Shown here: positions 1-64,000 of the stretch, in pieces
Numbering within the stretch: the stretch's first letter is position 1
Layout: each line of letters begins with the position of its first letter
DNA from: a virus
Lineage: Duplodnaviria > Heunggongvirae > Uroviricota > Caudoviricetes
Length of the DNA: 64,000 nucleotides
Strand: one strand, 5' to 3'
Virus record (IMG/VR): IMGVR_UViG_3300028888_000113
Translations under genes and position numbers: made by a program
The notes under the pieces: model-generated
The model's input: the letters and a program-made list of their open reading frames with translations, nothing else
Told to the model about the DNA's origin: nothing
Database searches by the model: none

Positions 1-111
1 GAAGAAGAGTTCACTATATTATATAATAATGTACGCGACATTCTCTTCCGTGCCATCATTCCGAATATCTCTCAAGAAGAGTTTGAACGAAATCTAAAGA
101 ATTTCCTATAA
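1..111 (+). CDS. 3' end of an upstream phage gene (partial)
   Basis: Open frame from window start to TAA at 109-111 (...EEEFTILYNNVRDILFRAIIPNISQEEFERNLKNFL*), same orientation as the following early genes. Confidence 0.3.
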   Translation, partial: EEEFTILYNNVRDILFRAIIPNISQEEFERNLKNFL

Positions 112-116
112 AGAAT

Positions 117-971
117 ATGTGCAAAGGATTCAAGCAAATCTCCAACGACTTCTTTGAAAGCGACTATTGGCGTCAATCCCGTACTTACAATGATTGCGAA
201 GCTGTCCTGGATATTATCTATCAGGTCAGATTTGAGGCATCTGAGCATTCTGCTCGTATCGGAGGTCGCGAAGTTACATGGGGTCAGGCACAGTGGCCTG
301 CATCTGTGAGATTCCTTGCGGCACGTTGGCATTGGACTGAGAAAAAGGTTCGAGTATTCCTTTCTCAGTTAAGACGTAAAGGCATCATTGAGACAAGCGA
401 CTCTCAGGGTGTCAATCTTATTACCCTCAAGAAGTACCTCGTTCTTGCAGAAGAAGAAAGCAAGGGCACAGCAAAGGGCACAGAGAACGAATTGATTATC
501 AATGAGTTACAGGCTTTAAGGGCACAACTTGGGGCACAACCTATTCCAAAAGGGCACAGCAAGGGCACAAAACATGATAATGGAGAAATAGATTTATTTC
601 CCCCTTTATCCCCCAAAGGGGAAACTGTTTATGATTGGTCATTGTTATCTGATGATATGAGAGTGATTGCAGAAGAATGGCTTCAATATAAGCGCGAGAA
701 AAAGCAGACTTATAAGCCAAGCGGTTTCAAAACCTTCTGCAAGCGACTCATTCAACTCAGTGGTAATGATCCATCAAAAGCAAGGCTTATTATTGAGCAT
801 TCTATGGCCAATAATTACTCTGGTATTTTCGAATTAAAAGATAGAATAAATGAAACAGCCTCAGCAAATATCAGCAATAATCAAAAAGGACACGTTGCCG
901 ACGGCGACGTACATGAGCAGTCCATCAGAATCATTAGCCGTCTCTCAGCAGAGGGCAGCGATAGTGATTAA
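117..971 (+). CDS. Replication initiator-like protein (lambda O-like, winged-helix N-terminus) carrying internal iterons
   Basis: 284 aa. N-terminal wH-like segment (WHWTEKKVRVFLSQLRRKGIIE). Six copies of AAGGGCACA lie inside the coding sequence (464-572), as in lambda ori inside gene O. Confidence 0.45.
   Translation: MCKGFKQISNDFFESDYWRQSRTYNDCEAVLDIIYQVRFEASEHSARIGGREVTWGQAQWPASVRFLAARWHWTEKKVRVFLSQLRRKGIIETSDSQGVNLITLKKYLVLAEEESKGTAKGTENELIINELQALRAQLGAQPIPKGHSKGTKHDNGEIDLFPPLSPKGETVYDWSLLSDDMRVIAEEWLQYKREKKQTYKPSGFKTFCKRLIQLSGNDPSKARLIIEHSMANNYSGIFELKDRINETASANISNNQKGHVADGDVHEQSIRIISRLSAEGSDSD
464..572 (+). repeat. Iteron cluster (AAGGGCACA x6, direct) inside the rep-like gene
   Basis: Copies at 464, 476, 519, 532 (GGGGCACAA), 552 and 564, paired at ~12-bp spacing. 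Homologous to 61301-61380. Confidence 0.6.
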
Positions 972-1473
972 GAGGTTTGGTGATGCAGAGTCTTTCTTGA
1001 AAAAAGTCAGTCCGTCAACACAGACTGGCTTTGCAGCGCATCCTGATAATGCCATAATGGGCGATTATCCTACTCTGACAGATCTCAAGCAAGCCTACGG
1101 AAAGAACTTTGCAGCCATCTGGCTTGTTCCTCAGATTGACAATCTGACACTTTTCACTGGCGCAAAGAATATAACAGAGCAACAGCATGAGGAACTGTCT
1201 AAGATAATTGCTGCAGAATACGGCTATCTCAAAGTTACCGAGTTGCTTCTATTTTTCCATCGTTTCAAGGCAGGACACTACGGGCGCTTTTACGGATCTG
1301 TTGATCCTATGGTTATAACATGTGCCATTCGTGATTTCATCAAGGAGCGCAATATCTTCATAGATCAATATGAGCGTGAACAGAAAGAACGTGAAGCAGA
1401 ATCGAAACCGAAAGTTCCTACAATGACTCATGAAGAATGGCTTGCACTTAAACAAAATGAAGAAAAGGTATGA
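850..1473 (+). CDS. Hypothetical protein (start probably an internal Met near 913)
   Basis: 207-aa ORF overlapping the end of the rep-like gene. Its stop overlaps the start (ATGA) of a 46-aa membrane peptide. Confidence 0.35.
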   Translation: MKQPQQISAIIKKDTLPTATYMSSPSESLAVSQQRAAIVIKRFGDAESFLKKVSPSTQTGFAAHPDNAIMGDYPTLTDLKQAYGKNFAAIWLVPQIDNLTLFTGAKNITEQQHEELSKIIAAEYGYLKVTELLLFFHRFKAGHYGRFYGSVDPMVITCAIRDFIKERNIFIDQYEREQKEREAESKPKVPTMTHEEWLALKQNEEKV

Positions 1474-1846
1474 ATAGAATTGATCGCGAATATTACGAAA
1501 GACGTAATAACATACTTCACAGCAATATCATTTGTGCTATATGCCTTATTGGTCTTGTGGTAGTAGCCATTGTGCTTATTTTGTTTAAAATCTTAGGAAT
1601 AGAATGAGCAATACGGAACTTGAATGCCTGAAACTGAAACTGCAGTTGATGGTATTGCGTTCGGTTGAAGTTGAGTATTCCGGACGCACAATAGAGAATA
1701 TTATTGATAATATAGAATCAAGAATTAATCACTATGTCAAGGGCTGAATATTGGAAAGATTGGTACTGGAACAAAGGTGGACGTGAGAAAGTCCAATACT
1801 CAAGGAAAGTTCATCGGCCACTGTTTTATAATTTGGATAAGAAGCA

Positions 1847-2077
1847 ATGAAATATAATCCAATAGGATCAACCTTCAAAGAAGGTGATATAACTCTGCAA
1901 GTCAGAGAAAGCAAAGACGGTGGACGTACTTGCACTGGCTGTTGGTATGTAAGCTGGACTGGAACGAGAAATAAAAAGAAACGGAACTATCCTTATTCCT
2001 GCTGCACTCATGGCCATGCCTGTACTTCCGCATTGAGAAAAGATAGAAAACAAGTAGTATTCACAAAAATAAGTTAG
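1847..2077 (+). CDS. Small Cys-rich hypothetical protein
   Basis: 76-aa ORF in a tightly packed early operon. Its start overlaps the previous small ORF (ATGA). Confidence 0.3.
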   Translation: MKYNPIGSTFKEGDITLQVRESKDGGRTCTGCWYVSWTGTRNKKKRNYPYSCCTHGHACTSALRKDRKQVVFTKIS

Positions 2078-2081
2078 CATT

Positions 2082-2303
2082 ATGGCAAAGATTAAAGCGG
2101 ATTTTTCTGTCATCATTACGATGGCAGGGCCAGTGAAATTCTATAAGAATCAGTGCCCTCATGGTTTAAAAGCCTTCTATGGTGGAATTACAAAAGTTGG
2201 CAGTACCGAATGCCAGCTATGTCCTCATTTTGGCGGTAAGAATCAGTACCTCGTTGAAGGAACTGATCTTGTTGGTGAAGATGTAGAATGTAAACATGAA
2301 TAG
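2082..2303 (+). CDS. Small Cys-rich (zinc-ribbon-like) protein
   Basis: 73 aa with CPHG...C...CQLCPHFG, a C4-type pattern. Confidence 0.35.
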   Translation: MAKIKADFSVIITMAGPVKFYKNQCPHGLKAFYGGITKVGSTECQLCPHFGGKNQYLVEGTDLVGEDVECKHE

Positions 2304-2306
2304 TGT

Positions 2307-2588
2307 ATGGCAAAGACAATTAAAATAACTTTCTATAATCCGAAAGAACTTTGGGTAAAGTTCTGTAACTGGGTATTCTGGCCGCGACACAAGAAATGTG
2401 TTGAATGGTGTGATTATTACGATGGCGTACTTGATGCTAAAATTGTGGAAATATTGCAAGAAGAAAACGCAAAAGGTACGATTAGTGACGAAACAGCTGA
2501 ACGGCTTGAAATAGCATTAAAACATGCTAACTATCAAGTTTCGGAACTTACTGCAAAACTCATGTCAGAACAATATAAATACGAATAA
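2307..2588 (+). CDS. Hypothetical protein
   Basis: 93-aa ORF, 3-nt gap from the neighbour. Confidence 0.35.
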   Translation: MAKTIKITFYNPKELWVKFCNWVFWPRHKKCVEWCDYYDGVLDAKIVEILQEENAKGTISDETAERLEIALKHANYQVSELTAKLMSEQYKYE

Positions 2589-2593
2589 ATGGT

Positions 2594-3109
2594 ATGACAA
2601 AAGTGTATCAAAGAATAGACGATCCTCGACATGGGGATTGCTACAAATGTGCCATAGCAAGTATTCTCGATTTGGAGTATGATGATGTTCCACATTTTAT
2701 AGAATTTGGAGATGATTGGTTATTAGAGGCTCAAAAGTTCTTTAAAAAGCATGGATATGATTACTCTGGTAAAGAGTTATATAATCCAAGAGTTGCTTTT
2801 CTTGAAGACCCGACATGGAATGTATGGGAAAAAGTATGGCCATCAGACGAATGCACATTCAATGTTTTAACACCAGACATGGGCATTAACGGATTATTCC
2901 TTGCGTCCGTGTATTCGCCAAAGTACACAAATCCGAATGAACACCCTATTGACCACCTGCATAGCGTGCTTTGTGACATCAATTTCAACATTGTTTTTGA
3001 CCCACAACCAGAATACGCAAAGGTTGTAAACTATCCATACTCTCGTCTTATTGACTATAACGGAATACGCTCAGTTGATGTAATTAGAAAGTTAGGTGAT
3101 GGAAAATAG
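2594..3109 (+). CDS. Papain-like cysteine peptidase, C39-like domain protein
   Basis: GDCYKCAIASIL (Cys motif, cf. C39 CGxACLAMIL) and downstream HSVLCDINFNIVFDP (cf. C39 HFVVL...I.DP). Confidence 0.4.
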   Translation: MTKVYQRIDDPRHGDCYKCAIASILDLEYDDVPHFIEFGDDWLLEAQKFFKKHGYDYSGKELYNPRVAFLEDPTWNVWEKVWPSDECTFNVLTPDMGINGLFLASVYSPKYTNPNEHPIDHLHSVLCDINFNIVFDPQPEYAKVVNYPYSRLIDYNGIRSVDVIRKLGDGK

Positions 3110-3350
3110 TGAAGTGCGAAAGATGAAGTTCAATGTCGGTGACAAAATAAAAATCGTGAAGCCGTTCTTGCGAATGGGCCGAAATCATCTTGGCTCCGTT
3201 GGCATTGTCACAGAGCATAGATGTTACGGTGGAAGATACTCAAGAAACGAGCCTACGCATTATGTCGTTAAATTCGACTGCTATAAGGTACAGCATATCT
3301 TCATGCGGTGGGATCTCGAAGATAGTTGTGACAAAATTAATTCAGAATAA
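3096..3350 (+). CDS. Hypothetical protein
   Basis: 84-aa ORF overlapping the previous stop. Confidence 0.35.
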   Translation: MMENSEVRKMKFNVGDKIKIVKPFLRMGRNHLGSVGIVTEHRCYGGRYSRNEPTHYVVKFDCYKVQHIFMRWDLEDSCDKINSE

Positions 3351-3428
3351 TTATGTATATTGAAAATGTAACAGAACTGCTTTGTTCTATCGCAGTAATA
3401 GGCATATTGGCAGGTCTCTTTTTGGGGT

Positions 3429-3791
3429 ATGTACTGCATTACACAGGATTTTGGAAAAACAAATAGAGTATGGCAAATATGTGTACTGCAGGTTTGCGTA
3501 AATGTAAGGACTGCTATTATTTCGATAATGGCTGGTGTTGTTGGAAAGGCCGTGAAACACATGGTGCAAGTACCGAGTGTGATGACGGCTGGTGTGATCC
3601 TGAACAATTTAAAGATATGCAAGGATATGGCAATATTTGAATGTACGAGACGTGCACAGTGTCGTGACTGTCAGCACATAACAAAAGAACTTCATGGTAT
3701 GGTATATTGGAGTTTCTGCAAGCTGACAGGCAAGCGAATATCTCCAAGAGATCTATCGTGTGGTAAATTTTTATGGGAGGGCTATAGATGA
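3429..3791 (+). CDS. Cys-rich hypothetical protein (true start may be internal)
   Basis: 120-aa ORF. C-terminal C..C...C..C cluster (CTRRAQCRDCQ...C). Confidence 0.3.
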   Translation: MYCITQDFGKTNRVWQICVLQVCVNVRTAIISIMAGVVGKAVKHMVQVPSVMTAGVILNNLKICKDMAIFECTRRAQCRDCQHITKELHGMVYWSFCKLTGKRISPRDLSCGKFLWEGYR

Positions 3792-3985
3792 ATTTCCGTC
3801 AGGCAAAGAAAATCGTGCATGGCAATAGTTCTGTGCATAAGAAATACAGAAAGCGCAGACCGCCTTATATCAATGAGGAAGGTCAGAGTGTCTGGCCCTC
3901 GATACATGATGTTGACATCATCCGCAGGGCTATGAGAGTGTTTCTACATCATTATAAAAAACATAAAAAGAAAGATCTATCATGA
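3788..3985 (+). CDS. Small basic hypothetical protein
   Basis: 65 aa, K/R/H-rich, overlapping stop/start with neighbours. Confidence 0.25.
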   Translation: MNFRQAKKIVHGNSSVHKKYRKRRPPYINEEGQSVWPSIHDVDIIRRAMRVFLHHYKKHKKKDLS

Positions 3986-4383
3986 GAGAAATTAGATTCA
4001 GGGCAAAAACTATTGTCCGTAAGCAATGGGCGCATGGCTCATTGATTTCGTACCCCGATGGATCTGCAGACATTCATGGCGTGGATATTCTGAGAACAGG
4101 AAGCCAGCGCATTGAATTTATGCAGGTGGATCGTGATACTGCGTGTCAGTTTACAGGTTACTATGATAAGAACTGCAAAGAGATCTATGAAGGTGACATC
4201 ATCAAGTGTTGCAAAGGACAAAAGCGTAAATCTCCGTCCGACGAGTGGGAAGATGATAATGAATACTACATTGTCGAATATAAAGGTGGTGGTTTCTCTG
4301 GTGTTTCGGCGTGGTGCCGTAGTTTGAATGCAGTTGAAGTGATTGGTAACAAATATGATAATCCGAATTTTGAAATAAGATAA
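3982..4383 (+). CDS. YopX-family phage protein
   Basis: MREIRFRAKT... N-terminus and C-terminal VIGNKYDNPNF match YopX hallmarks (IKFRAW...VIGNIyENPEL). Confidence 0.6.
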   Translation: MREIRFRAKTIVRKQWAHGSLISYPDGSADIHGVDILRTGSQRIEFMQVDRDTACQFTGYYDKNCKEIYEGDIIKCCKGQKRKSPSDEWEDDNEYYIVEYKGGGFSGVSAWCRSLNAVEVIGNKYDNPNFEIR

Positions 4384-4386
4384 TTT

Positions 4387-4956
4387 ATGAGACCGACAAA
4401 AGAACAATTACAGAGTTGGGCCAGACGGATCCATGCAAATGCTACGGCACACGGCTGGCACGAAGAAGAAAAGCCAGGTTATCACTGGCTTGGAATGGTT
4501 ATGACCGAGGTGGCAGAAGCTATTGAGGCTGACAGAAAAGGACGTAGATTCTCAGAAGAAGCAAAAGAGAAATATCTTGCCGTTACAACAGATAGCGAAG
4601 GTTATCATGTTACTGTTGCCATCATGAAAATGGCCTATGAGGATTACGTCAAAGGAACTGTTGAGGAAGAGTTTGCAGACATCTGTATTCGTATTCTCGA
4701 TACTGCATATGAACTTCATAGAGAAAACATGAATTGGTATGGTGGAGAATATCAGCCTTGCACTCGCTCTTTCACCGTTCAGGCATTTGTACTTGTGAAG
4801 GAAATTCTGAATACAGGCATGATGAATCTTACTGAGGCTATCTATTACATGTTTGCATGGGCAGAACGTCTTGGAATAGATCTCGCTTGGCATATCGAGC
4901 AGAAGATGGTGTATAACGAACTCCGTTCTTATAAGCATGGGGGTAAAGCATATTAA
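4387..4956 (+). CDS. MazG-like nucleotide pyrophosphohydrolase
   Basis: All-alpha pattern: TEVAEAIEA...EEFADICIRILDTAYEL...GIDLAWHIEQKMVYNELR resembles the MazG NTP-PPase EExxE/D motifs. Confidence 0.5.
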   Translation: MRPTKEQLQSWARRIHANATAHGWHEEEKPGYHWLGMVMTEVAEAIEADRKGRRFSEEAKEKYLAVTTDSEGYHVTVAIMKMAYEDYVKGTVEEEFADICIRILDTAYELHRENMNWYGGEYQPCTRSFTVQAFVLVKEILNTGMMNLTEAIYYMFAWAERLGIDLAWHIEQKMVYNELRSYKHGGKAY

Positions 4957-4958
4957 TC

Positions 4959-5354
4959 ATGGAAATAACCGAATTAATGATTGGCAATCTCGTTGTGTAC
5001 TTCAATGGAGAAACGCCTGTGTTTGTAGTAGTAAGAAAGATTAATGGTGATGATGGAATCGTGTGCTTGCGCCAGAGCGATGGCCATGTATTCAATACCA
5101 CTATTGAATATCTTCTACCCATTCCTGTTACGGCTGATATTCTCAAGCATAATTTTCCTAATGCAATAGATTCAGGTGATCTAATCTGGTGGCCGTTAGA
5201 AAACTCAGGCAAATTCTGTGTATCATTCAGTAAGACTGATCCTGAGAATACGAGCAAGTATATTCATAAATATAGTGGTACCTGTAAGTACGTCCATCAG
5301 CTACAGAACATTCTTCATCATTGTGGTAGGAATGACAAAATTTCTCTCCCGTAG
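4959..5354 (+). CDS. Hypothetical protein
   Basis: 131-aa ORF, 3-nt gap. Confidence 0.35.
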   Translation: MEITELMIGNLVVYFNGETPVFVVVRKINGDDGIVCLRQSDGHVFNTTIEYLLPIPVTADILKHNFPNAIDSGDLIWWPLENSGKFCVSFSKTDPENTSKYIHKYSGTCKYVHQLQNILHHCGRNDKISLP

Positions 5355-5375
5355 TAAAACCAAAATTAATATAAC

Positions 5376-6230
5376 ATGGAAGAAATAATTATCAACGGAA
5401 AAGCTCTCTACACACCGAAAGGTGCTGCAAGAGAGTATGCGGCAGTCGGGTGTAACTTCTACACTGGCTGTCCGCATAACTGCAGCTATTGCTATCTCAA
5501 GCGTGGTGTACTCAGCCATTCAATGGGTGGAACTGATGTAAAATTGAAATCATGCTTCAAAGGAGATATTAAAAATGCTATTAAAGTGTTTATCCATGAA
5601 TGCAATAAGTACATGGACTATCTGATGGAAACAGGAATATTCTTTTCTTTCAGTACAGATCCGTGTATTAACGAAACGATGCAACTTACATGGATGGCTT
5701 TGGAGCACTGTAACTCAAATAACATTCCTGCAATATTGCTCACTAAGAATGCAAAATTCCCTTTCTATGATGGATTTTATCAGCATTTCTTGAATGACAG
5801 TAATACGAAGAAGGAATTATTTCATTTCGGATTCACTCTCACAGGGCGTGACGATATGGAACCAGGAGCTACGACAAACTTAGAGCGTATTCAAGCAATG
5901 GAGTATCTGAAATGTATTGGATTCAAGACGTGGGCCTCCATCGAGCCTATCATAGATTTCAACAGTTCACTTTCTGTTATTGAGAAATCAATTAAGTGGT
6001 GCGATCATTACAAAATAGGTCTTCGTAGTGGAGTAAGTAAGGATTACTATGATCTTGATGAACTCACGGAATTTGTCTGTGCTGTAAATGACGAGGTTGA
6101 AGTTGCCAAAAGAGATTATGCCAGATCTCCAACGGTGTACTGGAAAGAGTCTGTAAAAAAGGTGTGTAAGATTCCTCATGTATATCCTGGGTATTGGGGT
6201 CATGTCGTAGGAAAAGATTATATATGGTAA
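5376..6230 (+). CDS. Radical SAM domain protein
   Basis: CPHNCSYC = CX3CX2C 4Fe-4S/SAM cluster motif near the N-terminus. 284 aa. Confidence 0.55.
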   Translation: MEEIIINGKALYTPKGAAREYAAVGCNFYTGCPHNCSYCYLKRGVLSHSMGGTDVKLKSCFKGDIKNAIKVFIHECNKYMDYLMETGIFFSFSTDPCINETMQLTWMALEHCNSNNIPAILLTKNAKFPFYDGFYQHFLNDSNTKKELFHFGFTLTGRDDMEPGATTNLERIQAMEYLKCIGFKTWASIEPIIDFNSSLSVIEKSIKWCDHYKIGLRSGVSKDYYDLDELTEFVCAVNDEVEVAKRDYARSPTVYWKESVKKVCKIPHVYPGYWGHVVGKDYIW

Positions 6231-6231
6231 T

Positions 6232-6618
6232 ATGATACAAGGATTCACAGAACAAACCGAACCTCTGACTGAGTATGAAGAGCAGACTCTTCTGCCTCAG
6301 CTCGTCAGAGGTCTTCGGACCAAAGTAGGTAGGGCTATGTCCGTTACGAATAAGGCCATCATTGACGGAATGAAGCGTAATCTTGGACTTTCCATCAGTG
6401 ATGCCCGTGTCAGAAAACTGATAAACCATATCCGTAATAACGATTTGGTGCCATGTCTCATAGCAACGAGTCAGGGCTATTATATAGCGGAGTCTGAGCA
6501 AGAACTCAAAGACTACGAAGATTCTCTTTTGGGCCGTGAAGAGGCAATCCGTTCTGTCCGGCTATCTATTCAGCGGCAACGTAAACGTAAATATTCAAAT
6601 CAACAGTCATTATTTTAA
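6232..6618 (+). CDS. Hypothetical protein (possible wH DNA-binding)
   Basis: 128-aa ORF immediately after the radical SAM gene. Confidence 0.35.
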   Translation: MIQGFTEQTEPLTEYEEQTLLPQLVRGLRTKVGRAMSVTNKAIIDGMKRNLGLSISDARVRKLINHIRNNDLVPCLIATSQGYYIAESEQELKDYEDSLLGREEAIRSVRLSIQRQRKRKYSNQQSLF

Positions 6619-7049
6619 TGAAAGAAACAGTAAAAGTGGAGCCAGGTATAGGCTCAGTTCCAGTGATCAAGACGCAGTATTGGTATGTTAGATCCAACTA
6701 CATGCAGGATCATTTCGTTGTGCAAGAAACAGAGTGGGTTGGTGGAATATCCGATTTATTCAGACTTGCAAAGGGAAACGTGTATCTGACAGAGAAAGAA
6801 GCAAATGAAGTCGCTACAACACTCAATGACCGACTTGATTCACTAAAGTCTATCTCTGAGAATGCCCGACAGAGGGAAATGCTCTTAGAAGAGAAAGCAC
6901 GCAAGAAAGCCGAAGCTGCTGAGCGTAAGCGTCTGCGTGAAGAAAGCAAGAGGTCTCTTGACCAGAAAGAACGAGAGCAGCAGTATGAGAACAACAAGAA
7001 GAAACGTGAGGCAAAGAAAAAAAGCCCACACCCAGATATTATTGTATAA
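6618..7049 (+). CDS. Coiled-coil K/R/E-rich protein
   Basis: 143 aa. C-terminal half is a charged coiled coil (ARKKAEAAERKRLREESKRSLDQKEREQQ...). Confidence 0.4.
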   Translation: MKETVKVEPGIGSVPVIKTQYWYVRSNYMQDHFVVQETEWVGGISDLFRLAKGNVYLTEKEANEVATTLNDRLDSLKSISENARQREMLLEEKARKKAEAAERKRLREESKRSLDQKEREQQYENNKKKREAKKKSPHPDIIV

Positions 7050-7068
7050 CTTTTAAATTTAGTTCATC

Positions 7069-7266
7069 ATGGATTCAAAAGAAGAAGTAAAGAATGCAGT
7101 CCACAGTCTTGTGGAAATGTTGGAGGAAGCTGCTAACGTGGCTCGTCGTAACTATGATGCCGCAAAGGTATCTCTTGACGAAGAAGCTGTAAAGAAGTAC
7201 GAAAATCTGTCTATGAGCATCTGCTTCGACTTGCTCAAGGCATCAGAACTTGATAACGAACTTTGA
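7069..7266 (+). CDS. Hypothetical small protein
   Basis: 65-aa ORF. Confidence 0.3.
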   Translation: MDSKEEVKNAVHSLVEMLEEAANVARRNYDAAKVSLDEEAVKKYENLSMSICFDLLKASELDNEL

Positions 7267-7573
7267 TATGGCACTCGGAAAGCAAAGACCTCAAGCCAAG
7301 AACAAGCTTCCAGTAAATAAGAATGTTCTGGCTGCTATAGTAGCGGTTATTATTGCTGCCATCGCCTTTTTCAACATGCGTCCGTCTGAAAACATTATCA
7401 CAACCAAGTTTGTAGATAACTATGGCCACATGATGCGGATTGAAGAGAAAGATGGCATTAAGAGCATCGTTGATGATCCTGAATGCAAGAAGTGTCAGAA
7501 GATCACCCACGATATTACGGTAGATGCAATAATATGTGCCTTCGACTCTATGGAGGTGCGCATTGTGCCATGA
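7250..7573 (+). CDS. Membrane-anchored hypothetical protein
   Basis: 107 aa with one N-terminal TM segment (VLAAIVAVIIAAIAFF). Confidence 0.35.
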   Translation: MITNFDMALGKQRPQAKNKLPVNKNVLAAIVAVIIAAIAFFNMRPSENIITTKFVDNYGHMMRIEEKDGIKSIVDDPECKKCQKITHDITVDAIICAFDSMEVRIVP

Positions 7574-7575
7574 CT

Positions 7576-7623
7576 AAAAAGGCTATGCCTATCCATCATC
7601 GGACTGGCATAGCCTTAAAAAAA
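7576..7623. terminator. Bidirectional rho-independent terminator between convergent gene blocks
   Basis: 11-bp stem AAGGCTATGCC/GGCATAGCCTT (7579-7589/7606-7616) flanked by A5 upstream and A8 downstream, so there is a U-run on both strands. Confidence 0.7.
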
Positions 7624-7658
7624 CTACTAACTATTACTAACCATATTGATATGACTGG

Positions 7659-8282
7659 CTACCGCTGTAGCCTTCCAATTATCAACTTAATAAGCATAAA
7701 TACTAATACGAAAATAATCACACCAATTATTGCATCGGCAAAGAATGTGGAGATTCTTTGTCTGAGGCTTTGCCCTTTCTCCACCTCCACGTTTTTTTCT
7801 TTCTGAGCAATGTTACTAATCGAATCGTACATTGCCTTGTAATGGCATACGGAATCTGAGAGATGCCTGAATATGCCGAGTGAATCCTCAAGGATTTTTT
7901 CTCGTTCAGACTTTTCCCTCAGCGTTTCCCTTAACCAGTGGTATTCCTTTTTGCCTATTACATTCCCGTTCTGATCGACAACAGTAACCGTTGAGTCCTT
8001 TTTTTCTGTGTGTGACTCCGTATGTGTCTTCTCCTTTTCCTTCTCTTTCGTGCTATGCTCTATCTTTGTGGTGTCACCATGAGATACTGAGACATCAGCC
8101 GAATCTTTCTTGATCTCAGTATTATTCTCTTTGTATGACTCTGCAGATGTAATTGTTTTGCAACTGACAAAGCACATTAGGACAATGAAGAAGATCACAC
8201 AATACATCAGCGTAGGACCACAACCATTGCCGAGACCGCCCATCTGCATATTCCTATACATTTCAAAGTCTTCTCTGTTCAT
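7659..8282 (-). CDS. Unimolecular-spanin-like lipoprotein (N-terminal lipobox, C-terminal TM)
   Basis: N-terminal signal ending LMCFVSC (lipobox), charged K/E-rich middle, C-terminal TM IIGVIIFVLVFMLIKLII. Adjacent to membrane and PG-enzyme genes. Confidence 0.35.
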   Translation of the reverse strand: MNREDFEMYRNMQMGGLGNGCGPTLMYCVIFFIVLMCFVSCKTITSAESYKENNTEIKKDSADVSVSHGDTTKIEHSTKEKEKEKTHTESHTEKKDSTVTVVDQNGNVIGKKEYHWLRETLREKSEREKILEDSLGIFRHLSDSVCHYKAMYDSISNIAQKEKNVEVEKGQSLRQRISTFFADAIIGVIIFVLVFMLIKLIIGRLQR

Positions 8283-8283
8283 A

Positions 8284-8742
8284 TCACTCGATTTTAATGA
8301 ATATCAAACCTTTGGCCTCTCTCAGCCTTGAATACAACTTTGTGAAGGTCCGCGTCGAATTGATGACCTGACCCACGACCTTGTTCTCTCCCACGAGGAT
8401 GCAACCTGACGAATCCTTTGCGGTGTTGCCGATGTGGATCAGTACGCCCTCGAAGCATGGCACATTCAAGAGACGGGGCAGATAGCCTTTGCAGAAAGCA
8501 TATTGGGCTTTCTTCTTGAATCGCTCTGACTGCACACCCAATGTCACCTGATAGCGGCCTGTTGGGATGGCTGTCTCGTTCTGTATCTTCTTACGTTTGT
8601 TGGTGACGTAGGCATCGGTCTGTTTCAGTCCTCTGTCGCAGTCCTCGATGGTGTCACAGAAATATTCTCCGTCTATGTACAGACGGCCAATCGTGTAGGT
8701 TTTCTTTCTTGCTATTCTTTTCAGATATAAATCCATATTCAA
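8284..8742 (-). CDS. Putative peptidoglycan-acting enzyme (YkuD-like L,D-transpeptidase-fold motif)
   Basis: IHIGNTAKDSSGCILVG fits the H-x(n)-S-x-G-C active-site pattern of the YkuD fold. Position in the putative lysis cassette. Confidence 0.35.
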   Translation of the reverse strand: MNMDLYLKRIARKKTYTIGRLYIDGEYFCDTIEDCDRGLKQTDAYVTNKRKKIQNETAIPTGRYQVTLGVQSERFKKKAQYAFCKGYLPRLLNVPCFEGVLIHIGNTAKDSSGCILVGENKVVGQVINSTRTFTKLYSRLREAKGLIFIKIE

Positions 8743-9344
8743 TCCTCCATGATTTTCTCTTCGTCGTAAACTTCTGTCTCATGATGATGTTCGTGATGAC
8801 CATGATGATGATCACGGCCAAGATTTTCAACAGCATCGCCAATGTCCTCACTCTTTATTCTGATAAGCCTTCCGAAGAAACGGGCGAAAGCCTTCCATCC
8901 GTCAACCATACTGATCTCAACACCCATCTTGACATAGGCAATGTGGCCGATGATACTTGCAATCTCACAAGCACAACCGAGACCTAATCCAATGGCAGCA
9001 GTCCACACATGAGAGCAAATATCCATAGGTTCAGTAATGGCAAGACCGATCAAGGCACCTACAACAAGATATGTCAGATAGTCAACAATCTTGTTGGCTG
9101 TTCTTCTGCCAGCCCTCGACTTATGCCATCTCCACTTGTCAATGCCAATCTCGTTGTTGTCCTTCTTGGCTTTCTCGTAGCGCATACTACTTTCAGAATA
9201 TCCCCACCACAGATCAGCCAGTATCAATGCAAATGAGCAGATGATCATATAACGAAGGTCATACACCACTGCCAGCAACTCCGCACTGATACTGGCCCAT
9301 ATAATCCCCTTTGGTCCTACTGATGAATCCATAAACCAAATCAT
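8739..9344 (-). CDS. Multi-pass membrane protein with His-rich C-terminus (holin candidate)
   Basis: Several TM segments. C-terminal HHHGHHEHHHE tail. Overlapping starts and stops with neighbours. Confidence 0.35.
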   Translation of the reverse strand: MIWFMDSSVGPKGIIWASISAELLAVVYDLRYMIICSFALILADLWWGYSESSMRYEKAKKDNNEIGIDKWRWHKSRAGRRTANKIVDYLTYLVVGALIGLAITEPMDICSHVWTAAIGLGLGCACEIASIIGHIAYVKMGVEISMVDGWKAFARFFGRLIRIKSEDIGDAVENLGRDHHHGHHEHHHETEVYDEEKIMED

Positions 9345-9847
9345 TTAAAGATTAAACTTCCCATCACCGATAGCCAACAAATGGCCTCGGCAACGAACAC
9401 ACCTTTCCCCTTGACTGCTTTCCCAAGATCTCCTTGAGGCTGGACATAGACGCTGCCCATGAAAAACACAAACAGCATCCACGATGCGAGCCACTGCACA
9501 TCAATGATGCAGACGCACATCTGTGAGAATACCCCTGCAGTTACTCCAAGCACATTATGGGCTTTGTTCCTTTCTCCCTGGACTAATGGCATAGCACCGG
9601 TGAACATGAGACTCGTAGCAAAGCAATGTGCTAATATTCCCCAGTCTTCACCGATAACATCAAACAGGGTAGGGCAAAACAGCAATGTCACAGACCATAT
9701 CCACAGAGTCCATAAATACTTTCCTCCTTTTGGTAGGTTATAGACCATTGCTGATACTGAGTCAGGCAGTCTTTTATGCACACAGATGGTAGCCCCCACA
9801 TAGAGGGCCACCAAAAGGATGCTTGATATGAGTAACGTGAAAGTCAT
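9341..9847 (-). CDS. Multi-pass membrane protein (holin/antiholin candidate)
   Basis: 168 aa, 4-5 hydrophobic segments. Confidence 0.35.
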   Translation of the reverse strand: MTFTLLISSILLVALYVGATICVHKRLPDSVSAMVYNLPKGGKYLWTLWIWSVTLLFCPTLFDVIGEDWGILAHCFATSLMFTGAMPLVQGERNKAHNVLGVTAGVFSQMCVCIIDVQWLASWMLFVFFMGSVYVQPQGDLGKAVKGKGVFVAEAICWLSVMGSLIFK

Positions 9848-9852
9848 AGGGC

Positions 9853-10401
9853 CTACTCGCTAACGGTTTCCGACTCTTCCTTGTTGAAGAATGCCTCGTA
9901 TGGCTCGAAGTTTATGCTGTCTTTCTTTATCCAGCCTGCAGCAAGTGTCTGCTCGATATAGTCATACACGGCAAAATAGAACTCATTCAGCTCGTCAAGC
10001 GTGTTGAATGTGCGGTAGTACGCTTTCTTGCTTTCGTCCTCGCTGATCTTGAAGGTCTTGGGCTGATAGTTCTTTGAACCCTTCTTGTCTGCCAGACGCT
10101 GGGCCTCAGAATAGTTGGTCTGATTCTCGCGCGACAACCAAACATGACGTTCAACACCTTCGTTGTCTTCCCACACAAAACCTGTCAAAATCTTCTCGTC
10201 AGTCTGAGAGTCGATGTCTGCAATGATGGCTCCCTTCACCATGTCGAGAGTCAACATAGGATTTTTCTTCTTCGGAAGATAAACCTCTACCCAAGTAGCT
10301 TTCTCTTCGTCAATGACTTCAAGACCATAGCTGATTACAATACGTGTACCCTCTTCACGAACGGGTACGAACTCACTGATAAGACCTTGTACTTTGTTCA
10401 T
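9853..10401 (-). CDS. Hypothetical acidic protein
   Basis: 182-aa ORF directly downstream of the DGR RT. Confidence 0.4.
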   Translation of the reverse strand: MNKVQGLISEFVPVREEGTRIVISYGLEVIDEEKATWVEVYLPKKKNPMLTLDMVKGAIIADIDSQTDEKILTGFVWEDNEGVERHVWLSRENQTNYSEAQRLADKKGSKNYQPKTFKISEDESKKAYYRTFNTLDELNEFYFAVYDYIEQTLAAGWIKKDSINFEPYEAFFNKEESETVSE

Positions 10402-10421
10402 AATCCCTAAATTTTAATTTG

Positions 10422-11606
10422 TTAATACCTGAAAACTTTTTTCTCTGTTATTTTGGTCAGACCATCGTCTAAGACTCCGAGTCTGAGTATTTCCTTTACC
10501 ATGAATAGCCTCCGTCTTATTCTGTAAGAAGCAGTATGCTGGAAGATTCCAAGATAGGAGTTGATACTTCTCAGCACTTTCTTCGGACTGGAGAAATCGA
10601 GCATTTTCAGCTTCAATTCTATTCTCTGGAGCGAGTGCCTTGAGATATAGATCCTCCAGGGCTTGATGAAGGAACCAAGAAACTCCACTCCCTGATGCAC
10701 TTCCGAAATCGTTAGTTTGCCTCTGTGTAGTTCCAATCCCAACTCTTCCTTGAGAAATCTCTGAATGTCTGGCACCAACGACAGAAGCCAATCTTTGTCC
10801 GATGACACTACGGCTGCATCGTCCACATATCTGCCGTAATAGCGACATTTCAGCACTCTCTTCATGAACTGGTCGAACACGTTCAGATAGACATTGCTGA
10901 ATAGTTGAGAGGTCAGGTTTCCTATCGGAAGACCCAATCCTTCCAACAGATTCAGCATTGACTTGGCTGGGTCGAGACCATCCCAATCCGAAGGATCGCC
11001 ACAGATGATGCAGTTCAATTTCGGATCGAGCATTACTATCACCTCTGTAAGATAGCAGACAAAGTCCATGTCGAGCCTGTCCTGCCATAGCGCGGGATGA
11101 TATTTGTTGATCCTGTGAGTGGCCATGTTCCTCAGAGACTTCAAGGCTATTTCCAACAGCCTGCGACGAACTATGTGCATGAAGTAGCCCCTGATGTCTA
11201 AGTGCATCACATAGCACTTGCGTTGCCAATTCCTCGATTCCTTCCTGCAGAAGTCCTCTATACGATGTATGCCGTAGTGGGTACCACGTCCCTTTATGCA
11301 ACTGTAAGAGTCTATGATAAACGTCCTCTCGTAGAGACCGTGCGTATAGTTGAAGTACAGGTGATGCACTATCCTGTCTCTGAACATTGCAGCGAAGATC
11401 TCTCTCTTCTTCGGATAATCGACAATGAAGCATTTCGACGGGAGAGGCTTGTAACGACGATAATACAAGTCGTCGCACAATTCTTCCATATTCCTTTTCA
11501 GGTCTTTTGCCCATTTCTTCACGTATGAGCGATTGGACTTGTGCTTCCGTGCGTCGTAGTAGGCAACATACAGGTCGAACAGAAGTCTCTCCCGTGTAAG
11601 AGTCAT
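10422..11606 (-). CDS. DGR reverse transcriptase
   Basis: RT motifs including YVDDAAV (motif C) and LGF..KPW. TR lies 38 bp upstream. 394 aa, typical DGR RT size. Confidence 0.9.
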   Translation of the reverse strand: MTLTRERLLFDLYVAYYDARKHKSNRSYVKKWAKDLKRNMEELCDDLYYRRYKPLPSKCFIVDYPKKREIFAAMFRDRIVHHLYFNYTHGLYERTFIIDSYSCIKGRGTHYGIHRIEDFCRKESRNWQRKCYVMHLDIRGYFMHIVRRRLLEIALKSLRNMATHRINKYHPALWQDRLDMDFVCYLTEVIVMLDPKLNCIICGDPSDWDGLDPAKSMLNLLEGLGLPIGNLTSQLFSNVYLNVFDQFMKRVLKCRYYGRYVDDAAVVSSDKDWLLSLVPDIQRFLKEELGLELHRGKLTISEVHQGVEFLGSFIKPWRIYISRHSLQRIELKLKMLDFSSPKKVLRSINSYLGIFQHTASYRIRRRLFMVKEILRLGVLDDGLTKITEKKVFRY

Positions 11607-11643
11607 GCTTCTCTATATTTAAAAGGATGATTGCAGTTGAGTG

Positions 11644-11821
11644 CTGAACCGGGCGCACCGCGAAGCCGTTGTACCGGTTGTTGTTGTTCTGAGGATTCAC
11701 CCCACCACTGTTGAAGTTCAAGTTCCGAGCGTTGGCTGCGGAGTTGAACGAAGCAGACCAGTAGTTGCCATTGCCGCCACGGTTGTTCCACGACGCGCCA
11801 TTGCCGTTGCCAGAGCAAGGG
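11644..11821 (-). repeat. DGR template repeat (TR)
   Basis: 178-bp stretch matching 12675-12852 with 19 mismatches. All 19 are at TR adenines on the coding (-) strand. TR translates N-rich (AAC codons) in the VR frame. Confidence 0.9.
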
Positions 11822-11978
11822 AAGAAGGCTTTTCGGTCACCGCCTTTTACGAAGACCACAATGGGTTGCACTAAGCAAGACAATGTGGCATCTTTGCTTT
11901 TTCCCGAATCACGAAGACTCAGGACGGATGACCTGTGAACTTCTATCTGAACCATCCTTATAGGTTTTACATTTGTTA

Positions 11979-12539
11979 TCAGAACATAGCAGAAACTTGT
12001 TGTCTCAACTGACGTAAGAACTCCCATGCCTCCATAGGAGATTTCGACTCAATGGGATATGACACTATCCTTGCGAGCACATCAGACATACGTGTGATCC
12101 TTGGTGCCGCCTCAGACACCTCACGATCCTCTCGCTTAGTCTTCTTCTGCTCATTCATCTGAAGAGATTCTTTCCAGTCATCGACACCTTTTCTGAAAGT
12201 CTCAGCGTCAACGTTTAAATATTCTTCTGGAAGAGGTACGATAATCTCGATGTGGTTGTCATCGACAGGATTGAACTTCACTGTTCCATCATTGGGAATA
12301 TACTTTCCCAAAGATGCGACAGGAAATCCTACCCATGCTTCAATGTAGTTGTCCTTTAACCTCTTTGCAGAGATATTCAATGGCTTGTTCTTTGCCTCGC
12401 CCATTGGGAACTTCGTCATCAGCCATGCGCTCCAGTCGTGTGCACGGTAGAAATTATTCTCTTTCAGAAGATGGATTACTCCATACTGATCAGAAGCCTG
12501 TCTGTTGCTTTCTATTTCAACGATTTCTGCTATTGTCAT
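11979..12539 (-). CDS. DGR accessory protein candidate (Avd position)
   Basis: 186-aa ORF located between target gene and TR, the canonical accessory-gene slot. No recognisable motif, so the call is positional only. Confidence 0.35.
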   Translation of the reverse strand: MTIAEIVEIESNRQASDQYGVIHLLKENNFYRAHDWSAWLMTKFPMGEAKNKPLNISAKRLKDNYIEAWVGFPVASLGKYIPNDGTVKFNPVDDNHIEIIVPLPEEYLNVDAETFRKGVDDWKESLQMNEQKKTKREDREVSEAAPRITRMSDVLARIVSYPIESKSPMEAWEFLRQLRQQVSAMF

Positions 12540-12580
12540 TTTTTCTCTTTTTAGTTTATTTATTCCCTCCCATTGCGGAG

Positions 12581-12626
12581 TGTGCCTTGTGGCCGCTTGT
12601 GGAGCGGCCTTGGTGGCACACCCCGA
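12581..12626 (-). other. GC-rich stem-loop immediately downstream of VR (DGR homing-associated hairpin candidate)
   Basis: GTGTGCC..GGCCGCT TGTGG AGCGGCC..GGCACAC nested inverted repeat ~50-90 bp 3' of the VR/IMH end. Confidence 0.5.
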
Positions 12627-12671
12627 ATGATTGGGATTGGTTTGTTCTCTCTTGGTTGGCCAAGATAGAAG

Positions 12672-13787
12672 TTACTGAACCGGGCGCACCGCGAAGCCGT
12701 AGCACCGGCTGCTGTAGCTCCGAGGAGTCACCCCACCACTGCTGAAGCTCAAGTTCCGAGCGTGGGCTGCGGAGTAGAACGAAGCAGACCAGTAGTAGCC
12801 AACGCCGCCACGGGGGTACCACGACGCGCCATTGCCGTAGCCAGAGCAAGGGCAGAAGAGAAGATTACCGTTAATCTTTGACTTCAAATACAAGCCTAAG
12901 ACGCCGTTTACGGTCACACGCTTATCTGTTGTAGCAGAGTCTATGACGGTGCCGTTAGCGTAAATGAAATCGCAATTTGCAAACAGTTCTGCGTACTCTT
13001 CTGTTGTCGGCATACGCCAAGGTGCACCGAGATTTACACGGGCAGCGTCCTGAGAAGCAGCGAGACTTGCCGTGATACCACAGCCAGGAGTCTGACCGTA
13101 GATAGAATCGGACTTATAGCCGTTACCAGCGTCATTCTTCGAGTTGTCCCATGTTCCGAAGTCGTGGTTGAAACTTGAGTTATCCTTTGGATTGAACATC
13201 TGAGTATTACCCCATGACACAAAAGAACACTCATATTGGAACTCAGAGGCAGCGAAGCCATTGGCCTGAGTAACGTCGATGTTCTTCTTTGCCCAGAGCA
13301 AACCAGATGGTAAGCCCATGTCAACGTACAGATCTTCCTGTACAGATGTTTTCTCCTGTCCGAGAATGCCGATGATGTTCCAGTTCGTACCGTCGTACTG
13401 TAACTGTACTACGGTCCGAGCCTTTACGACTCCTGCCTGCAGGGTATTACCCATGATCTTGATGGGCTTTGCACCTGTACTGTTCACGTTCAGTGTTGCT
13501 CCTGCTACGGCTATTGCAGACGTGAACAGAACGCTCACGATACCGTTTTTCAGAAGAATGAAGTCGCTGATGGCTACGGTCTTTGCCTGTGTCGTGGCTT
13601 CAGTGCTGCACGTTCCGATACCGTTACCAGCCTTTGCCATGTCGCGTACCAACTGCTGGGCAGGGTATTTCCCTGCGGGAGTACCGTCAGGATTAAATAT
13701 CATGACTGTCTGGGTAGCACCGGGAGCTGCGTTTGGCAATCCAGCCTGTACCGCTTTCAATACGTTTGCTGTTGAAATAGTGTCCAT
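12672..13787 (-). CDS. DGR target protein, C-terminal DUF1566/C-type-lectin-like variable domain (putative receptor-binding protein)
   Basis: C-terminus CSGYGNGASWYPRGGVGYYWSASFYSAAHARNLSFSSGGVTPRSYSSRCYGFAVRPVQ is encoded by the VR. ...YGFAVRPV is the characteristic ending of Bacteroides DGR CLec/DUF1566 targets. Confidence 0.8.
   Translation of the reverse strand: MDTISTANVLKAVQAGLPNAAPGATQTVMIFNPDGTPAGKYPAQQLVRDMAKAGNGIGTCSTEATTQAKTVAISDFILLKNGIVSVLFTSAIAVAGATLNVNSTGAKPIKIMGNTLQAGVVKARTVVQLQYDGTNWNIIGILGQEKTSVQEDLYVDMGLPSGLLWAKKNIDVTQANGFAASEFQYECSFVSWGNTQMFNPKDNSSFNHDFGTWDNSKNDAGNGYKSDSIYGQTPGCGITASLAASQDAARVNLGAPWRMPTTEEYAELFANCDFIYANGTVIDSATTDKRVTVNGVLGLYLKSKINGNLLFCPCSGYGNGASWYPRGGVGYYWSASFYSAAHARNLSFSSGGVTPRSYSSRCYGFAVRPVQ
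12675..12852 (-). repeat. DGR variable repeat (VR) at the 3' end of the target gene
   Basis: Homologous to the TR. Differs only at positions where the TR has A. The 3'-terminal 26 nt (GC-rich IMH-like) are identical to the TR. Confidence 0.9.
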
Positions 13788-13830
13788 GATTATTCTTACT
13801 TTTTTGTTGTTAAAAACTTATGTTTCACAC

Positions 13831-14394
13831 TTAGGATTTTGTAACCACCGTCTTATCCATCAGCTTTGCCACTTCTGTAAGGAGTTGTTTGGCTGTATAG
13901 GTAGTTCCGTTGTAGGTAATGCCTTCAACGATTTCACCAAAGGCACCTTCAAGCGTGGTGATTCTCGCATTCAGACTCTTTATCCAGTACTCTACGGAGG
14001 CATCGGTGAATAGTTCCCAATCACTGTGGATGGTGGTATCGTCAACGACGAATGCAATCCTGCCGTTCACGGTATGGGTCACGAAGGCCCCGTCCTGCAC
14101 CGCCATCACTACAGGAGAATGGCTCGTCTGTCTCAATGAGCGATACAGCACACCGTTGATACCGATGACAGAGTTTTTCGCAAATGTACTCGACGGTGTG
14201 AGCGAGTTTACATCTACGGGAATGAGGGTTTCTAATTCGCTCAGCTCTGTCTTTGAAGCGAGATTAGCAAGGCACCATGCGTAGATGGGCTTGTAGATCT
14301 TCACAAGCAAAGCCTTCAACAAATTATGAAATGCCGCATTACTCATATTGCGTCTCTTTTTTGAAGTTAAAAACTTGGCTGGCAGGATAGCCAA
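13831..14394 (-). CDS. Tail fibre-like protein with a shared C-terminal domain
   Basis: C-terminal region (LTPSSTFAKNSVIGINGVLYR...SDWELFTDAS) is paralogous to the C-terminus of 15828-16709. Confidence 0.45.
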   Translation of the reverse strand: MAILPAKFLTSKKRRNMSNAAFHNLLKALLVKIYKPIYAWCLANLASKTELSELETLIPVDVNSLTPSSTFAKNSVIGINGVLYRSLRQTSHSPVVMAVQDGAFVTHTVNGRIAFVVDDTTIHSDWELFTDASVEYWIKSLNARITTLEGAFGEIVEGITYNGTTYTAKQLLTEVAKLMDKTVVTKS

Positions 14395-14434
14395 ATGTTA
14401 GTATAACGAGTCTTTATCCTGCCAGCCTTTTTGC

Positions 14435-15247
14435 TTAATCACCACTCTGTGCAGGAGTATTGGCAGCTGCTACGGCAGCATCCCAAGCAGCAGTACACTC
14501 TTCCTCTGTGATGATTCCGAAGTCAGCCTCAGCAGCGTAGCCAGCATCAGCGTGATTACCCCAACCGAAAGCAGTCTCGGCATGACCGAGCTTAGTCTGA
14601 ACGGCAGTAGCAAACTTAGCCTCAGTCAGAGTACCGTCAGCGATGTCTGCAGTAATGGTGTGAGTCTGAGGATCGATAGCAAGAGTAACCATCTTGCCAC
14701 TCTGATCGCCTGTGGTCAGATACTCGATGCAAGAACTCATGTCTGCGTAGCTGAAAGAAGGAGTCTCGCCAGCAGCGTTGCTGTTGTACTTCATGTAAAC
14801 ACCAGTACCGGTAACACCCTGAGCTGCGGTAACCTCGGTAGAACCGTCGTAGTACTTTCCACCGTCCTCTGTGATTGTCACAAGCTGGAACGTGCCGTTA
14901 AGAAGGTCCTTCTCGATGTCGATGTCCATCGTTGTGGCAGATGCACCCGTACCTTTGGTGAAACGATAACTCTTGAGCTTACCCGTGTTAGGAGTCTGCA
15001 GGACTTCAAAGGTAACTACGTCACTGTTGGCCTTGCCAGCCAGTTCAATGAGAGCGTCCTCTACGTTAGCGGTCTCCTGAGAGAAAGCTGCATTGGTGAA
15101 AGCGATGTCACCAGCAACGAGAGCGTCTTTCAAGCCATCGGCATAAGCCTTAGCTGAGTTAAAACTTGCTACGATTGTAGCTGCAATAAGGTTCAGCACA
15201 AACTGCAGGCGAACCTTGGTCACGATTTTTGACAGATCAATTGTCAT
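14435..15247 (-). CDS. Structural (tail fibre-associated) hypothetical protein
   Basis: 270 aa, Gly/Thr/Ala-rich, in the fibre module. Confidence 0.4.
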   Translation of the reverse strand: MTIDLSKIVTKVRLQFVLNLIAATIVASFNSAKAYADGLKDALVAGDIAFTNAAFSQETANVEDALIELAGKANSDVVTFEVLQTPNTGKLKSYRFTKGTGASATTMDIDIEKDLLNGTFQLVTITEDGGKYYDGSTEVTAAQGVTGTGVYMKYNSNAAGETPSFSYADMSSCIEYLTTGDQSGKMVTLAIDPQTHTITADIADGTLTEAKFATAVQTKLGHAETAFGWGNHADAGYAAEADFGIITEEECTAAWDAAVAAANTPAQSGD

Positions 15248-15304
15248 AATGCTTAAAATTTAAATGTTAATAAAAAAGTGAATTATACTGAGTAAAACTC
15301 ATTC

Positions 15305-15601
15305 TTAACTTCCTTCTGACTCGTCAGGATTAGTGCCTATGTCGAGTCCAGCGTTGCGCATGGCCTCGCTCCAGCCGTCCTCAAGCTCTTCCTCAGTCAC
15401 GACATTACTGTCATCCATCAAGTCAAGCTTGTCCTGAATACTTTTGTCGAGGTCTTCTTTCTTTACACCTTCATCCTCGATCTCAACAGTGCCTACACTG
15501 TTTGGAGCCGGGCGCGTTCCATCACCGCCGCCACCGCCAGCAAACTCATGCTGTTCACCGTCAACATCTTGGACTATTAACTTGTTTAATACATGTGTCA
15601 T
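15305..15601 (-). CDS. Acidic hypothetical protein
   Basis: 98 aa, Gly-run then D/E-rich. Confidence 0.3.
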   Translation of the reverse strand: MTHVLNKLIVQDVDGEQHEFAGGGGGDGTRPAPNSVGTVEIEDEGVKKEDLDKSIQDKLDLMDDSNVVTEEELEDGWSEAMRNAGLDIGTNPDESEGS

Positions 15602-15603
15602 AT

Positions 15604-15825
15604 CTACAAAATGATAATGATTGGTTGAATATTCTTCTTGTCTGCCTTGGCCTTGATGGCTGTCTTGGCAGTCAACTTGCTTGAATAGAACTTATTCAGT
15701 CCGAGAGAGGGACAGCCTTTCTGCCAGAACTGCCAGAACCACAAAAACTTTCGTCTCTGTTCAATCAGGTATCTCTTAGGAGCTACTCTTCTGACTCTGA
15801 TGAATATCTGCTTCTTTTTATCCAT
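15604..15825 (-). CDS. Small basic hypothetical protein
   Basis: 73-aa ORF. Confidence 0.3.
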   Translation of the reverse strand: MDKKKQIFIRVRRVAPKRYLIEQRRKFLWFWQFWQKGCPSLGLNKFYSSKLTAKTAIKAKADKKNIQPIIIIL

Positions 15826-15827
15826 GA

Positions 15828-16709
15828 CTATAGTGAATTAATGATGGTTTCAAGTCTTGCAATCCTTTCTTCGAGTTGTTTGAATCTGAGATCGCATGAT
15901 GCGTCTATCCATACTTCCCAATCAGAGTTCAGGGTGTTCGTTACCTTCACGAAGCACGTATGACCGAGAATCGTCTGCACGACAAACTTTCCGTCATCGG
16001 CCATGAAGTTGAAGGGTAGGGTGTTCGTTTCACTTTTTGCTCTGTAGATTACACCGTCAATGCAGATGATGGCATTCTTTACGAATGTACTTGATGGGCT
16101 TAGTGTGCTTTCTTTCACAGGGATCAAGGCGTAGCCACCTTCCGCTACGACTTTATCAGCAACATTGCCTGCAAGTTCCTGCTTCTCTGCTGTTGTCATG
16201 GAACTATAATCAAGGTCTTCGCCTTTATCACCCTTTTCACCTTTCACGTTCACGGTCTTCGTGGAACCGTTGCGGTTAGTTATCGAGAGTATGTTTCCGT
16301 TGAGAGTGGCATCGACATTCTCTGCACCTTCAATCTGATTCCTTGCATTCTCGCCTTGTTGCTGTGCAAATGCAGCTTTCTCTTCTGCAAGTCTGGCAGC
16401 TTGGTCGGCCAGTGTCGCCTTGTCATTGGCAAGGTTGGCCTTCTCTTCTGCAAGAGCGGCTTTTGCGTCAGCATTGTTGGCAGATGCACCAGTGCGATAC
16501 ACATTCACGATGCACCGCCAATAGTCAGAGGTCTTTGCCGATCCGTCTGCATTGTAACCAGGAAGTGCATGGCCCTTGTTGTTGTCAACGAGGGAGAGCC
16601 ATTCCGATTTGTATTGGTCCAGACAGGTCCACATCGATCCGTAATTCGTAGTAGCGTTATACGGAGCATCGGTAGGGTATGGAAGTATTTGTCCGAAATC
16701 TATATCCAT
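15828..16709 (-). CDS. Tail fibre protein (coiled-coil/collagen-like segment, shared C-terminal domain)
   Basis: Ala-rich coiled coil (AALAEEKANLANDKATLADQAARLAEEKAAF), short GEKGDKGE stretch, C-terminus paralogous to 13831-14394. Confidence 0.5.
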   Translation of the reverse strand: MDIDFGQILPYPTDAPYNATTNYGSMWTCLDQYKSEWLSLVDNNKGHALPGYNADGSAKTSDYWRCIVNVYRTGASANNADAKAALAEEKANLANDKATLADQAARLAEEKAAFAQQQGENARNQIEGAENVDATLNGNILSITNRNGSTKTVNVKGEKGDKGEDLDYSSMTTAEKQELAGNVADKVVAEGGYALIPVKESTLSPSSTFVKNAIICIDGVIYRAKSETNTLPFNFMADDGKFVVQTILGHTCFVKVTNTLNSDWEVWIDASCDLRFKQLEERIARLETIINSL

Positions 16710-16723
16710 AATGTCTCTGTTTT

Positions 16724-17707
16724 TTAGTCTATATACGTTGCTCTTAGCCGTCCGTTAACAAGAGATACATTTACTCTGTCGAGGTTATTCTTCACAACGT
16801 GAATCCGGCCAGTCTTCGGGTCTGTATAGAAGCGGTAGGCAATCAAGCCGCCAAGCCAGTAGTTTTCTGTTTCTTCCCACTCGCCTGTGCGCTGGTTTAG
16901 ACGCTCGTACTTGCCTGTATTCACGTTCTGCCTGATGGTGCCGTTCAGACGTACTTCCTCGTTTGCCTGACGTTGCTGTTCGTTGGCTTGACGTGTCTTC
17001 TCGTCAGCAACTCTCAGAAGCTCATTGGCAATGCGTTCGAGTTCTGCACGCTGTCTTGCAGCCTCCTTGTCGGTCCAGTCCTGCCAGTCGTCTTGAACAC
17101 CACTCCAGAAAGTATTCCATGTAGGCACGATTCCGTTAGTGTACCAATCGAGCCATTGCTTAACCCGTGCGGCATACCATGTGTCCCATGCTGATTTGGT
17201 AGATGGGTACCAGTCTGCCCATGTGGCTTGTGATGTTGACAGCCAGCTCTCAGCACCAGACTTGAATGGAGAATACCAGTTGTTGACAGTATTATAAATC
17301 GACTGCGCCCGTGCGCCCTGCTGCTCAGCTGTGTCGCCTTGATTCTTGACCTTGGTGTACAATGTGTTGTAACCTGTGATACAAGTATCAACTCTGTCAC
17401 CCTGATTCTTTGCGTAAGTACCTTGGCGTTCTGCTTCTGCTGCAGCATTCTCACAGCGGATGCGAAGATCCTCATTCAACCGAGACAGACCTTCAACAAG
17501 CGATGCTGGCTTCACATTGTCAACACGACGCAAACCTTGATACACATAGGTTGCGAGAAGGCCCATGTGACGTGTGCTGTCGAAGTTCACAAGCTGAATG
17601 TCAGAGGCCTCACGCATGATTGATGCGAAGTAGTCCAGGACATCCTGCTTGTGTTCGGCAAGCCACTGCCAGACAATGCCTGATGTGGTGTTATCTATTT
17701 CTGCCAT
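16724..17707 (-). CDS. Trp-rich structural hypothetical protein (fibre/baseplate-associated)
   Basis: 327 aa with repeated W-containing segments (WADWYPSTKSAWDTWYAARVKQWLDWY). Confidence 0.4.
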   Translation of the reverse strand: MAEIDNTTSGIVWQWLAEHKQDVLDYFASIMREASDIQLVNFDSTRHMGLLATYVYQGLRRVDNVKPASLVEGLSRLNEDLRIRCENAAAEAERQGTYAKNQGDRVDTCITGYNTLYTKVKNQGDTAEQQGARAQSIYNTVNNWYSPFKSGAESWLSTSQATWADWYPSTKSAWDTWYAARVKQWLDWYTNGIVPTWNTFWSGVQDDWQDWTDKEAARQRAELERIANELLRVADEKTRQANEQQRQANEEVRLNGTIRQNVNTGKYERLNQRTGEWEETENYWLGGLIAYRFYTDPKTGRIHVVKNNLDRVNVSLVNGRLRATYID

Positions 17708-17726
17708 AGTCGCCCTTGTTTAAGGA

Positions 17727-18029
17727 TTAGCCCTCTGTTTCTGATGCTGGAATAAGTTGAAGAATCAACGCGCTTACGGTTTCGACGATTTCACGGCTTG
17801 AGTTACGGCTCAGACCGTCAATCTCAACATTCATAAAGATGCGGCCTTGGTCCTCATTGAAAACGTAGCGGCCAATGTTCTTACCTTTCTGCTCGATACC
17901 ACCTTCTACGGCATACTTCTCGTCTTTGATGTCACGGACAGCATTGATATTGATGTCCTCACCAATCTCTACAGGAGCATAAGCCTTGTGTGCGCTCTCT
18001 GTAATCTCTGTCAACTGAATCTCTTTCAT
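17727..18029 (-). CDS. Hypothetical protein
   Basis: 100-aa ORF. Confidence 0.35.
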   Translation of the reverse strand: MKEIQLTEITESAHKAYAPVEIGEDININAVRDIKDEKYAVEGGIEQKGKNIGRYVFNEDQGRIFMNVEIDGLSRNSSREIVETVSALILQLIPASETEG

Positions 18030-18048
18030 AATCTTCTGTTTTTAATGA

Positions 18049-18339
18049 TTAAACTTTTTTATTATCGATATGCTTCATAAGAGCCGTGCGTACATACAGA
18101 ACAAGATCGCTCTGCTCAATGATAGACCTGATCTGAGTGAGCATATACTCACTGACCTCAGCCTCTCCTTTGTGATAGATCTCACGGGCCTTGTCATCAA
18201 GGCCGATGTCACCGGCACGCTGATGCACGATGTTGCCTACCACTTTTGACAAGTCCATCTTGGTAATCTTGTCAATGTTCTGCTCTACTTCAACTTCCTG
18301 CAGATTCAGCAGGATTGTCTTCTCTTCATTTTCTTTCAT
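18049..18339 (-). CDS. Hypothetical protein
   Basis: 96-aa ORF. Confidence 0.35.
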   Translation of the reverse strand: MKENEEKTILLNLQEVEVEQNIDKITKMDLSKVVGNIVHQRAGDIGLDDKAREIYHKGEAEVSEYMLTQIRSIIEQSDLVLYVRTALMKHIDNKKV

Positions 18340-18345
18340 TTTCGT

Positions 18346-18693
18346 CTATTTTATGGTGAATATGTATTGAATCCAAGCAAAGTGACCACGCGCCTTGTTG
18401 TAGAAGAAGCAGTCTTGATGATTGTACGCCTCCTGCTCGAAGCTGACACTCATATAAGCCCTGTCTGAATCAAACTTGCATATCAGATACTTGATGATGA
18501 ACTCAAGGCCGTAGATCACGAAGAATAGCAGCCATAGTGTTTCGAGTTGCTGCAGGGCATGAGTGGTTTCGTGTCTCATATCCGTAACGCTGATACGACA
18601 GTCTCTGCGGACAAAGACGAAAGGCCATATCGTCAATGCCTTGAATCCCTTCATTGGGAAATGCTTCGTATATATCTGTTTCAACTCCATCAT
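18346..18693 (-). CDS. Small protein with HExxH-like motif (HETTH)
   Basis: 115 aa. HETTHALQQ zincin-like signature. Overlaps the end of the large tail protein gene. Confidence 0.3.
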   Translation of the reverse strand: MMELKQIYTKHFPMKGFKALTIWPFVFVRRDCRISVTDMRHETTHALQQLETLWLLFFVIYGLEFIIKYLICKFDSDRAYMSVSFEQEAYNHQDCFFYNKARGHFAWIQYIFTIK

Positions 18694-21600
18694 TTCTTCA
18701 CTCTTAGATAACCACTACTGTCAACATACACGCCGCCATACGACAGTCCTGTTGCGTCTGGAGATGTTGGCCATTTATTGCTGTATAGTGATGCCCAACC
18801 ATATCGTGGATATGCTATCATCTGGATTACGTGGTATGAACCAGTGGAGCCAGCAGACTCGGCCATCACTTCCGCGAAATCGCTGCCAGTCATGATCCTT
18901 ATCGTAGAGTCCTGATAGTTATATCCATTCTTTGAATTAAGGAATAAAGAAGGAACGTATTCCCCATTATTGTTGTAGAATCCAAGTCGCAACGTCTCGT
19001 ATGTATTGTCATATCCAACGAGATACGCTCCTGTTGAATGAGGCACGATTTTCATGAACTTTGTTCCTGTACCTATCTTCACGTCACCAGTGATATTGCC
19101 ACCAGTGATAGTACCAGCAAGATAAAGGTTTCCGTCTGTGTCAAGACTCATGACTTCACCTTTCCCTTTGGCTTTCACACTCCATCTGTTCGAGAACTCG
19201 AAATCCACATTGTCGGCCTTCACCCTGAAATTGCTCATTCCATCTTCAATGAGAAGACTTACCTCTCCAGAGGTGATAAGCGTGTCTTCTGAGACGCGGA
19301 TCCCTGATGTTACTGCATCTGGAGGGGCTATAGCAGTACCCCCGTCTTTTCTAATGAGGAACGCTACATATTTTACCGAGCTGTTTATGTATTGCGGATA
19401 TACATAACCCTTTGAATCAGGTGTCTGCCAACCACTATCGTCACCAGTACATAGTCTGTCTTTATCAAAATATATAAAATCTACTTTGTAGCCAGATTTT
19501 ATGTAAGCTCTCAATGCCGTAGTGCATGGGTATAGATTCTTTGTCCTGATACGAACGTTACTTGAGCTTTTTGCCTCTTCATAAGTCTCGCCAGCGTCTT
19601 CGTCAGTACTTCCTTGCTCCCACATGTTTTGATAATTCAAAGCAACGCCTGTCTGCTCAAACATGTCAACAGTCGCACTGATACCATTTTTAAGGGTGTT
19701 CAGAGAAGAAACCGTTGCATAAGAGCTGAGAACTGAGTCAAGGTTAAGCTCGTCTTCAAAATCGCTATACACCTGATCCCAATCCACACGATCCTCTTTA
19801 CCATTGATCTTTTGATCAAAGGTAGTAACGGTGGAGGAAATGACACCACATTTCTGCAGTACAGAAGTAAACTGAGCGTTTGTGATGCTTCCTACTCTTG
19901 TTGCAACATCTTTTGCGGTCTGAACCGTCGAAGAGTAATCCTTCAACTTTCCATTGGCATCAAAGGCAGCAGCCCATTCACCTGTTCTTTCATCCGTCTG
20001 ATTCTTCCATGTAGCAAAGCTTGTTCCATCGTACTTCTTGGTATTTTCCTTATACGTGAAGCCAATAGATTCAAATGCAGCATCAGTAGCAGTCTTGTTG
20101 TTGGTAACGGTGGTGGAGATACCAGCAACCTGTACCTTCAAGTCAGCATAGCCCTTGATCTTACCGTTTGCATCAAACTCTGCTGCCATCAGACTAAGAA
20201 GGTGGTCATTCTGATATACCCATGTACCATAATAGAGATCTTCAAAGTCTTCACGACTACCAATCTCTTCGTCAAGGTCGGCACGTAGGTTTTCAAAAGC
20301 ACGGTCAGCAGCATCCTTGTTGTTGGTGACAGTCTGACGAATATTGTCAAATTCTATCTCGATTTCGGCAACAGCCTTATTCAAGTCAGAAGTCTGTTTT
20401 GCAGCCTGTAAGGTGATCCTGCGAGAAGTCTGCTCAAACAGAGTCTCGTAAGTCTCACGACTGTTTACGATAGGATCAGTACGAAGGGCGATAAGGCGAA
20501 TATAGCATTCTCCAGTATATGATACTATCATACGCCCACTCTGGCCAGTGTATGCCCAGGGATTGGCCTCAGTGTCTTTTGACTGAACAAGTTCCCACTC
20601 CCTTGTTGCATTCAATGACTTGCTCCATGATGATATTGTACTTCCATTGCTTTTGACAAAAGAGACTGTCAGTGTGCCAGACGTGATTGGTATCATCCTG
20701 ATACCCATATATAGTCTGTCTTCAACCTCCTTTGTATTGGTGTAGTTTTCATTCTGGTCATTGTCAGAGGCATTCTTCTTGTGAGTGCCGTTCTGTCTGA
20801 TGTCGGAGAAATTCTGATAAACACCCATACCAAGAAGATGAAGCACTTTCATGCCAGCATATTCGGCAACGGTAGCAGTAAGACGATTCTGATAGGCAAG
20901 CATGGCACCGTTCACCATCAGTGGAGTACCATCACCGCTGTTGATGGTCTGCTGTGTCACACCAGAAGGGGCAGCACCGCCACCAACTGCACAGACATTC
21001 CATCCTTCCATATCGCGGGCAAAGAATCCGTTTGTAAGGAAGTTATCATCATCGTCAATATTGTATGTCGTTTCGGTATAGACAGACTTCATCCTCTCCC
21101 TTGTTATCTCAAGGCTGGAGTTATAGCTCTCGCCTGTCTGACGGTTGAACATCTTACCGACTGCATACAGATTAGGCAGATATGCACCGTATTCTTCGAG
21201 CCATCCAAACAGATCGGTCCTTACACCAGACAAATTGCCGATACGAAGTTTCAATGAGTTATTCGGATCGGTCTTCATACCGTAGTACACATCTTGGTAA
21301 GGTGTGTTGGGGCCTACTGTGATAATCTGCATCAGACCCTTGCGTTCGGGATCGGTCTCGTTGTCAAGTCTGACAAAGGTATCTTTTTTGGCAATGACAG
21401 TTGCGGGAGTTCCATTCTCTGCAGAAGTGGTGAAGTTCTTGAACGTGATCCAGTCCAGACGGTCACCGTTCTCGTCTTTCATACCACCTGTGCCCGAGTC
21501 AGTGACAATCAGCTCATAGCTCTTGGTGATATAGCCGTCACCGCCACTGACAACATCATTGCCAGCAAGGTATTGCTGACATCTGATATAGTCGCCTTGC

Positions 21601-24600
21601 TTGAATGGTACGGCCTTGATTCTCTCACACTCTGTAGAGAGCCATACCTTACCAGTAGCGGGATCGTAGTGGTGTACCTCCATCATGGCAGCGAAGACGT
21701 AGTTATCAAACTCGCCTCGAAGCTGAGAGACTATCATTTCATAGACACGAAGCGTCTCACGGACGGTTACACTGTCTATCTCAAGTGTATAGTAATCTTC
21801 TTCGACACCAGCCGAATTGATGCGAGTCTTCTTCTGAATAGCCCATCCTTTACCACCGAGGAAAGCACTTATGAAGTCAATAGAAGAGAGATCACCTCCA
21901 AAGGTAGAGTTGTTGACCACAAATAGTTCCTGCAACTTCGCAAGCCCTCTTGTGATAAGCGTCTCTATCTCCACATGGCCCTCTGGAGTGATGATACCAC
22001 CCTCTATTCCTTCTGCGTATTTGCCGATAAGGATATTGCCTAATGTCTGGAGACCAACGTTGAAGATGGTCTGGTTAGTCACCTCTCCGATATGTGCAGA
22101 CTGAGTGTATATCTCCTTGGCTCTCAGCAGATGTCTGACTGTTGCATAGTCAATTTCCATCAGCCAGTTATCAACGAGATTCTTCCATATCGAGAAACCT
22201 ATTCCGTCATTGTGGTCCTCTGTCTTGATTGTACCATCCTCAAGTTCGGTCTCTTCCGTGGTCCACTCGCCTAATTTGAAATCAGGTGACTGAACCATTA
22301 GGTCAGCAATGATGCCTGCGAAGAAACGGATAAGATAGCGAGTCTCGTCTTCACGGATCTTTGACAGATATGAGTTGTTGCCTATCTGCTTGATCAGTTT
22401 GGTGATCTCTTCTTGTGACAAGATTTCACTAAGACCGCTCATGCCACCCATGATGTCGATGGCACGTTGCACATCTGACACCTCTTTGTCATCACGAAGC
22501 ACCACATCATAAGTCGGAATGCCATTGTTACCAGACTCATGAATAGTGATGCTGTCGATATATGTTGTGAGATTCAGATCAAGGTCTTCATCTTCTACAT
22601 GTATGCACATTCCAGCCATCAGCGTGTCGTGAAGACTTGTAACAGTGCTTCCCTGTTTTGTGGCCTCGTCATGCTGATGCGCCATGAATATCTCGTCAAC
22701 CTTCGGGATATATGTATTCTTTGGCTCGTCTATGCCATCAAGGAAATTGCAGGACTTTATAAGAAGCCTTGCTGCAGCAGAATCCACATAAGATGATGGC
22801 ATCTGTAAACCAGTAACTACGAAAGTGTCACCGCTCAGAATTTGGCAGTAATACGAAATATTGTTCTCGTAGTATGGGAAATATCGGCCAAGTGAACTAT
22901 CCTGTTCCCGTTCAAGTTTCAGCTCCCATTGCCCATCAATGAGTTTCGGCTGACTCAGCAACTTGAACTTGCGGCCTGTACAGAAGCCACTTTTCATTTC
23001 CAGATAGATGTCTTCCTGACGGCTTTCCCAAGCCTCCTTCCAGTCCAATGCACTGTTTGACGCAACCTTGATGATAAAACTGATGTCGGTCTGCTCTCCG
23101 AGGTAGCCGTTATCTGTAATCTTCGATCCTGTAGTCACGACACCAGCACCAGTACCTTCGATACTTGGCATGATCTCTGGCAGATCTTCGTTGCTACCGT
23201 CAAAATAAACAGAGCCTTCTTTCTCACCGATGTCATTTGCATTTATCGATCTTATCCAAGGTGACATGACCTCGTTGGAGAATGTAAACCTTGCAAGAAG
23301 AGAACTTGCAGTGGCACTTGATATTTCGCTCGATACGATGGAGCCGTTCGCAACGGCATTTACCCAAGCATTAAGCGACATATCTGGAAATCCTGGCAGC
23401 ATGAGGTTGCTGATAGACAGCAGGGCAGGGTATTTATCTTGATTGGTGAAGCTGATGTGATCCTGCGGCCATACGTTCTTGTCAAACCCAGCCTTGAACA
23501 CAACAACCTTACCTACGGCAAGACTTCTGATATACGAGACGAGTTTGTTCAGGTCCGGCTCGTCACCTTCATCCTCATTCACCCGATGCTCGACATACAT
23601 TCTTATTGTCGGATATGTCGAATTGGCAAGGTTCTCAACCTTAGAATAGATCTCTATGCCGTCTATACTCGTCTTCGTCACCCAACCAACCTGATAGGTA
23701 CCGACGCTTGGATCAATCATGTTCCTGATGTTGAACATGCCTGCCAAATACGGAATATCAAGACTGAACTCTGCATAGTTGTATTCGAGATTCTGCGAGT
23801 GGATCTCCGTGATTACAGCATAGAACTGCTTGTGAAGATTGGCATAGTAGTTGAGAGGAAGATTCTGAGACGATCCATAAGCGTATAGTTTTGTCACTAC
23901 TGACTGAGAATCATCACAGGTCTTGTCTATCTCATAGAGTCCGTTGTTCTTTCCATACTTGAAGATCTGGTTTGCGGCAATGGCAGGAGCACCAATGACG
24001 ATAACCCTGTTCCTTACGACAAAACTCAAACCGAAGTTCTTGTATGACAGAGAAAGAATGTTACGGCAAGTCTGATTGTCAACACTGATATTGATGTCGG
24101 TGTTACCCTCAGTCTTCGATAGTTCAGACTCAGAAAGAGACGAAATGGTCTTCGCTTCCGGATGATAGTATTGAAGCCAGGCACTATCTGGCACATGGCT
24201 ATTGATTCTTTGCCGTGTACGTCTGTAGTTTGGTGTCAATACGGTCCACGCCGTCCCTGTGGCGCGGTCAAGATTGGCCTGCAGTCTGTCTGCAAGGTCC
24301 TCTATGGAACCTGCGAAAAAGGCAAACTTACCCTGAGAAGAATATACGTTTGTGTTTGATGCAGAGTTCCAGTTTAGGACATAATCCTTGAAAGCAATAT
24401 CATTAAGTTCTCTTGCCAATGAGTAGAGCTTGACGTTCTCATAGACAAATGCTTCACCGTAACTATCTTTACGTGCCTTCTTAATGACATTCGGATTGTA
24501 GTCTATATTAAATACCTCACCTCTGTAAGTCAGACAATCACCGAAATGGAAGTCTATAGGGGTGGGGGATTTGACGGTAACGGTAACATACTCGTCTTCC

Positions 24601-24695
24601 ATCCACTCACCATGATATTCAAGGTCGTGGACGGTAACAACTGGATTCCTGTCAGGATCAGTGTTCTTGCGATATATGTTCCAACTCTTACTCAT
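18690..24695 (-). CDS. Tail tip / host-specificity protein (2001 aa)
   Basis: Giant ORF directly downstream of TMP and the Dit-like gene. Internal TVTNNK(T/D)A(T/A)D(A/R)AFE repeats. Confidence 0.6.
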   Translation of the reverse strand: MSKSWNIYRKNTDPDRNPVVTVHDLEYHGEWMEDEYVTVTVKSPTPIDFHFGDCLTYRGEVFNIDYNPNVIKKARKDSYGEAFVYENVKLYSLARELNDIAFKDYVLNWNSASNTNVYSSQGKFAFFAGSIEDLADRLQANLDRATGTAWTVLTPNYRRTRQRINSHVPDSAWLQYYHPEAKTISSLSESELSKTEGNTDINISVDNQTCRNILSLSYKNFGLSFVVRNRVIVIGAPAIAANQIFKYGKNNGLYEIDKTCDDSQSVVTKLYAYGSSQNLPLNYYANLHKQFYAVITEIHSQNLEYNYAEFSLDIPYLAGMFNIRNMIDPSVGTYQVGWVTKTSIDGIEIYSKVENLANSTYPTIRMYVEHRVNEDEGDEPDLNKLVSYIRSLAVGKVVVFKAGFDKNVWPQDHISFTNQDKYPALLSISNLMLPGFPDMSLNAWVNAVANGSIVSSEISSATASSLLARFTFSNEVMSPWIRSINANDIGEKEGSVYFDGSNEDLPEIMPSIEGTGAGVVTTGSKITDNGYLGEQTDISFIIKVASNSALDWKEAWESRQEDIYLEMKSGFCTGRKFKLLSQPKLIDGQWELKLEREQDSSLGRYFPYYENNISYYCQILSGDTFVVTGLQMPSSYVDSAAARLLIKSCNFLDGIDEPKNTYIPKVDEIFMAHQHDEATKQGSTVTSLHDTLMAGMCIHVEDEDLDLNLTTYIDSITIHESGNNGIPTYDVVLRDDKEVSDVQRAIDIMGGMSGLSEILSQEEITKLIKQIGNNSYLSKIREDETRYLIRFFAGIIADLMVQSPDFKLGEWTTEETELEDGTIKTEDHNDGIGFSIWKNLVDNWLMEIDYATVRHLLRAKEIYTQSAHIGEVTNQTIFNVGLQTLGNILIGKYAEGIEGGIITPEGHVEIETLITRGLAKLQELFVVNNSTFGGDLSSIDFISAFLGGKGWAIQKKTRINSAGVEEDYYTLEIDSVTVRETLRVYEMIVSQLRGEFDNYVFAAMMEVHHYDPATGKVWLSTECERIKAVPFKQGDYIRCQQYLAGNDVVSGGDGYITKSYELIVTDSGTGGMKDENGDRLDWITFKNFTTSAENGTPATVIAKKDTFVRLDNETDPERKGLMQIITVGPNTPYQDVYYGMKTDPNNSLKLRIGNLSGVRTDLFGWLEEYGAYLPNLYAVGKMFNRQTGESYNSSLEITRERMKSVYTETTYNIDDDDNFLTNGFFARDMEGWNVCAVGGGAAPSGVTQQTINSGDGTPLMVNGAMLAYQNRLTATVAEYAGMKVLHLLGMGVYQNFSDIRQNGTHKKNASDNDQNENYTNTKEVEDRLYMGIRMIPITSGTLTVSFVKSNGSTISSWSKSLNATREWELVQSKDTEANPWAYTGQSGRMIVSYTGECYIRLIALRTDPIVNSRETYETLFEQTSRRITLQAAKQTSDLNKAVAEIEIEFDNIRQTVTNNKDAADRAFENLRADLDEEIGSREDFEDLYYGTWVYQNDHLLSLMAAEFDANGKIKGYADLKVQVAGISTTVTNNKTATDAAFESIGFTYKENTKKYDGTSFATWKNQTDERTGEWAAAFDANGKLKDYSSTVQTAKDVATRVGSITNAQFTSVLQKCGVISSTVTTFDQKINGKEDRVDWDQVYSDFEDELNLDSVLSSYATVSSLNTLKNGISATVDMFEQTGVALNYQNMWEQGSTDEDAGETYEEAKSSSNVRIRTKNLYPCTTALRAYIKSGYKVDFIYFDKDRLCTGDDSGWQTPDSKGYVYPQYINSSVKYVAFLIRKDGGTAIAPPDAVTSGIRVSEDTLITSGEVSLLIEDGMSNFRVKADNVDFEFSNRWSVKAKGKGEVMSLDTDGNLYLAGTITGGNITGDVKIGTGTKFMKIVPHSTGAYLVGYDNTYETLRLGFYNNNGEYVPSLFLNSKNGYNYQDSTIRIMTGSDFAEVMAESAGSTGSYHVIQMIAYPRYGWASLYSNKWPTSPDATGLSYGGVYVDSSGYLRVKK

Positions 24696-25255
24696 GCTGT
24701 TGGCTTGTATAAGGTCGTTGAGCGACTATCAATCATTATTTCGGTTACAGGATCATTCACTTTGAATGTTACGGAGAATATCAAATACCACCAGCCATCA
24801 TCACCCTGAGACCATTTCGTGCTATCGTCAATGCTCTCAAAACGCACATTCTGACGGCCAACACCAGTATGCGAGGAATACATCATCAGCATTCCGCTTT
24901 CACGGAGGAATTTCACGAATGCCTTAACATTCTCCCTGACTCCTTCTCTCGATGCGTCAATTGTATCTTCCTTGCACTTACAGCCAAATTCTACCTTGAT
25001 GCTGTAGGCTTCTATGTATAGACCTTCCGATGAGATATACTCTTCGTCACCATGTTCGTCAAACCAAGTCCGCTTTGCTGGTGCCTTTGCCTGATTGAAG
25101 ATCTTGAAGGGAATATCCTTGCAATAGATATTCCATTTCCCAACAGATTCATTGATGGAAGAGCCAGTTCCCATCTTCTGCAAGAAAAAGTTTCTCCATT
25201 TCTCCATAAAGCAAATTCGTATTTTCGTTATCCTGAATAGTTGATGTAAGCTCAC
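24692..25255 (-). CDS. Distal tail protein candidate (Dit position)
   Basis: 187-aa ORF between TMP and tail tip protein. Positional inference only. Confidence 0.35.
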   Translation of the reverse strand: MSLHQLFRITKIRICFMEKWRNFFLQKMGTGSSINESVGKWNIYCKDIPFKIFNQAKAPAKRTWFDEHGDEEYISSEGLYIEAYSIKVEFGCKCKEDTIDASREGVRENVKAFVKFLRESGMLMMYSSHTGVGRQNVRFESIDDSTKWSQGDDGWWYLIFSVTFKVNDPVTEIMIDSRSTTLYKPTA

Positions 25256-25424
25256 CTCTTTTGGAAGAGGATATTATTTTCAGCGACAAAGATACGAATA
25301 ATTTCCGTATAAAAATACAATTACTATGAATATTTATGCAATTTAACAGAAAAAATTGCATACTTCTTGGAAATAAGTGAGTTTTTTTCTAATTTTGTTA
25401 CCAAAAGAAGTGTAGGTTTAATCT

Positions 25425-25742
25425 TTGGATATGTTATTTTGGATTTTCGTTATTGCAGTATTGTCTTCTGTAGGCTATCTTGTCTATCAGGAGTATGTAA
25501 AGGCAAGGGATTATGGTGATGAAGGTGCATTGGGCATTTTCTGGAGAAACTTCGGCATCGGTGTTATAGCAGTGATCGCTTTCTGTTTGTTCCTCGGATA
25601 TAAGTCGCAAAACAAGAAGTCACATGGGTGGCAATATCACGATCAGAATGGAAAGGAACAGATTCAGTATCAAGGTAGCAGGGAACAACAGAATGATCTT
25701 GATGCCATTGACAGGTATGGAAATTCCCATTCAGACTTCTAA
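25425..25742 (+). CDS. Moron: small 2-TM membrane protein encoded antisense inside the tail module
   Basis: Opposite strand to all flanking structural genes. Has its own AT-rich upstream region and its own terminator. Two TM helices (IFVIAVLSSVGYLVY, GIGVIAVIAFCLFLGY). Confidence 0.45.
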   Translation: MDMLFWIFVIAVLSSVGYLVYQEYVKARDYGDEGALGIFWRNFGIGVIAVIAFCLFLGYKSQNKKSHGWQYHDQNGKEQIQYQGSREQQNDLDAIDRYGNSHSDF

Positions 25743-25743
25743 C

Positions 25744-25776
25744 AAAAAAGCGGGGAATTACCCCGCTCTTTATTTG
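25744..25776. terminator. Bidirectional intrinsic terminator (GCGGGG-AATTA-CCCCGC)
   Basis: Perfect 6-bp GC stem with A6 upstream and TCTTTATTT downstream. Serves the + moron and the - TMP gene, whose stop is at 25770. Confidence 0.7.
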
Positions 25777-28700
25777 ATGTGAATCTTTGTTCCCTCTGGC
25801 GCAACACCGTGCAGTATATTGTATATCATTTCGACAAACTCAACATTACGGCTTGTGTTGTTTACGATGGCCCGCATCTGTTCTAACTGTGCATTTGCTA
25901 TCGTGTTGTTCTGAGTTATTGCACTCAAGAACTGAGGATAGTACATGGCAATCATAGAACGATTGACTGATACATCGGCCCTGATGGCATTGATGTACGA
26001 TGCAATAATATCTTGAGCACCCTCCAAGACGGACTTGATACTGCTTCCGGTAGATGTTCCACCACCGCCACTGCCATTCACTACATCATATCCCTGATAC
26101 TGGAAAGCGTTCGCTATCGTCTGGCCAAGTGTCTGTGCCAAAGGAAGAATCTGCTCAAATGCCAATGCCATATCCCCTGCGATACTTGCCACACCAAGCA
26201 TGAGCTGTTGCTCGTCAATAATACGGTTCCCGTTCTGATCCTGCATGGAATAAGCTTTATAAAGATTCTCAAGCTGTTTCTCGAACTTATCAAGAACGGC
26301 AACCTTGAGGAACGTCTTCACGGCATCCTGGGCAATCTGTTTGAAGGTGTCACTGGCATAATCCCTGAATGAGTCAAGTGCATTCTTACCACTGCCAAGC
26401 CAATCCCAGACGGCATTTACCATATCGTCTGTAAGACCGCCAAAGGTACTGCTGATATAATCCTTGATGGACTTTTCCCACTCGTCATACTGCTCTCTGA
26501 GTTCCATCAGTTTCTCAAGCGTCTCTTTGGTCTCGCCAACAAGGGTGATACCGCTGTCAAGAACAGCCTGCGCAACTTTCAGATCTATAAGACCAGACTT
26601 GTCAAAGAGGTCAAGACCAAGATTCTCTTTGGTCCATTCCTCAAGGTTCTGTGTCTTCTCGCTACGGAAGAAGGTTCTGTGCTGAGTCTGAACTTTCATG
26701 TTGCTGCGGGCATCCACCTGACCATTATCATAGGTGATAGCGTCAATGCCTGCCTGTACAGCCTGACCGACGGCATAACCGACACCAGCGGCTATTGCAG
26801 TTCCTATTGCTGCAGCTGTTATTCCAGTAACGGCAACCGTTCCTGCACTCAAGGCACCAATAGCTGCTGCGCCGAGAGCGCCGACACCAACGGCACCAGA
26901 GCCAAAGGAGAATGCACCTGCCACAACAGCCACAATAGCCGTAATCGCTGCAACGATTGGAATGAGCGCACTCTTGATTCCTGCGGCAGAATCAATGTAA
27001 GCCTCTTGGGCTTCGTAGAGCTTGTTATAGTATTCTGTAACTACAGCGCCATGTATCTTATAGGCTTCCTGCAGCTGACGAAGAGGATTGTCGCCTATCC
27101 AACCCTTTTCTTCGGCATGAGCTTTTTCAACGGCTACCCTATAGGAGTCAATAGCTGCACGGAGTTGATTTACTTTCTTCTGCTCTTCTGCGTGTCTCTG
27201 ATAGATGGACTCTGTGCTTGGGAGAATGTCTGCCAATGCCTTATTCATGTCAACCATTGCAGTTACGACGGTCAACACAGCAGAAACCTTGTTGAATACA
27301 CCAGTGAATCCCTTCGCGTTCATGTCGAGGTTCTGAATAGCAGATATACCATTGCCAAGCGAAGAGAACATCGTGCCGAAACCGCCAATTACATTGCCAA
27401 TATCACCGCCTATTGATGATCCGAGAGAAGATAGGCTTCCTCCAAGATTCTTGAATGAGTTGGCTATGGCTGCTGCTGCTTTCTTTACCTCATTGAAGGA
27501 TTCGGTAACATCGTTCTGTGACTTGATAAGTTTTTCGTTGGCTTTCTCCTGTTCCTTCACAGCCTGATTGAGCCGTCTCTCACGGCTTTCTGCTGCTTGC
27601 GGGTTTGTGGCAATTTCTCCACGAATGGCGGCTACCTTTTTGTCTGCATCATCCTTTTCTTTCTGTGCATTGTTCTGTGCGATGACTGCGGCATTATATT
27701 TCTTGATGGCATCAGTCATGGCGTTTATCGGATCGAGAGTGATCTTCTTGTCAGTAAGGTCTTTCATGGCCTTCTGCCAGGCACGACTCTCTTTCTCGCT
27801 CAGACGTGTTTCCTTCTGGAACTTCTTCATGGACGCTACCATCTTGTCAATGGTCTCGAAACTCATATTGTCGAGATCACCGAAGACACGGCCCCAATCG
27901 TTTTCCTTCTTGAATTTCTCCCACTGGAGTTCGCTCACTTTGTCAGCAGCATTCTGACGGGCATTTTCTATGAGACGATTATCACCACCGAGGGATTCAA
28001 TGGCTGCTATCTGCTTTTCAAGACTGCGATTTACGTCTTCAATCTTGTCATCATAGTCTTTCGCATTCTTGATGGCCTCTTCATAGAGGTCAAGTTGCTC
28101 CTTTTTAAGAAGCTGCTGATGCTTGCGCCATTCATCCCATACGGCAAAGATCTGACTGTCCTTACCGAATTTCTGAATGTCGCTTTCCGACAGGCCGAAA
28201 ACATCTTCTGGAGTCAAGGCAGAATATTTCTTGTTCTTACCCAATTCGGTAATCATCTGATTTCTCAGATAATCGGAATAGGTCGTGTTCTGCGCAACAC
28301 CAGCAACCCTTGATGCAAGACTGGCATCGCCAGTGAGTTCAAGCCATTTCTTATAGGTCTGGTAGTTCTCTGACATGATAGACATCATCTTTCTCAGTTC
28401 AGAGATATATGTTTTCATGCTCTCTACGGCATCCTTACGCTGCTTGTTCTCAATGTCGGCCTTTGTCGCATTGATGAACTTGTGGCGGGCTTCTGTGTTG
28501 ACGTTGAATCCATTTGTCAGTTGGTCAAGCGTCTGCTTATAATTGGAGAGGTCTTTGATACCCCAATTAAAGACGGTGCCAAACTCACCATCTTTCTTGA
28601 GTACATCAAGTGCGCCACTATGACCATAGATGTCCTCATATCCCTCCAATTCCTGATAGAACTTCTTATATAGGTCAACACGATTCTTGAGTGCTTCAAG

Positions 28701-31700
28701 TTCAGCATCTTTCTTTGTGCCACCGCCTTTATTACCTTTGGTAAGAGACTTGTCAAACACCCACATACCGTCATCAAGGCTCTTGTTGAGTTCTTTCAGT
28801 TCTGATTCAACTGCTGTCTTTTGGCCTTGGATATACGGCACAAGGTCAGGATCAAGGATAGAGCCTTTAAGTTGGGTGTCGAAGTTCTTGAGTTTCTTTT
28901 CGAGGTCCACCTTTCTCTGGCTCTGCTTCGTGCTGAATGCGAGGAAGTCAGTATTGGCATCTTTCAGGTCATTCTTGCTCCAAAGACCATAGCCCTTACC
29001 TTTCTGCCATTCGTCAAGTGATAGGGCAAGACCTGTCAGTTCGTTGGTGTTAATGACTGGAGTGAGGTATAACTGAGCATAGAATCCCTGAGCCACCCAA
29101 GAAGCAACATTATCTTTTGCGTCCTGAGATCCTTTTTCAAGACCGTTGGCAAAGTTGGTTGCTATAGTGCGGAGCTTCGTCTTCTCTTCTTCCGTCAACT
29201 GCTCATAACTCTTACTGATGTCAACACCAGCTTGTCTTGCAAGCGTCTTGAGATTATCCATCGCATCAGGAATGACGTGATCCCTGATGTTCTGCATGTG
29301 GGCCTCGCTTTCTTCAACTGCTTTCGCGTATTCTGTGATAGCCTCTCCCCAAGGGGTATTACCAGCGAAATAACCAACGGCCTCATTCTCGTACTTGCCA
29401 TTAAGGAGAATGCGAAGATTCTCATAGAGATTCTTGCCGTTAAGTTGCTCTGACAGTTCCTTGTGTTTGGCTTTCAGGCTGTCTATCATCTGCTGATACT
29501 TTGAGCTATACCGTTCGAGTGCGGCCATACGCTTGTATTCAGCATTCTGCAACTTCTCATATTCCTCCATTTCATCGTTGATGTCGGAATTGTCGAGTGC
29601 TTCCTTGATCATGGCATTGCCTTGTGGGGTGCCCATAGCGTCAAGGGCCTCCTGATATGCCTTGGCTTTCTGTGTCAGATTGTCAAGACGTTCTGCCATA
29701 TCATCAAAGCCACGACTTTCCTGTACGATCTGCTTACCGGCTATACCCATTCCAAGCAATGCCTCTTCAAGTGCCTCAACCTTCTTATAAGGCTCGTCCG
29801 AACTGTCCTCTACGTTTTTCAGAACAGAAGCAAGTTTGTTGGCATTCTGTTCCGCACTTCCAGTAATGGAGTTCGCAAGGTCTTGAAGTCTCTCGTCTGC
29901 CTCTCCGAATGCCTCATAGACTGAATATAGCGTGCCTGCAAGTGTGATGGCAACACCTACCCAACCACCGAAGAAACCGAGCAATCCCTTTGCGCCAACA
30001 CCAAGGATATTTCCCATTTTCCCTAACGGTGTGGGATTGGGACCTTGCTGTAATGCTTGCAACTGTCCGAGGGCAATCTGCTTACGTTGCTCTCTGGTGT
30101 AGCCCTGCATCTGCAAGTAACGGTAGAAATGCTGTTTAGACATCTGGCCGTCAAGCATAAGCTGATGGGCCTTCTTTGCAGAGATCTGATTCTCCAAAGC
30201 AAGGATCTGATAGTCGCTGCTGACAAGTCTGTTCTTGTTCTGCACAAGTTTCAACTCTTCTGCGTTCAGTTGCTTGCCATTCCAGATGCGCTCACGTTCA
30301 AGGCGGTTTGCCTCTTTCAACTTGGCAATTTCCATATTACGGATGGCCATGTCACCACTACGACGCATGACCGTATCTTGAAGACCTCCTGCTAAGGCTT
30401 TCAGACCTCTTGCTGCTCCAAATGCAGACATGGCAAACACCATCTTGTCTAAGTTCTGAGTCAGCAACACAACAACATCAAGGATATACTTGAACATGGC
30501 TCCAGAGGCACTTGTTCCTTCTGCTATGCTTCCTAACATGATTTGCCAGGAGTCCTGTAACTTCTGCCACTTTCCGTAGAGAGTATCAGCAAGCTCTGAC
30601 TGCATATTGTAGAATTGGCCACCTTGGTTAGTCATATCCCAAAGCACTTCCTTCACCATTTCAAACGGAACTGCTCTTGCGCTGATCAGCTTGAACACGT
30701 CGGCTGTTGTTGTCAGCTTGCCGTTCAACTGCGTGAACTTGTCAGCGAGGGCCTGCACCATAGGAATACCAGCCTCAGTGAACTGGCGCAATTCCTGACC
30801 TCTCAGCACGGCAGCAGAACGTACCTGACCATAAGCCAAGATAAGGCGGTTCATGTCAACACCAAGTCCTGATGACAGGTCGGCAAGTCGTTTGGTGGTA
30901 TCGTACAACTCGTTAGCTGGTATCTGATAGGCTGACAACTGTTTGACGTATGATGTCAGTTCCATAAAGGTCTTCGGTGACTCAATGGCCAGTTCTTTCA
31001 TCTGACCGAAGAGGATATTGGCCTCCTGAACGTCACCGAGGATATTCCTCAAGGCTACGTGTTGCACCTCAAACTGACCTCCAATAGTGACAATGCTTTT
31101 GAGAATACGCTCCAGCCCATACAGACCAGCATAGGCTCCTATCTGGTTCTGCAGTTGTATGGAAATCCTATTGGCCTGACTGCCAGCCTCAGCAACACGA
31201 TTATAGGATGAAATAAGACCTTCGTTTACATGAGCAAGCATACCTACGGCTTCTGCTGCCTTTTTTGCTGCAGCAGACTTCTTGCTTTTGGCCAAGGCAT
31301 CGTCCAGCTCCATCTGCTTTCCTCTTGCAAGAGACTCGTTGTAGCGACGCTGTATAGCATTCAACTGCTCATTCACCTTTTCTTTGGTGTAGGTCGGAGT
31401 GATATTGCCATTGGCAATGCCGGACTCTTCGGCCTTCACGGCTGCAAGAAGTTGGGTTATCTCCTGCATCTTTTGGCTCAGAGCCGCATACTCATGTACC
31501 TGTCTGCGTATAGCAGCAATCTTCTGTTGGCTCTCAGTATCAAGGTACAGTTTGTTGAGGGCTGCCTGTATGTTCTTGTTCGTCTGCAGCTTGTTATTGT
31601 AATCGTCTGTGACTCCAGTCAGACTTGATAGTTCTGCCTTGACGCGGCGAAGGAAATTTTCATAGTCTGCACCGGAAGCACTTGCGGGCATACCGCTACC

Positions 31701-32318
31701 GTTACGTTCGGCACGTTTGACAGCAGACATTCTGCTTGATATGCCATTGATGATGTTTGCGGCATCGCCAAGGTTGGTGCCCGGTGCTGCATTGACGATG
31801 GCATCGGAGAGTTGCTTACGATACTGCTGTAACTCGTAGTATTTGCTCTTGAGGTCATCAATACGCTTCGACTCATTGGCAGCATTCCTGGCCTCAGCGC
31901 GATCCTTCTCTTCAATACCGTCGATATAGCGAAGGGAATCCTTTAGCATCAGCTCTATATTGAGGCGCATCTTATCAAACTGCACCTCACCACGCTCAAG
32001 AAGCCTTGTTGGATCCGTAAAGATTGAAGCCATTTCCTTGCGGACCTTCTCAATATCAGATGATATTGCTTTCAGACCTTTCTTCTGGTCTCCTGACAGA
32101 GAAAGACCTTTCAGGCCTGCAATACGTTTCTGCGTGACATGGATCTTGTCATAAACGTTCGATATGTCAACGATATTACGATAATAATTCTTTAGTTCTA
32201 CGGTGTCATCCGTCAGAGCATTACCAAGCCTCTCTGATGATTTCATCAGATTTTCAAGCACCTTAGATACTTCGTCCCTGACACCAAGCTCAAACCAGAG
32301 TTTATCTGCTGCAGCCAT
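25770..32318 (-). CDS. Tail tape measure protein (2182 aa)
   Basis: Very long coiled-coil-rich ORF with a G/A-rich hydrophobic segment (AITAIVAVVAGAFSFGSGAVGVGALGAAAIGALSAG) between the chaperone pair and distal tail genes. Confidence 0.8.
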   Translation of the reverse strand: MAAADKLWFELGVRDEVSKVLENLMKSSERLGNALTDDTVELKNYYRNIVDISNVYDKIHVTQKRIAGLKGLSLSGDQKKGLKAISSDIEKVRKEMASIFTDPTRLLERGEVQFDKMRLNIELMLKDSLRYIDGIEEKDRAEARNAANESKRIDDLKSKYYELQQYRKQLSDAIVNAAPGTNLGDAANIINGISSRMSAVKRAERNGSGMPASASGADYENFLRRVKAELSSLTGVTDDYNNKLQTNKNIQAALNKLYLDTESQQKIAAIRRQVHEYAALSQKMQEITQLLAAVKAEESGIANGNITPTYTKEKVNEQLNAIQRRYNESLARGKQMELDDALAKSKKSAAAKKAAEAVGMLAHVNEGLISSYNRVAEAGSQANRISIQLQNQIGAYAGLYGLERILKSIVTIGGQFEVQHVALRNILGDVQEANILFGQMKELAIESPKTFMELTSYVKQLSAYQIPANELYDTTKRLADLSSGLGVDMNRLILAYGQVRSAAVLRGQELRQFTEAGIPMVQALADKFTQLNGKLTTTADVFKLISARAVPFEMVKEVLWDMTNQGGQFYNMQSELADTLYGKWQKLQDSWQIMLGSIAEGTSASGAMFKYILDVVVLLTQNLDKMVFAMSAFGAARGLKALAGGLQDTVMRRSGDMAIRNMEIAKLKEANRLERERIWNGKQLNAEELKLVQNKNRLVSSDYQILALENQISAKKAHQLMLDGQMSKQHFYRYLQMQGYTREQRKQIALGQLQALQQGPNPTPLGKMGNILGVGAKGLLGFFGGWVGVAITLAGTLYSVYEAFGEADERLQDLANSITGSAEQNANKLASVLKNVEDSSDEPYKKVEALEEALLGMGIAGKQIVQESRGFDDMAERLDNLTQKAKAYQEALDAMGTPQGNAMIKEALDNSDINDEMEEYEKLQNAEYKRMAALERYSSKYQQMIDSLKAKHKELSEQLNGKNLYENLRILLNGKYENEAVGYFAGNTPWGEAITEYAKAVEESEAHMQNIRDHVIPDAMDNLKTLARQAGVDISKSYEQLTEEEKTKLRTIATNFANGLEKGSQDAKDNVASWVAQGFYAQLYLTPVINTNELTGLALSLDEWQKGKGYGLWSKNDLKDANTDFLAFSTKQSQRKVDLEKKLKNFDTQLKGSILDPDLVPYIQGQKTAVESELKELNKSLDDGMWVFDKSLTKGNKGGGTKKDAELEALKNRVDLYKKFYQELEGYEDIYGHSGALDVLKKDGEFGTVFNWGIKDLSNYKQTLDQLTNGFNVNTEARHKFINATKADIENKQRKDAVESMKTYISELRKMMSIMSENYQTYKKWLELTGDASLASRVAGVAQNTTYSDYLRNQMITELGKNKKYSALTPEDVFGLSESDIQKFGKDSQIFAVWDEWRKHQQLLKKEQLDLYEEAIKNAKDYDDKIEDVNRSLEKQIAAIESLGGDNRLIENARQNAADKVSELQWEKFKKENDWGRVFGDLDNMSFETIDKMVASMKKFQKETRLSEKESRAWQKAMKDLTDKKITLDPINAMTDAIKKYNAAVIAQNNAQKEKDDADKKVAAIRGEIATNPQAAESRERRLNQAVKEQEKANEKLIKSQNDVTESFNEVKKAAAAIANSFKNLGGSLSSLGSSIGGDIGNVIGGFGTMFSSLGNGISAIQNLDMNAKGFTGVFNKVSAVLTVVTAMVDMNKALADILPSTESIYQRHAEEQKKVNQLRAAIDSYRVAVEKAHAEEKGWIGDNPLRQLQEAYKIHGAVVTEYYNKLYEAQEAYIDSAAGIKSALIPIVAAITAIVAVVAGAFSFGSGAVGVGALGAAAIGALSAGTVAVTGITAAAIGTAIAAGVGYAVGQAVQAGIDAITYDNGQVDARSNMKVQTQHRTFFRSEKTQNLEEWTKENLGLDLFDKSGLIDLKVAQAVLDSGITLVGETKETLEKLMELREQYDEWEKSIKDYISSTFGGLTDDMVNAVWDWLGSGKNALDSFRDYASDTFKQIAQDAVKTFLKVAVLDKFEKQLENLYKAYSMQDQNGNRIIDEQQLMLGVASIAGDMALAFEQILPLAQTLGQTIANAFQYQGYDVVNGSGGGGTSTGSSIKSVLEGAQDIIASYINAIRADVSVNRSMIAMYYPQFLSAITQNNTIANAQLEQMRAIVNNTSRNVEFVEMIYNILHGVAPEGTKIHIK

Positions 32319-32345
32319 AATATTTCGTTTTTTGAATGTTCAATG

Positions 32346-32764
32346 TTATTCTACTTTTCCGTTCATGAAGTCATTCAGAGAGAATGTCTTTCCGACGTAA
32401 GTCTTGCCTTGGCGATCCTTTTTCCAGTCTTCTACGAGTTTCTTCATTTCGTCCTCTTCCTGCTTAGTGGCAATCATCGACTTCTTACCTTTCTTTTCTT
32501 TGGTATTGTACTCTATGACAGGCTGATCTGCTAACATAAGGCTTATCTGCGCTGCAGTATAGCCAAATCTGTAATTGTAGTCAACAATACCAAGGAAAGT
32601 ATTGAAGAGGAAAGGGAACTTCTCTGCTAAAGAGTGATACCCACCCCAGGAGGTTCGGCTTGGCCAGACTCGTGTTGTGCTATCGTCATCATCGTGTCCA
32701 TTGCCTCTATCATCGATATGGTACTCAGACTTAATAGTTCGGAGCGCTCCTGAATTTTTTTTTT
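32346..32764 (-). CDS. Tail assembly chaperone -1 frameshift extension (G-T-like fusion)
   Basis: I translated the -1 frame from the A10 tract. It is open through ...LMLADQPVIEYNTKEKK... to the stop at 32346, and is contiguous with ORF 32346-32537. Confidence 0.55.
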
Positions 32765-33097
32765 ACTGGCTTGCACGACTGCTATCTGAAAGACTGTTCC
32801 ACGCTCACGTCTCACATACCAGATCCAACGCCAGAGAATCCAGTACCATGACCATCCGAGTAACCATGTGAGGAAACCGCTACGACAATCAAGACGCACA
32901 AGCGAATACCATTTCACATGACGCTTATTGTTGTCTTTCTCTTTCAACATGACATGCGACATACGGGATTCCGTAGCATTATGAAGCCAGCCTATGCTTA
33001 CTTTACGGTCACCAATCTTTACGGTCTCAGGTTCCTTGTTTATGAGATCGCTGAATAATTGTTGCGTGTCTATTTTGGGTTGTTTCGTTTCTGCCAT
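32627..33097 (-). CDS. Tail assembly chaperone (G-like)
   Basis: 156-aa ORF between major tail and TMP. Contains an A10 slippery tract. Confidence 0.55.
   Translation of the reverse strand: MAETKQPKIDTQQLFSDLINKEPETVKIGDRKVSIGWLHNATESRMSHVMLKEKDNNKRHVKWYSLVRLDCRSGFLTWLLGWSWYWILWRWIWYVRRERGTVFQIAVVQASKKKIQERSELLSLSTISMIEAMDTMMTIAQHESGQAEPPGVGITL
32755..32764 (-). other. Programmed -1 ribosomal frameshift / slippery site (A10)
   Basis: 10 consecutive A on the coding strand (GCC AGT AAA AAA AAA ATT). A -1 slip joins the two chaperone frames. Confidence 0.55.
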
Positions 33098-33202
33098 TCT
33101 TTTATTTGCTGAGTAAATCCTAAAAAAGAAGTAACTATCTGATAATCAGTACGTTTTAATCTTCTTTTATTTTCACAATTTTAATTTCTTATTTTTTTTT
33201 GC

Positions 33203-33258
33203 CACCTCTGAAAAGAAAGAAGGGGCGAAGCGGAATGCCCGCCCGCCCCTCGGTTTTT
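33203..33258 (-). terminator. Intrinsic terminator after the major tail protein gene
   Basis: AGGGGCG...CGCCCCT stem (33221-33250), T-rich on both strands, directly 3' of the 33273-33848 stop. Confidence 0.55.
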
Positions 33259-33272
33259 AGTTCTTCTCAGAC

Positions 33273-33848
33273 TTAGGAGTTCTTCTTCTTGAGGAAGATA
33301 ACGTCTGGGTTGGTGCCGTCAGTCTCGATAGATCCGTTGAAGTCAACGGCCATCACACCCTTGGCATCGCTGTCAAGCACAAGGCTTGCGAACAGTGCGG
33401 TGTTGTTGATAACCATGATACGGTCCTTCGTGCTGTTGACAATCATCCAAGTACCTGTAACCTTCTTATTCTTGAGAATAACGGCCAGGCCCTCGTAGTC
33501 AACATTGTCAACCTTACCAACGATGTCTGAAACAGCATCTTCACCGAATGCCAACTTGAGAATGTCCTCAGAGATAGAGGGAACACGGAAGCCAAGGTCG
33601 ATGTCACCAGGCTCAGAGTCGGTGATCCATGCGCCAGAAAGGCCAATGACCTTGTACTCTTCAATCTCGGCCTCACCCTGCTCGAAGTTCAGGGAGTCAA
33701 CCTTACAAGGAACGTCGAGTTCGGGAGTGGCGGTGAACGTCTTTGTTCCATTCGTGCCAGTGGTGATGTTCAGGGCTGCACTCTGATACAGAAGTGAGCT
33801 GGGGCCAGAGAACTTATCTGCCAACTGAGATTTAGTCTTTACTGCCAT
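33273..33848 (-). CDS. Major tail protein candidate
   Basis: 191-aa ORF upstream of the chaperone pair, followed by a strong terminator (high-expression signature). Confidence 0.45.
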   Translation of the reverse strand: MAVKTKSQLADKFSGPSSLLYQSAALNITTGTNGTKTFTATPELDVPCKVDSLNFEQGEAEIEEYKVIGLSGAWITDSEPGDIDLGFRVPSISEDILKLAFGEDAVSDIVGKVDNVDYEGLAVILKNKKVTGTWMIVNSTKDRIMVINNTALFASLVLDSDAKGVMAVDFNGSIETDGTNPDVIFLKKKNS

Positions 33849-33882
33849 AAATCTTAAATTTTTTAGTTATTAAAATGTTAAT

Positions 33883-34296
33883 TCAAACCATTGTTGTAAA
33901 CTTAGCCTGTATGCGAGTATAGTGATAACCATTGCCGTCACTCGATGCTGGGATGACGGTTCGCGGATAGTCAATCTTGAAGCTGTCTTTCCGAAAGATA
34001 GGGAACAGCCCGAAGAGACTCTTGCGCAATTCCTTCATCTTCACAGAATCAAACTCCTTCGGATTCTGATCAGTCTTCCTGTCAGCAACGAATATCTCAA
34101 AGACTACGGTGAGGTCAAGCCACCAATCGTCATTCTCGCCCAATGTCCTGTTTGAAGTAGAGTAGGGCAGGGAAGAGACGATAAACTCTTTCAGCTTGGA
34201 ATCGGTAGCATTCGGACGCTCCTGTAGGAATGTCCTCTTGCAAACCTTTTTGGCCTCTCGATCCATTGTCTCAAGTATATCCTCTGGAGTTATCAT
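33883..34296 (-). CDS. Head-tail joining / tail completion protein candidate
   Basis: 137-aa ORF in the head-tail connector block. Positional only. Confidence 0.3.
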   Translation of the reverse strand: MITPEDILETMDREAKKVCKRTFLQERPNATDSKLKEFIVSSLPYSTSNRTLGENDDWWLDLTVVFEIFVADRKTDQNPKEFDSVKMKELRKSLFGLFPIFRKDSFKIDYPRTVIPASSDGNGYHYTRIQAKFTTMV

Positions 34297-34301
34297 ATCC
34301 G

Positions 34302-34838
34302 TTAAAATTGAAGGTCTGAGATATTGCCACCCATTGCAGCGAGTTCGTCACGTAGCTGACTCAGAACATTTACCTTACCTTTTGATTCGAGGTATTTTGC
34401 GTAGTCCACGATGGAAACTATGCGATAGGAGAAACCTTTTGTCTTTGGTGGGTATCTGTTAAGCCATTTCAGAACTTCTACGTCGGCCCAGATGTTCTTA
34501 TCTCCAACCCAGTCTGTTTTTGAGAGAGGATTAAGAAGTATGTTGCCGTTATAGGTGAAAGGCTCTGCGAACACGTCACCATTCTTCAAGGTTGCACGTA
34601 CAGGACGCTTGCCGGTTATCTCAATGCTGCCATGAGCCTCAAGACACTTGCCATCCTTATACAGAGCGACACCAAGAGAGTTGACAAGGTTACCAGTCAG
34701 TGAACGGAATCCGCTCAATTCCTGAAAGGCCATCTGCAGAAGGCTGTCGAGGCTTTCGCGGAGTTTTGCCTCTGCCTTTGCCTCGGAACGTTTCTTCACG
34801 TTGTCGAAAACGTGCTTTATCTGCATCTTGGTTGCCAT
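34302..34838 (-). CDS. Head-tail connector module protein
   Basis: 178-aa ORF. Positional only. Confidence 0.3.
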   Translation of the reverse strand: MATKMQIKHVFDNVKKRSEAKAEAKLRESLDSLLQMAFQELSGFRSLTGNLVNSLGVALYKDGKCLEAHGSIEITGKRPVRATLKNGDVFAEPFTYNGNILLNPLSKTDWVGDKNIWADVEVLKWLNRYPPKTKGFSYRIVSIVDYAKYLESKGKVNVLSQLRDELAAMGGNISDLQF

Positions 34839-35206
34839 TACTCTTCCTCGTTAAGATTTCGGTTATGCTCTCCGTAAATGACTGACCTGTTATTATCAGG
34901 CTCGAAGTCTTTGACTTCCCATTCCTCGGTGATACTACCCTTTACCACTCGCAAGATGTCGCCAGACATCGGAATCTTGTCATTCCATTCGTCGAATCGC
35001 ACAGGTATGGATGCCTTGCGCTTATTGGTATCGACTTTTGCGTCACCTGTCGTAGTAGTGTCGGTATAGCTACGCCCTTTCCCTTTATAGATGATTTCCT
35101 CAGACGGCTCTCCTGTTGAAAACCGCTCTGGGTATTTCATCCGCACAATTTCTATCATGTGCGGGTATCTCGGATTATCGACCTTGTTCTTCCTCATAAT
35201 CAACAA
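34838..35206 (-). CDS. Head-tail connector module protein
   Basis: 122-aa ORF. Positional only. Confidence 0.3.
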   Translation of the reverse strand: MLIMRKNKVDNPRYPHMIEIVRMKYPERFSTGEPSEEIIYKGKGRSYTDTTTTGDAKVDTNKRKASIPVRFDEWNDKIPMSGDILRVVKGSITEEWEVKDFEPDNNRSVIYGEHNRNLNEEE

Positions 35207-35633
35207 TGTGTGGAAGCGGGATTCCTGTCTCGTCGTAGTCGCAGGGTGTGATCCCGAAGCTCTCTATTGCAACGCTGACAGAGTCATCAAACTCGAACTC
35301 TTCACCATACTTGTCGTAGATCGCTTTTGCATAACGGAGCATTCGGTCTTTGTCTTCATCCGATAGGGTGTGGCCTCCCTCAGAATGACTCCAGCCATTA
35401 TCTGAGTCAGAAGTGGAGTTCACCTTGCCTGGACCCATGCAGATCCATACATATAGGTCTGCTTTCAGAAGCTCGCGCGTTTTCTTGTCTGTTTCCTTGA
35501 TCGGTCTGTCACCATTGACATCACGCTCCAAAAGGACATGATCGGCTGCTTCGTCAGGCAGTGAGAAATTGACGCAACCGAAAACATAGTCTCGGATGGT
35601 CTTCTCTTTCTTTGCTCCACTTTCCTCGTTCAT
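35175..35633 (-). CDS. Head-tail connector module protein
   Basis: 152-aa ORF. Positional only. Confidence 0.3.
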   Translation of the reverse strand: MNEESGAKKEKTIRDYVFGCVNFSLPDEAADHVLLERDVNGDRPIKETDKKTRELLKADLYVWICMGPGKVNSTSDSDNGWSHSEGGHTLSDEDKDRMLRYAKAIYDKYGEEFEFDDSVSVAIESFGITPCDYDETGIPLPHIVDYEEEQGR

Positions 35634-35650
35634 ACAAGACTCTTTAGAGA

Positions 35651-36103
35651 TTACTCAACGCCATCACCGTTCTGAGAATCACCATCACCGGACTCTTCGC
35701 CCGATGGCTCTTCCTTTGCTACGGAGAAAGGCAGCTTCACGTCAATAACAATGCCTGTGCTGACCTCGCTGATCTCGGTGATCAGATTCACGTCGGTCTC
35801 AACTGGTACGACATGCAGCTTCTTGCCGTCGGGATAGGTTGGATCTGCAATGTCGGCACTGAAAACAAGTTTCAGAGTGCCTGGAGAAAGCTTGTGGTCA
35901 TTCAACACAACCTTCACTTTCCCATCTTCCTCAGATACACCACGTTTCACACCGCCCTTCTGACCTACCTCATAGGTGCCGCCACACTCGAACTTCACCA
36001 TGAAATCGAAATCGGGGTAGCCAACGGGCTTGCCGTCTTCACCGATAAGATTAAGAAGCACGTCGAAATCAGACTGATAATTTACTTTCCTTGAGAAATC
36101 CAT
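35651..36103 (-). CDS. Head-associated (decoration/Ig-like?) protein
   Basis: 150-aa ORF immediately downstream of the capsid gene. Acidic C-terminus. Confidence 0.3.
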   Translation of the reverse strand: MDFSRKVNYQSDFDVLLNLIGEDGKPVGYPDFDFMVKFECGGTYEVGQKGGVKRGVSEEDGKVKVVLNDHKLSPGTLKLVFSADIADPTYPDGKKLHVVPVETDVNLITEISEVSTGIVIDVKLPFSVAKEEPSGEESGDGDSQNGDGVE

Positions 36104-36157
36104 ATCAAAACAGGTTTATAAGGGTGGGCTACGGATTTTCCGCAGTCCACCCCTCGG

Positions 36158-37555
36158 TTATGACTTCACGTAATAGGTGACTCCAGCCTGCGGAGTGGTA
36201 TCGGTAGTAAGCTCGTACTTATCACCGTTCTTAACGTACCAGCTCTGCTGTGCAGGATTCATACCTGTAGTGTCCTCTACTGGTGTGTAAGTTGCAACAA
36301 CTTCCTGACCACCGCTGTTCTGCTGATCGTCATTCTGAGAATCAGTCTCAACCTCCATGATGTTGAGGTAGTAGAACCAACGGGTAGCGTTAGGAACACA
36401 CAGAACCTGAGCCTCAGACTTGGTCTTGATGGTCATGTACTCACCGTTGAGAATCTCACGGATCAGGGTACGGCCACCATCGAACAGTGCAGAACGTGTG
36501 TTCGCGCTGTCGATCCAGACATGCTTACCAGCCTGAACGTCACCGATGTCACCATCAGGAACATAAGCCAGCACACCTTCCTTGAAGGCTTGGATATTGT
36601 GGTATGCAGCCTTCTTGGTCTTAGGATTCATGAACTCTACGGAACCTACGCTGTCAATGACCTCGATACGTCCGAGCTTGTTCTGAATGTAACGCCAGAT
36701 AAGATCATCGTCCTGAGTGTAAGACCATGCAAGGCGAAGGGTGTCCTTTGTGATGTCAGGACGCATAGCAACGGCAAACAGCTCACGCCAGTACTCCATT
36801 GCCAACAGGTCCTTCTTGGTCTTCTTTGAACACTCCCAGTGGCCAGCAGGCATGAAGTCGAACTCTTCGGCATCATCCTTGATCTTCACAGCAACGTTCA
36901 CGGGGTTAATGCTCTTGCCAACAGCATCGTTCTGAACGATGGTACCATCCTTCTTCTTGGTGAACCAAATAGAAGTGTGGATATTCTTGGAAGGAACACC
37001 GAAGTCAATCTCCAGAGCAAGGCCGTAGGGGTTGTTCTCGGAGTTGATGATCAGCTTACCCTGATTTCCGACAATCTGATGACGCTGGAACTGAACGGTG
37101 TTGAAGTTACCACCAATCAGAGAGTCAGAGGCAGTGAAGAACAGGTCCATCACTGCATCGACAATATCCTGACGCATGCCGCCAAGCTCGTCAATGAGCA
37201 TCATCTTATCACGGATCTTCTTGCGGTCAAGATAGACCTCATGCTTGAAGATGGGAAGCTCACCGCTCTTGAGCATGATTCCGTCAGTACTCTTGGTGGG
37301 ACCGTCAGAATCGTAGTCAACGTATGCAGCCATCGTGTAAGGACGGATCGTAGCCTCGATCTGCTCATACGTCGGGTGCATGGTGATGTCGGGATTGAGA
37401 GGGAAGCCCATCTGAGCATACGTCTTCTCGGCATTCCACTTCTCAGCGAGCATGTCCTGCAGATAGAGGTCAAGACTGGCTACGCCATTCTCAACATATC
37501 CCATTGAAGCAAGACCAGCTCCAATAAAATCGTAAAATTGTGCGTCTCGTATCAT
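36158..37555 (-). CDS. Major capsid protein candidate
   Basis: 465-aa ORF after the scaffold-like gene, followed by a hairpin terminator (36124-36152). Positional and size inference. Confidence 0.55.
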   Translation of the reverse strand: MIRDAQFYDFIGAGLASMGYVENGVASLDLYLQDMLAEKWNAEKTYAQMGFPLNPDITMHPTYEQIEATIRPYTMAAYVDYDSDGPTKSTDGIMLKSGELPIFKHEVYLDRKKIRDKMMLIDELGGMRQDIVDAVMDLFFTASDSLIGGNFNTVQFQRHQIVGNQGKLIINSENNPYGLALEIDFGVPSKNIHTSIWFTKKKDGTIVQNDAVGKSINPVNVAVKIKDDAEEFDFMPAGHWECSKKTKKDLLAMEYWRELFAVAMRPDITKDTLRLAWSYTQDDDLIWRYIQNKLGRIEVIDSVGSVEFMNPKTKKAAYHNIQAFKEGVLAYVPDGDIGDVQAGKHVWIDSANTRSALFDGGRTLIREILNGEYMTIKTKSEAQVLCVPNATRWFYYLNIMEVETDSQNDDQQNSGGQEVVATYTPVEDTTGMNPAQQSWYVKNGDKYELTTDTTPQAGVTYYVKS

Positions 37556-37582
37556 ATTGATTACTTTTTATTTGTTCAACAC

Positions 37583-38014
37583 TTAGTCCTCAATGCCAAA
37601 GGCTTCCTTAGACTCCTTGCGAAGACGCTCAAATCGAATCATCGGCAGCTGAGCCTCCACGCTTGCGGGAACATCAGTTGCGTCACCCCAGAGTTTACCA
37701 GCGATGACAATGCCTACAGAAGCAAAAATGCAGTTGCTTGGGATGCGCACGTCATGGCGGGTCAGTCCGTTCACGGTCTTGAGTTTGGCCTCCCCGTCAG
37801 TACCGTGGATAATTTCAGCGTAGTCGCTGTCATTATCGAAGTGTACCATGGTGCCTGCGGGCAGAACATCGCCCTCCTTGAGACCGGCTTTCTCCAAATC
37901 AATCTTGCGACCAAAATGGATCATCTTGTCAACATCAATCCAGCACTCACTATTGCCGAAAGCCTCGCCGCGTGAGCCGCCCATTGTGTTGTCCGTACCT
38001 CTTGTGTAACCCAT
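37583..38014 (-). CDS. Head morphogenesis hypothetical protein
   Basis: 143-aa ORF between scaffold-like and capsid genes. Confidence 0.3.
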   Translation of the reverse strand: MGYTRGTDNTMGGSRGEAFGNSECWIDVDKMIHFGRKIDLEKAGLKEGDVLPAGTMVHFDNDSDYAEIIHGTDGEAKLKTVNGLTRHDVRIPSNCIFASVGIVIAGKLWGDATDVPASVEAQLPMIRFERLRKESKEAFGIED

Positions 38015-38093
38015 AATAAGTTAGTTAAAAATGTTATCCTGAAAACTTTCTTTTTACCGTGATACCGTCACGGCTCGTCACACTTAAAGAAGA

Positions 38094-38792
38094 TTATTTC
38101 TTCTCTTCTTCGACCTTCGGGAGTTTGCCACGGGCACGGAGCTTTGCCTTATAGGCCTCACGCTTAGCAAGAGCGGCTTGATCTTCCGTTTTGCCGCCAG
38201 GCTGTTCCTTACGCGGCTTCTCGTACTTGATGCCTGCCTTTTTCAGTTCCTCAACATAGTCGTTTTCGGCCTGATTGGCAAGCTTGGAAATGTCATACTG
38301 CTCTCCCTCGTTGAGTGAAGGCAACTTGAAGCGTCCGAACACCTGATCGGCAAAGTAATTCTTCACCTCAATCTTGGCTTCCTTGAACTTCTCGTTGAAC
38401 TTCTTCCGTACCTCGGCAATGACTTTGTCGTCTGCCTCCTTCTGGTCTTTCTGCTTGAGACTGTTTTTCAACTCGTTAATCTGATCCTGCATGGCCTTAT
38501 ACTTCGGATCGTCTTCCTCGTTAGGCTTAGTATCAGGTTTCGGAGGTGTCTGCGTCGGATGCTTCTTCTTCCAGTCATTGATCTGGGTGCCTGCCTCCTT
38601 CGCTACGTTGCCGTTCATTCGGAGAAGACGCTGGGCAATCCGTTTGCAACATGCTTCGTCAAAATGAGAATCGTCGGTTATTCCTTCAAGTTCTGCATCT
38701 AACTCTGCGTTAATAGTCTCTTCGCTAAGCACTGTGATGCGTGATTCGCCAAATTGTGCTTCTACTAATGGTCTGAGTGATTCTCTATCCAT
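38094..38792 (-). CDS. Scaffolding protein candidate
   Basis: 232 aa, highly charged K/E-rich alpha-helical sequence directly upstream of the capsid gene. Confidence 0.45.
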   Translation of the reverse strand: MDRESLRPLVEAQFGESRITVLSEETINAELDAELEGITDDSHFDEACCKRIAQRLLRMNGNVAKEAGTQINDWKKKHPTQTPPKPDTKPNEEDDPKYKAMQDQINELKNSLKQKDQKEADDKVIAEVRKKFNEKFKEAKIEVKNYFADQVFGRFKLPSLNEGEQYDISKLANQAENDYVEELKKAGIKYEKPRKEQPGGKTEDQAALAKREAYKAKLRARGKLPKVEEEKK

Positions 38793-38841
38793 GATGTTTT
38801 AATTGATAAGTTAATATTGATGATTTCAATGTTATCCTGAG

Positions 38842-38914
38842 TGGCGGGAAGCGGACTCGAACCGCTGACCTCAAGGCTATGATCCTCGCGAGCTACCAAC
38901 TGCTCCATCCCGCG
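38842..38914 (-). tRNA. tRNA-Met (CAT)
   Basis: I folded it by hand. Acceptor CGCGGGA/TCCCGCC (1-72 C.C mismatch), D-arm TGGAGCAGTTGGTAGCTCG, anticodon stem CGAGG/CCTTG with loop ATCATAG, T-loop TTCGAGT. Confidence 0.75.
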
Positions 38915-39085
38915 ATGTTTGCCCCACACTTGGGGCTGATATTTAATGAAAGGAAGGCCTTCGCAGGCTTTATTTTTGAATAAATATACTAATTTTCTGC
39001 AAAAATATGAATAAAAATCGTATAAAACAAATATTTTTGCGTATTTTTGCACAAAAATATGAATATTTATACGTTTTAGGGGCAA

Positions 39086-40777
39086 ATGGAGAAGTTTTCA
39101 GGATTAAAAATGCCCGATGGCGAGCCAATTCTGACTCAAGAGTATATAAATTCCCTCCAACAGCAGGCTATAGCGAAAAAACTAAGGAATGCTATCGTGC
39201 CACAGGCTGGCGGTCAGGAAAATATGCTCTCTATAAACGTGGATATTCTGATATGCGGTGGTAGCCGTGGTGGATCAAAGTCTTTCTCCCTGCTCATGGA
39301 AGCACTCAAGGATATTTTCAATCCTGATTTCCATGCAGCCGTTTTCCGAAACAACAAGAAAGCGATGGAGAAGCTTATTCGAGACTCACGAAAACTATAT
39401 TCTCAGTACGGCACCTACAACAAGTCTCAGTCGGATATGACCTGGAACTTCACGGCAGGGGGTACACTCGGATTCTATTACCATGATGACTCAGACGATG
39501 ACTTCAAGGAGCGTTTTCAGGGACAGGAATACGCATATATCGCCATCGACGAGATTACGCATATCTCATACAAGAAATTCAAATATCTTACAACTTGTAA
39601 CCGTAATGCCTACGGCATTAGAAATAGATTCTGGGGCACTTGTAACCCCGATCCTCGCTCTTGGGTACGTCAGTTCATTGACTGGTGGATCGACAAAGAC
39701 GGATATATTGATCCTGCAAGGGATGGAAAGGTACGCTATTGCTTCATGAAGGGCGAACGTGTCAATCAGATTGTCTGGGGTGACAGTAGGCATGAGGTTT
39801 ATCTCAAGTGCAAGGAAGAGATCGATGAATTGTGGAAGCCAGAGTTTGATGCTCTCGGACTTGACAAGGAGCAGACGATGGTGTTGTCTGTCGCTTTTGT
39901 GCGTGCAGACCTCGCACAGAACCCAATGCTTCTGCTTTCAGACCCTTCTTACCTGTCACGTCTTGCACAACAGGACAAAGGACAGGTGCTTCGTGACCTC
40001 AAGGCAAACTGGAATGCCTCTGAGGCTGGCGATGACATGATTTCATACGATGAACTTGAATCCATCTTCAACAACCCGCATCAGTATGGGGATGGTATCA
40101 GACGATGCACAGCGGATATTGCCCTTGAAGGTGGTGATAACCTTGTCATGTATCTTTGGATAGGATGGCATATAGCGGACTTCTGCTGCATAAACGTCAA
40201 TTCAAAGACGGCTGTCTCGGTCATCAGACGGAAACTGAGAGAGTGGGGAGTGGCAGAAGAGAATTTCTGCTATGACTACCAAGGATTAGGACAGCTCGTA
40301 AAGGGATTCTTCCCAGAGGCCATACCGTTCAACAACCAGTCAGCACCAATAGCGGAAGACGATGATGAATATGATGGCGTGAAGTACCTCTACAAAGACC
40401 TCAAATCGCAATGCGCGTACATTATTTATCGTAAACTCAAGGAAATGAACATATCCTTTGAGGAAAGCCTGCTCGACACGAAAGTATCAGGAAATGGCTA
40501 CGAAGATGTCCTGCTTCGAGACGTTCTGCAGAAAGAACGTCAGTCTTTACGTCGTGATCCCGACACGAAAGACAAAGGTTTCTGCCTCATGCCTAAGAAG
40601 AAGTCCAAACTGATTGTAGGACACTCGCCTGACTGGTGGGAGTCTCTTTATTTCCGTGCATACTTTGAGATAGCACAGCCTGTTCAGCTCAACATTGAAA
40701 ATGAGTGGATGCTCGGTGCAGAAATGGATATGGACTTAGTTGAAGATGATGATTTTGAATATGAAATGGAATTATAA
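39086..40777 (+). CDS. terL: Terminase large subunit
   Basis: N-terminal ATPase Walker A-like GGSRGGSKS, Walker B YIAIDEITH. 563 aa followed by the portal gene. Confidence 0.8.
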   Translation: MEKFSGLKMPDGEPILTQEYINSLQQQAIAKKLRNAIVPQAGGQENMLSINVDILICGGSRGGSKSFSLLMEALKDIFNPDFHAAVFRNNKKAMEKLIRDSRKLYSQYGTYNKSQSDMTWNFTAGGTLGFYYHDDSDDDFKERFQGQEYAYIAIDEITHISYKKFKYLTTCNRNAYGIRNRFWGTCNPDPRSWVRQFIDWWIDKDGYIDPARDGKVRYCFMKGERVNQIVWGDSRHEVYLKCKEEIDELWKPEFDALGLDKEQTMVLSVAFVRADLAQNPMLLLSDPSYLSRLAQQDKGQVLRDLKANWNASEAGDDMISYDELESIFNNPHQYGDGIRRCTADIALEGGDNLVMYLWIGWHIADFCCINVNSKTAVSVIRRKLREWGVAEENFCYDYQGLGQLVKGFFPEAIPFNNQSAPIAEDDDEYDGVKYLYKDLKSQCAYIIYRKLKEMNISFEESLLDTKVSGNGYEDVLLRDVLQKERQSLRRDPDTKDKGFCLMPKKKSKLIVGHSPDWWESLYFRAYFEIAQPVQLNIENEWMLGAEMDMDLVEDDDFEYEMEL

Positions 40778-40788
40778 TTTTATAGCGT

Positions 40789-42459
40789 ATGACAAAGAGC
40801 TTAGATTTTAAAGAAATCCTTGTTCGCAGACCGATATATAAGGTCTTGCCAAGTGACTCAAATTTGAAGTTTGAGACTTACCAAGGTAACGACATGTCGG
40901 AGCCGGATGATCCGCTGAAACTGCAAGTCTATACGCAGTCTCAGATGCTCCGCGAGTATTATCCATCTGGACACAACATCAACAATCCGATTCTGTACCC
41001 TGATGTGTGGAAGAAGGCACCCGTGCCTGGAAAGCCGGGTAAAGCACGCTATTTCCGTCAGCCTATTACCCGCGTAGCACTGGCTTTCCAGAGAATCATC
41101 AAGGTAAAGGCCAATGTTCATATCTGTGGTAATGATGCACAGTTTGAACTCGCATCACATGAGAAAGACGAGTTGAAGACTCTTGAGAACACCCTGCATC
41201 TGCTTGAGTTCAAAGAGGGATGGCTCACAATGGGGATGGAGGAACGTATGTATGATGCCGTTGACTCTATCCATACCGTTTCTGATGCCGCATTAGTAGG
41301 GTATTTCGACGAAGACGGAAACCCGCAAGCAAAGGTATTCTCTTTCATTAATGGTGATAAACTATATCCGCATTACGATTCCATCACGGGAAAGATGAAA
41401 CTCTTCGCACGTAAGTACCGTGACCTTGATGAAGACGGTAAGAGCACGACAGAGTATGTTGAGGTGTGGGATGACAAATTCCTCTACAGATACAAACGTG
41501 ACATTTCGAGCAATGAGCTATTCGAGAAATTCAGAGGTATCTTCGGACTCAATGGATTCAAACAGGTCGGCGAGCCTGTAGAACACGGCTTCCCATTCAT
41601 TCCTGTTGCTTATCATGTCAATATCGAAGGTCCAGTATGGGCATTCTCTCAGGACACCATCGAGAAATATGAGGAAGCAATGTCTTACTTCTTTGAGAAC
41701 AACAAGGCATACGCTTTCCCGATATTCTATGCAAAAGGTAAAGGCGTTAAGATCAGCGGCAGCATGAACGGTGCAGTCAAGGCAGTAGCCATCAGCGATC
41801 CGAAGGGAGAGGCAGGCTTCTTGAATCAGGCCGATGTGTCTGCATCTTACAATACCTTGCTCACGAAGCTCTACGATCTTATCTATGAGCAGTCGTTTGC
41901 AGTGAAGCCTCCCGAATTGAAGTCTGGCGACCTGCCAGGCGTAGCCGTCAAACTGCTGTTCAGCCCTGCTATCGAACTGGCAATAGGTGGAGTTGCGCAC
42001 TATCAGGATTTCCTTGAGCAGTGTGTCCGCATCGTCAAATACGGATGGGGCTTCAAGATCGGAAAGCCTGCATCATTAATGAATCTGCCTATCAAGGCAT
42101 GGCTTGAGCCTTATATCCATCAGAATGACTCCGAGTTGATGCAGAACCTTCAAATCGGTGTTCAGAACGGCTTTATCTCCAAGCAGACAGCATCAGAGAG
42201 AGCATCCAAGTACACAAAGAATGATGAAGTGGATCGTATTCTCAAGGAATATAAGCAGAAGCAGGAACTTGATCTTCTCTACGAGATAAAGAAAAAGAAG
42301 GCAGAAGTCGAAGCAGAGATAGAGAAATTAAAGCAGACATCGAAGATACAGGCCAAGCAGGGCAATGTGCGCACTGGCAATGGCCGCACACGGACAACCG
42401 ACGAGAACGGCAATCATCCAGGAGAGAATAATTGGGAAGAATGGGACAAAAATCACTAA
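40789..42459 (+). CDS. Portal protein
   Basis: 556-aa ORF immediately after terL. Size and position typical. Confidence 0.55.
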   Translation: MTKSLDFKEILVRRPIYKVLPSDSNLKFETYQGNDMSEPDDPLKLQVYTQSQMLREYYPSGHNINNPILYPDVWKKAPVPGKPGKARYFRQPITRVALAFQRIIKVKANVHICGNDAQFELASHEKDELKTLENTLHLLEFKEGWLTMGMEERMYDAVDSIHTVSDAALVGYFDEDGNPQAKVFSFINGDKLYPHYDSITGKMKLFARKYRDLDEDGKSTTEYVEVWDDKFLYRYKRDISSNELFEKFRGIFGLNGFKQVGEPVEHGFPFIPVAYHVNIEGPVWAFSQDTIEKYEEAMSYFFENNKAYAFPIFYAKGKGVKISGSMNGAVKAVAISDPKGEAGFLNQADVSASYNTLLTKLYDLIYEQSFAVKPPELKSGDLPGVAVKLLFSPAIELAIGGVAHYQDFLEQCVRIVKYGWGFKIGKPASLMNLPIKAWLEPYIHQNDSELMQNLQIGVQNGFISKQTASERASKYTKNDEVDRILKEYKQKQELDLLYEIKKKKAEVEAEIEKLKQTSKIQAKQGNVRTGNGRTRTTDENGNHPGENNWEEWDKNH

Positions 42460-42462
42460 GAC

Positions 42463-43011
42463 ATGGATATAGACGTATCATCAAAACTCAATAAGGTTGC
42501 ACGTCAGTATAAGTTGACACCAGAGCAGCTTGCATTTGCAGACCTCGTTACTCAGGGATGGCCAGAGGAAGACGCTTGGGCTGTTGCCATTCGCAAGGGC
42601 GCGACGTGGAACCGCACGGCACTCAAGGCAGAGGTGGCGAAGCTATTGGCATCTGAGCCTGTGCAGCAACGAATAGCAGAAAACAAGAAAGTTCTGCAGC
42701 AGACTGAGATAGACAAGATTCAGCAGGAAATGAAAGATAATGCCGATGAACTTCTTGAACAGGCCACCAATAAGGAAAAGAAGCTCATAGAGTTGCAAAC
42801 CATCCTGCAGAGCCTCAAGCCTGGATCTACCGAATACAACAAGGTCAATGACCAGATCATCAACATATCAAGAATGAAGCAGAACGAAGTAAAGACGGAT
42901 GACAAAACGGTACATTACTATCTGCCTGTGTCTTATCCTACTGGCTGTCAGGACTGCCTTTATTCAAGATGTGATCAATGCAAATACAAGAAAGCATCAG
43001 AAGAATCCTAA
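42463..43011 (+). CDS. Terminase small subunit-like HTH protein
   Basis: LTPEQLAFADLVTQGWPEEDAWAVAIRKG resembles the TerS LTxKQxxFxxxY...A...AGY motif. Unusual position (after portal). Confidence 0.35.
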   Translation: MDIDVSSKLNKVARQYKLTPEQLAFADLVTQGWPEEDAWAVAIRKGATWNRTALKAEVAKLLASEPVQQRIAENKKVLQQTEIDKIQQEMKDNADELLEQATNKEKKLIELQTILQSLKPGSTEYNKVNDQIINISRMKQNEVKTDDKTVHYYLPVSYPTGCQDCLYSRCDQCKYKKASEES

Positions 43012-43076
43012 CTTCAACACTATTTTTGTCTATATTTGAAGGGGAACCACTCGTGAGAGCAGTTCCCCTTCTCTTA

Positions 43077-43340
43077 TTACATTCCTAAGAGTCTTCTAAG
43101 AAGACGAAGACCCTTCTTTGTTGGTTTTTTCTTATCGCCAATTCGTGGAATGTGTCTGATTTCTGACACCATATATCCCTGAATATAACCAGGCTCAAAT
43201 TCAATCTTTAAATTGAACTCATTATAAGGATCAAAGCCAACAACTTTGCCAATCTGATGATAACGAGAGTTACAGACGATGATCTCAACGTAGTCACCGA
43301 TCTTATACAGACTACTTGCCGACTTCTTGCTTTCTTCCAT
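43077..43340 (-). CDS. Hypothetical protein
   Basis: 87-aa ORF. Confidence 0.3.
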   Translation of the reverse strand: MEESKKSASSLYKIGDYVEIIVCNSRYHQIGKVVGFDPYNEFNLKIEFEPGYIQGYMVSEIRHIPRIGDKKKPTKKGLRLLRRLLGM

Positions 43341-43821
43341 ATTCTGCTATAAGCAAAGCGTCACAAGTGGCATTGGTGATCTTCTTGCCGAGAGAAGGAA
43401 ACAAAGATTGGCACTTTGCCTTTAGCTTCAACTTGTGTTCCTTCTTCTCTGCTGCTGTCGATTTCGTAATACTCGAATGGCCGACAGAATATAGCTTCTG
43501 CCATTTCTGAGGTGTCACATCGTTGGTGCTTAGCTTCAATGCAAGAAGGGCCATCTCAAGATGACCGCATCCCTTACCGAAACTGAATGCAGACGAAGCA
43601 CCTTGACCTGGTATTCCACCGACTTTCTCAATATACACAACAACGTCCGGCTCACACATCTGTGAGGCTGTCGATGCTGCATGAGCCATGAGTGCCACAA
43701 GATGATCATAAAGATCTTTAGGTGTCTCAGGCATCTTCTCTACGTTGATAACTTTGCCATTCTGGTCGAGCATGGCAATGCCACCTTTCTCTCCTGGATC
43801 TATACCGACGATGAACTTCAT
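43312..43821 (-). CDS. RuvC-like Holliday junction resolvase
   Basis: N-terminal IVGIDPGEKGGIAMLD (RuvC-fold catalytic Asp motif). 169 aa. Confidence 0.6.
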   Translation of the reverse strand: MKFIVGIDPGEKGGIAMLDQNGKVINVEKMPETPKDLYDHLVALMAHAASTASQMCEPDVVVYIEKVGGIPGQGASSAFSFGKGCGHLEMALLALKLSTNDVTPQKWQKLYSVGHSSITKSTAAEKKEHKLKLKAKCQSLFPSLGKKITNATCDALLIAEYGRKQEVGK

Positions 43822-44051
43822 AATAACTTCTTTCTTAAATTCGTAATAGTCTCTGCAATCTTTCCCAACTGATCTGATACCATCGTATCATTACATACAG
43901 GAATGAAATTCGGCATGTCGGTGCCGTTCTCGATAGCACAGCAGATAGAATCAATGGTGTCAGTAACCCGTGTGTGGTCCTGAACAATCTCGAGCACTTT
44001 ATCAGTTACCTTCATCAGAGCCTCCTTTCTGTTCTGCCTGTTTCTGAGCAT
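43818..44051 (-). CDS. Hypothetical protein
   Basis: 77-aa ORF. Confidence 0.3.
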   Translation of the reverse strand: MLRNRQNRKEALMKVTDKVLEIVQDHTRVTDTIDSICCAIENGTDMPNFIPVCNDTMVSDQLGKIAETITNLRKKLL

Positions 44052-44592
44052 CAGAAACCATGTTGATGATGTTTGCCTTGGCTTCTTCCTCAGCCTTCAC
44101 CTCTTCGAGAATCTTGTCATCCTCGGCTTTCTCTTCTGGAGTCTCTGCATTTCTTCTCAATGCAGTCTGACGTTCAATCAAGGCTTTCAGGGCATTGCCT
44201 TTGTCAGCATAGTAGATACTGTCACCCTGTACAGTCGTGTCGGTCATCCACATACCGAACAGATGGGCAAAGTCGGCAATGGTCTCGTATTCAGGCTCAC
44301 GCCCTTCCTGTGCTGCAAGCAGGGCCAGAGGCAGAACACGGTCAATGTGCAAGAAGACACCAGTGTTACAACAGAACTCTATGGACCAAATCTGACTGAT
44401 GGCCTCAACCTTGATATATGGCAGGCCGTTACGTGTCAGCTGTTTCTTCACTTCGGGGTGAATGTCCTTGTCTTCACGAATGGACTTCAACTGCTGCTTG
44501 CTCAGCGTCTTCGTGTACTTGAGGACAGTGTAGTTCCCCACCTGAATCTTTCTGCCAAAGGGCAGTACCAAAATCTCGTTTTTCTCTTCCAT
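44002..44592 (-). CDS. Hypothetical protein (primase-associated)
   Basis: 196-aa ORF. Its stop abuts the primase start. Confidence 0.35.
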   Translation of the reverse strand: MEEKNEILVLPFGRKIQVGNYTVLKYTKTLSKQQLKSIREDKDIHPEVKKQLTRNGLPYIKVEAISQIWSIEFCCNTGVFLHIDRVLPLALLAAQEGREPEYETIADFAHLFGMWMTDTTVQGDSIYYADKGNALKALIERQTALRRNAETPEEKAEDDKILEEVKAEEEAKANIINMVSDAQKQAEQKGGSDEGN

Positions 44593-44593
44593 G

Positions 44594-46117
44594 TTAATCG
44601 TCTTCTTTTATGAATGTTCCTTTTTCTTCTATGTAATCTACTTGCATATTCGCATCGTGAATGATGAATGGCTCTGCAAGACGTTCCTCGTTGCAGCCAT
44701 AGATAATGTACCTGTAGCCCTCGGCGAAGTGCTGCTTTGCAAACCCGAACTTTCCCATCGTATGCCCGAACTTTTGACGTGACGGCACTTCTGCCTCATT
44801 GTCATTACAGAACCGCACAAGACTCTCGTAGAGGTCTGCCGTCGGTATCTTCACGGATTCCTCATGAAGTGCGCCTGGCTCCTTGCGCATCTGATAAGAG
44901 TTGATCCATGCGATGACGGGATTCATCTGCAACTGAGCAAGCAATATCTGTCTTCTGTTTCCTTCCGATGAAGGGAATACAAACTTCCTGCGCTTCAACT
45001 CCCTCGATCCTCTCAGAATCCAGTTGAAGATACCGGGGTACTCAGCCACCAACTCCCGCGACAAAGCAGGATTCTGCTTATCCTTCGGGATGGTAATCTC
45101 AAAGGATATGAACTGCAAGCGCCTGATGAAACCCAAACTCTGATCGTCAGAGTAGGGCAGCTCGTTCAGATTGAAGATCAAGAAGGGAATATTGTAATTC
45201 TCCTTCACGTCCTCGCCCAGCTTCCTGTCCGTCACACTCTCACCTGATACGATGCGCTTGAAGACACCTGTGCGCTTGCGTCCGAACGTCCGCTGGTCAG
45301 AGTCAGAAGACCAGTTGAAGATGGCTTCTCTCAGCAAGCGTCTCGCCCTCATTCCTTCATCACCCGTAGCCGTCAGGTCATCATAGTCCAAGCCAGAGAT
45401 TCTTTCCTTACCGAAGATGCCGATTGCAGTATCATAGATGGTACTCTTTCCGTTGGCACCAGCACCAAGCAGGATAAGGCACAATTCTATCTTTGCAGCA
45501 TTCTTGCCCTCATAAGGATTATAGACAGTACCACGCTCCATCAATCCCAAGCCTAAGAACATCTGCAGTATCAGACGGCTGTTTTTATCGGGCAGGACCT
45601 CATGGAGAAAGTTATTCCACTTGTTACACTTGGCCTTCTCGTTGTACTCGTAAGGATGGTAGTAGGTCACATGGAACCTCGGACTGAAATCATACAGGCG
45701 GTACTCTCTCAGGTCCAGTACACCATTCTTGAAGGCAATGAGATCATGCCTCGGCAGAAGCGGATTGAAGTACCTGATGACATCGGTGAAGTATTTCTTG
45801 CAGACACCTTTATCACCAATCATCGGCACTATCCTCAGATGCTCCAGCAGCAAGTCATAGGCGGCTACAATCAGTTCCTCCCTGATAGTGACATATATCT
45901 TGTCATCATACATATAGAACTCACCATCATAATACTTAATGTTGCAGTCCTTTGCCAACAGCCTTACCTTCTCAATGAAGTCGAGTTTCTTATCAAGGTA
46001 TGCCTCAGATGTCTTATAGCCCCAACGGCCCTTGAACTTCTCAAAGTTGAAGTCGCCATTGGAACACTGCCTAAGCAGACCTCCGTAAATCTTATCTATA
46101 ACTGTACTGTCTCTCAT
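44594..46117 (-). CDS. Phage/plasmid primase-helicase (P4/D5-type, P-loop NTPase)
   Basis: Walker A LLGAGANGKST plus a D5_N-like region. Start trimmed to Met (46115-46117) to avoid overlap with the tRNA-like element. Confidence 0.65.
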   Translation of the reverse strand: MRDSTVIDKIYGGLLRQCSNGDFNFEKFKGRWGYKTSEAYLDKKLDFIEKVRLLAKDCNIKYYDGEFYMYDDKIYVTIREELIVAAYDLLLEHLRIVPMIGDKGVCKKYFTDVIRYFNPLLPRHDLIAFKNGVLDLREYRLYDFSPRFHVTYYHPYEYNEKAKCNKWNNFLHEVLPDKNSRLILQMFLGLGLMERGTVYNPYEGKNAAKIELCLILLGAGANGKSTIYDTAIGIFGKERISGLDYDDLTATGDEGMRARRLLREAIFNWSSDSDQRTFGRKRTGVFKRIVSGESVTDRKLGEDVKENYNIPFLIFNLNELPYSDDQSLGFIRRLQFISFEITIPKDKQNPALSRELVAEYPGIFNWILRGSRELKRRKFVFPSSEGNRRQILLAQLQMNPVIAWINSYQMRKEPGALHEESVKIPTADLYESLVRFCNDNEAEVPSRQKFGHTMGKFGFAKQHFAEGYRYIIYGCNEERLAEPFIIHDANMQVDYIEEKGTFIKEDD

Positions 46118-46132
46118 TATTTCAAATTTTTG

Positions 46133-46218
46133 TAGGGGAGGGGAGGCTCGAACTCCCAACCTAACGTTCACGACGTTGCTCTACCAATGTCAGACTACCG
46201 ACTTATAGCTACTCCCCG
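46133..46218 (-). tRNA. Atypical tRNA-like element (type-II-length, possible pseudo-tRNA or att-site tRNA remnant)
   Basis: Canonical T-arm GGGAG-TTCGAGC-CTCCC. 7-bp acceptor CGGGGAG/CTCCCCT (1-72 C.U). D-arm GCTA-TAAGTCGG-TAGT. I could not fold a canonical anticodon arm. Candidate AACG-TCGTGAA-CGTT (GTG). Confidence 0.35.
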
Positions 46219-46225
46219 TACCAGT

Positions 46226-46513
46226 TTAATATTTCTTGAAAAGGAAACTCCTAAATTCCGCATCTTTCGTATCTTTGAGGTCTGAAATGAGAATGATTTC
46301 AGTTATAAACAGAAAAACATTGATGGCAGGAACAAACGTTAATATTAAAAATACGATTATTTGCCACATCTGGAATTTCAGCTTATCACCCTCTTCCCAG
46401 CTTTCCTTTCTACTAACTCTGCTTGTAGTATGATACGAACGGAAGAAAATCACCCACCACAGATATATTGTGATGAAGATGAACAGATAGTAGAATAGAA
46501 TAGCCCAGATCAT
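46226..46513 (-). CDS. Small 2-TM membrane protein (partner of the SPFH protein)
   Basis: 95 aa, two long hydrophobic helices. Stop overlaps the start of the SPFH gene (4-nt overlap). Confidence 0.4.
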   Translation of the reverse strand: MIWAILFYYLFIFITIYLWWVIFFRSYHTTSRVSRKESWEEGDKLKFQMWQIIVFLILTFVPAINVFLFITEIILISDLKDTKDAEFRSFLFKKY

Positions 46514-47340
46514 TTTCCTAACACTTTTGATACGTCAAGAATCTGGCCACTGGCACCCATGATGACAGGAACCTTGCCATCCCATTTCTCAATGAAGTCC
46601 TCTTGGATAATCATAGGACTCAGAGAAGCCGCAATAGTCTTGTTATAATAAGCCTCCGCATCGGCTTTGATCTTCATAGCCTTGGCATTACCTTCTGCCT
46701 TGGCAACGGCAATCTTAGCATTCGCCTCAGCCTCCTTTACCTCGTTCTCTGCCTTCAAGGCACTCTGAATGGCAGCGTTCTTAGCGTCAATCATAGACGT
46801 GAGAGATTTCGGTGGAGTGATCTTACTCGTAAATTCTTCGACAATGAAACCCTCTTGCATCAGAGACTTCTCAAGACGGGCACGCACATCACGCTCGAAG
46901 TTCGCACGATTAGACATGAGACTGTCAGAGGTGTACTGATTGGCACATGTCCTATATGCCTCGTAGATACAGGTCCTGATATAACCATCCTCCAGAGAAC
47001 GAACATCAACACGATACTTCACGAAAATGTCACATGCCTTATCCGGATTGATGTGGTAGGCTATAGTAGGATCCATTTCAAACAGAGACGCATCCTTCGC
47101 ATTCACGTTAATGGTCTCATACTGCTTACGCTGAGTAAAAGTAGGATAGGTGAAGACAGATGTGGTTATCGGGTTATACAGAACGATACCATTGCAAGTA
47201 CCCTCTACACCACCGTAATTCTCAGCATCGGAACTCCACTTGTGGAACTCAATGCCAACCTCACCGCTGTCAACAACGGTGCAAGACTGAAAACACACTG
47301 CGGCAATAAGCATTGCCATCGAATAGAATAATTTCTTCAT
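46510..47340 (-). CDS. SPFH/band-7 (prohibitin/HflC-like) lipoprotein
   Basis: Signal peptide MKKLFYSMAMLIAAVCFQSC (lipobox), then SPFH-like core and C-terminal AEA/AKA coiled coil (KEAEANAKIAVAKAEGNAKAMKIKADAEA). Confidence 0.55.
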   Translation of the reverse strand: MKKLFYSMAMLIAAVCFQSCTVVDSGEVGIEFHKWSSDAENYGGVEGTCNGIVLYNPITTSVFTYPTFTQRKQYETINVNAKDASLFEMDPTIAYHINPDKACDIFVKYRVDVRSLEDGYIRTCIYEAYRTCANQYTSDSLMSNRANFERDVRARLEKSLMQEGFIVEEFTSKITPPKSLTSMIDAKNAAIQSALKAENEVKEAEANAKIAVAKAEGNAKAMKIKADAEAYYNKTIAASLSPMIIQEDFIEKWDGKVPVIMGASGQILDVSKVLGK

Positions 47341-47374
47341 GTTGTTATTGAATTTAATGAATAATATGGTGAAA

Positions 47375-48043
47375 TCACCAGTTGAATACCCTCGCCCAGA
47401 AACCACGGCCTTTTAGTGCCGCCAGTTCCTCTTTATACTGATCGATGAACTTACTCAGTTCAATGTTGGCCTTCTTCTGACGCTCCAGTTCTTCCTCCAT
47501 CAGAGTGTTCGACTGCTGCAAAGTTCTGTTTTCAGAAGTTAGCTTGTTTATCTGCTCAAGACCAGCCTTTACTTTAATTTCAAGCCCATCTGCGACAGCT
47601 TTTAACCTGCCAGCCTCCTTTGAGAAATGAATATGGAGTTTACGCTCATTCTCAAGACCAGACTCCAACTCCCTCACCTGAGTAAGAGTAGGACGCACAC
47701 GTTTCTTCACTACCTTATAAGGCTGAGGACCGTCGGCCTTCCAGTCAACATAAGCATTCCTAAGACCCTCAACAGGCACATTCTCGACAATGCTGATCTC
47801 AAGAGTCTTCTTGTCAAAGCAAAGGCCATTCTTCTTCAATGCAGCAAAGAACAGCTTCTTCTCCTTCTCTGTGGCATGACGCGCATAACGCATATCAGTA
47901 CCAGCCGGAGCACCAGAAGTACAGTAGCAGGCAAGGCACTTATAGGCATCACCCTCAAACTTGTCATCAGTGAATATCCTGATGTTACCCAAACCACTCA
48001 CGATAACATCACCACTCTTGAAAATACGATCCTTTCCTATCAT
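47375..48043 (-). CDS. Coiled-coil hypothetical protein
   Basis: 222 aa. C-terminal heptad-rich segment. Confidence 0.35.
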   Translation of the reverse strand: MIGKDRIFKSGDVIVSGLGNIRIFTDDKFEGDAYKCLACYCTSGAPAGTDMRYARHATEKEKKLFFAALKKNGLCFDKKTLEISIVENVPVEGLRNAYVDWKADGPQPYKVVKKRVRPTLTQVRELESGLENERKLHIHFSKEAGRLKAVADGLEIKVKAGLEQINKLTSENRTLQQSNTLMEEELERQKKANIELSKFIDQYKEELAALKGRGFWARVFNW

Positions 48044-48261
48044 AAATCAGATCTCCACATTTTATTCTTTACTTCTTCGTAATCTTCTATCACGTCTATG
48101 CTGTGACCGCTATACTCTATGGTGGTATAGCGAGGCTTAACACCCCAGGACAACTTGGTCTCTGGATTGGCATAGACAGCCTCGATAGAGTCAGTTCTGA
48201 TGATCACCTTCTCACCATCACTGATACATGTCACTTCAATGAATCCTGCAAGATCAACCAT
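48040..48261 (-). CDS. Hypothetical small protein
   Basis: 73-aa ORF. Confidence 0.3.
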   Translation of the reverse strand: MVDLAGFIEVTCISDGEKVIIRTDSIEAVYANPETKLSWGVKPRYTTIEYSGHSIDVIEDYEEVKNKMWRSDL

Positions 48262-48976
48262 TCTTCAATAATTCAATGGCTTTCTCCAGAGCCTCATTGA
48301 CAACTTCCTCACGCAAGCAACGCTCGAACTTACGACCCTTGGCCACCTTCTCACGCTCAGCACGATAGCTCTCCAACAACTTGATACAACGATCCTTCGT
48401 CATCTTGCTCTCAGGCTTCGACTCAGGCTTAGGCATCTTGTTGGCATAGACATTGCCAAGGTCCACTTTCAGCGAATAGCGCTTAGGATCCAAAAGACTC
48501 TCCTTGATCTTCTCGTTCCACTTATCGAAATCCATCAACCATGACTTGCCATAATCACGCCCACCACCAAAAACAATCCTCTCCAAAGGACTCACATGGC
48601 TGCGTATAGCTTTCATCCTATTGATAAGTTCCTGTTCCGTCTCTTCCGGTACGCCTTTCACCCCAGGACGATAACGTTCACCCTTGAAATCGTACATCGT
48701 ACCATCGTCGAACTTCATAAACAGACCATCCTTATTAAACTCAACAGATGTCTGTGAAGCAACATGACTGCGGTTGACAACATTATCAACAACAGAAATC
48801 AGCACAAAAGCAGGAAACTCATATTTATAATCCCTGCCATTGACACGGAAATAAACACCGTAGCCTTTAACGGTAACATTCTCAATCCTGCCTATCACAC
48901 CACGAAGATCAATCTTCATCTTATCGGTACATAACCAGTCAGGAGCAAACTTTACCAAATCACCACGATTAAACAT
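48254..48976 (-). CDS. Hypothetical protein (first gene of leftward operon)
   Basis: 240-aa ORF directly left of the divergent control region. Confidence 0.35.
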   Translation of the reverse strand: MFNRGDLVKFAPDWLCTDKMKIDLRGVIGRIENVTVKGYGVYFRVNGRDYKYEFPAFVLISVVDNVVNRSHVASQTSVEFNKDGLFMKFDDGTMYDFKGERYRPGVKGVPEETEQELINRMKAIRSHVSPLERIVFGGGRDYGKSWLMDFDKWNEKIKESLLDPKRYSLKVDLGNVYANKMPKPESKPESKMTKDRCIKLLESYRAEREKVAKGRKFERCLREEVVNEALEKAIELLKNG

Positions 48977-50028
48977 TTGGCTAATATGAACGAACTCAAA
49001 CGATAAAAATAGACCAAAATACCATATCGGTCACTAAAACCAAACTGATTCACAACAACTTACAAGCAGAAAATAACGATATATCGAAAATTTCCAGCCT
49101 AAGCCATTTTAGTCTATCGTACCTATCTTAAATTAACCAAATTGCGATGCAAAGATACAACTTTTCGTTAATATCGTGCATTTTTATACATAAAATCCTT
49201 TGTTTATTAGGATTTTTTAATGAACGATATTATTTTTCGCCACCTATATATGATCAGTAGAGTGAACGATATTGTGACATCGTGGGCCAAAATAAAGCCG
49301 CCTGAGAGGAATTGTTAAAACGACCTGAAAAAATGGGGAAAAAATATTTTTGAGGCGACCAAGCGCACAAAAAGCGTGCCAGCAAAGGGGGTGGTAGGGG
49401 TATTAAAGGGTATTTAACACTCTTTGCAAAATTTAGTTAATATTTACACAAAACCCTTTTGTTTACACATTTTTAACACTATATTCTATATTATACCCAA
49501 TAATATAGCATTGTAAATTAATTTTATTTAACACTATTTCCTTGGTTTAACAAATTTTTAGGATTCGCGCCACCTCGTCGCATTCTTTTTTCTTTACAGA
49601 CTTTTTGTCAGTCGAATTTATTTTACACGTTCCTTGATTTATATCAAGTATATTTATACGCTTATGCAATTTATCTCCGGAAAGTGCTTTAAACACAGGG
49701 TTTGCGTTTTTTGGATATGCAGTAATTTCGCGAATCGAAGTAAAAAGGTTTTACATCAGATCTGGCCTAATATTTAACTTGCAATAACATTCCAGGCTGT
49801 TTGTTTAGATCTGTTAAGGAATCAGGCTATATTATGCCATAATACGGCGAAAGTTTAACTAATTTTTACTTGTGTGCGGACACATGGTAAAACGTAAGTT
49901 ATTGATTATCAGCGAGTTAGCACTATTATTTTGTAAAGTTTTTTGGGGTATTGCAAGTATCGTAAAAATGTCGTATCTTTGTAATACAAGAAATGAATAA
50001 GATTACATGTTTAACAAAGGTGCGGTAG
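48977..50028. promoter_or_regulatory. AT-rich divergent control region (candidate lysis/lysogeny switch, repeated operator-like motifs)
   Basis: 1-kb non-coding gap between divergent operons. ACGATAT-type motifs at 49076-49086 (palindromic CGATATATCG), 49170-49177 (inverted), 49222-49231 and 49264-49273. TTTAACACT at 49413, 49472 and 49527. Confidence 0.5.
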
Positions 50029-50580
50029 GTGTTAGGCACGCTGCAAATGCAGAGAAAGGACACCACAAATATTATGAGTAAAAAGAATGTAGAGAACATC
50101 GAGAATCAGAAAGCCGCCATCGAAGAGGGCCGCGAGTTGTCAATGCGTGAGAAAGTTGCAGCCTATATGGCTAACCACGCTGCAGAGCATTTTGCTGCTG
50201 CTTGCAACGATGTCGAGTTAGAGGATGTTGAAGAGTTGCTCGCCAACACTAAGAAAGAAGAGGGCGTTTATTGGTTGTTTACCTGTCCCGTGATTGGTGG
50301 CACTAACTCTAAGACCGGAAAGCCCAACCCCACGAAAGAAGAGTGGGAAAGCGCTAATCCTGACGCTGTGAGAGTTGACAACCTTGCCGGCCGTCAGTGG
50401 TACAAGAAACCTAAGACTCTGAATGATGCAACCGATATTGTGACGATTGCAAGCGGCTGGAATCGCTACAACGATGCTATCGAGGGTGCAGAGAAGAAAG
50501 TCGAAAACACTTTGGCCGCTGCTGCTGCTATCTTAGGTATCACGGTAGAAGAGTTGAAAGCGCTGAAAGGTATTAAGTAA
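50029..50580 (+). CDS. Hypothetical protein (first gene of rightward operon)
   Basis: 183-aa ORF followed by a strong terminator. Confidence 0.4.
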   Translation: MLGTLQMQRKDTTNIMSKKNVENIENQKAAIEEGRELSMREKVAAYMANHAAEHFAAACNDVELEDVEELLANTKKEEGVYWLFTCPVIGGTNSKTGKPNPTKEEWESANPDAVRVDNLAGRQWYKKPKTLNDATDIVTIASGWNRYNDAIEGAEKKVENTLAAAAAILGITVEELKALKGIK

Positions 50581-50605
50581 GCATCCAGCGAACACCGACG
50601 AAAAA

Positions 50606-50645
50606 ATTAGGTAGGGATTTTTCCCTACCCAATTTTTTTTGTACC
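50606..50645 (+). terminator. Intrinsic terminator (GGTAGGGA-TTTTT-TCCCTACC + T9)
   Basis: Perfect 8-bp stem followed by CAATTTTTTTTTG. Confidence 0.7.
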
Positions 50646-50767
50646 AATTTTTTCTGTAATGCAGCCAGGTCAGCAGATCTGAGAGTCACAAGCCTCTATG
50701 AATTGCAGAGTGCAGGAGAAACGGGCGAGCCGAACGAACAGCCCGAACAATTAAAACGAACGAACGA

Positions 50768-51067
50768 ATGAATTATTTGAACGAACAATTCTCTGAGTTG
50801 GCAGTTATCAGCCACAGAGAGACGGGAGAACGGATTGAGGTTTGGCCAGGTTTATTTATGAATCTGTCATTCCCAGTTGTAGAGTTGACGAACGCAGGAA
50901 GAACTTATCTTCGTGCTCTCTGCAAAGACTATTGTGCAGATAAAGTTACTGCAGACGAGGTTGTGAACAATTTCCGCCTGATTGCTGAAACGATAGACTC
51001 TGGCTACACACTTGAGATTCAAGACAAATTTGGAAGTGAGTTTACGAAACTTTTACTTGAAAATTGA
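50768..51067 (+). CDS. Hypothetical protein
   Basis: 99-aa ORF. Confidence 0.35.
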   Translation: MNYLNEQFSELAVISHRETGERIEVWPGLFMNLSFPVVELTNAGRTYLRALCKDYCADKVTADEVVNNFRLIAETIDSGYTLEIQDKFGSEFTKLLLEN

Positions 51068-51073
51068 ACGACT

Positions 51074-51289
51074 ATGTTAGCAATTGTAGCAGAAAGATTT
51101 CTCAGATGCGCACAGCGTCATCTTGACGAGGCAAAAGGATGGTTAGAAATCGCTGAACAAAGAGACGATCTGTTTGGTAAACGGTACGCGAACAAGAAAA
51201 CCGAGTGGCATCTTGATATGGCCCGTTACTGGCAGATGGCAGCGAACAATCTACATTATGTTCCTGGCACATGGGCATATAAATTCTGA
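51074..51289 (+). CDS. Hypothetical protein
   Basis: 71-aa ORF. Confidence 0.3.
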   Translation: MLAIVAERFLRCAQRHLDEAKGWLEIAEQRDDLFGKRYANKKTEWHLDMARYWQMAANNLHYVPGTWAYKF

Positions 51290-52157
51290 ACACAGAGCAC
51301 ACGGAGTACGATTCTCCGTGTAATGTGGCTCACCTCACGGTGAACGGTTGCAAGCCCGTATAAACAGCATTCAAATGGTTAGATCGTAGGTGGAGACCGA
51401 TGGCGTACTCAGTACGAAGTAGGAATAGCCACCGCCACGCAGAAGAAACCGAGAGGTACGAGAGTACGATGACCGACTTACACGGGCGTTAGGCCGCAGT
51501 GATTTCGAGAGTACGATGTGAGCGAGCATTACCTGTAAGGGGAGTATTCGGGAACGATGGCAGTCGGAGTTTAACGATTGCAAGTGGTGTGCCAAAAGCC
51601 CCTGTGTTCCAACAAATCATATTCTTTAGATTATTTCTCCCGTGAGGGAGTACGATAATAACGGCTGGCTACTTGCCGAGTACGACTTGAGCAATCAAGT
51701 ACGATAATATCAGCGGATATTTCGTGGTGGTTCCCGTCGAAAGTACGATAACACATTTAATCACTTTAGGATGTATCGAGCCGCGTGCTTGAGCTGCATG
51801 ACACCCCACCGCCGTAGATGGATTTGATGTTCGTCTGGACGTGTAGAGGAATCTTGCAGATAAGTACGATGAACGGCTGCAATGAAAGATATTAATGGGT
51901 GAGATACCCACAGCATAAAGAACGGCCTGGCAGATGACCTAATCTGCCAATATCCCACGGTTGCGGCAAAGATGCCCTGCTTAGTCAGGAAAGTCGCAGG
52001 AGAATTAACGAAGTGGGAGAGACTACGGGAGAGAGTACGATGCTCTGAGATATGCGGCCCTCCAAAAGCTAACAAGCTGGAGGTGTTTATGGACCGCGAA
52101 CTATACTCGAAGACGCGCTGCTCTCTCTTTCTACAAACCATTTAAATAAGTACGATT
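51290..52157 (+). repeat. Non-coding region with ~11 dispersed same-orientation copies of AGTACGAT(G/A/T)
   Basis: Exact AGTACGAT at 51305, 51463, 51510, 51649, 51698, 51742, 51863, 52034 and 52149. Variants at 51411 (AGTACGAA, inside palindrome CGTACTCAGTACG) and 51679 (AGTACGAC). First copy sits in the loop of hairpin CACGGAG-TACGATT-CTCCGTG. No + strand ORF of 60 aa or more. Confidence 0.6.
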
Positions 52158-52367
52158 ATGAAACAGAGAATTATTTTGCATCTGACTATGTTCGTAGTCC
52201 TGATGCCTTGTTTGCTTGTGTTCAATGTCAGCAATGATTGTTGGATTAACCTGCTTGGTCTCATTTACTGCTGCTATCTTATTATCGTGTTGAATGAGAG
52301 TAAGAGAGCGCAGAAGTTTGTACGTCGTTACTATCATGAGATTCTTCGCTTGGAGAGCATGATGTAG
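52158..52367 (+). CDS. Small membrane protein
   Basis: 69 aa, two hydrophobic segments. ATG directly preceded by the last AGTACGATT copy. Confidence 0.35.
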   Translation: MKQRIILHLTMFVVLMPCLLVFNVSNDCWINLLGLIYCCYLIIVLNESKRAQKFVRRYYHEILRLESMM

Positions 52368-52436
52368 TCTGCCTGATATTTGTGGCGAAAAAGCTGCAAA
52401 TATCGCTCATGTTTAACCAACTAAAATGATTGATTT

Positions 52437-52706
52437 ATGGCAAAGTTAGATTTACTTAAAAAGGCCGCTCAGATTCTCAGAAAGAGCGACCATTATCTGA
52501 GGAACAAAGAGAGTAATTTCTCCAGCAGATTCGATTTTGTTCAGAACAAACAGAACGGCGCAATCAGTGTGTTCAATGCAGAGAAGGATAACGATCTATT
52601 CCTGTGGGATGATTATCTAAATTGTGTTGTCGGTGCTCTTGGTTTGAGTCACTACATCACGGTTGACAAGTTTGATGTAAAGAAGCTTGTGTACTACATC
52701 TATTAG
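52437..52706 (+). CDS. Hypothetical protein (cassette-array gene)
   Basis: 89-aa ORF bounded by the stereotyped intergenic module. Confidence 0.35.
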   Translation: MAKLDLLKKAAQILRKSDHYLRNKESNFSSRFDFVQNKQNGAISVFNAEKDNDLFLWDDYLNCVVGALGLSHYITVDKFDVKKLVYYIY

Positions 52707-52764
52707 TCTCTCTTGGCTGGCTTGCATGTCAGCCAACAAGTAATAACCACTAAAAACAAAGATT

Positions 52765-53019
52765 ATGAAAAAGAAGTTATTTGCGACAAATGCGATTTTC
52801 CGCTGTATTGTCACGCTCAAGAACGGATTCCACAAGACTCTGAGGCTGACCATCGACAAGGTGGCCATGTTCAACGCTGCATTCAAGCAAGTAAAGGAGG
52901 TTGGTCTGCTTAACGCCCGTTACACTGAGTTCATGAAGAAGATAGAATTGAACGGCTACGAGATCAAGTCGTGCAAGTTCTTCAACGAGAGGACGGGAGA
53001 GTTATTCCTGAGCCTGTAG
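52765..53019 (+). CDS. Hypothetical protein (cassette-array gene)
   Basis: 84-aa ORF. Stop TAG followed by TCT-hairpin-box. Confidence 0.35.
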   Translation: MKKKLFATNAIFRCIVTLKNGFHKTLRLTIDKVAMFNAAFKQVKEVGLLNARYTEFMKKIELNGYEIKSCKFFNERTGELFLSL

Positions 53020-53539
53020 TCTTATTTGCGGCCCGCGTGGCCGTACAATTCAACCAAACTGATAGATTATGAATATCTTCAAAGTATTGAAGCACAAGAG
53101 CGGCTTTTGGTACGTTGGCAAACTGCTGACTGTTGACCCTGATGGTGTTCCTGTATATCAGAGACTATCAGAGCTGTATTGTTACAGAGGATGGGCACTG
53201 AATTTTGCCCGTCGTATGTGTATCAAGTTATCGTAGCCTTTTCGGCATGGGTGGGTTTTATTCGTTCGTTCGCCTGCCTGTGCTGCTACAAACCAATTCT
53301 ATATAATTATGCCACAACAGAGATTTATTATCATGTACGAGGATCTGTACTACACTACAGAGCCGCCAGTGTGGGGACCTACGTTCACACCGAACAAAGA
53401 GAAGGCCCACATGTTTTCATCTGAGAGCGAGGCACGTAAGAAAGCCGACGATCTTGCTACGTTCCGTCTTTCTGTTTTGCCTGTTTAGTCTCTTTTCGGC
53501 TCTTGCAAGGGCCGAACTATTCACCAAATTTTTAGAATC

Positions 53540-53938
53540 ATGAATATTGTAGATCAGATTATGAACGAGTATCGTCAGAGACCGAATCATGGGATCCAGT
53601 TTTCCATTGAGTCCGAAGCGTATAAGTGTAGGGTGGGGGACAGGGTTTCCTTTGGCGACAATACTACCGTGTTGCAGTGTGGGAGTTTCTACAACTACCA
53701 GGACATTATCCTTGACGGCAATGTCATAGGTTATCTTGAAGAGGTACAGAGTGGCAGGCTGTTCGACCCGATGACTATTTCATTCGTCATCCCGATTGCC
53801 GACTGCTCAGAGCAAGATGTATGGGAAAAGATGCTTGTACAATTCGCCGGCAATCCACATCTGAGTGACGAGGGCGAATCTCTTGTGTTGCGCTTCGCCA
53901 CACTGAATCAGATCCTTGACCACCTCTCAATCAATTAG
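53540..53938 (+). CDS. Hypothetical protein (cassette-array gene)
   Basis: 132-aa ORF. Confidence 0.35.
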   Translation: MNIVDQIMNEYRQRPNHGIQFSIESEAYKCRVGDRVSFGDNTTVLQCGSFYNYQDIILDGNVIGYLEEVQSGRLFDPMTISFVIPIADCSEQDVWEKMLVQFAGNPHLSDEGESLVLRFATLNQILDHLSIN

Positions 53939-53983
53939 TCTCTTGCAGCCGAACGGCTGCACTATTCACCAATACATACGAAT

Positions 53984-54292
53984 ATGAAAGCAATACAAGT
54001 CTTGAATTGGATTATCAAGCAAAGTATCTCAGGAGAAATCCTAAACTTTGTTGATGTCCCTGCTGAGAATGACGAGTTTACACCACAAACCGAAGAGTGG
54101 TGGACTGAGCAGTTTGGTTTTCCACCTCCAACACCAATCAAGGAAGGGAAATATCTCTACTATTACATGAGTTCTGAAATGGAATGGATTACTGATGAAA
54201 TAGGTTTTGAGCCTGATGTAACAATAGAGTTGCCAAATGAGGATAATATGTTTGGATCAGATCTTATTTACCTTTATCGCATGGAGGATTGA
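53984..54292 (+). CDS. Hypothetical acidic protein (cassette-array gene)
   Basis: 102-aa ORF. Confidence 0.35.
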   Translation: MKAIQVLNWIIKQSISGEILNFVDVPAENDEFTPQTEEWWTEQFGFPPPTPIKEGKYLYYYMSSEMEWITDEIGFEPDVTIELPNEDNMFGSDLIYLYRMED

Positions 54293-54517
54293 CTATGGCA
54301 AAGGCAAAACTCAAATGGCTCACGTTCACTGATAATCCTCAGTGGGGCCGTTATTTTATCGGAGAGAGCGACACCAGGAGCGAGGCCGTTGACAAAGGTA
54401 AGGCAGCAGGCAAAGGAAAGTTTGTCGTGGAGCGTCGCTACAAATGGAAGTAGTCTTGAGCGGTTCTTGCATGAGCCGCACAATATAACCTGAATATAAC
54501 CCAAATATAACCCGATT

Positions 54518-54766
54518 ATGATTGAAGTGAAGAAAACCACCTATATGGTGGATGGATGCCAGGAGCCTTGCTTTGAGGTTTCCGACGGCTACGCTATGGT
54601 CCGTATTGCAAAGATGTACCACTATATCGGTGGGAATACTCTTGCAATGAGTGAGTATCTTGATGGCGAGTGGAATGGCTCAGACGAGTGGGATGGAGAT
54701 TTCGATTCTCTCACGGAGTCAGACGCAAAGGCTCTTGCACTCAAGTATTCTGCTTATCTCGATTAG
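54518..54766 (+). CDS. Hypothetical protein (cassette-array gene)
   Basis: 82-aa ORF. Confidence 0.35.
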   Translation: MIEVKKTTYMVDGCQEPCFEVSDGYAMVRIAKMYHYIGGNTLAMSEYLDGEWNGSDEWDGDFDSLTESDAKALALKYSAYLD

Positions 54767-54824
54767 TCTCATTATCATTTTCGTGATGTCGCGAAAATGA
54801 TACAATAACCAATTATTTACGATT

Positions 54825-55313
54825 ATGGAATTACTTATCATTAACAACGCATTTGCAGATTGTTTCACTATCTGCATCGATTCAGAAGTAAGCGTAGGCA
54901 TTGAGCGGGCCAAGAAGTCTTATGAGCGTGACAAGGCTACATACGAAAGCCATCTTGTAAACTATCCGAACATGGCTGACCATTGGCAGTTTCAACTTGA
55001 CAAGACAAACAAAATCCTGCAATCCGGCTTCCGTGCCGTTACATGGGAAGAGTATTGCAAACTCCAGCGTGAAAGATGGCTTAGCAAAGAGCCGAAGGAG
55101 ATCACAGAAGAAGACTTTTACTACGCTTTAAATGTCCTGCCGCCTAAGAAATGGATCCGCAACGAGCGTTATTCCATGTTTTTCATTGGAGAATGTACTA
55201 CCATGACTTTCTATGGTCAGTATCTACAAGACAAGGAAAGCGGTAAATACTATTATGCCATGGCCGACATCTCCGACGAATCCACTTGGCTTGACAAGAT
55301 GCTTAATCTCTAA
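54825..55313 (+). CDS. Hypothetical protein (cassette-array gene)
   Basis: 162-aa ORF. Confidence 0.35.
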   Translation: MELLIINNAFADCFTICIDSEVSVGIERAKKSYERDKATYESHLVNYPNMADHWQFQLDKTNKILQSGFRAVTWEEYCKLQRERWLSKEPKEITEEDFYYALNVLPPKKWIRNERYSMFFIGECTTMTFYGQYLQDKESGKYYYAMADISDESTWLDKMLNL

Positions 55314-55333
55314 ACTTCCTGGCGATTATCGCC

Positions 55334-55708
55334 ATGAAGTACAACACACCAATATTTACGATTATGATTATTACAGAAGAAACAAAGAAACGCTTTATGC
55401 GTATGCTTGCTGACATGCAGATTATTGTCATTCAGCACAAGTGTCACCGTGCTTCTTACTTGTTCAAGTTTATCGGTGCCAACGATGCAGGCAAATGGGA
55501 TTTCACACCTATGGTTGTAGATGTTGCTGGTATCGAGTACAATGGCGAAATGAGCACGGAAAACCTATCTGTTTTAGGCAAGGATGCTGCAGACATTCTC
55601 ACCAAGGTTGTCAAGAAATTGATGTGCGGAGGTAATTGGATGTTTGCAGAGACCTACCACGAAATCTATGAGAAGGTTCGCGAGCATATCACAACCTTCT
55701 ATATGTAG
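55334..55708 (+). CDS. Hypothetical protein (cassette-array gene)
   Basis: 124-aa ORF. Confidence 0.35.
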   Translation: MKYNTPIFTIMIITEETKKRFMRMLADMQIIVIQHKCHRASYLFKFIGANDAGKWDFTPMVVDVAGIEYNGEMSTENLSVLGKDAADILTKVVKKLMCGGNWMFAETYHEIYEKVREHITTFYM

Positions 55709-55768
55709 CCTCTAATCATTTTCGTGACCTCACGAAAATGGTACATTAACCCCTAAAAATAAAAGAAT

Positions 55769-56098
55769 ATGGAAAATTCAATTATGACAGATGCAAAGCG
55801 CATCAACGAGATTACTGGCCGTCCGATGGCAGAGTGTGAGAAACAGGCTCAGCAGATTGCAGAGTGTATCAAGGAAATGAACAGTCGAATCGTTGAGTTC
55901 TACTACATGAAGAAAGATGGATCCAAGCGTCAGGCGTTCGGCACATTGCAGCCGGAGGTGATTGTTCCTATTATCAGTCAGGCACCAGAGCGCAAGCCTA
56001 ATCCCGACCTTGTGACGTACTACGACACAGAGGCACAGGCATTCCGTTCTTTCAAGAAGGTCAATTTCATCGAGTACGTCAAGCAATCTCAGGCATGA
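55769..56098 (+). CDS. Hypothetical protein (cassette-array gene)
   Basis: 109-aa ORF. Confidence 0.35.
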   Translation: MENSIMTDAKRINEITGRPMAECEKQAQQIAECIKEMNSRIVEFYYMKKDGSKRQAFGTLQPEVIVPIISQAPERKPNPDLVTYYDTEAQAFRSFKKVNFIEYVKQSQA

Positions 56099-56296
56099 AC
56101 AAGTTCGTTGTATATGCCTGGTGTTTCTTTCTTGCCTCACTGACATTCGGTATATGGACTATCCCGATGGTCATTGTGGCAGTACTATTGATTCTGTTTC
56201 TTCTCCGGAAGAAACCTGATTGGTTCAAATGAAAAGTCTCAAGCCGTGCAAAGGACACGGCACTCATTATGTTTCACCATTTAAAAAGAAAGAATT

Positions 56297-56770
56297 ATGA
56301 AAGAGATCAAGAAAACTATCGAGAGCTACAAGTATGTTTACGTTGCCATTGACGGAACAGAGTTCGAAGACAAGGAAGAATGCTGCAAGTACGAGCATAG
56401 TGCGAAAGGTGTAATTGTGACGAAGTTCTTGCCGCTTGTTGTAAAGCAGAAGACAGAGTTCGAGATTTTTGGTGCAGGGAATGATGATTCTATGATTAGC
56501 ATCGTGAAGCTCGAATCTAAGGAAGATGCAGACATAGTTCTGCAGCTCTATCTCCTGAACAATCCTTATATGGCCAAGGATGACAGAAAGAAAGATCTCG
56601 AAGCTATTGCTTCACGCATTCGTCGTGCTGCCGAGCAGAGAGATTACATCTTCATCGGTCACGGTTACGAAGGTGATGATTTTTGGTTTGCAGGAACACG
56701 CAATGAGCATATTGAATGCCTCAACAAAATCTGTGAGCCAGAGACCGAAACCAAAACTGCATCTGAGTAG
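56297..56770 (+). CDS. Hypothetical protein (cassette-array gene)
   Basis: 157-aa ORF. Confidence 0.35.
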   Translation: MKEIKKTIESYKYVYVAIDGTEFEDKEECCKYEHSAKGVIVTKFLPLVVKQKTEFEIFGAGNDDSMISIVKLESKEDADIVLQLYLLNNPYMAKDDRKKDLEAIASRIRRAAEQRDYIFIGHGYEGDDFWFAGTRNEHIECLNKICEPETETKTASE

Positions 56771-56821
56771 TCTTTATCTCCCTTTGCATAGGGAGAGCTT
56801 CTAACCACAAAATTATGAAAT

Positions 56822-57028
56822 ATGAAAAGAACTGAAATTGTATTAGAGTTTATGAAGGTTGTTGCTCCTGTTTTTGCTCAGCAGGGCAGTGCGTTAATCA
56901 AGCAGTTGGCCGACGCAGGTCACGATCCCAGTAAATGCACATCTGGCGGCATGGACTTGCTTCATGCTTATGCAAAGAGCGCAAGGGAGTGGGCCGAAGC
57001 TTTTGCAGACGAATACGAAAAGGATTAG
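56822..57028 (+). CDS. Hypothetical small protein (cassette-array gene)
   Basis: 68-aa ORF. Confidence 0.3.
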   Translation: MKRTEIVLEFMKVVAPVFAQQGSALIKQLADAGHDPSKCTSGGMDLLHAYAKSAREWAEAFADEYEKD

Positions 57029-57082
57029 TCTCTCCAGGAGCCTTAGCATAGGCTCCTACTATTCACCAAAACATTACAGAAT

Positions 57083-57589
57083 ATGAACAAAGACAAATCT
57101 ATCTACGCTTGCTATGAAGAAATCAAGCAACGTGAAATCAGTGAGCTAATGGAGAAAGTACGTCTCATGAAAGGACAATACGTTTTTCAAACTCTCGAAG
57201 CTCCATGCGTCTTGGTAAACTTCGACGATGGGCCGTGTGAAGATGTGCGTGTTGGCTCTGTTGAGATTCAAAATGTCAGTGAGACAGAGATCCTATGTAT
57301 CTTTGACACATTTGGAAATCAGATAAAGCTATCTGATATTGCCTACGGCCACATTGAGTTCATAACAGAGTCTATTCCATGCAGGACATTCTCACAAGAA
57401 AGTTTCTGTATATCAAGACTGAGCCGTGAAGACCTTGATAGCATAGGTTTTGATACGTCAGATATTGATGACAAGACAATGCAGAGACTTGCAGAGAAGC
57501 TTGGCGATGACTATTGTGAACAGTTATTCTGGACTTCGCTTGAGATTATTGCAGAGGAAGGGTTCAATATTCCCCGCAAAGAAGGATGA
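57083..57589 (+). CDS. Hypothetical acidic protein (cassette-array gene)
   Basis: 168-aa ORF. Confidence 0.35.
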   Translation: MNKDKSIYACYEEIKQREISELMEKVRLMKGQYVFQTLEAPCVLVNFDDGPCEDVRVGSVEIQNVSETEILCIFDTFGNQIKLSDIAYGHIEFITESIPCRTFSQESFCISRLSREDLDSIGFDTSDIDDKTMQRLAEKLGDDYCEQLFWTSLEIIAEEGFNIPRKEG

Positions 57590-57697
57590 TCCGAAGAGGA
57601 CGATGATGACGAATAGAAGTCATAATTGTAGTTTTTAGTTGGTTGAGGTGGGGCCGTTTACAGCGACCTCACCTTTCAATTATTCACCAAAAACTTA

Positions 57698-58177
57698 TTG
57701 AATATGAAAATTGACATTTGCAAAGTAACCAGTAATCCAGATTTCGCAAGGATGGCTGCAGAATATCTTGCATACTCATTGCAGGACGTGAAGACGTATC
57801 AAAACCTCACCCCAAAGGAGCGAGAGATTATCAGCGAGGAGATGTTCAATAGCATTCAGCATCTTGACACAAGACAAATGTTCACCGAATTGAAACAGAA
57901 ACACCCAGACGCAATCTTGCTTTTCAGAATAGGTGATTTCTATGAGGCTCGCGACAAAGATGCAGAAGTCTGCTCAAGCATCCTTGGCATCACGCTTACG
58001 GTCAGAACTAACGACAAATTGGCAGGCTTCCCACATCATGCACTTGATACATATCTGCCAAAACTCATTCGTGCCGGCCATCGTGTAGCCATCTGCGATC
58101 AGTTGGAGGATCCGAAAATGACAAAGAAACTCGTAAAACGAGGCATCACAGAACTTGTCAGCCCCAGACTTACTTAG
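57698..58177 (+). CDS. Stand-alone MutS domain I (mismatch-recognition domain) protein
   Basis: [24 protein letters not shown]...ITLT.R...[32 protein letters not shown] aligns to the E. coli MutS N-terminus (HPEILLFYRMGDFYELF...PMAGIPYHAVENYLAKLV..GESVAICEQ..DP), including the mismatch-contacting Phe-x-Glu. 159 aa with no ATPase domain. Confidence 0.7.
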
Positions 58178-58233
58178 CCTCAGCCATTTTCCCATTATCG
58201 GGAGAATGGTGCTCTAACCAAAATTTTAAGAGT

Positions 58234-58929
58234 ATGAAAGAAAGAACGTTTTTACCCGTGAACTGTTGGGCAGCGGAAGATATTCCATCCAACAAAATCA
58301 TTGATGCAAATCCTGAGAATCTGAGCAATGCAGAGTTGCTTTCGATTATCCTTGGTACAGGTTCCGACAAAGAAACATCTGTTGACTTGGCGAGAAGGAT
58401 TCTCATGTCTTGCGACAATAATCTTGCAGAACTCTCTAAGAAAACACCTCGCCAACTCACATATATGCGTGGTGTCGGCAAGCAGAAAGCTGCAAAGATT
58501 ATTGCAGCAATGGAACTCGGAAAGCGCAGGCAGAATCAAATACTGTCTGATAAGCCTGACTTGGGTACGGCTTGCCGTATCTACAATCACATGCACCCAA
58601 TCATGCAGGATCTCGACGTTGAAGAGTTCTGGTGCCTTTTTATAAATCGTAACTACAAACTTATCAAGAAGTTCCGAGTGTCGAGAGGTGGACTTACAGA
58701 AACAGCCGTAGATATTCGTATCATCATGCGTGAGGCCGTTGTCTCAAATGCGACAATCCTTGCAGTATGTCACAATCACCCGTCTGGAAATCTTACTCCA
58801 TCTAAGTGTGATGACGAACTTACAACGTCAATCAAGCGTGCTTGTGAAGTAATGAGAATCTATTTCCTGGATCACGTTATCATTACAGATGGCGCATACT
58901 ACAGTTATCATGAGCAAGGGCGCATTTAG
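58234..58929 (+). CDS. radC: RadC-like JAB/MPN domain protein
   Basis: N-terminal HhH-like ELLSIILGTGSD and the catalytic JAMM motif HNHPSGNLTPSKCDDELT. Confidence 0.75.
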   Translation: MKERTFLPVNCWAAEDIPSNKIIDANPENLSNAELLSIILGTGSDKETSVDLARRILMSCDNNLAELSKKTPRQLTYMRGVGKQKAAKIIAAMELGKRRQNQILSDKPDLGTACRIYNHMHPIMQDLDVEEFWCLFINRNYKLIKKFRVSRGGLTETAVDIRIIMREAVVSNATILAVCHNHPSGNLTPSKCDDELTTSIKRACEVMRIYFLDHVIITDGAYYSYHEQGRI

Positions 58930-58990
58930 TCTTCTTTTTGACCACCTTTTTGACTGAGGTGGTCAAAACCATAACCAAACTTTTACGAAT

Positions 58991-60283
58991 ATGAATAAAA
59001 AAGATTTATTGAGTTATTGCTGGAAGCATAGTCTGTTCGGCAATGTCGTAACAACCGACGGGAAGAGTGTTGACATTTTAGATCCAGGATTGCACAATCG
59101 CAACGAAGGGCCTACGTTTTTCAATGCGAAAGTCAGATTCAACAACACTCTTTGGGTGGGTAACGCTCAGATTCTCGTAAATTCCTCAGATTGGTACTTG
59201 AATAGTTTTGATCGTAATCATAAGTACGACAATGTTATTCTTATCATCTGTGACATCGTGGACTCAGAGGTTACAAACTCGAAGGGTGAGACTATTCCGA
59301 TAGCACAAGGCATTATTCCTGAGAATGTCACTCGCAACTGCAATACTCTCATGGGACTTGGCGGCGATTTCCTCTGTCATAGTTATGTCATGGAGTATTC
59401 TACGACACTTATGCGTCATGCGTGGTTGTCTGCTATGCAAACAGAATGGCTTGAGCAGAAGACTGAGCATCTACGTCAGATCTACCGTCAGAACAAATCA
59501 ATGGAAGACACGTTCTTTATCTCTCTGTTCAGCAGCTTTGGCTTTGGTGCCAACGATGATGTAATGGAGAAACTTGCAAATGCGGTTCCTATGAGTGTTA
59601 TTGACAATTATCGCGACGATCTGTTTCAGATAGAGGCCATCATCTTAGGCCAGGCTGGCTTGATTACAGACATAGAGTGTGTTCCAGAGAAGTTTCATGA
59701 TAAAACCTTGATGGAAGGATATTTTCAGAGACTCCGTAACGAGTATCTGTATCTTGCCCATAAGTATTCGATGAAACCAATCTCTGCAAGATTCAAGCCG
59801 TTCAACCGACGCTTCTCCAGCCCTCATGTGTACCTGTCGATGCTTGCAAACCTCATTTACAGAAGATCTATCAGCAGCAGCATAGTCACTGGTCTTGCTT
59901 CTGCAAAGGAAGTCATGGATCAGCTCTTCACAAAGGCTACTCCATATTGGGAAATGCACAATCAGTTTGGTGCCATTACAAACAAGACAGAGAAGAAACT
60001 GAGTTTCGATAAGATGTCGTACATCATGGCTGCTTCCATCGTTCCGTTCCTCTTCTTCTATGGAAGAGAGAAGTCTAATGAGGAAATCTGTGACCGTGCT
60101 TTCGACATCATGGAGCAGATGAAGGTTTTCTCTACTGCAGAATCATCGTCTTTCGCCAAGCACGGATTGGAGCCGGCTACAGCAGGAGATACGATTGCGC
60201 TAACTCAGATGAAACGTGAGTATTGCCAGAAGCACGACTGCCTGCGTTGTCGCTTTGGCTTTGAGTTCATTAGAAAGCATTAG
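58991..60283 (+). CDS. Conserved hypothetical protein (430 aa)
   Basis: Long ORF ending in a Cys cluster (CQKHDCLRCRFGFEF). No motif I can assign. Confidence 0.4.
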   Translation: MNKKDLLSYCWKHSLFGNVVTTDGKSVDILDPGLHNRNEGPTFFNAKVRFNNTLWVGNAQILVNSSDWYLNSFDRNHKYDNVILIICDIVDSEVTNSKGETIPIAQGIIPENVTRNCNTLMGLGGDFLCHSYVMEYSTTLMRHAWLSAMQTEWLEQKTEHLRQIYRQNKSMEDTFFISLFSSFGFGANDDVMEKLANAVPMSVIDNYRDDLFQIEAIILGQAGLITDIECVPEKFHDKTLMEGYFQRLRNEYLYLAHKYSMKPISARFKPFNRRFSSPHVYLSMLANLIYRRSISSSIVTGLASAKEVMDQLFTKATPYWEMHNQFGAITNKTEKKLSFDKMSYIMAASIVPFLFFYGREKSNEEICDRAFDIMEQMKVFSTAESSSFAKHGLEPATAGDTIALTQMKREYCQKHDCLRCRFGFEFIRKH

Positions 60284-60301
60284 TCTCTTAGAGAGCCTTG
60301 C

Positions 60302-60556
60302 ATGGCTCTCACTATAAACCAATCTAAAAGAATTATGGCATTATACACTGGAGAAGAAGCGAGGAAAATAGTTCACATGATTCTCGCTCATTACAATGAG
60401 GACAGCAAACGCTATCCTCTGTTTATTGGCTGTTGTGGCTACTTTGAGAATGAGGATGGCACTTGGTCCGCATGGGATAACATGACGGGCGACTGTTGGT
60501 GCGAGGATTTCAAGACCAAGAATGAGGCCATTGCCTACGTCGAAGAGTATCATTAG
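60302..60556 (+). CDS. Hypothetical small protein (likely starts at the internal ATG near 60335)
   Basis: The annotated ATG lies inside the intergenic hairpin loop (TTGCATGG). A downstream ATG has the array's usual AAGAATT-ATG context. Confidence 0.3.
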   Translation: MALTINQSKRIMALYTGEEARKIVHMILAHYNEDSKRYPLFIGCCGYFENEDGTWSAWDNMTGDCWCEDFKTKNEAIAYVEEYH

Positions 60557-60615
60557 TCTATCATGGTTGTGAAACATGCTTCACAACCATCAATCAACTT
60601 TTAAAACAAAGAATT

Positions 60616-61035
60616 ATGAACAAAGTAGATTTAAGAAACGGCCTTGACTATTGCCGTAACTATATGATCTCGCAACTCACTCAGTATGTTCTTGAGCATG
60701 GTGAGGAAATGTGTGATTATTATCGTAACGAACATGGTATAGATGATGACGAGGTTCTTAAACTTATAGACCTCGCTGACTGCGGTTGCTATTTCTCGTT
60801 GCCACAGAAGTTCCAGGCAGAGAATAATGAAGATGATTACGAACATTCTGCTTTCTGGACGTTATATGTAATTAGGGAAAGCGATGGCGAGATCAATTTG
60901 ATGTATTATCGTTTCTATAACTACGGATTTGATTTCGACGATGAACTATCTGAGCCTGATCACGACTATGCAGCCAGCCTTCCTATTTCGGCACTGGAGT
61001 ATATATATGAAGCCGTCCTATCGATTCCAGATTAA
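60616..61035 (+). CDS. Acidic hypothetical protein (last cassette-array gene)
   Basis: 139-aa ORF followed by a terminal copy of the intergenic module (CTGCCGA-TTCG-TCGGCAG, TAACAACCAAA). Confidence 0.35.
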   Translation: MNKVDLRNGLDYCRNYMISQLTQYVLEHGEEMCDYYRNEHGIDDDEVLKLIDLADCGCYFSLPQKFQAENNEDDYEHSAFWTLYVIRESDGEINLMYYRFYNYGFDFDDELSEPDHDYAASLPISALEYIYEAVLSIPD

Positions 61036-61117
61036 GTCTTTTTAACTGCCGATTCGTCGGCAGTGCTAACAACCAAATAGTAAACTATATTCAAAATTGT
61101 ACAGAATGTGCGTTCGC

Positions 61118-61382
61118 TTGTGCCCTTCACTTGTGCCCTTGATTTCTCAAAGTGCATGTGTTTATCGGTGTTTAGTTGTGCCCTTTGTTGTGCCCTTTAA
61201 CTGGTAAATAATTGACAAATATTGCTTAGATATAATGTATTTTGTAAATAATATTTATAAAATATCGAATTTCTTTCCGAAGTCTTTACAAAATATGCCA
61301 CTTGGGCACAGCAAAGGGCACGGCGCTCTTTCTGATAATCAATGTGTTACAAGCATTTGGGGCACAACGTAGGGCACAAAAC
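61118..61382. promoter_or_regulatory. Second iteron locus / origin-like region: 4 direct TTGTGCCCTT + AT-rich spacer + 4 inverted AAGGGCACA
   Basis: TTGTGCCCTT at 61118, 61131, 61176 and 61187. ~100-bp AT-rich spacer. GGGCACA-type copies at 61304, 61314, 61359 and 61371. 61301-61380 is homologous to the iteron stretch 464-572 inside the rep-like gene. Confidence 0.55.
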
Positions 61383-61544
61383 GCGCGTGTATTTATAAGG
61401 TACGCACGTTAATATAATTATATAAATATATTAATATAATAATATAAAAATATAGGTTTCGATCCGAAGTTAAAATTGTGGTCTCTGGCTGTTAAATCTT
61501 CTAAAGCAGCACTATATTATAAAATAATATTATAACTTTGCATT

Positions 61545-62483
61545 ATGAAAGAATTGAGAGGGCTCACTTATGAGCAAAACAAGAAGTTTCGCTACGCAAT
61601 AGAGTGCGGCTACTTCGACACATGGGAGCAGGACCCTCGAAAGTGGAAGCATACTTTCATTGGTGCTTTCCTTTGGAAATACCCTTCAAGGGTAAAAGTC
61701 CTGAATATACTCAAGGATATTATCGGCAATATGCCTGTATGGGAAGACATCAATGATGAAACATTGCGCGACCTTATTGATGAACTTTCTGCAAATGAAC
61801 TTGCACCCGGATCTATACGAACGATGTGTGCAGAACTGAAAGCCGTACTAAACGAGAATGCCAGGCGCATACCTTCTACAGACTTCGCAAAGATTCTGTC
61901 TATCAAAGGTACGGCTACTCAGTCCACTTATCTCACAGTCCACGAAATGGAATTGTTCTTGTCTTATGTTCCAAAAACAGATATTGAGCATTTCGTACAT
62001 CGTACCTTCTGTGTGTCTATGCTTACTGGCGCACGTCAGGTTGACGCTGCCCGTCTTACGATAAGTAACTGTGACATGGAAACAAACATGCTGTCCTATG
62101 TTCCTCAGAAAACTCCAGGGCTTATCGTCAGAGTTCCCGTTGATGAAAGACACGGCTTGCGCAATTTCCTTGCCGACGTGAATCTTGAGCCGTGTTGCCT
62201 TGATACGTTCAATGATGTGCTTAGAAGAATATGCAGCGAGATAGGAATTGAAACGGTATGTACCGTTGTCAAGGCAGGAAAGAATATCACAGAACCCAAA
62301 TGGAAACTTGTCAGCTCTCACACGGCCAGACGAACGTTTGCCACGAACCTCTATCTTGCTGGTGTATCTCTTGAAGACATAGCAATGATGATGGGACACG
62401 GAAAGAATATTGAAACGACTAAGCGGTATGTCTGTGCAGAGCGCACACTGAATCCAAATGTCATGTCTTACTTCCAGCCATAG
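61545..62483 (+). CDS. Tyrosine recombinase (Bacteroides-type integrase family)
   Basis: C-terminal catalytic signature SSHTARRTFATNLYLAGVSLEDIAMMMGHGKNIETTKRY (HxxR...GH...RY). Co-directional with the 50-61 kb array. Confidence 0.7.
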   Translation: MKELRGLTYEQNKKFRYAIECGYFDTWEQDPRKWKHTFIGAFLWKYPSRVKVLNILKDIIGNMPVWEDINDETLRDLIDELSANELAPGSIRTMCAELKAVLNENARRIPSTDFAKILSIKGTATQSTYLTVHEMELFLSYVPKTDIEHFVHRTFCVSMLTGARQVDAARLTISNCDMETNMLSYVPQKTPGLIVRVPVDERHGLRNFLADVNLEPCCLDTFNDVLRRICSEIGIETVCTVVKAGKNITEPKWKLVSSHTARRTFATNLYLAGVSLEDIAMMMGHGKNIETTKRYVCAERTLNPNVMSYFQP

Positions 62484-62485
62484 TC

Positions 62486-63712
62486 TTAGGGCAGCTCACT
62501 GCCCACCAAATAACCAATAACTCTTCTGACGGCATTATCAATCTTTCGCTGATCGGTGGCCATATATCGCGACGTAACATTCTTAGCCCATGAGTGGCCG
62601 AGGCACATGCCTATAGTTCGCTCAGATATATCAAGGTCATTGGCAGCGATAGAACCGAACGAGTATCTGGCTGAGTAAAGGGTAATCTCAGGACATATAG
62701 GCTCATACTCCATCTTACGGAGTTTTCCTACTTTGTCCTTTACCTTATGAGAAGGTCCAACCTTCTGCAGAGCATCATTGCAGGCTCTTGCGAACGAACG
62801 ATAGGAGTTTCTGCAGTCCATAAATCCGGTGAGCCATCCTTCATCCGATGGATAGCGATCAATGATTTCTTGCGCCTCTGGAAGTACAGGCAGCGTGATT
62901 GTCCTAATCTTTGTGGAACCTTGCTTGTTGGTCTTCTGCCTTACGAATGTCAGATGACCGTCTTTTATTGCGTCTGATTTCAGACTCAGCAGATCTACGG
63001 GGTTGATGCCAGCAAGGTAGAAACTCAGAAAGAAGAAGTCAACGTATGGCTTCTGCCATGACTCGCAAGGGTAGTCACGCAGTCTTCTGAGGTCTTCAAC
63101 GGATATATTGTTTGGAACGGTTTCTTCTTCCACGATATGATAATCCAAGAAGGGATAGTTCTGTGTAAGGCCACGCTTTCGTGCCCAATTGAAGACGGCA
63201 CGTATATTTCGCAGTTCCTTGCCGACACCGTTGATACTCATTCCTTCTTCTATATAGTGTGATCTGAACGATTCTATCCACTCTTTATCTATTGACAGGC
63301 CTGCCTTGCTATCAAAGTCCAGGACCTTACGGGCTGTCAGTTCATAGATGGATCGTGTTTGTTCCGTTTTTGTTCCGGCAAACTCGTAGATGTAATCGGA
63401 TAGGGTAGAGGTTTTCGGTACCATGCCGAAGACTTTCTCTTGGATTTCCTTCTTGAGTTGTTTGTTATCAGTCTTGGATAGTTCAGACTGCAGGCACAGA
63501 ACTTCAATGTCAGCAAGATACTTACCGAGAAGTGTAGTCTTAGCTTTCCCAGCTTTATCAGCTTTGGGAAAGAGCATACCAACCAGTTTGTCGGTAGTAG
63601 TGAGGCCCGTATTCACGAAGAAACGGCCTTGCTTGTTCTTTACTACGACGTACACAGGATATGTGCCGTCAGAGTTAGATCTCGTTGTGTCAACGTAAGG
63701 ATGGATTCTCAT
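62486..63712 (-). CDS. Tyrosine integrase with N-terminal Arm-DNA-binding domain, adjacent to tRNA-Gly
   Basis: 408 aa. N-terminal arm-binding-like domain, SAM-like core-binding domain, catalytic LYSARYSF...LGHS...TSRY. Lies 190 bp from the 3' end of tRNA-Gly. Confidence 0.8.
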   Translation of the reverse strand: MRIHPYVDTTRSNSDGTYPVYVVVKNKQGRFFVNTGLTTTDKLVGMLFPKADKAGKAKTTLLGKYLADIEVLCLQSELSKTDNKQLKKEIQEKVFGMVPKTSTLSDYIYEFAGTKTEQTRSIYELTARKVLDFDSKAGLSIDKEWIESFRSHYIEEGMSINGVGKELRNIRAVFNWARKRGLTQNYPFLDYHIVEEETVPNNISVEDLRRLRDYPCESWQKPYVDFFFLSFYLAGINPVDLLSLKSDAIKDGHLTFVRQKTNKQGSTKIRTITLPVLPEAQEIIDRYPSDEGWLTGFMDCRNSYRSFARACNDALQKVGPSHKVKDKVGKLRKMEYEPICPEITLYSARYSFGSIAANDLDISERTIGMCLGHSWAKNVTSRYMATDQRKIDNAVRRVIGYLVGSELP

Positions 63713-63901
63713 TTGAGTTGAATTTTGTTTGTTAATACTTGCTGACCATTATTTCGGTCAGCATTCTGATTGCTGTTTGATTTGCTGACTTTTTTCAGCC
63801 CTCAAAAACCCGCAAAAACGGCATTTTTCAACTCAGATTTGCTTATCTCTAAGCCTTTTCTTTCATAGGTTTTCGGCGTAACCGCCTGATTATCAATGTA
63901 G

Positions 63902-63972
63902 AGCGGAATACGGGAATCGAACCCGCCTCCCAGGCTTGGGAAGCCCGTGCACTACCGATGTGCTAATTCCGC
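63902..63972 (-). tRNA. tRNA-Gly (CCC), probable prophage attachment site
   Basis: I folded it by hand. Acceptor GCGGAAT/ATTCCGC, D-arm GCAC-ATCGGTA-GTGC, anticodon stem CGGGC/GCCTG with loop TTCCCAA, T-arm GCGGG-TTCGATT-CCCGT. Confidence 0.85.
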
Positions 63973-64000
63973 TTACAGCAAATTTTCGGATTTTCTGAGA

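Follow-up and report, generated by a model that had tools for sequence, protein, structure and literature searches.

PeSL cassettes of T4-type phages consist of a reiterated intergenic stem-loop with expression signals and a start codon; they flank ORFans in hyperplastic regions, their motifs bound indels and replacements between related phages, and recombination of two copies deletes the intervening genes (Arbiol 2010, PMC2839356; Comeau 2014, PMC4122927). The family-specific SAS and ESAS repeats of cluster K mycobacteriophages, which are temperate siphophages, immediately precede start codons in the non-structural half of the genome. About half of them are preceded by an inverted repeat whose spacer varies, and the repeats are linked to genes of different families and do not occur in the host genome (Pope 2011, PMC3203893). 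In bacterial operons, GC-rich intergenic stem-loops without terminator tails are cleavage and stability signals; those of the cip-cel type set cleavage sites and protect processed ends (PMC10311766), and RNase Y, guided by a duplex downstream, cuts 6 nt ahead of it (PMC5449607).

The four PeSL properties, the listed traits of the SAS/ESAS repeats and the tail-free GC-rich stem-loops all have counterparts in the module array of a Prevotella-type prophage described here. The initial annotation was reminded of two further systems. Integron attC sites, like the module, are imperfect palindromes with conserved ends, one behind each ORF; in both cases the ORFs are promoterless, point the same way and lie close to a tyrosine recombinase gene. 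In T7, hairpins lie between the cistrons of the early polycistronic transcript, to which a putative early or accessory transcript of the array would correspond; the T7 RNase III sites are irregular and long, with duplexes of at least about 20 bp. REP elements in malEFG are a further example of an intercistronic stem-loop.

The repeated module and its distribution

The window (the whole 64,000-nucleotide stretch analyzed) carries 21 small co-directional accessory genes at 52158-61035 on the + strand, with 19 copies of one module between genes. The initial annotation had counted about 15 genes, correctly described as small and co-directional; all 16 of its module instances were found again at the coordinates given, and four more copies were added (53234-53311, 54451-54520, 55311-55366 and 62481-62520). 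A strict scan of the array for AGYCT, hairpin, box and ATG gave 13 matches on the + strand and 0 on the - strand, compared to a mean of 0.13 in 100 shuffles, confirming that the reiterated module is real. Only two junctions, 54292/54295 and 56098/56095, lack a module, and there the gene pairs overlap or abut. Family matches were found for the first four genes below and for none of the remaining array genes.

55769-56098, + strand: WYL_2
57704-58177, + strand: MutS, domain I only
58234-58929, + strand: RadC
58991-60283, + strand: DUF2851
61545-62483, + strand: tyrosine recombinase of 312 aa at the array end; has a -7 box of its own, TAACTTTG, at 61533

The linker is about 55 bases long and is composed, in order, of (T)AGYCT, 2-4 nt, a GC-rich hairpin, ACNAT, a T[AC]ACC[AC] box, 12-17 G-free nt and ATG. 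About 15-25 nt are conserved, and the distance from box to ATG is fixed. A strong TAG-stop bias had been noticed earlier and is borne out (15 of 21 array genes versus 11 of 68 other window ORFs; Fisher p = 4e-6); it results from the overlap of the stop codon with the AGTCT motif. Although the 5' element mostly includes TAG, the conserved unit is AGYCT and not the stop codon, and in genes ending in TAA or TGA the motif comes after the stop (TAAGTCTC, TGAAGTCTC). A sister variant with AGCCTAA as its 5' motif is present in other lineages. Compared to dinucleotide shuffles, 16 of 18 array gaps fold at z <= -2.2.

52365-52439, + strand: module 1; TAGTCT, 13-bp hairpin, TTTAACCAAC box, ATG; fold z -3.3
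52704-52767, + strand: module 2; TTGCAT loop; fold z -2.7
53017-53071, + strand: module 3; fold z -1.7
53234-53311, + strand: module 4, degenerate; TAGCCT, long imperfect structure, AAACCAA box; homologous copies in three relatives, including L199
53486-53542, + strand: module 5; fold z -2.5; homology to L199 stops just 3' of the box
53936-53986, + strand: module 6; hairpin GCAGCC-GAAC-GGCTGC, used again in three relatives; fold z -3.4
54451-54520, + strand: module 7; three tandem ATAACC(C) boxes; fold z -2.7
54764-54827, + strand: module 8; hairpin ATCATTTTCGTGA...; left copy of a repeated pair; fold z -3.7
55311-55366, + strand: module 9, weak form; TAA stop without AGTCT, short hairpin GGCGATTATCGCC, ACACCAA box
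55706-55771, + strand: module 10; right copy of the repeated pair; fold z -5.7
56230-56299, + strand: module 11; hairpin GCCGTG-CAAAGGA-CACGGC, which recurs unchanged in relatives, in at least 12 other contexts
56768-56824, + strand: module 12; fold z -2.2
57026-57085, + strand: module 13; fold z -3.4
57587-57706, + strand: type II module; anti-box TTTTTAGTTGGTT, which can pair with the box, hairpin GAGGTGGGG...CCTCAC, TTTCAATTATTCACCAAAAAC; -23.3 kcal/mol, z -3.2; conserved in 11 of 18 sources
58175-58236, + strand: module 15; TAGCCT variant; fold z -4.4
58927-58993, + strand: module 16; fold z -4.8
60281-60337, + strand: module 17; fold z -3.2
60554-60618, + strand: module 18; fold z -3.9; homology to L199 stops at TAGTCT
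61033-61100, + strand: terminal module; TAAGTCT, hairpin, ACAACCAAA; fold z -2.8; similar end copy in three relatives, including L199
62481-62520, + strand: 3' element resembling a module, behind the recombinase gene; TAGTCT, hairpin, ACCAAATAACCAAT; fold z -2.7; also conserved in relatives; runs into the 3' end of the convergent integrase gene

As noted earlier, no gene lies 3' of the terminal copy. AGTCT plus hairpin is found 3' of the last gene of the array and also 3' of the recombinase gene, which has a separate promoter; in both places no gene comes next, and the 3'-end element stands alone.

At least 17 related rumen phage contigs carry about 195 further module copies. In relatives, the scan gave 187 matches on the + strand versus 5 on the - strand. 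Unrelated Bacteroidales-type phage loci gave 13 matches in 1.35 Mb and flanking DNA 1 in 59 kb, with host DNA covered as a small sample, and within the phage itself the closely packed gene block 2307-7573 lacks the full module. As a unit, it is specific to a single family of phages.

Hairpin, start context and expression

The hairpins are fixed in geometry and free in sequence: 178 distinct ones were counted, with stems of 5-14 bp (median 7-8). These stems argue against T7-type RNase III sites. At non-Watson-Crick stem positions G·T outnumbers A·C by 38 to 5 (p = 2.5e-7), UNCG tetraloops account for 14 of 72 loops where 1.1 are expected, and the TTGCAT loop occurs in a single orientation only. 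The G·T excess and the UNCG enrichment together indicate that the hairpin folds on the sense strand; the G·T asymmetry would also fit folding of + strand single-stranded DNA. The hairpins had been called gene-specific, which they are not, as identical ones recur between unrelated genes (110 of 157 same-hairpin pairs lie between non-homologous genes). That they are not simple terminators was correct: a T-run follows the stem in 6 of 195 modules, and a terminator scan flags only one array hairpin, with canonical T-run terminators present elsewhere in the window.

This reuse of identical hairpins in many contexts, and a palindrome flanked by short invariant motifs, could also be explained at the DNA level, with AGTCT, ACNAT, the box and the recurrent loops serving as operators for a phage-encoded regulator. 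Such sites would resemble stoperators or the ESAS inverted repeats, and family-specific start-associated repeats provide a precedent (PMC3203893). However, the arms lack a consensus, which a DNA-binding dimer would conserve, the mismatch and loop statistics favor a single-stranded sense-strand fold, and the modules are strictly co-oriented with the genes. Such operators are quite unlikely.

The 3' half carries adenine at -14, -13 and -12 in 64, 78 and 85% of modules, at -6 in 63% and at -3 in 86%, and G at -22 to -10 is limited to 0-8%. Adenines at -14 to -12, -6 and -3 are positive initiation determinants measured in Flavobacterium johnsoniae (PMC6847099). The suggestion of a reiterated translation-initiation unit is therefore supported, and the conserved start context claimed earlier is present, although this context, like the AAA of the box, agrees with the initiation signature of Bacteroidia in general, of which non-array genes of the same phage have a weaker version. 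The ACC part of the box lies outside the known host signature. The caveat that the motif might be a generic host signal thus applies to the A-rich start context and not to the module as a whole. It is extremely improbable that the array is nothing special, a generic ribosome-binding context with ordinary genome-wide terminator-like hairpins: the adenines are indeed generic, but AGYCT, ACNAT and the ACC box are not, and the scarcity of matches outside the family and in the 2307-7573 block contradicts it.

A reiterated promoter had also been proposed at first; one of host type found no support, as the -7 box TAnnTTTG occurs in 1 of 195 modules. A PeSL-type alternative assumes a phage-specific, non-canonical promoter in the box and an attenuator in the hairpin, so that each gene would be its own short unit with a very short leader. 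The layout of stem-loop, conserved box and start codon in a hyperplastic region matches T4-type PeSLs, the box-ATG distance is fixed, the box is conserved as TTCACCCTTTAAA in Bacteroides phage BI-TP1, and its ACC part is not accounted for by translation. Nevertheless, this alternative is unlikely. Besides the rarity of the -7 consensus and the missing U-tracts, the scanned proteins include no sigma factor or RNA polymerase, starts inside the box would give leaders of <=20 nt that open with the key adenines, and terminal modules have no gene to drive.

Upstream of the array, the + strand block begins as follows.

49974-49981, + strand: candidate promoter, host-type -7 box TATCTTTG, the only one upstream of the + strand block
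50610-50640, + strand: terminator, canonical hairpin and T8, after the first gene (50047-50580)
50653-50716, + strand: Twister-P1-like ribozyme in the block leader; 53.6 bits, E 9e-11, below the gathering score of 67.2; homologous match in one relative
51291-51359, + strand: Twister-P5 ribozyme; 43 bits, above the gathering score of 37.6
51360-52157, + strand: non-coding leader of about 800 nt with 10 further AGTACGA repeats, the last abutting the first ATG of the array

The leader holding both twister ribozymes is conserved and supplies an RNA-processing context. With a probability of roughly 55%, the module acts at the RNA level, as a composite linker organizing expression of a long polycistronic accessory-gene transcript; we infer co-transcription, stabilization or processing, and a role for AGUCU. 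The 5' half (AGUCU, 2-4 nt, stable GC-rich hairpin) would be part of the upstream cistron, at its 3' end, most likely as a stabilizer or processing signal and structural insulator rather than a terminator. The 3' half (ACNAU, U(A/C)ACC(A/C) box, G-free spacer) would provide the downstream cistron with an unstructured, optimized Bacteroidia translation-initiation region. One point against this RNA-level linker is that the sole recognizable promoter, at 49974, is followed by the strong terminator at 50610-50640. Furthermore, a pure stability or insulation role leaves AGUCU, ACNAU and the recurrent CUUGCAUG and CAAAGGA loops unexplained; their conservation suggests a specific binding or cleaving factor.

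Modules as probable recombination joints

Relatives differ strongly in the genes they carry between modules, as cassette-like behavior would predict: 116 protein families were found, 66 of them singletons, and 38 of 102 homology ends fall within modules, which make up 6-7% of the length. A two-gene indel (genes 54825-55708) is bounded by the homologous modules 8 and 10; the single L199 module is a chimera of these two, with the crossover inside the hairpin. The module 16 hairpin is wholly replaced in L199, with a sharp identity step at the hairpin/box border and conserved neighboring genes. Because every accessory gene has the same ends, the linkers probably double as joints for homologous or short-homology recombination, at which related phages gain, lose and exchange genes. 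The enrichment of breakpoints could partly reflect selection for intact genes, and where junctions lie at the AGTCT motif, its 6-8 nt are few for ordinary homologous recombination.

Several of these observations would also suit an integron-like system in which the modules are attC-like sites for the 312-aa recombinase to capture and excise cassettes. A variable palindrome with conserved flanks follows each ORF, the recombinase gene is kept at the array end in all relatives next to an empty terminal module, junctions fall at module edges, and 45 nt of module 13 recur in L199 with 100% identity, between different genes. Yet attC R''...R' cores occur in 0 of 196 modules, and the recombinase was rejected as an integron integrase at 20 bits versus a cut-off of 265. 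BI-TP1 has a homologue of it and no such modules. Junctions lie at both edges and once inside a hairpin, not at a single attC-type crossover point, gene order is largely conserved among relatives, and sense-strand folding with RNA-type tetraloops is favored. An integron-like system is therefore very unlikely.

Comparison with described systems

Compared to integron arrays, the locus differs in several ways. First, the module has neither R''/R' cores nor a single crossover point, and no IntI-type integrase accompanies it. Second, the recombinase lies at the distal end with its own promoter. Third, the module folds on the sense strand with RNA-type loops. T7 RNase III sites differ from it in their long duplexes, and the cip-cel-type stem-loops are single and operon-specific, whereas the module is stereotyped, repeated about 20 times and shared across genomes.

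SAS is a 13-bp sequence containing a Shine-Dalgarno sequence, unlike the module, and the 17-bp consensus of the ESAS arms suggests a protein site, whereas the module leaves its arms free and conserves structure, flanks and some loops. Neither SAS nor ESAS has a motif overlapping the stop codon, as the module does; the roles of these repeats (PMC3203893) are putative, like that of the module. PeSLs combine a host-consensus sigma-70 promoter with a proven terminator, whereas the module lacks the host -7 box and a U-tract; the module is shorter, has an additional AGYCT overlapping the stop codon and belongs to a host that, unlike that of the PeSLs, does not use Shine-Dalgarno sequences. The linker is best read as a variant of the known phage linker motifs, analogous to PeSLs and SAS/ESAS, and not as an integron.

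Architecture and distribution of the intergenic module

The stereotyped intergenic architecture noticed in the initial annotation, between the small co-directional genes of the array (21 genes, 52158-61035, + strand), proved to be real. The module was present at 19 of the 21 curated-gene junctions, including one after the last gene, and the two junctions without it were overlapping or abutting gene pairs. Using a strict scanner (AGYCT, a hairpin within 9 nt, an [ACT][AC]ACC[ACT] box within 22 nt and an ATG 6-22 nt further on), we found 13 copies on the + strand of the array and none on the - strand, compared to a mean of 0.13 in shuffled sequences. The fold was clearly stronger than that of dinucleotide shuffles in 16 of 18 gaps.

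The detailed anatomy was derived from 196 non-redundant module copies from 18 sources. The 5' motif has the consensus (T)AG(T>C)CT(C/T)(T/A) and is followed by a spacer of 2-4 nt and a stem of 5-14 bp, mostly 6-8, with loops mainly of 4 or 6 nt. The link after the hairpin is AC(T/C/A/G)AT, either alone or lengthened to 8-9 nt, and the box takes the forms TAACCA, TCACCA, TAACCC and AAACCA, ending 12-17 nt before the ATG. The bias for TAG stop codons was also confirmed (15 of 21 array genes versus 11 of 68 other ORFs). When the stop codon is TAA or TGA, however, AGTCT is placed after it (TAAGTCT, TGAAGTCT, TAAAGTCT), indicating that AGTCT is conserved in its own right and that the TAG bias is a by-product of the overlap. 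One module carries several boxes:

54451-54520, + strand: triple-box module with the tandem boxes ATATAACC TGA ATATAACCC AA ATATAACCC ahead of the ATG

Pairing between the flanks (TAGT with ACTA) is possible in about half of the modules, and covariation is uninformative here as both motifs are conserved. Pairing of UAGUCU with AGAUUA before the AUG was predicted in two modules; a general role for it was dropped, since a compatible base at position -2 occurs in only about one-third of them.

The 3' half of the module has the character of a reiterated translation-initiation unit, one of the possibilities raised initially. Ribosome profiling and reporter studies in Flavobacterium johnsoniae showed that A at positions -14 to -11, -6 and -3 together with low structure favors initiation in such organisms, which lack Shine-Dalgarno sequences (PMC6847099). 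A position matrix of 78 modules agrees with this Bacteroidia signature (Baez 2019, PMC6847099). A was found at -14, -13 and -12 in 64, 78 and 85% of these modules, at -6 in 63% and at -3 in 86%, while T occupied -1 in 91% and G made up only 0-8% across positions -22 to -10. Thus, the AAA of the box and the (A/C)GAAT-ATG start context can be read as a sharpened host-type initiation region. The T(A/C)ACC preceding the AAA is not accounted for by the Bacteroidia signature.

Whether the motif is merely a generic host signal received a divided answer. The start context is indeed generic, as the same pattern occurs in weaker form at other genes of the phage, but the full module is family-specific, with one match in the 59 kb of DNA beyond the integrases that made up the whole host sample. 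Equivalent arrays in at least 17 related contigs are filled with the same modules (187 strict matches on the gene strand versus 5 on the opposite strand). Other phage loci sharing only one protein domain gave 13 matches on both strands together in 1.35 Mb, and the densely packed + strand genes of this phage at 2307-7573 contained no module. A search of 49000-64000 against Rfam (E <= 1) gave no match of the module to any curated RNA family, and no description of it was found in the searchable literature on Prevotella or Bacteroides phages. A sister module occurs in phages of other lineages (IMG/VR contigs L111, L119, L132 and L134), in which the 5' motif TAGCCTAA(A/G)AA (AGCCTAA) replaces TAGTCTYT and the hairpin, box and start context are unchanged. 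The architecture thus extends beyond the present phage family.

The hairpin and its transcriptional setting

Several observations favor the hairpin being an mRNA structure, with folding of + strand single-stranded DNA a less probable alternative. First, in 178 distinct stems, collected by a search that weighted every non-Watson-Crick position alike, 1288 Watson-Crick pairs were accompanied by 38 G·T, 5 A·C and 5 other oppositions. Because each sense-strand G·T reads as A·C on the complementary strand, the excess shows selection of the fold on the sense strand (p = 2.5e-7). Second, UNCG and GNRA loops stabilize RNA hairpins, and the 72 tetraloops included 14 UNCG (1.1 expected) and 6 GNRA. Third, the frequent TTGCAT loop was seen in a single orientation only. 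A helix covariation count gave 91% paired positions, a level reached in 0 of 500 shuffles, although the hairpins had been pre-selected for pairing and the count is not independent evidence.

The absence of T-runs noted initially was borne out: a T-run follows 6 of 195 stems, so that the hairpin-plus-U-tract pattern of an intrinsic (Rho-independent) terminator is lacking, and a terminator scan flagged one array hairpin. Classical T-run terminators do occur elsewhere in the phage, for example at 50610-50640. The suggested likeness to T7-type RNase III sites did not hold either. Those sites are long irregular duplexes of about 20 bp or more, and stems of 5-14 bp with a mode of 6-8 are too short.

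A reiterated host promoter was also considered. The Bacteroidetes -7 box is TAnnTTTG (PMC7366714), and this sequence was present in just 1 of 195 modules. The extended form TTTG-N17-23-TAnnTTTG was absent from the + strand of the window, and on the + strand of the region TAnnTTTG occurs only at 49974, before the gene at 50047, and at 61533, before the recombinase gene. The latter box lies 4 nt before the ATG, which implies a nearly leaderless mRNA. Sigma-54, sigma-70 and host-promoter readings of the TTGCAT loop and the box were rejected on inspection, as spacing and consensus did not fit. Scanning about 50 proteins of the window revealed no sigma factor, RNA polymerase or RNase. The main rival reading, a non-canonical promoter within each module, is considered improbable.

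The leader region of the block contains the following:

50653-50716, + strand: twister ribozyme, P1-like (53.6 bits, below the gathering score)
51291-51359, + strand: twister ribozyme, P5 (43 bits, above the gathering score)
51290-52157, + strand: non-coding leader of about 800 nt with 11 AGTACGA repeats; counterparts in related contigs L002 (1710-2933), L220 (60-581) and L201 (61-482)

Both twisters are conserved in position in L002 (1284-1347 and 2097-2154), and they flank two small genes of the block leader. AGTACGA occurs 21 times in the window (4.6 expected), with 11 copies clustered in the leader; the final copy lies directly against the array's first ATG, and the repeat-rich leader is kept in relatives. 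ACGAT was also seen as a variant of the post-hairpin link.

A second form of the module was recognized in 11 of the 18 sources:

57587-57706, + strand: type II module, with TTTT(T)AGTTGGTT, a GGGGYGRGG...CCCGCCC hairpin and TTTCTATT, then the box
Copies in other phage contigs: L001 10540; L008 10381 and 11215; L078 4865; L199 6026; L205 2238; L213 2734; L214 5332; L218 7503; L220 6126; L094 4353

Its U-rich tail makes this module the most terminator-like element of the array. An upstream anti-box, UUUUAGUUGGUU, is complementary to the box and can pair with it, which could occlude the start region of a single gene in each array. This complementarity suggests that the type II module may serve regulated occlusion of one start region.

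Gene exchange at modules and the recombinase

The window is almost wholly a tailed temperate phage encoding a terminase, SPP1-type portal, tape measure and D5-type primase, and it ends with a 408-aa integrase adjoining tRNA-Gly. Other features include:

38841-38914, - strand: tRNA-Met gene within the phage, separating the structural from the packaging modules
18690-24695, - strand: very large ORF of 2001 aa with no Pfam match
25770-32318, - strand: very large ORF of 2182 aa with a tape-measure domain

The nearest genome-resolved relative, in a Prevotella MAG from roe-deer abomasum, was the sole relative from a genome collection, and all others came from rumen or gut viromes and metagenomes. 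An exact-protein look-up with RadC returned one further short identical contig and nothing else, and Megablast of the array against GenBank phages gave no match. Scanning IMG/VR with the module pattern returned mainly single chance matches, the true relatives being four or five contigs.

The proposed cassette-like variation in gene content was clearly seen. The 265 module-flanked proteins fell into 116 families, of which 66 were singletons and none was universal, and the order of shared genes was largely kept among relatives. Among the genes carried by the array are those for a stand-alone MutS domain I protein (57704-58177), RadC (58234-58929), DUF2851 (58991-60283) and WYL_2 (55769-56098). 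The WYL_2 protein, which has an Sm-like fold, is among the most widespread array genes and is a candidate RNA-binding factor; the host group is reported to lack Hfq and ProQ (PMC7366714).

Alignment with L199, the closest relative, shows a mosaic array whose segments are 79-100% identical. Segments end at TAGTCT (52370, 53939, 60559 and 57027), directly after the box (53527, 54491 and 57071) or directly before it (58979). In the module at 57027-57071, 45 nt are 100% identical in L199, while upstream of it lie unrelated genes and downstream of it genes sharing 37% identity. At the RadC-DUF2851 junction, the hairpin is wholly swapped, and the box marks the exact point of a rise in identity from about 75% to 100%. 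Across ten genome pairs, modules accounted for 5-8% of the sequence and held 38 of 102 homology ends (p about 1e-18). Similar hairpins joined non-homologous genes in 110 of 157 pairs; identical ones, such as GCCGTG-CAAAGGA-CACGGC, do so in many genomes.

The genes at 54825-55708 are bounded by two modules with near-identical hairpins. L199 has a single module there, its left part corresponding to the left window copy and its right part to the right copy, with the switch inside the hairpin. This chimeric module is the footprint of homologous recombination between repeated modules, not of a fixed-site recombinase. Recombination between motif copies has been proposed for PeSLs (PMC2839356).

The integron analogy drawn initially was not sustained. 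The attC cores R'' (RYYYAAC) and R' (GTTRRRY) were found in order in 0 of 196 modules on either strand, and junctions on either side of the box, at AGTCT and inside a hairpin do not fit a fixed crossover. The enzyme at the array end is a generic tyrosine recombinase, scoring 20 bits against the integron integrase model TIGR02249 (cut-off 265):

61545-62483, + strand: short 312-aa tyrosine recombinase, converging on the true integrase at 62486-63712 (- strand)
462-568, 61120-61400 and L199 9470-10000: GGGCAC(A)/GTGCCCTT iteron-like repeats, in two clusters of five exact copies each

This recombinase/integrase pair is kept from Prevotella-type phages to LoVEphage-type Bacteroides phages (L228, phage BI-TP1, 11983-13992), in which the short recombinase gene comes after a ParA-like gene. 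The BI-TP1 homologue shares 37% identity and the same position before a convergent integrase; BI-TP1 has no AGTCT modules and carries a hairpin followed by TTCACCCTTTAAA in three gaps. The 462-568 repeat cluster lies inside a gene (117-971, 284 aa, no family match) in a lambda O/ori-like arrangement, and the 61120-61400 cluster separates the end of the array from the recombinase gene. These clusters may be an origin or a binding region for a regulator or the recombinase. That the modules are dedicated sites of a phage-borne, integron-like gene capture, run by the 312-aa recombinase, unrelated in sequence to integrons and with the empty terminal module by the GGGCAC-repeat region as insertion point, is very unlikely.

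A proposed composite linker and its closest counterparts

Collectively, we favor, with a probability of roughly 0.55, the reading of the module as a composite RNA linker and recombination joint. The block appears to be one long transcript, co-transcription being judged solely from the lack of internal promoters and terminators. Transcription would pass through a conserved leader, whose terminator would need readthrough and which also holds two twister ribozymes and the GUACGA-repeat region. Each cistron would then end in AGUCU and a stable hairpin and begin with an open, G-free initiation region. AGTCT and the hairpin also occur after the last array gene and after the separately promoted recombinase gene, with no gene next, which ties the element to 3' ends. 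By analogy (PMC10311766, PMC5449607), the most likely role of the hairpin is to protect or define the ends left by processing; it may further insulate the start region against coding sequence upstream. Selective RNA processing and stabilization via stem-loops is documented (PMC10311766), and RNase Y cleavage is structure-guided, 6 nt upstream of a duplex (PMC5449607). AGUCU, located 5-9 nt ahead of the stem, may be a site of cleavage or binding. Sense-strand folding of the stem-loop, which such processing or stabilization would require, is supported. The invariant motifs (AGUCU, ACNAU and the CUUGCAUG loops), together with the twisters and the GUACGA leader, point to an uncharacterized RNA-processing or RNA-binding step.

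Bacteroidia, dominant in gut and rumen, do not use Shine-Dalgarno sequences, and the module bears on how their phages express many acquired genes in series. It resembles a natural plug-and-play linker, combining a hairpin insulator/stabilizer with a G-free, adenine-positioned start, and its approximately 200 natural variants are possible parts for Bacteroides and Prevotella engineering.

The closest known systems are the T4-type PeSLs and the SAS/ESAS repeats of cluster K mycobacteriophages (PMC3203893). As with PeSLs, a reiterated intergenic motif flanks variable or ORFan genes of a hyperplastic region (19 window modules, about 195 in relatives), indels and replacements between relatives are bounded by the motif with recombination between copies, and the layout is alike. 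The idea that shared regulatory linkers lead to modular shuffling, formulated for lytic T4-type phages of Proteobacteria, is thereby extended to temperate siphophages of Bacteroidales. However, PeSLs carry a real host promoter and terminator, whereas the present module has no host-consensus early promoter. The SAS/ESAS repeats are associated with starts, specific to their phage family and accompanied by an inverted repeat upstream (PMC3203893); the module is likewise a family-specific repeat at a fixed short distance before the ATG, absent from the 59-kb sample of host DNA apart from its single match. Compared to both systems, the module is distinguished by a 5' motif that overlaps the stop codon, stems that are free in sequence and conserved in structure, a start without a Shine-Dalgarno sequence, and the lack of a promoter.

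Follow-up and report, generated by a model that had tools for sequence, protein, structure and literature searches.

A stand-alone MutS domain I with an orphan N-terminal domain in a DGR-carrying phage of gut Bacteroidales

MutS domain I occurs outside MutS as a domain of polyvalent proteins in mobile elements of Bacteroidetes and Firmicutes (Iyer, Burroughs, Anand, de Souza, Aravind 2017, J Bacteriol 199:e00245-17; PMC5512222), where MutS-I, ArdC-N and RadC have been placed in one early-invasion toolkit and DNA binding on the incoming element has been proposed. For ArdC, the same work (PMC5512222) cites experimental studies of its function in conjugation. The small MutS-like "MSL" proteins, of 112-283 aa, constitute in turn an accessory class of DGRs (Wu et al. 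2018, NAR 46:11, PMC5758913); a MutS_I is also found at the C-terminus of three DGR RTs, and the class is cited in the literature as a reason to suspect mismatch repair (MMR) in retrohoming. Furthermore, pilus DGRs of Bacteroides encode Msl, and deletion of mutS leads to 5-10-fold more retrohoming (bioRxiv 10.1101/2024.11.15.621889), which lends biological plausibility to the anti-MMR role put forward in a preliminary description of the locus studied here. Finally, Bacteroides phage B124-14 encodes a solo MutS_I, ORF064c (HE608841.1; Pfam E=5e-19), annotated as a "putative mismatch repair protein". In view of the polyvalent proteins, the MSL class and ORF064c, the novelty suggested in that description, to whose author no phage family of domain-I-only proteins tied to DGRs was known, is not supported.

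In the present study we have analysed a stretch of DNA of 64,000 nucleotides (the window), in which a gene encodes MutS domain I preceded by a helical domain of its own, and we compare this gene with the systems above.

Domain identity and genomic setting

The window is from a gut-Bacteroidales phage, with genes for a terminase, an SPP1-type portal, a major head protein, a tape measure, a D5-type primase and integrases. The gene lies in an accessory arm with the following features:

55769-56098, plus strand: WYL_2 (Sm-like SH3) small protein, conserved arm member
57083-57589, plus strand: upstream partner of 168 aa, acidic (pI 4.35), no family match; directly 5' of MutS_I in all family contexts
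57704-58177, plus strand: stand-alone MutS domain I gene, 157 aa (start probable)
57704-57868, plus strand: N-terminal extension (about 55 aa; acidic, pI 4.9), an orphan mini-domain of four helices
57869-58165, plus strand: MutS_I core, basic (pI 9.3), with G77-D-F79-Y-E81, ending at the domain I/connector boundary
58178-58225, plus strand: possible faint mutS relic past domain I, in frame after the stop (HYRENGAL against cellular NYKENNFLA; weak evidence)
58234-58929, plus strand: RadC-family JAB protein (UPF0758_N + RadC), conserved downstream partner
58991-60283, plus strand: DUF2851 protein of 430 aa, mobile arm member; 5' of the triad in L001 and L184, absent in L180 and L182
61545-63712: convergent tyrosine recombinase pair closing the arm (61545-62483 plus, 62486-63712 minus)
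63901-63972, minus strand: tRNA-Gly, after the recombinase pair

The mechanical ORF (57698-58177) opens at a TTG at 57698; the true start is probably the ATG at 57704. The product then has 157 aa, like P0001, to which it is 98% identical. The downstream protein is assigned to RadC by PF04002 (E=2.1e-37), PF20582 (UPF0758_N, E=6.6e-19) and NCBIfam NF000642 (194.2 bits against a cutoff of 180; RadC family, TIGR00608 / PRK00024). A scan of IMG/VR for DUF2851 gave no matches, and an att-site search for the prophage ends found no repeat. Sigma-70-type promoter and terminator scans, which do not cover Bacteroidetes promoters, remained at chance level.

The ORF had been read as the N-terminal mismatch-binding domain of MutS including its Phe-x-Glu, and both the profile search and the structure comparison bear this out. 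Pfam MutS_I (PF01624) matches with E=1.2e-30 (106.5 bits against a cutoff of 20.6), residues 60-156 aligning to profile positions 5-106 of 113. In the AF2 model the core has a pLDDT of 90-96, and the best Foldseek matches are domain I of the E. coli and Taq MutS structures (probability 1.0, 41-44% identity). In a phmmer comparison with the PDB, residues 52-154 align to residues 9-116 of E. coli MutS; G77-D-F79-Y-E81 thereby falls on G-D-F36-Y-E38, and the end of the protein coincides with the domain I/connector boundary. The NCBIfam MutS equivalogs align over their own positions 6-107 of 793/840 only, with 120 bits against a full-length cutoff of 480, as expected for domain I alone. That nothing but domain I is present, as previously described, is confirmed by tblastn with a full-length Bacteroides MutS (862 aa), which matches the window over residues 3-124 only and finds no connector, core, clamp or ATPase anywhere in it; likewise, no MutS_V (ABC-type ATPase) profile match occurs anywhere in the window. 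The protein cannot carry out repair, since ATPase and MutL-interacting parts are absent, in agreement with the earlier view of a module with no repair capacity: a domain-I-only derivative of MutS cannot by itself signal repair.

Compared with cellular MutS (E. coli residues 2-115; PDB 1E3M, 1EWQ), the fold and the GxFxE mismatch motif are common to both and the sequence identity to Bacteroidales MutS is very high (76-78% to cellular domain I), with a core pI of 9.3 against 8.9 for the cellular domain. In contrast to MutS1 (TIGR01070 / PRK05399), the phage protein is without connector, core/lever, clamp, ATPase and HTH, and thus without ATPase dimerisation, ATP switch or MutL recruitment. Its C-terminal 24 aa are identical to the B. 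finegoldii MutS sequence; a recent gene conversion with cellular mutS was considered and rejected, as the nucleotide identity is just 78-81% over the 3' half, and any exchange with cellular mutS is therefore not recent.

A two-part family under purifying selection

The N-terminal extension contains the conserved motifs MKIDIxK, RMAAEhLAY and [10 protein letters not shown], and is modelled with an AF2 pLDDT of 88.7, with no fold match in the PDB. An exhaustive HMMER search among 1.84e9 representative proteins returned only nine matches, where a word-index homologue search with the 57-aa extension alone had given none. Extension-specific patterns found no relatives in IMG/VR or in 185,579 GTDB representative genomes, so the two-part family is so far metagenome-only; a "plasmid" match reaching into the extension was rejected, as it comes from a piece of chromosome that carries a normal mutS of full length. 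The N-domain is as well conserved as the core and also occurs alone.

Both halves of the gene are under purifying selection: dN/dS against the family members is 0.09-0.40, the least saturated pair giving an omega of 0.26 for the core and 0.40 for the N-terminal extension and the other pairs about 0.1-0.2. The ORF is intact in at least nine lineages down to 45% identity, with N-domain and synteny always the same. What is new here is a rare, metagenome-only two-part family, formed by an orphan four-helix N-domain and MutS_I and kept by selection. It is most improbable that the gene is a functionless fragment of host mutS left by illegitimate recombination, or else a genuine repair protein, as the annotation of the B124-14 homologue would have it. 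The closeness to cellular domain I, the C-terminal 24 aa matching B. finegoldii MutS and the faint mutS-like relic after the stop codon may be read in that sense; nevertheless the dN/dS values lie well below 1, the constant N-domain and synteny persist across these lineages, the domain boundary is cut precisely, and a protein lacking the ATPase and MutL-interacting parts could not repair.

The mismatch motif itself is variable in the family. It reads GDFYE in five lineages and GNCYE, GLCFA, GHFYN and GDMHE in four others, so that Phe or Glu of the Phe-x-Glu is lost in 4/9 lineages and the selected function cannot strictly require canonical mismatch intercalation. Loss of this motif in homologues had been named in the preliminary description as evidence that would speak against its reading; such loss is found in four lineages and retention in the remaining five. 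The core segment [13 protein letters not shown], on the other hand, is nearly invariant while the intercalating Phe or Glu is lost in several members. This pattern could be explained by a protein-binding decoy or dominant-negative, in which the domain-I surface and the N-domain would bind a host protein (MutS, a defence sensor, or some other factor in repair or replication) and not DNA, and so poison or divert that protein. An orphan N-domain as conserved as the core and also found alone would fit such a role, as would the strongly acidic upstream partner, its pI being typical of protein or DNA mimics. The MutL contact domains of MutS are the connector and the ATPase/core, as seen in MutS-MutL structures. 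We regard the decoy explanation as rather improbable, since the literature consulted puts the MutL contacts on the sliding-clamp state of MutS and does not assign them to the mismatch-binding domain, the core is still basic, and the domains to which MutS_I is fused on other elements are in their great majority DNA binders (ParB HTH, ArdC-N), suggestive of a DNA context.

Neighbours of MutS domain I on mobile elements

The gene order 168-192-aa protein / MutS_I / RadC is the same in 5/5 independent contexts of the family, with short intergenic gaps, and this fixed triad is likewise new. The pairing with RadC in an anti-restriction-like island, described previously as a common one, therefore stands for the family itself; it is not general, as MutS_I lies within 10 kb in 0/80 viral RadC loci. 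The strict order could mean that MutS_I serves to target RadC, predicted to be a JAB enzyme that processes nucleic acids, and/or the 168-aa protein, the domain recognising a DNA structure on which the partner acts, in the manner of a split polyvalent protein; RadC and MutS-I are indeed both known as polyvalent-protein domains. Such an arrangement appears quite unlikely to us, because the activity of RadC is only putative, RadC is apparently disrupted in one family context (L184) with MutS_I intact, and no RadC is found near most solo MutS_I genes.

MutS_I was found on 198 viral contigs of IMG/VR. Among the best 80 of them, the domain is solo in 46, fused to ParB_N+HTH_ParB in either order in 12, fused to an LPD29-containing region in four and to ArdC-N+MPTase in two, the remainder being host full-length genes (10) and other long ORFs (6). 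The flanking genes of 53 non-redundant MutS_I loci are led by MPTase-PolyVal (7), ArdC-N (5) and integrase (4), followed by ArdA, N6_N4 methylase, LPD11, DUF3560 and DUF2958 (2 each), with no RVT_1; ParB also counts among the neighbours. Phages and conjugative elements of Bacteroidales have repeatedly borrowed MutS domain I, as a solo, ParB-fused or ArdC-fused domain.

The likeness to the MutS-I of polyvalent proteins (PMC5512222) is considerable: in both cases a cellular-MutS-derived domain I stands outside MutS in Bacteroidetes mobile elements, in association with ArdC-N, zincin MPTase and RadC, and we also count as a likeness the proposed binding of unusual DNA on the invading element. Polyvalent-type fusions were seen directly (ArdC-N+MPTase+MutS_I in L078, LPD29+MutS_I in L044), and the ParB-MutS_I fusions, common in IMG/VR, are not highlighted in the text of PMC5512222. 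The present protein differs in being a solo protein of 157 aa with an orphan helical N-domain of about 55 aa instead of a giant multidomain polypeptide, and in its location in a temperate siphovirus-like phage arm beside integrases. ORF064c of B124-14 is similarly a solo MutS_I of a cultured Bacteroides phage, among resolvase, nuclease and antirepressor genes; it differs in having 81 aa, no N-terminal domain, the motif ADFCE and only 41% identity, with no RT or DGR in the phage and no RadC neighbour. We take B124-14 to be a lytic phage.

A sibling contig (IMGVR 3300028591_000020) has a related RT (76%) and the same arm, and there the slot between the homologue of the 168-aa protein and RadC is occupied by a bona fide ArdC (ArdcN 1e-24, MPTase 2e-33). 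Before this ArdC lies an ORF of 69 aa that weakly matches the MutS_I core profile, and no clear MutS_I is present in the slot. ArdC combines an ssDNA-binding ArdC-N domain with a zincin metallopeptidase; the folds are unrelated and the peptidase domain is found in ArdC only, whereas the shared slot and the character of ArdC as a non-nuclease DNA binder protecting incoming DNA count as likenesses.

The DGR of the phage and the proposed role

The DGR announced for this phage is indeed present, with an RT, a TR/VR pair in which 19/20 differences are A-to-N on the coding strand, and the VR at the 3' end of the target gene:

10422-13787, minus strand: DGR cassette (context only, no demonstrated link)
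10422-11606, minus strand: DGR RT (RVT_1, E=9e-11)
11644-11827, minus strand: DGR TR, a 184-nt repeat with 89% identity to the VR
11979-12539, minus strand: 186-aa accessory ORF within the cassette
12672-13787, minus strand: DGR target gene
12675-12858, minus strand: DGR VR, at the 3' end of the target gene

The presence of an active-looking DGR, the existence of the MSL class and of RTs carrying a C-terminal MutS_I, the effect of mutS deletion on retrohoming in Bacteroides, whose DGRs encode Msl, and the Phe-x-Glu kept in the window copy would speak for an MSL-type DGR helper in trans, which would bind the densely spaced A-to-N mismatches in the cDNA/VR heteroduplex, shield them from host MutS, raise retrohoming and be kept because of the DGR. 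Several observations make this explanation unlikely. The MutS_I gene is 46 kb from the cassette, which has no MutS-like ORF, and the sibling with the related RT carries ArdC in the slot. No RT (phmmer, E<0.1) was found in 89 mobile-element MutS_I loci covering 1.41 Mb with flanks up to 10 kb, nor within 10 kb in any context of the two-part family, and the 13 closest RT loci have no MutS_I. Moreover, the RT lineage is very abundant (5775 clusters) against a very rare two-part family, B124-14 has a solo MutS_I with no RT, and the motif loss in the family is likewise adverse. A DGR-target homologue near one solo MutS_I (L085) was examined and rejected, there being no TR/VR pair and the next gene being host dnaN. 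The specific tie to the DGR that had been suggested is not supported. With MSL proteins the gene shares the relation to MutS mismatch recognition, the small size, the DGR-carrying element and the anti-MMR rationale; it differs in location, as MSL genes form part of the cassette together with avd and RT and this one stands in an unrelated module 46 kb away, and in closeness to MutS, being 76-78% identical to cellular domain I where most MSLs, compared here by description only, could be tied to MutS by fold recognition. Most likely, the gene is part of an accessory cluster of the anti-restriction type and not of the DGR of the phage.

We tentatively propose (probability about 0.45) that the protein is a non-catalytic DNA-structure binder, a "solo MutS-I", of an accessory anti-restriction-type arm, excluding host factors, plausibly MutS. 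In this proposal the gene would have been exapted from Bacteroidales mutS and fused to the orphan helical N-domain, in an arm that may be read as WYL_2 ... 168-aa acidic protein, MutS_I, RadC, DUF2851 ... integrases. Solo MutS-I, whose DNA binding and expression timing we infer together with the identity of the host factor excluded, would bind irregular DNA on the phage or on phage-host recombination intermediates, such as mismatches, unpaired bases and ss/ds junctions, and, being without connector, ATPase and MutL-recruiting parts, would merely occupy these sites. The occupied sites would exclude most plausibly host MutS, acting in mismatch repair and anti-recombination, and possibly nucleases, so that the protein would share a functional niche with ArdC-N and polyvalent-protein MutS-I. 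A benefit to the DGR, if any, would be a by-product in trans and not a dedicated role. Much of the DNA affinity of cellular MutS comes from its clamp domain; without help from the N-domain or a partner, DNA binding by the isolated domain I may therefore be weak.

A stronger version, possible though doubtful, is that of a natural phage mismatch shield, a minimal MutS decoy that would occupy mismatches and block host mismatch repair and anti-recombination, and in this way boost both DGR retrohoming, in trans, and the homeologous recombination of the phage. A search of the literature for phage MMR inhibitors that have been characterised, or for dominant-negative effects of isolated domain I, found nothing usable.

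The finding reveals no new class of system, and the DGR connection, which was the source of excitement, is not supported by the genomic context. DGR retrohoming in Bacteroides is suppressed 5-10-fold by host MutS, and dominant-negative MutL is what engineered systems for DGRs and recombineering depend on; a natural small protein able to block MMR would for these reasons be mechanistically informative as well as practically useful. The present analysis supplies a clean, selectable candidate of 157 aa with an intact Phe-x-Glu, natural motif-loss variants usable as controls and a defined three-gene module. If the mismatch-shield reading is true, this protein would be the first natural anti-MMR factor to be characterised, and could serve ready-made in place of dominant-negative MutL in Bacteroides recombineering and DGR engineering.

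A complete MutS domain I in a tailed phage

The ORF at 57698-58177 (+) was confirmed in the window, with a probable start codon at ATG 57704 leading to a 157-aa product, in agreement with the 98%-identical metagenomic protein P0001. The Pfam profile MutS_I (PF01624) matches residues 60-156 with E=1.2e-30 over positions 5-106 of its 113, and the AlphaFold model (pLDDT 90-96 over the core) superposes on MutS domain I structures, its top PDB matches being E. coli and Taq MutS domain I with a probability of 1.0 and 41-44% identity. In the sequence alignment to the PDB chains, residues 52-154 correspond to E. coli MutS 9-116, F79 and E81 fall on F36 and E38, which contact the mismatch, and the protein stops at the domain I/connector boundary. 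NCBIfam MutS equivalogs are matched over their first ~107 positions only, with scores far under the full-length cutoffs, and full-length Bacteroides MutS used as a query against the whole window gave no match besides the domain I gene. Of MutS, the 157-aa protein has the whole of domain I and no other part. This mismatch-binding domain is basic (pI 9.3) and has no means of ATP switching, ATPase dimerisation or MutL recruitment, so that the protein does not qualify as a MutS repair protein.

Features of the window
10422-11606, -, reverse transcriptase (RT) of the diversity-generating retroelement (DGR)
11644-11827, TR of the DGR
12675-12858, VR of the DGR
38841-38914, -, tRNA-Met(CAT) between the capsid module and the terminase gene
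46510-47406, -, SPFH/Band 7 family protein near the primase gene (Pfam E=5e-19)
57083-57589, acidic 168-aa protein (pI 4.35) without a family match, directly upstream of the MutS_I gene
57704-58177, +, MutS_I gene (mechanical ORF from 57698; Pfam, NCBIfam, PDB alignment)
58234-58929, RadC-family JAB protein, downstream of the MutS_I gene (above the NCBI curated cutoff)
58991-60283, DUF2851 gene
61545-63712, convergent tyrosine recombinase pair
63901-63972, tRNA-Gly(CCC) after the recombinase pair

The gene content of the window is that of a tailed phage or prophage, with a terminase, an SPP1-type portal, a major head protein, a tape measure protein, a D5-type primase and two integrases beside tRNA-Gly. 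Its DGR is genuine, with 19/20 differences between TR and VR being A-to-N. Thus the preliminary description, which had read from the sequence a solitary domain I with an intact GxFxE motif and without connector, clamp or ATPase, beside a RadC/JAB protein in a DGR-carrying phage, was correct. A 537-aa ORF at 10414-12027 (-) overlaps the RT in another frame, contains the TR and matches the VR region of the target protein, and is unlikely to be a gene. A search of the window for att repeats gave none; the retrieved loci L001 and L182 extend beyond the recombinase pair/tRNA-Gly point into a LexA-like repressor module, accompanied in L001 by an antirepressor.

A conserved arm and a two-part family

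The same gene order is found in 5/5 independent family contexts (the window and the loci L001, L180/181, L182/183 and L184): WYL_2, then further on the acidic protein of 168-192 aa, MutS_I and RadC, and finally the convergent tyrosine recombinase pair, which is conserved in all relatives. The acidic protein is always immediately upstream of MutS_I, and the three genes form a fixed module. Within this module MutS_I might be the subunit that directs RadC and/or the 168-aa protein to a target, a role that we consider improbable. The 168-aa protein, whose C-terminal half is ~80% identical in L001, is a candidate DNA or protein mimic. In L184 (10497-11170) RadC is apparently disrupted, only a 122-aa UPF0758_N product being called, and the adjoining MutS_I is intact. 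The DUF2851 gene follows RadC in the window, precedes the 168-aa-protein homologue in L001/L184 and is missing from L180/L182; no relative of it was found in IMG/VR.

The most telling single comparison is IMG/VR contig 3300028591_000020 (75.6 kb), whose RT (locus L018) is 76% identical to that of the window and which carries the same arm (locus L100), with WYL_2, the 168-aa-protein homologue, RadC (73% identity) and both integrases. Where the window has MutS_I, this contig has a bona fide ArdC (ArdC-N + MPTase, L100 8772-9940) between its 168-aa-protein homologue and RadC, showing that MutS_I and ArdC are positionally equivalent in the arm. Ahead of this ArdC lies a 69-aa ORF, possibly a degenerate MutS_I, that matches the MutS_I core profile only weakly (hhalign 75%, E=2.6e-5).

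Domain I of cellular Bacteroidales MutS shares 76-78% identity with the MutS_I core, and mobile-element and cellular copies are mixed together in identity clustering. The core is therefore a recent derivative of Bacteroidales mutS, from which the domain was taken, probably more than once. The final 24 residues of the window protein are identical to B. finegoldii MutS and differ in the family siblings, and the frame past the stop codon (within 58100-58225) faintly resembles the connector start (HYRENGAL vs NYKENNFLA). This suggests that the 3' part of the gene was once refreshed from host mutS, an exchange that was not recent because nucleotide identity is only 78-81%.

Judged by its layout, in which a conserved ~55-aa N-terminal extension (MKIDIxK, RMAAEh[13 protein letters not shown]) precedes MutS_I, the protein belongs to a small and rare two-part family, not found in IMG/VR or in 185,579 species-representative genomes. 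With the extension alone as query, 1.84 billion representative proteins were searched exhaustively and gave 9 hits in all. The extension (57704-57868) is modelled as four short helices (pLDDT 88.7) without a match in a PDB fold search, and is predicted to be an orphan four-helix mini-domain. Among the retrieved proteins P0122, P0124, P0125, P0127 and P0129 it also occurs alone, in ORFs of 53-61 aa, and in P0129 as a tandem pair. The least saturated pair of sequences gives an omega of 0.26 over the core and 0.40 over the extension; the remaining pairs, whose dS is largely saturated, give ~0.1-0.2. Both halves are under purifying selection and the gene is therefore functional and not debris; that the protein is a dead fragment, or else a true repair protein, is very improbable.

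The Phe-x-Glu motif, on whose persistence in homologues the preliminary description relied, is kept as GDFYE in 201/207 MutS_I segments examined overall and in 5 lineages of the two-part family, and is altered (GNCYE, GLCFA, GHFYN or GDMHE) in 4 others, so that this expectation held in part. The three variants scanned against Pfam (GLCFA, GHFYN and GDMHE) are still clear MutS_I matches. Loss of the motif with an invariant structural core, together with conservation of the orphan N-domain, suggests a protein-binding decoy, an alternative to which we give little credence.

MutS_I on mobile elements and near DGRs

MutS_I relatives occur on 198 IMG/VR contigs. Among the best 80 of these, 46 carry solo small ORFs and 10 host full-length MutS at contig edges. 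The commonest fused form, in 12 of the 24 long non-cellular ORFs of these 80, joins MutS_I to ParB_N+HTH_ParB, with MutS_I N-terminal (loci L023, L037, L058, L069, L073) or C-terminal (L027, L033, L034, L042, L081, L082, L096); ArdC-N + zincin MPTase (2), an LPD29-containing region (4) and ORFs without a second Pfam domain (6) follow. Pfam families counted among 122 genes flanking 53 non-redundant loci include MPTase-PolyVal (7), ArdC-N (5), phage integrase (4) and two each of ArdA, N6_N4 methylase, LPD11, DUF3560 and DUF2958, with no reverse transcriptase. The same set of domains characterises the polyvalent proteins of Iyer et al. 2017, where MutS-I, 'derived from the classical MutS', is listed for Bacteroidetes and Firmicutes elements, usually with ArdC-N, and RadC likewise appears; the text of that paper stresses this ArdC-N co-occurrence and does not highlight ParB fusions. 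L099 (NZ_OY725927.1, PLSDB 'plasmid 25', Bacteroides finegoldii) was discarded as a plasmid, since it carries polysaccharide-utilisation and housekeeping genes with full-length mutS and looks like a chromosomal fragment.

The proposal of an undescribed anti-MMR factor tied to the DGR was sensible but already published, because the small MutS-like proteins called MSL already count as a class of DGR accessory proteins (16/372 DGRs, always alongside avd), with C-terminal MutS_I on three DGR RTs (PMC5758913). Msl is encoded by Bacteroides pilus DGRs, and deletion of mutS increases retrohoming 5-10-fold (bioRxiv 10.1101/2024.11.15.621889). A 2026 preprint gives such homologues as a reason to suppress mismatch repair (MMR) in engineered DGRs. 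These precedents would suit a dedicated DGR helper, and the genomic context of the window argues against it: the gene lies 46 kb from the DGR cassette, which has no MutS-like ORF, and ArdC takes the place of MutS_I in the DGR-bearing sibling. The enrichment near DGRs that had been anticipated was not seen, with no RT at E<0.1 in 89 mobile-element MutS_I loci (1.41 Mb, flanks to 10 kb) and no MutS_I at the 13 closest RT loci. A solo MutS_I, annotated 'putative mismatch repair protein', is encoded by the cultured phage B124-14, in which no RT was found. With 5775 clusters at E<=1e-30 the RT lineage is very common, whereas the two-part family is very rare. We therefore regard a dedicated DGR role as unlikely.

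Proposed function

Our preferred reading, to which we assign a probability of roughly 0.45, is an irregular-DNA binder that excludes host factors. It builds on the domain content, purifying selection, the fixed module, anti-restriction-type fusions and neighbours, and the positional equivalence with ArdC. The protein would bind mismatches, unpaired bases or ss/ds junctions on the phage genome or in recombination intermediates, and would occupy these sites without repair signalling, so excluding host factors, most plausibly MutS and possibly nucleases. DGR retrohoming may benefit in trans, as a by-product only.

The window protein would work in the same way as the MutS-I modules found in polyvalent proteins and belongs with them in evolution, although those are embedded in a multidomain polypeptide and it stands alone. 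It resembles the MSL proteins, as these are described, in size and ancestry, but they lie inside the DGR cassette. The original observation is confirmed and its interpretation partly supported; its novelty was overstated and the DGR link lacks contextual support. A specialist in the polyvalent-protein and DGR literature would not find this MutS_I surprising. New are the two-part family, whose N-domain is an orphan, the conserved triad of genes and, incidentally, how prevalent fusions of ParB and MutS_I are. The family is a clean candidate for an anti-MMR factor of natural origin.
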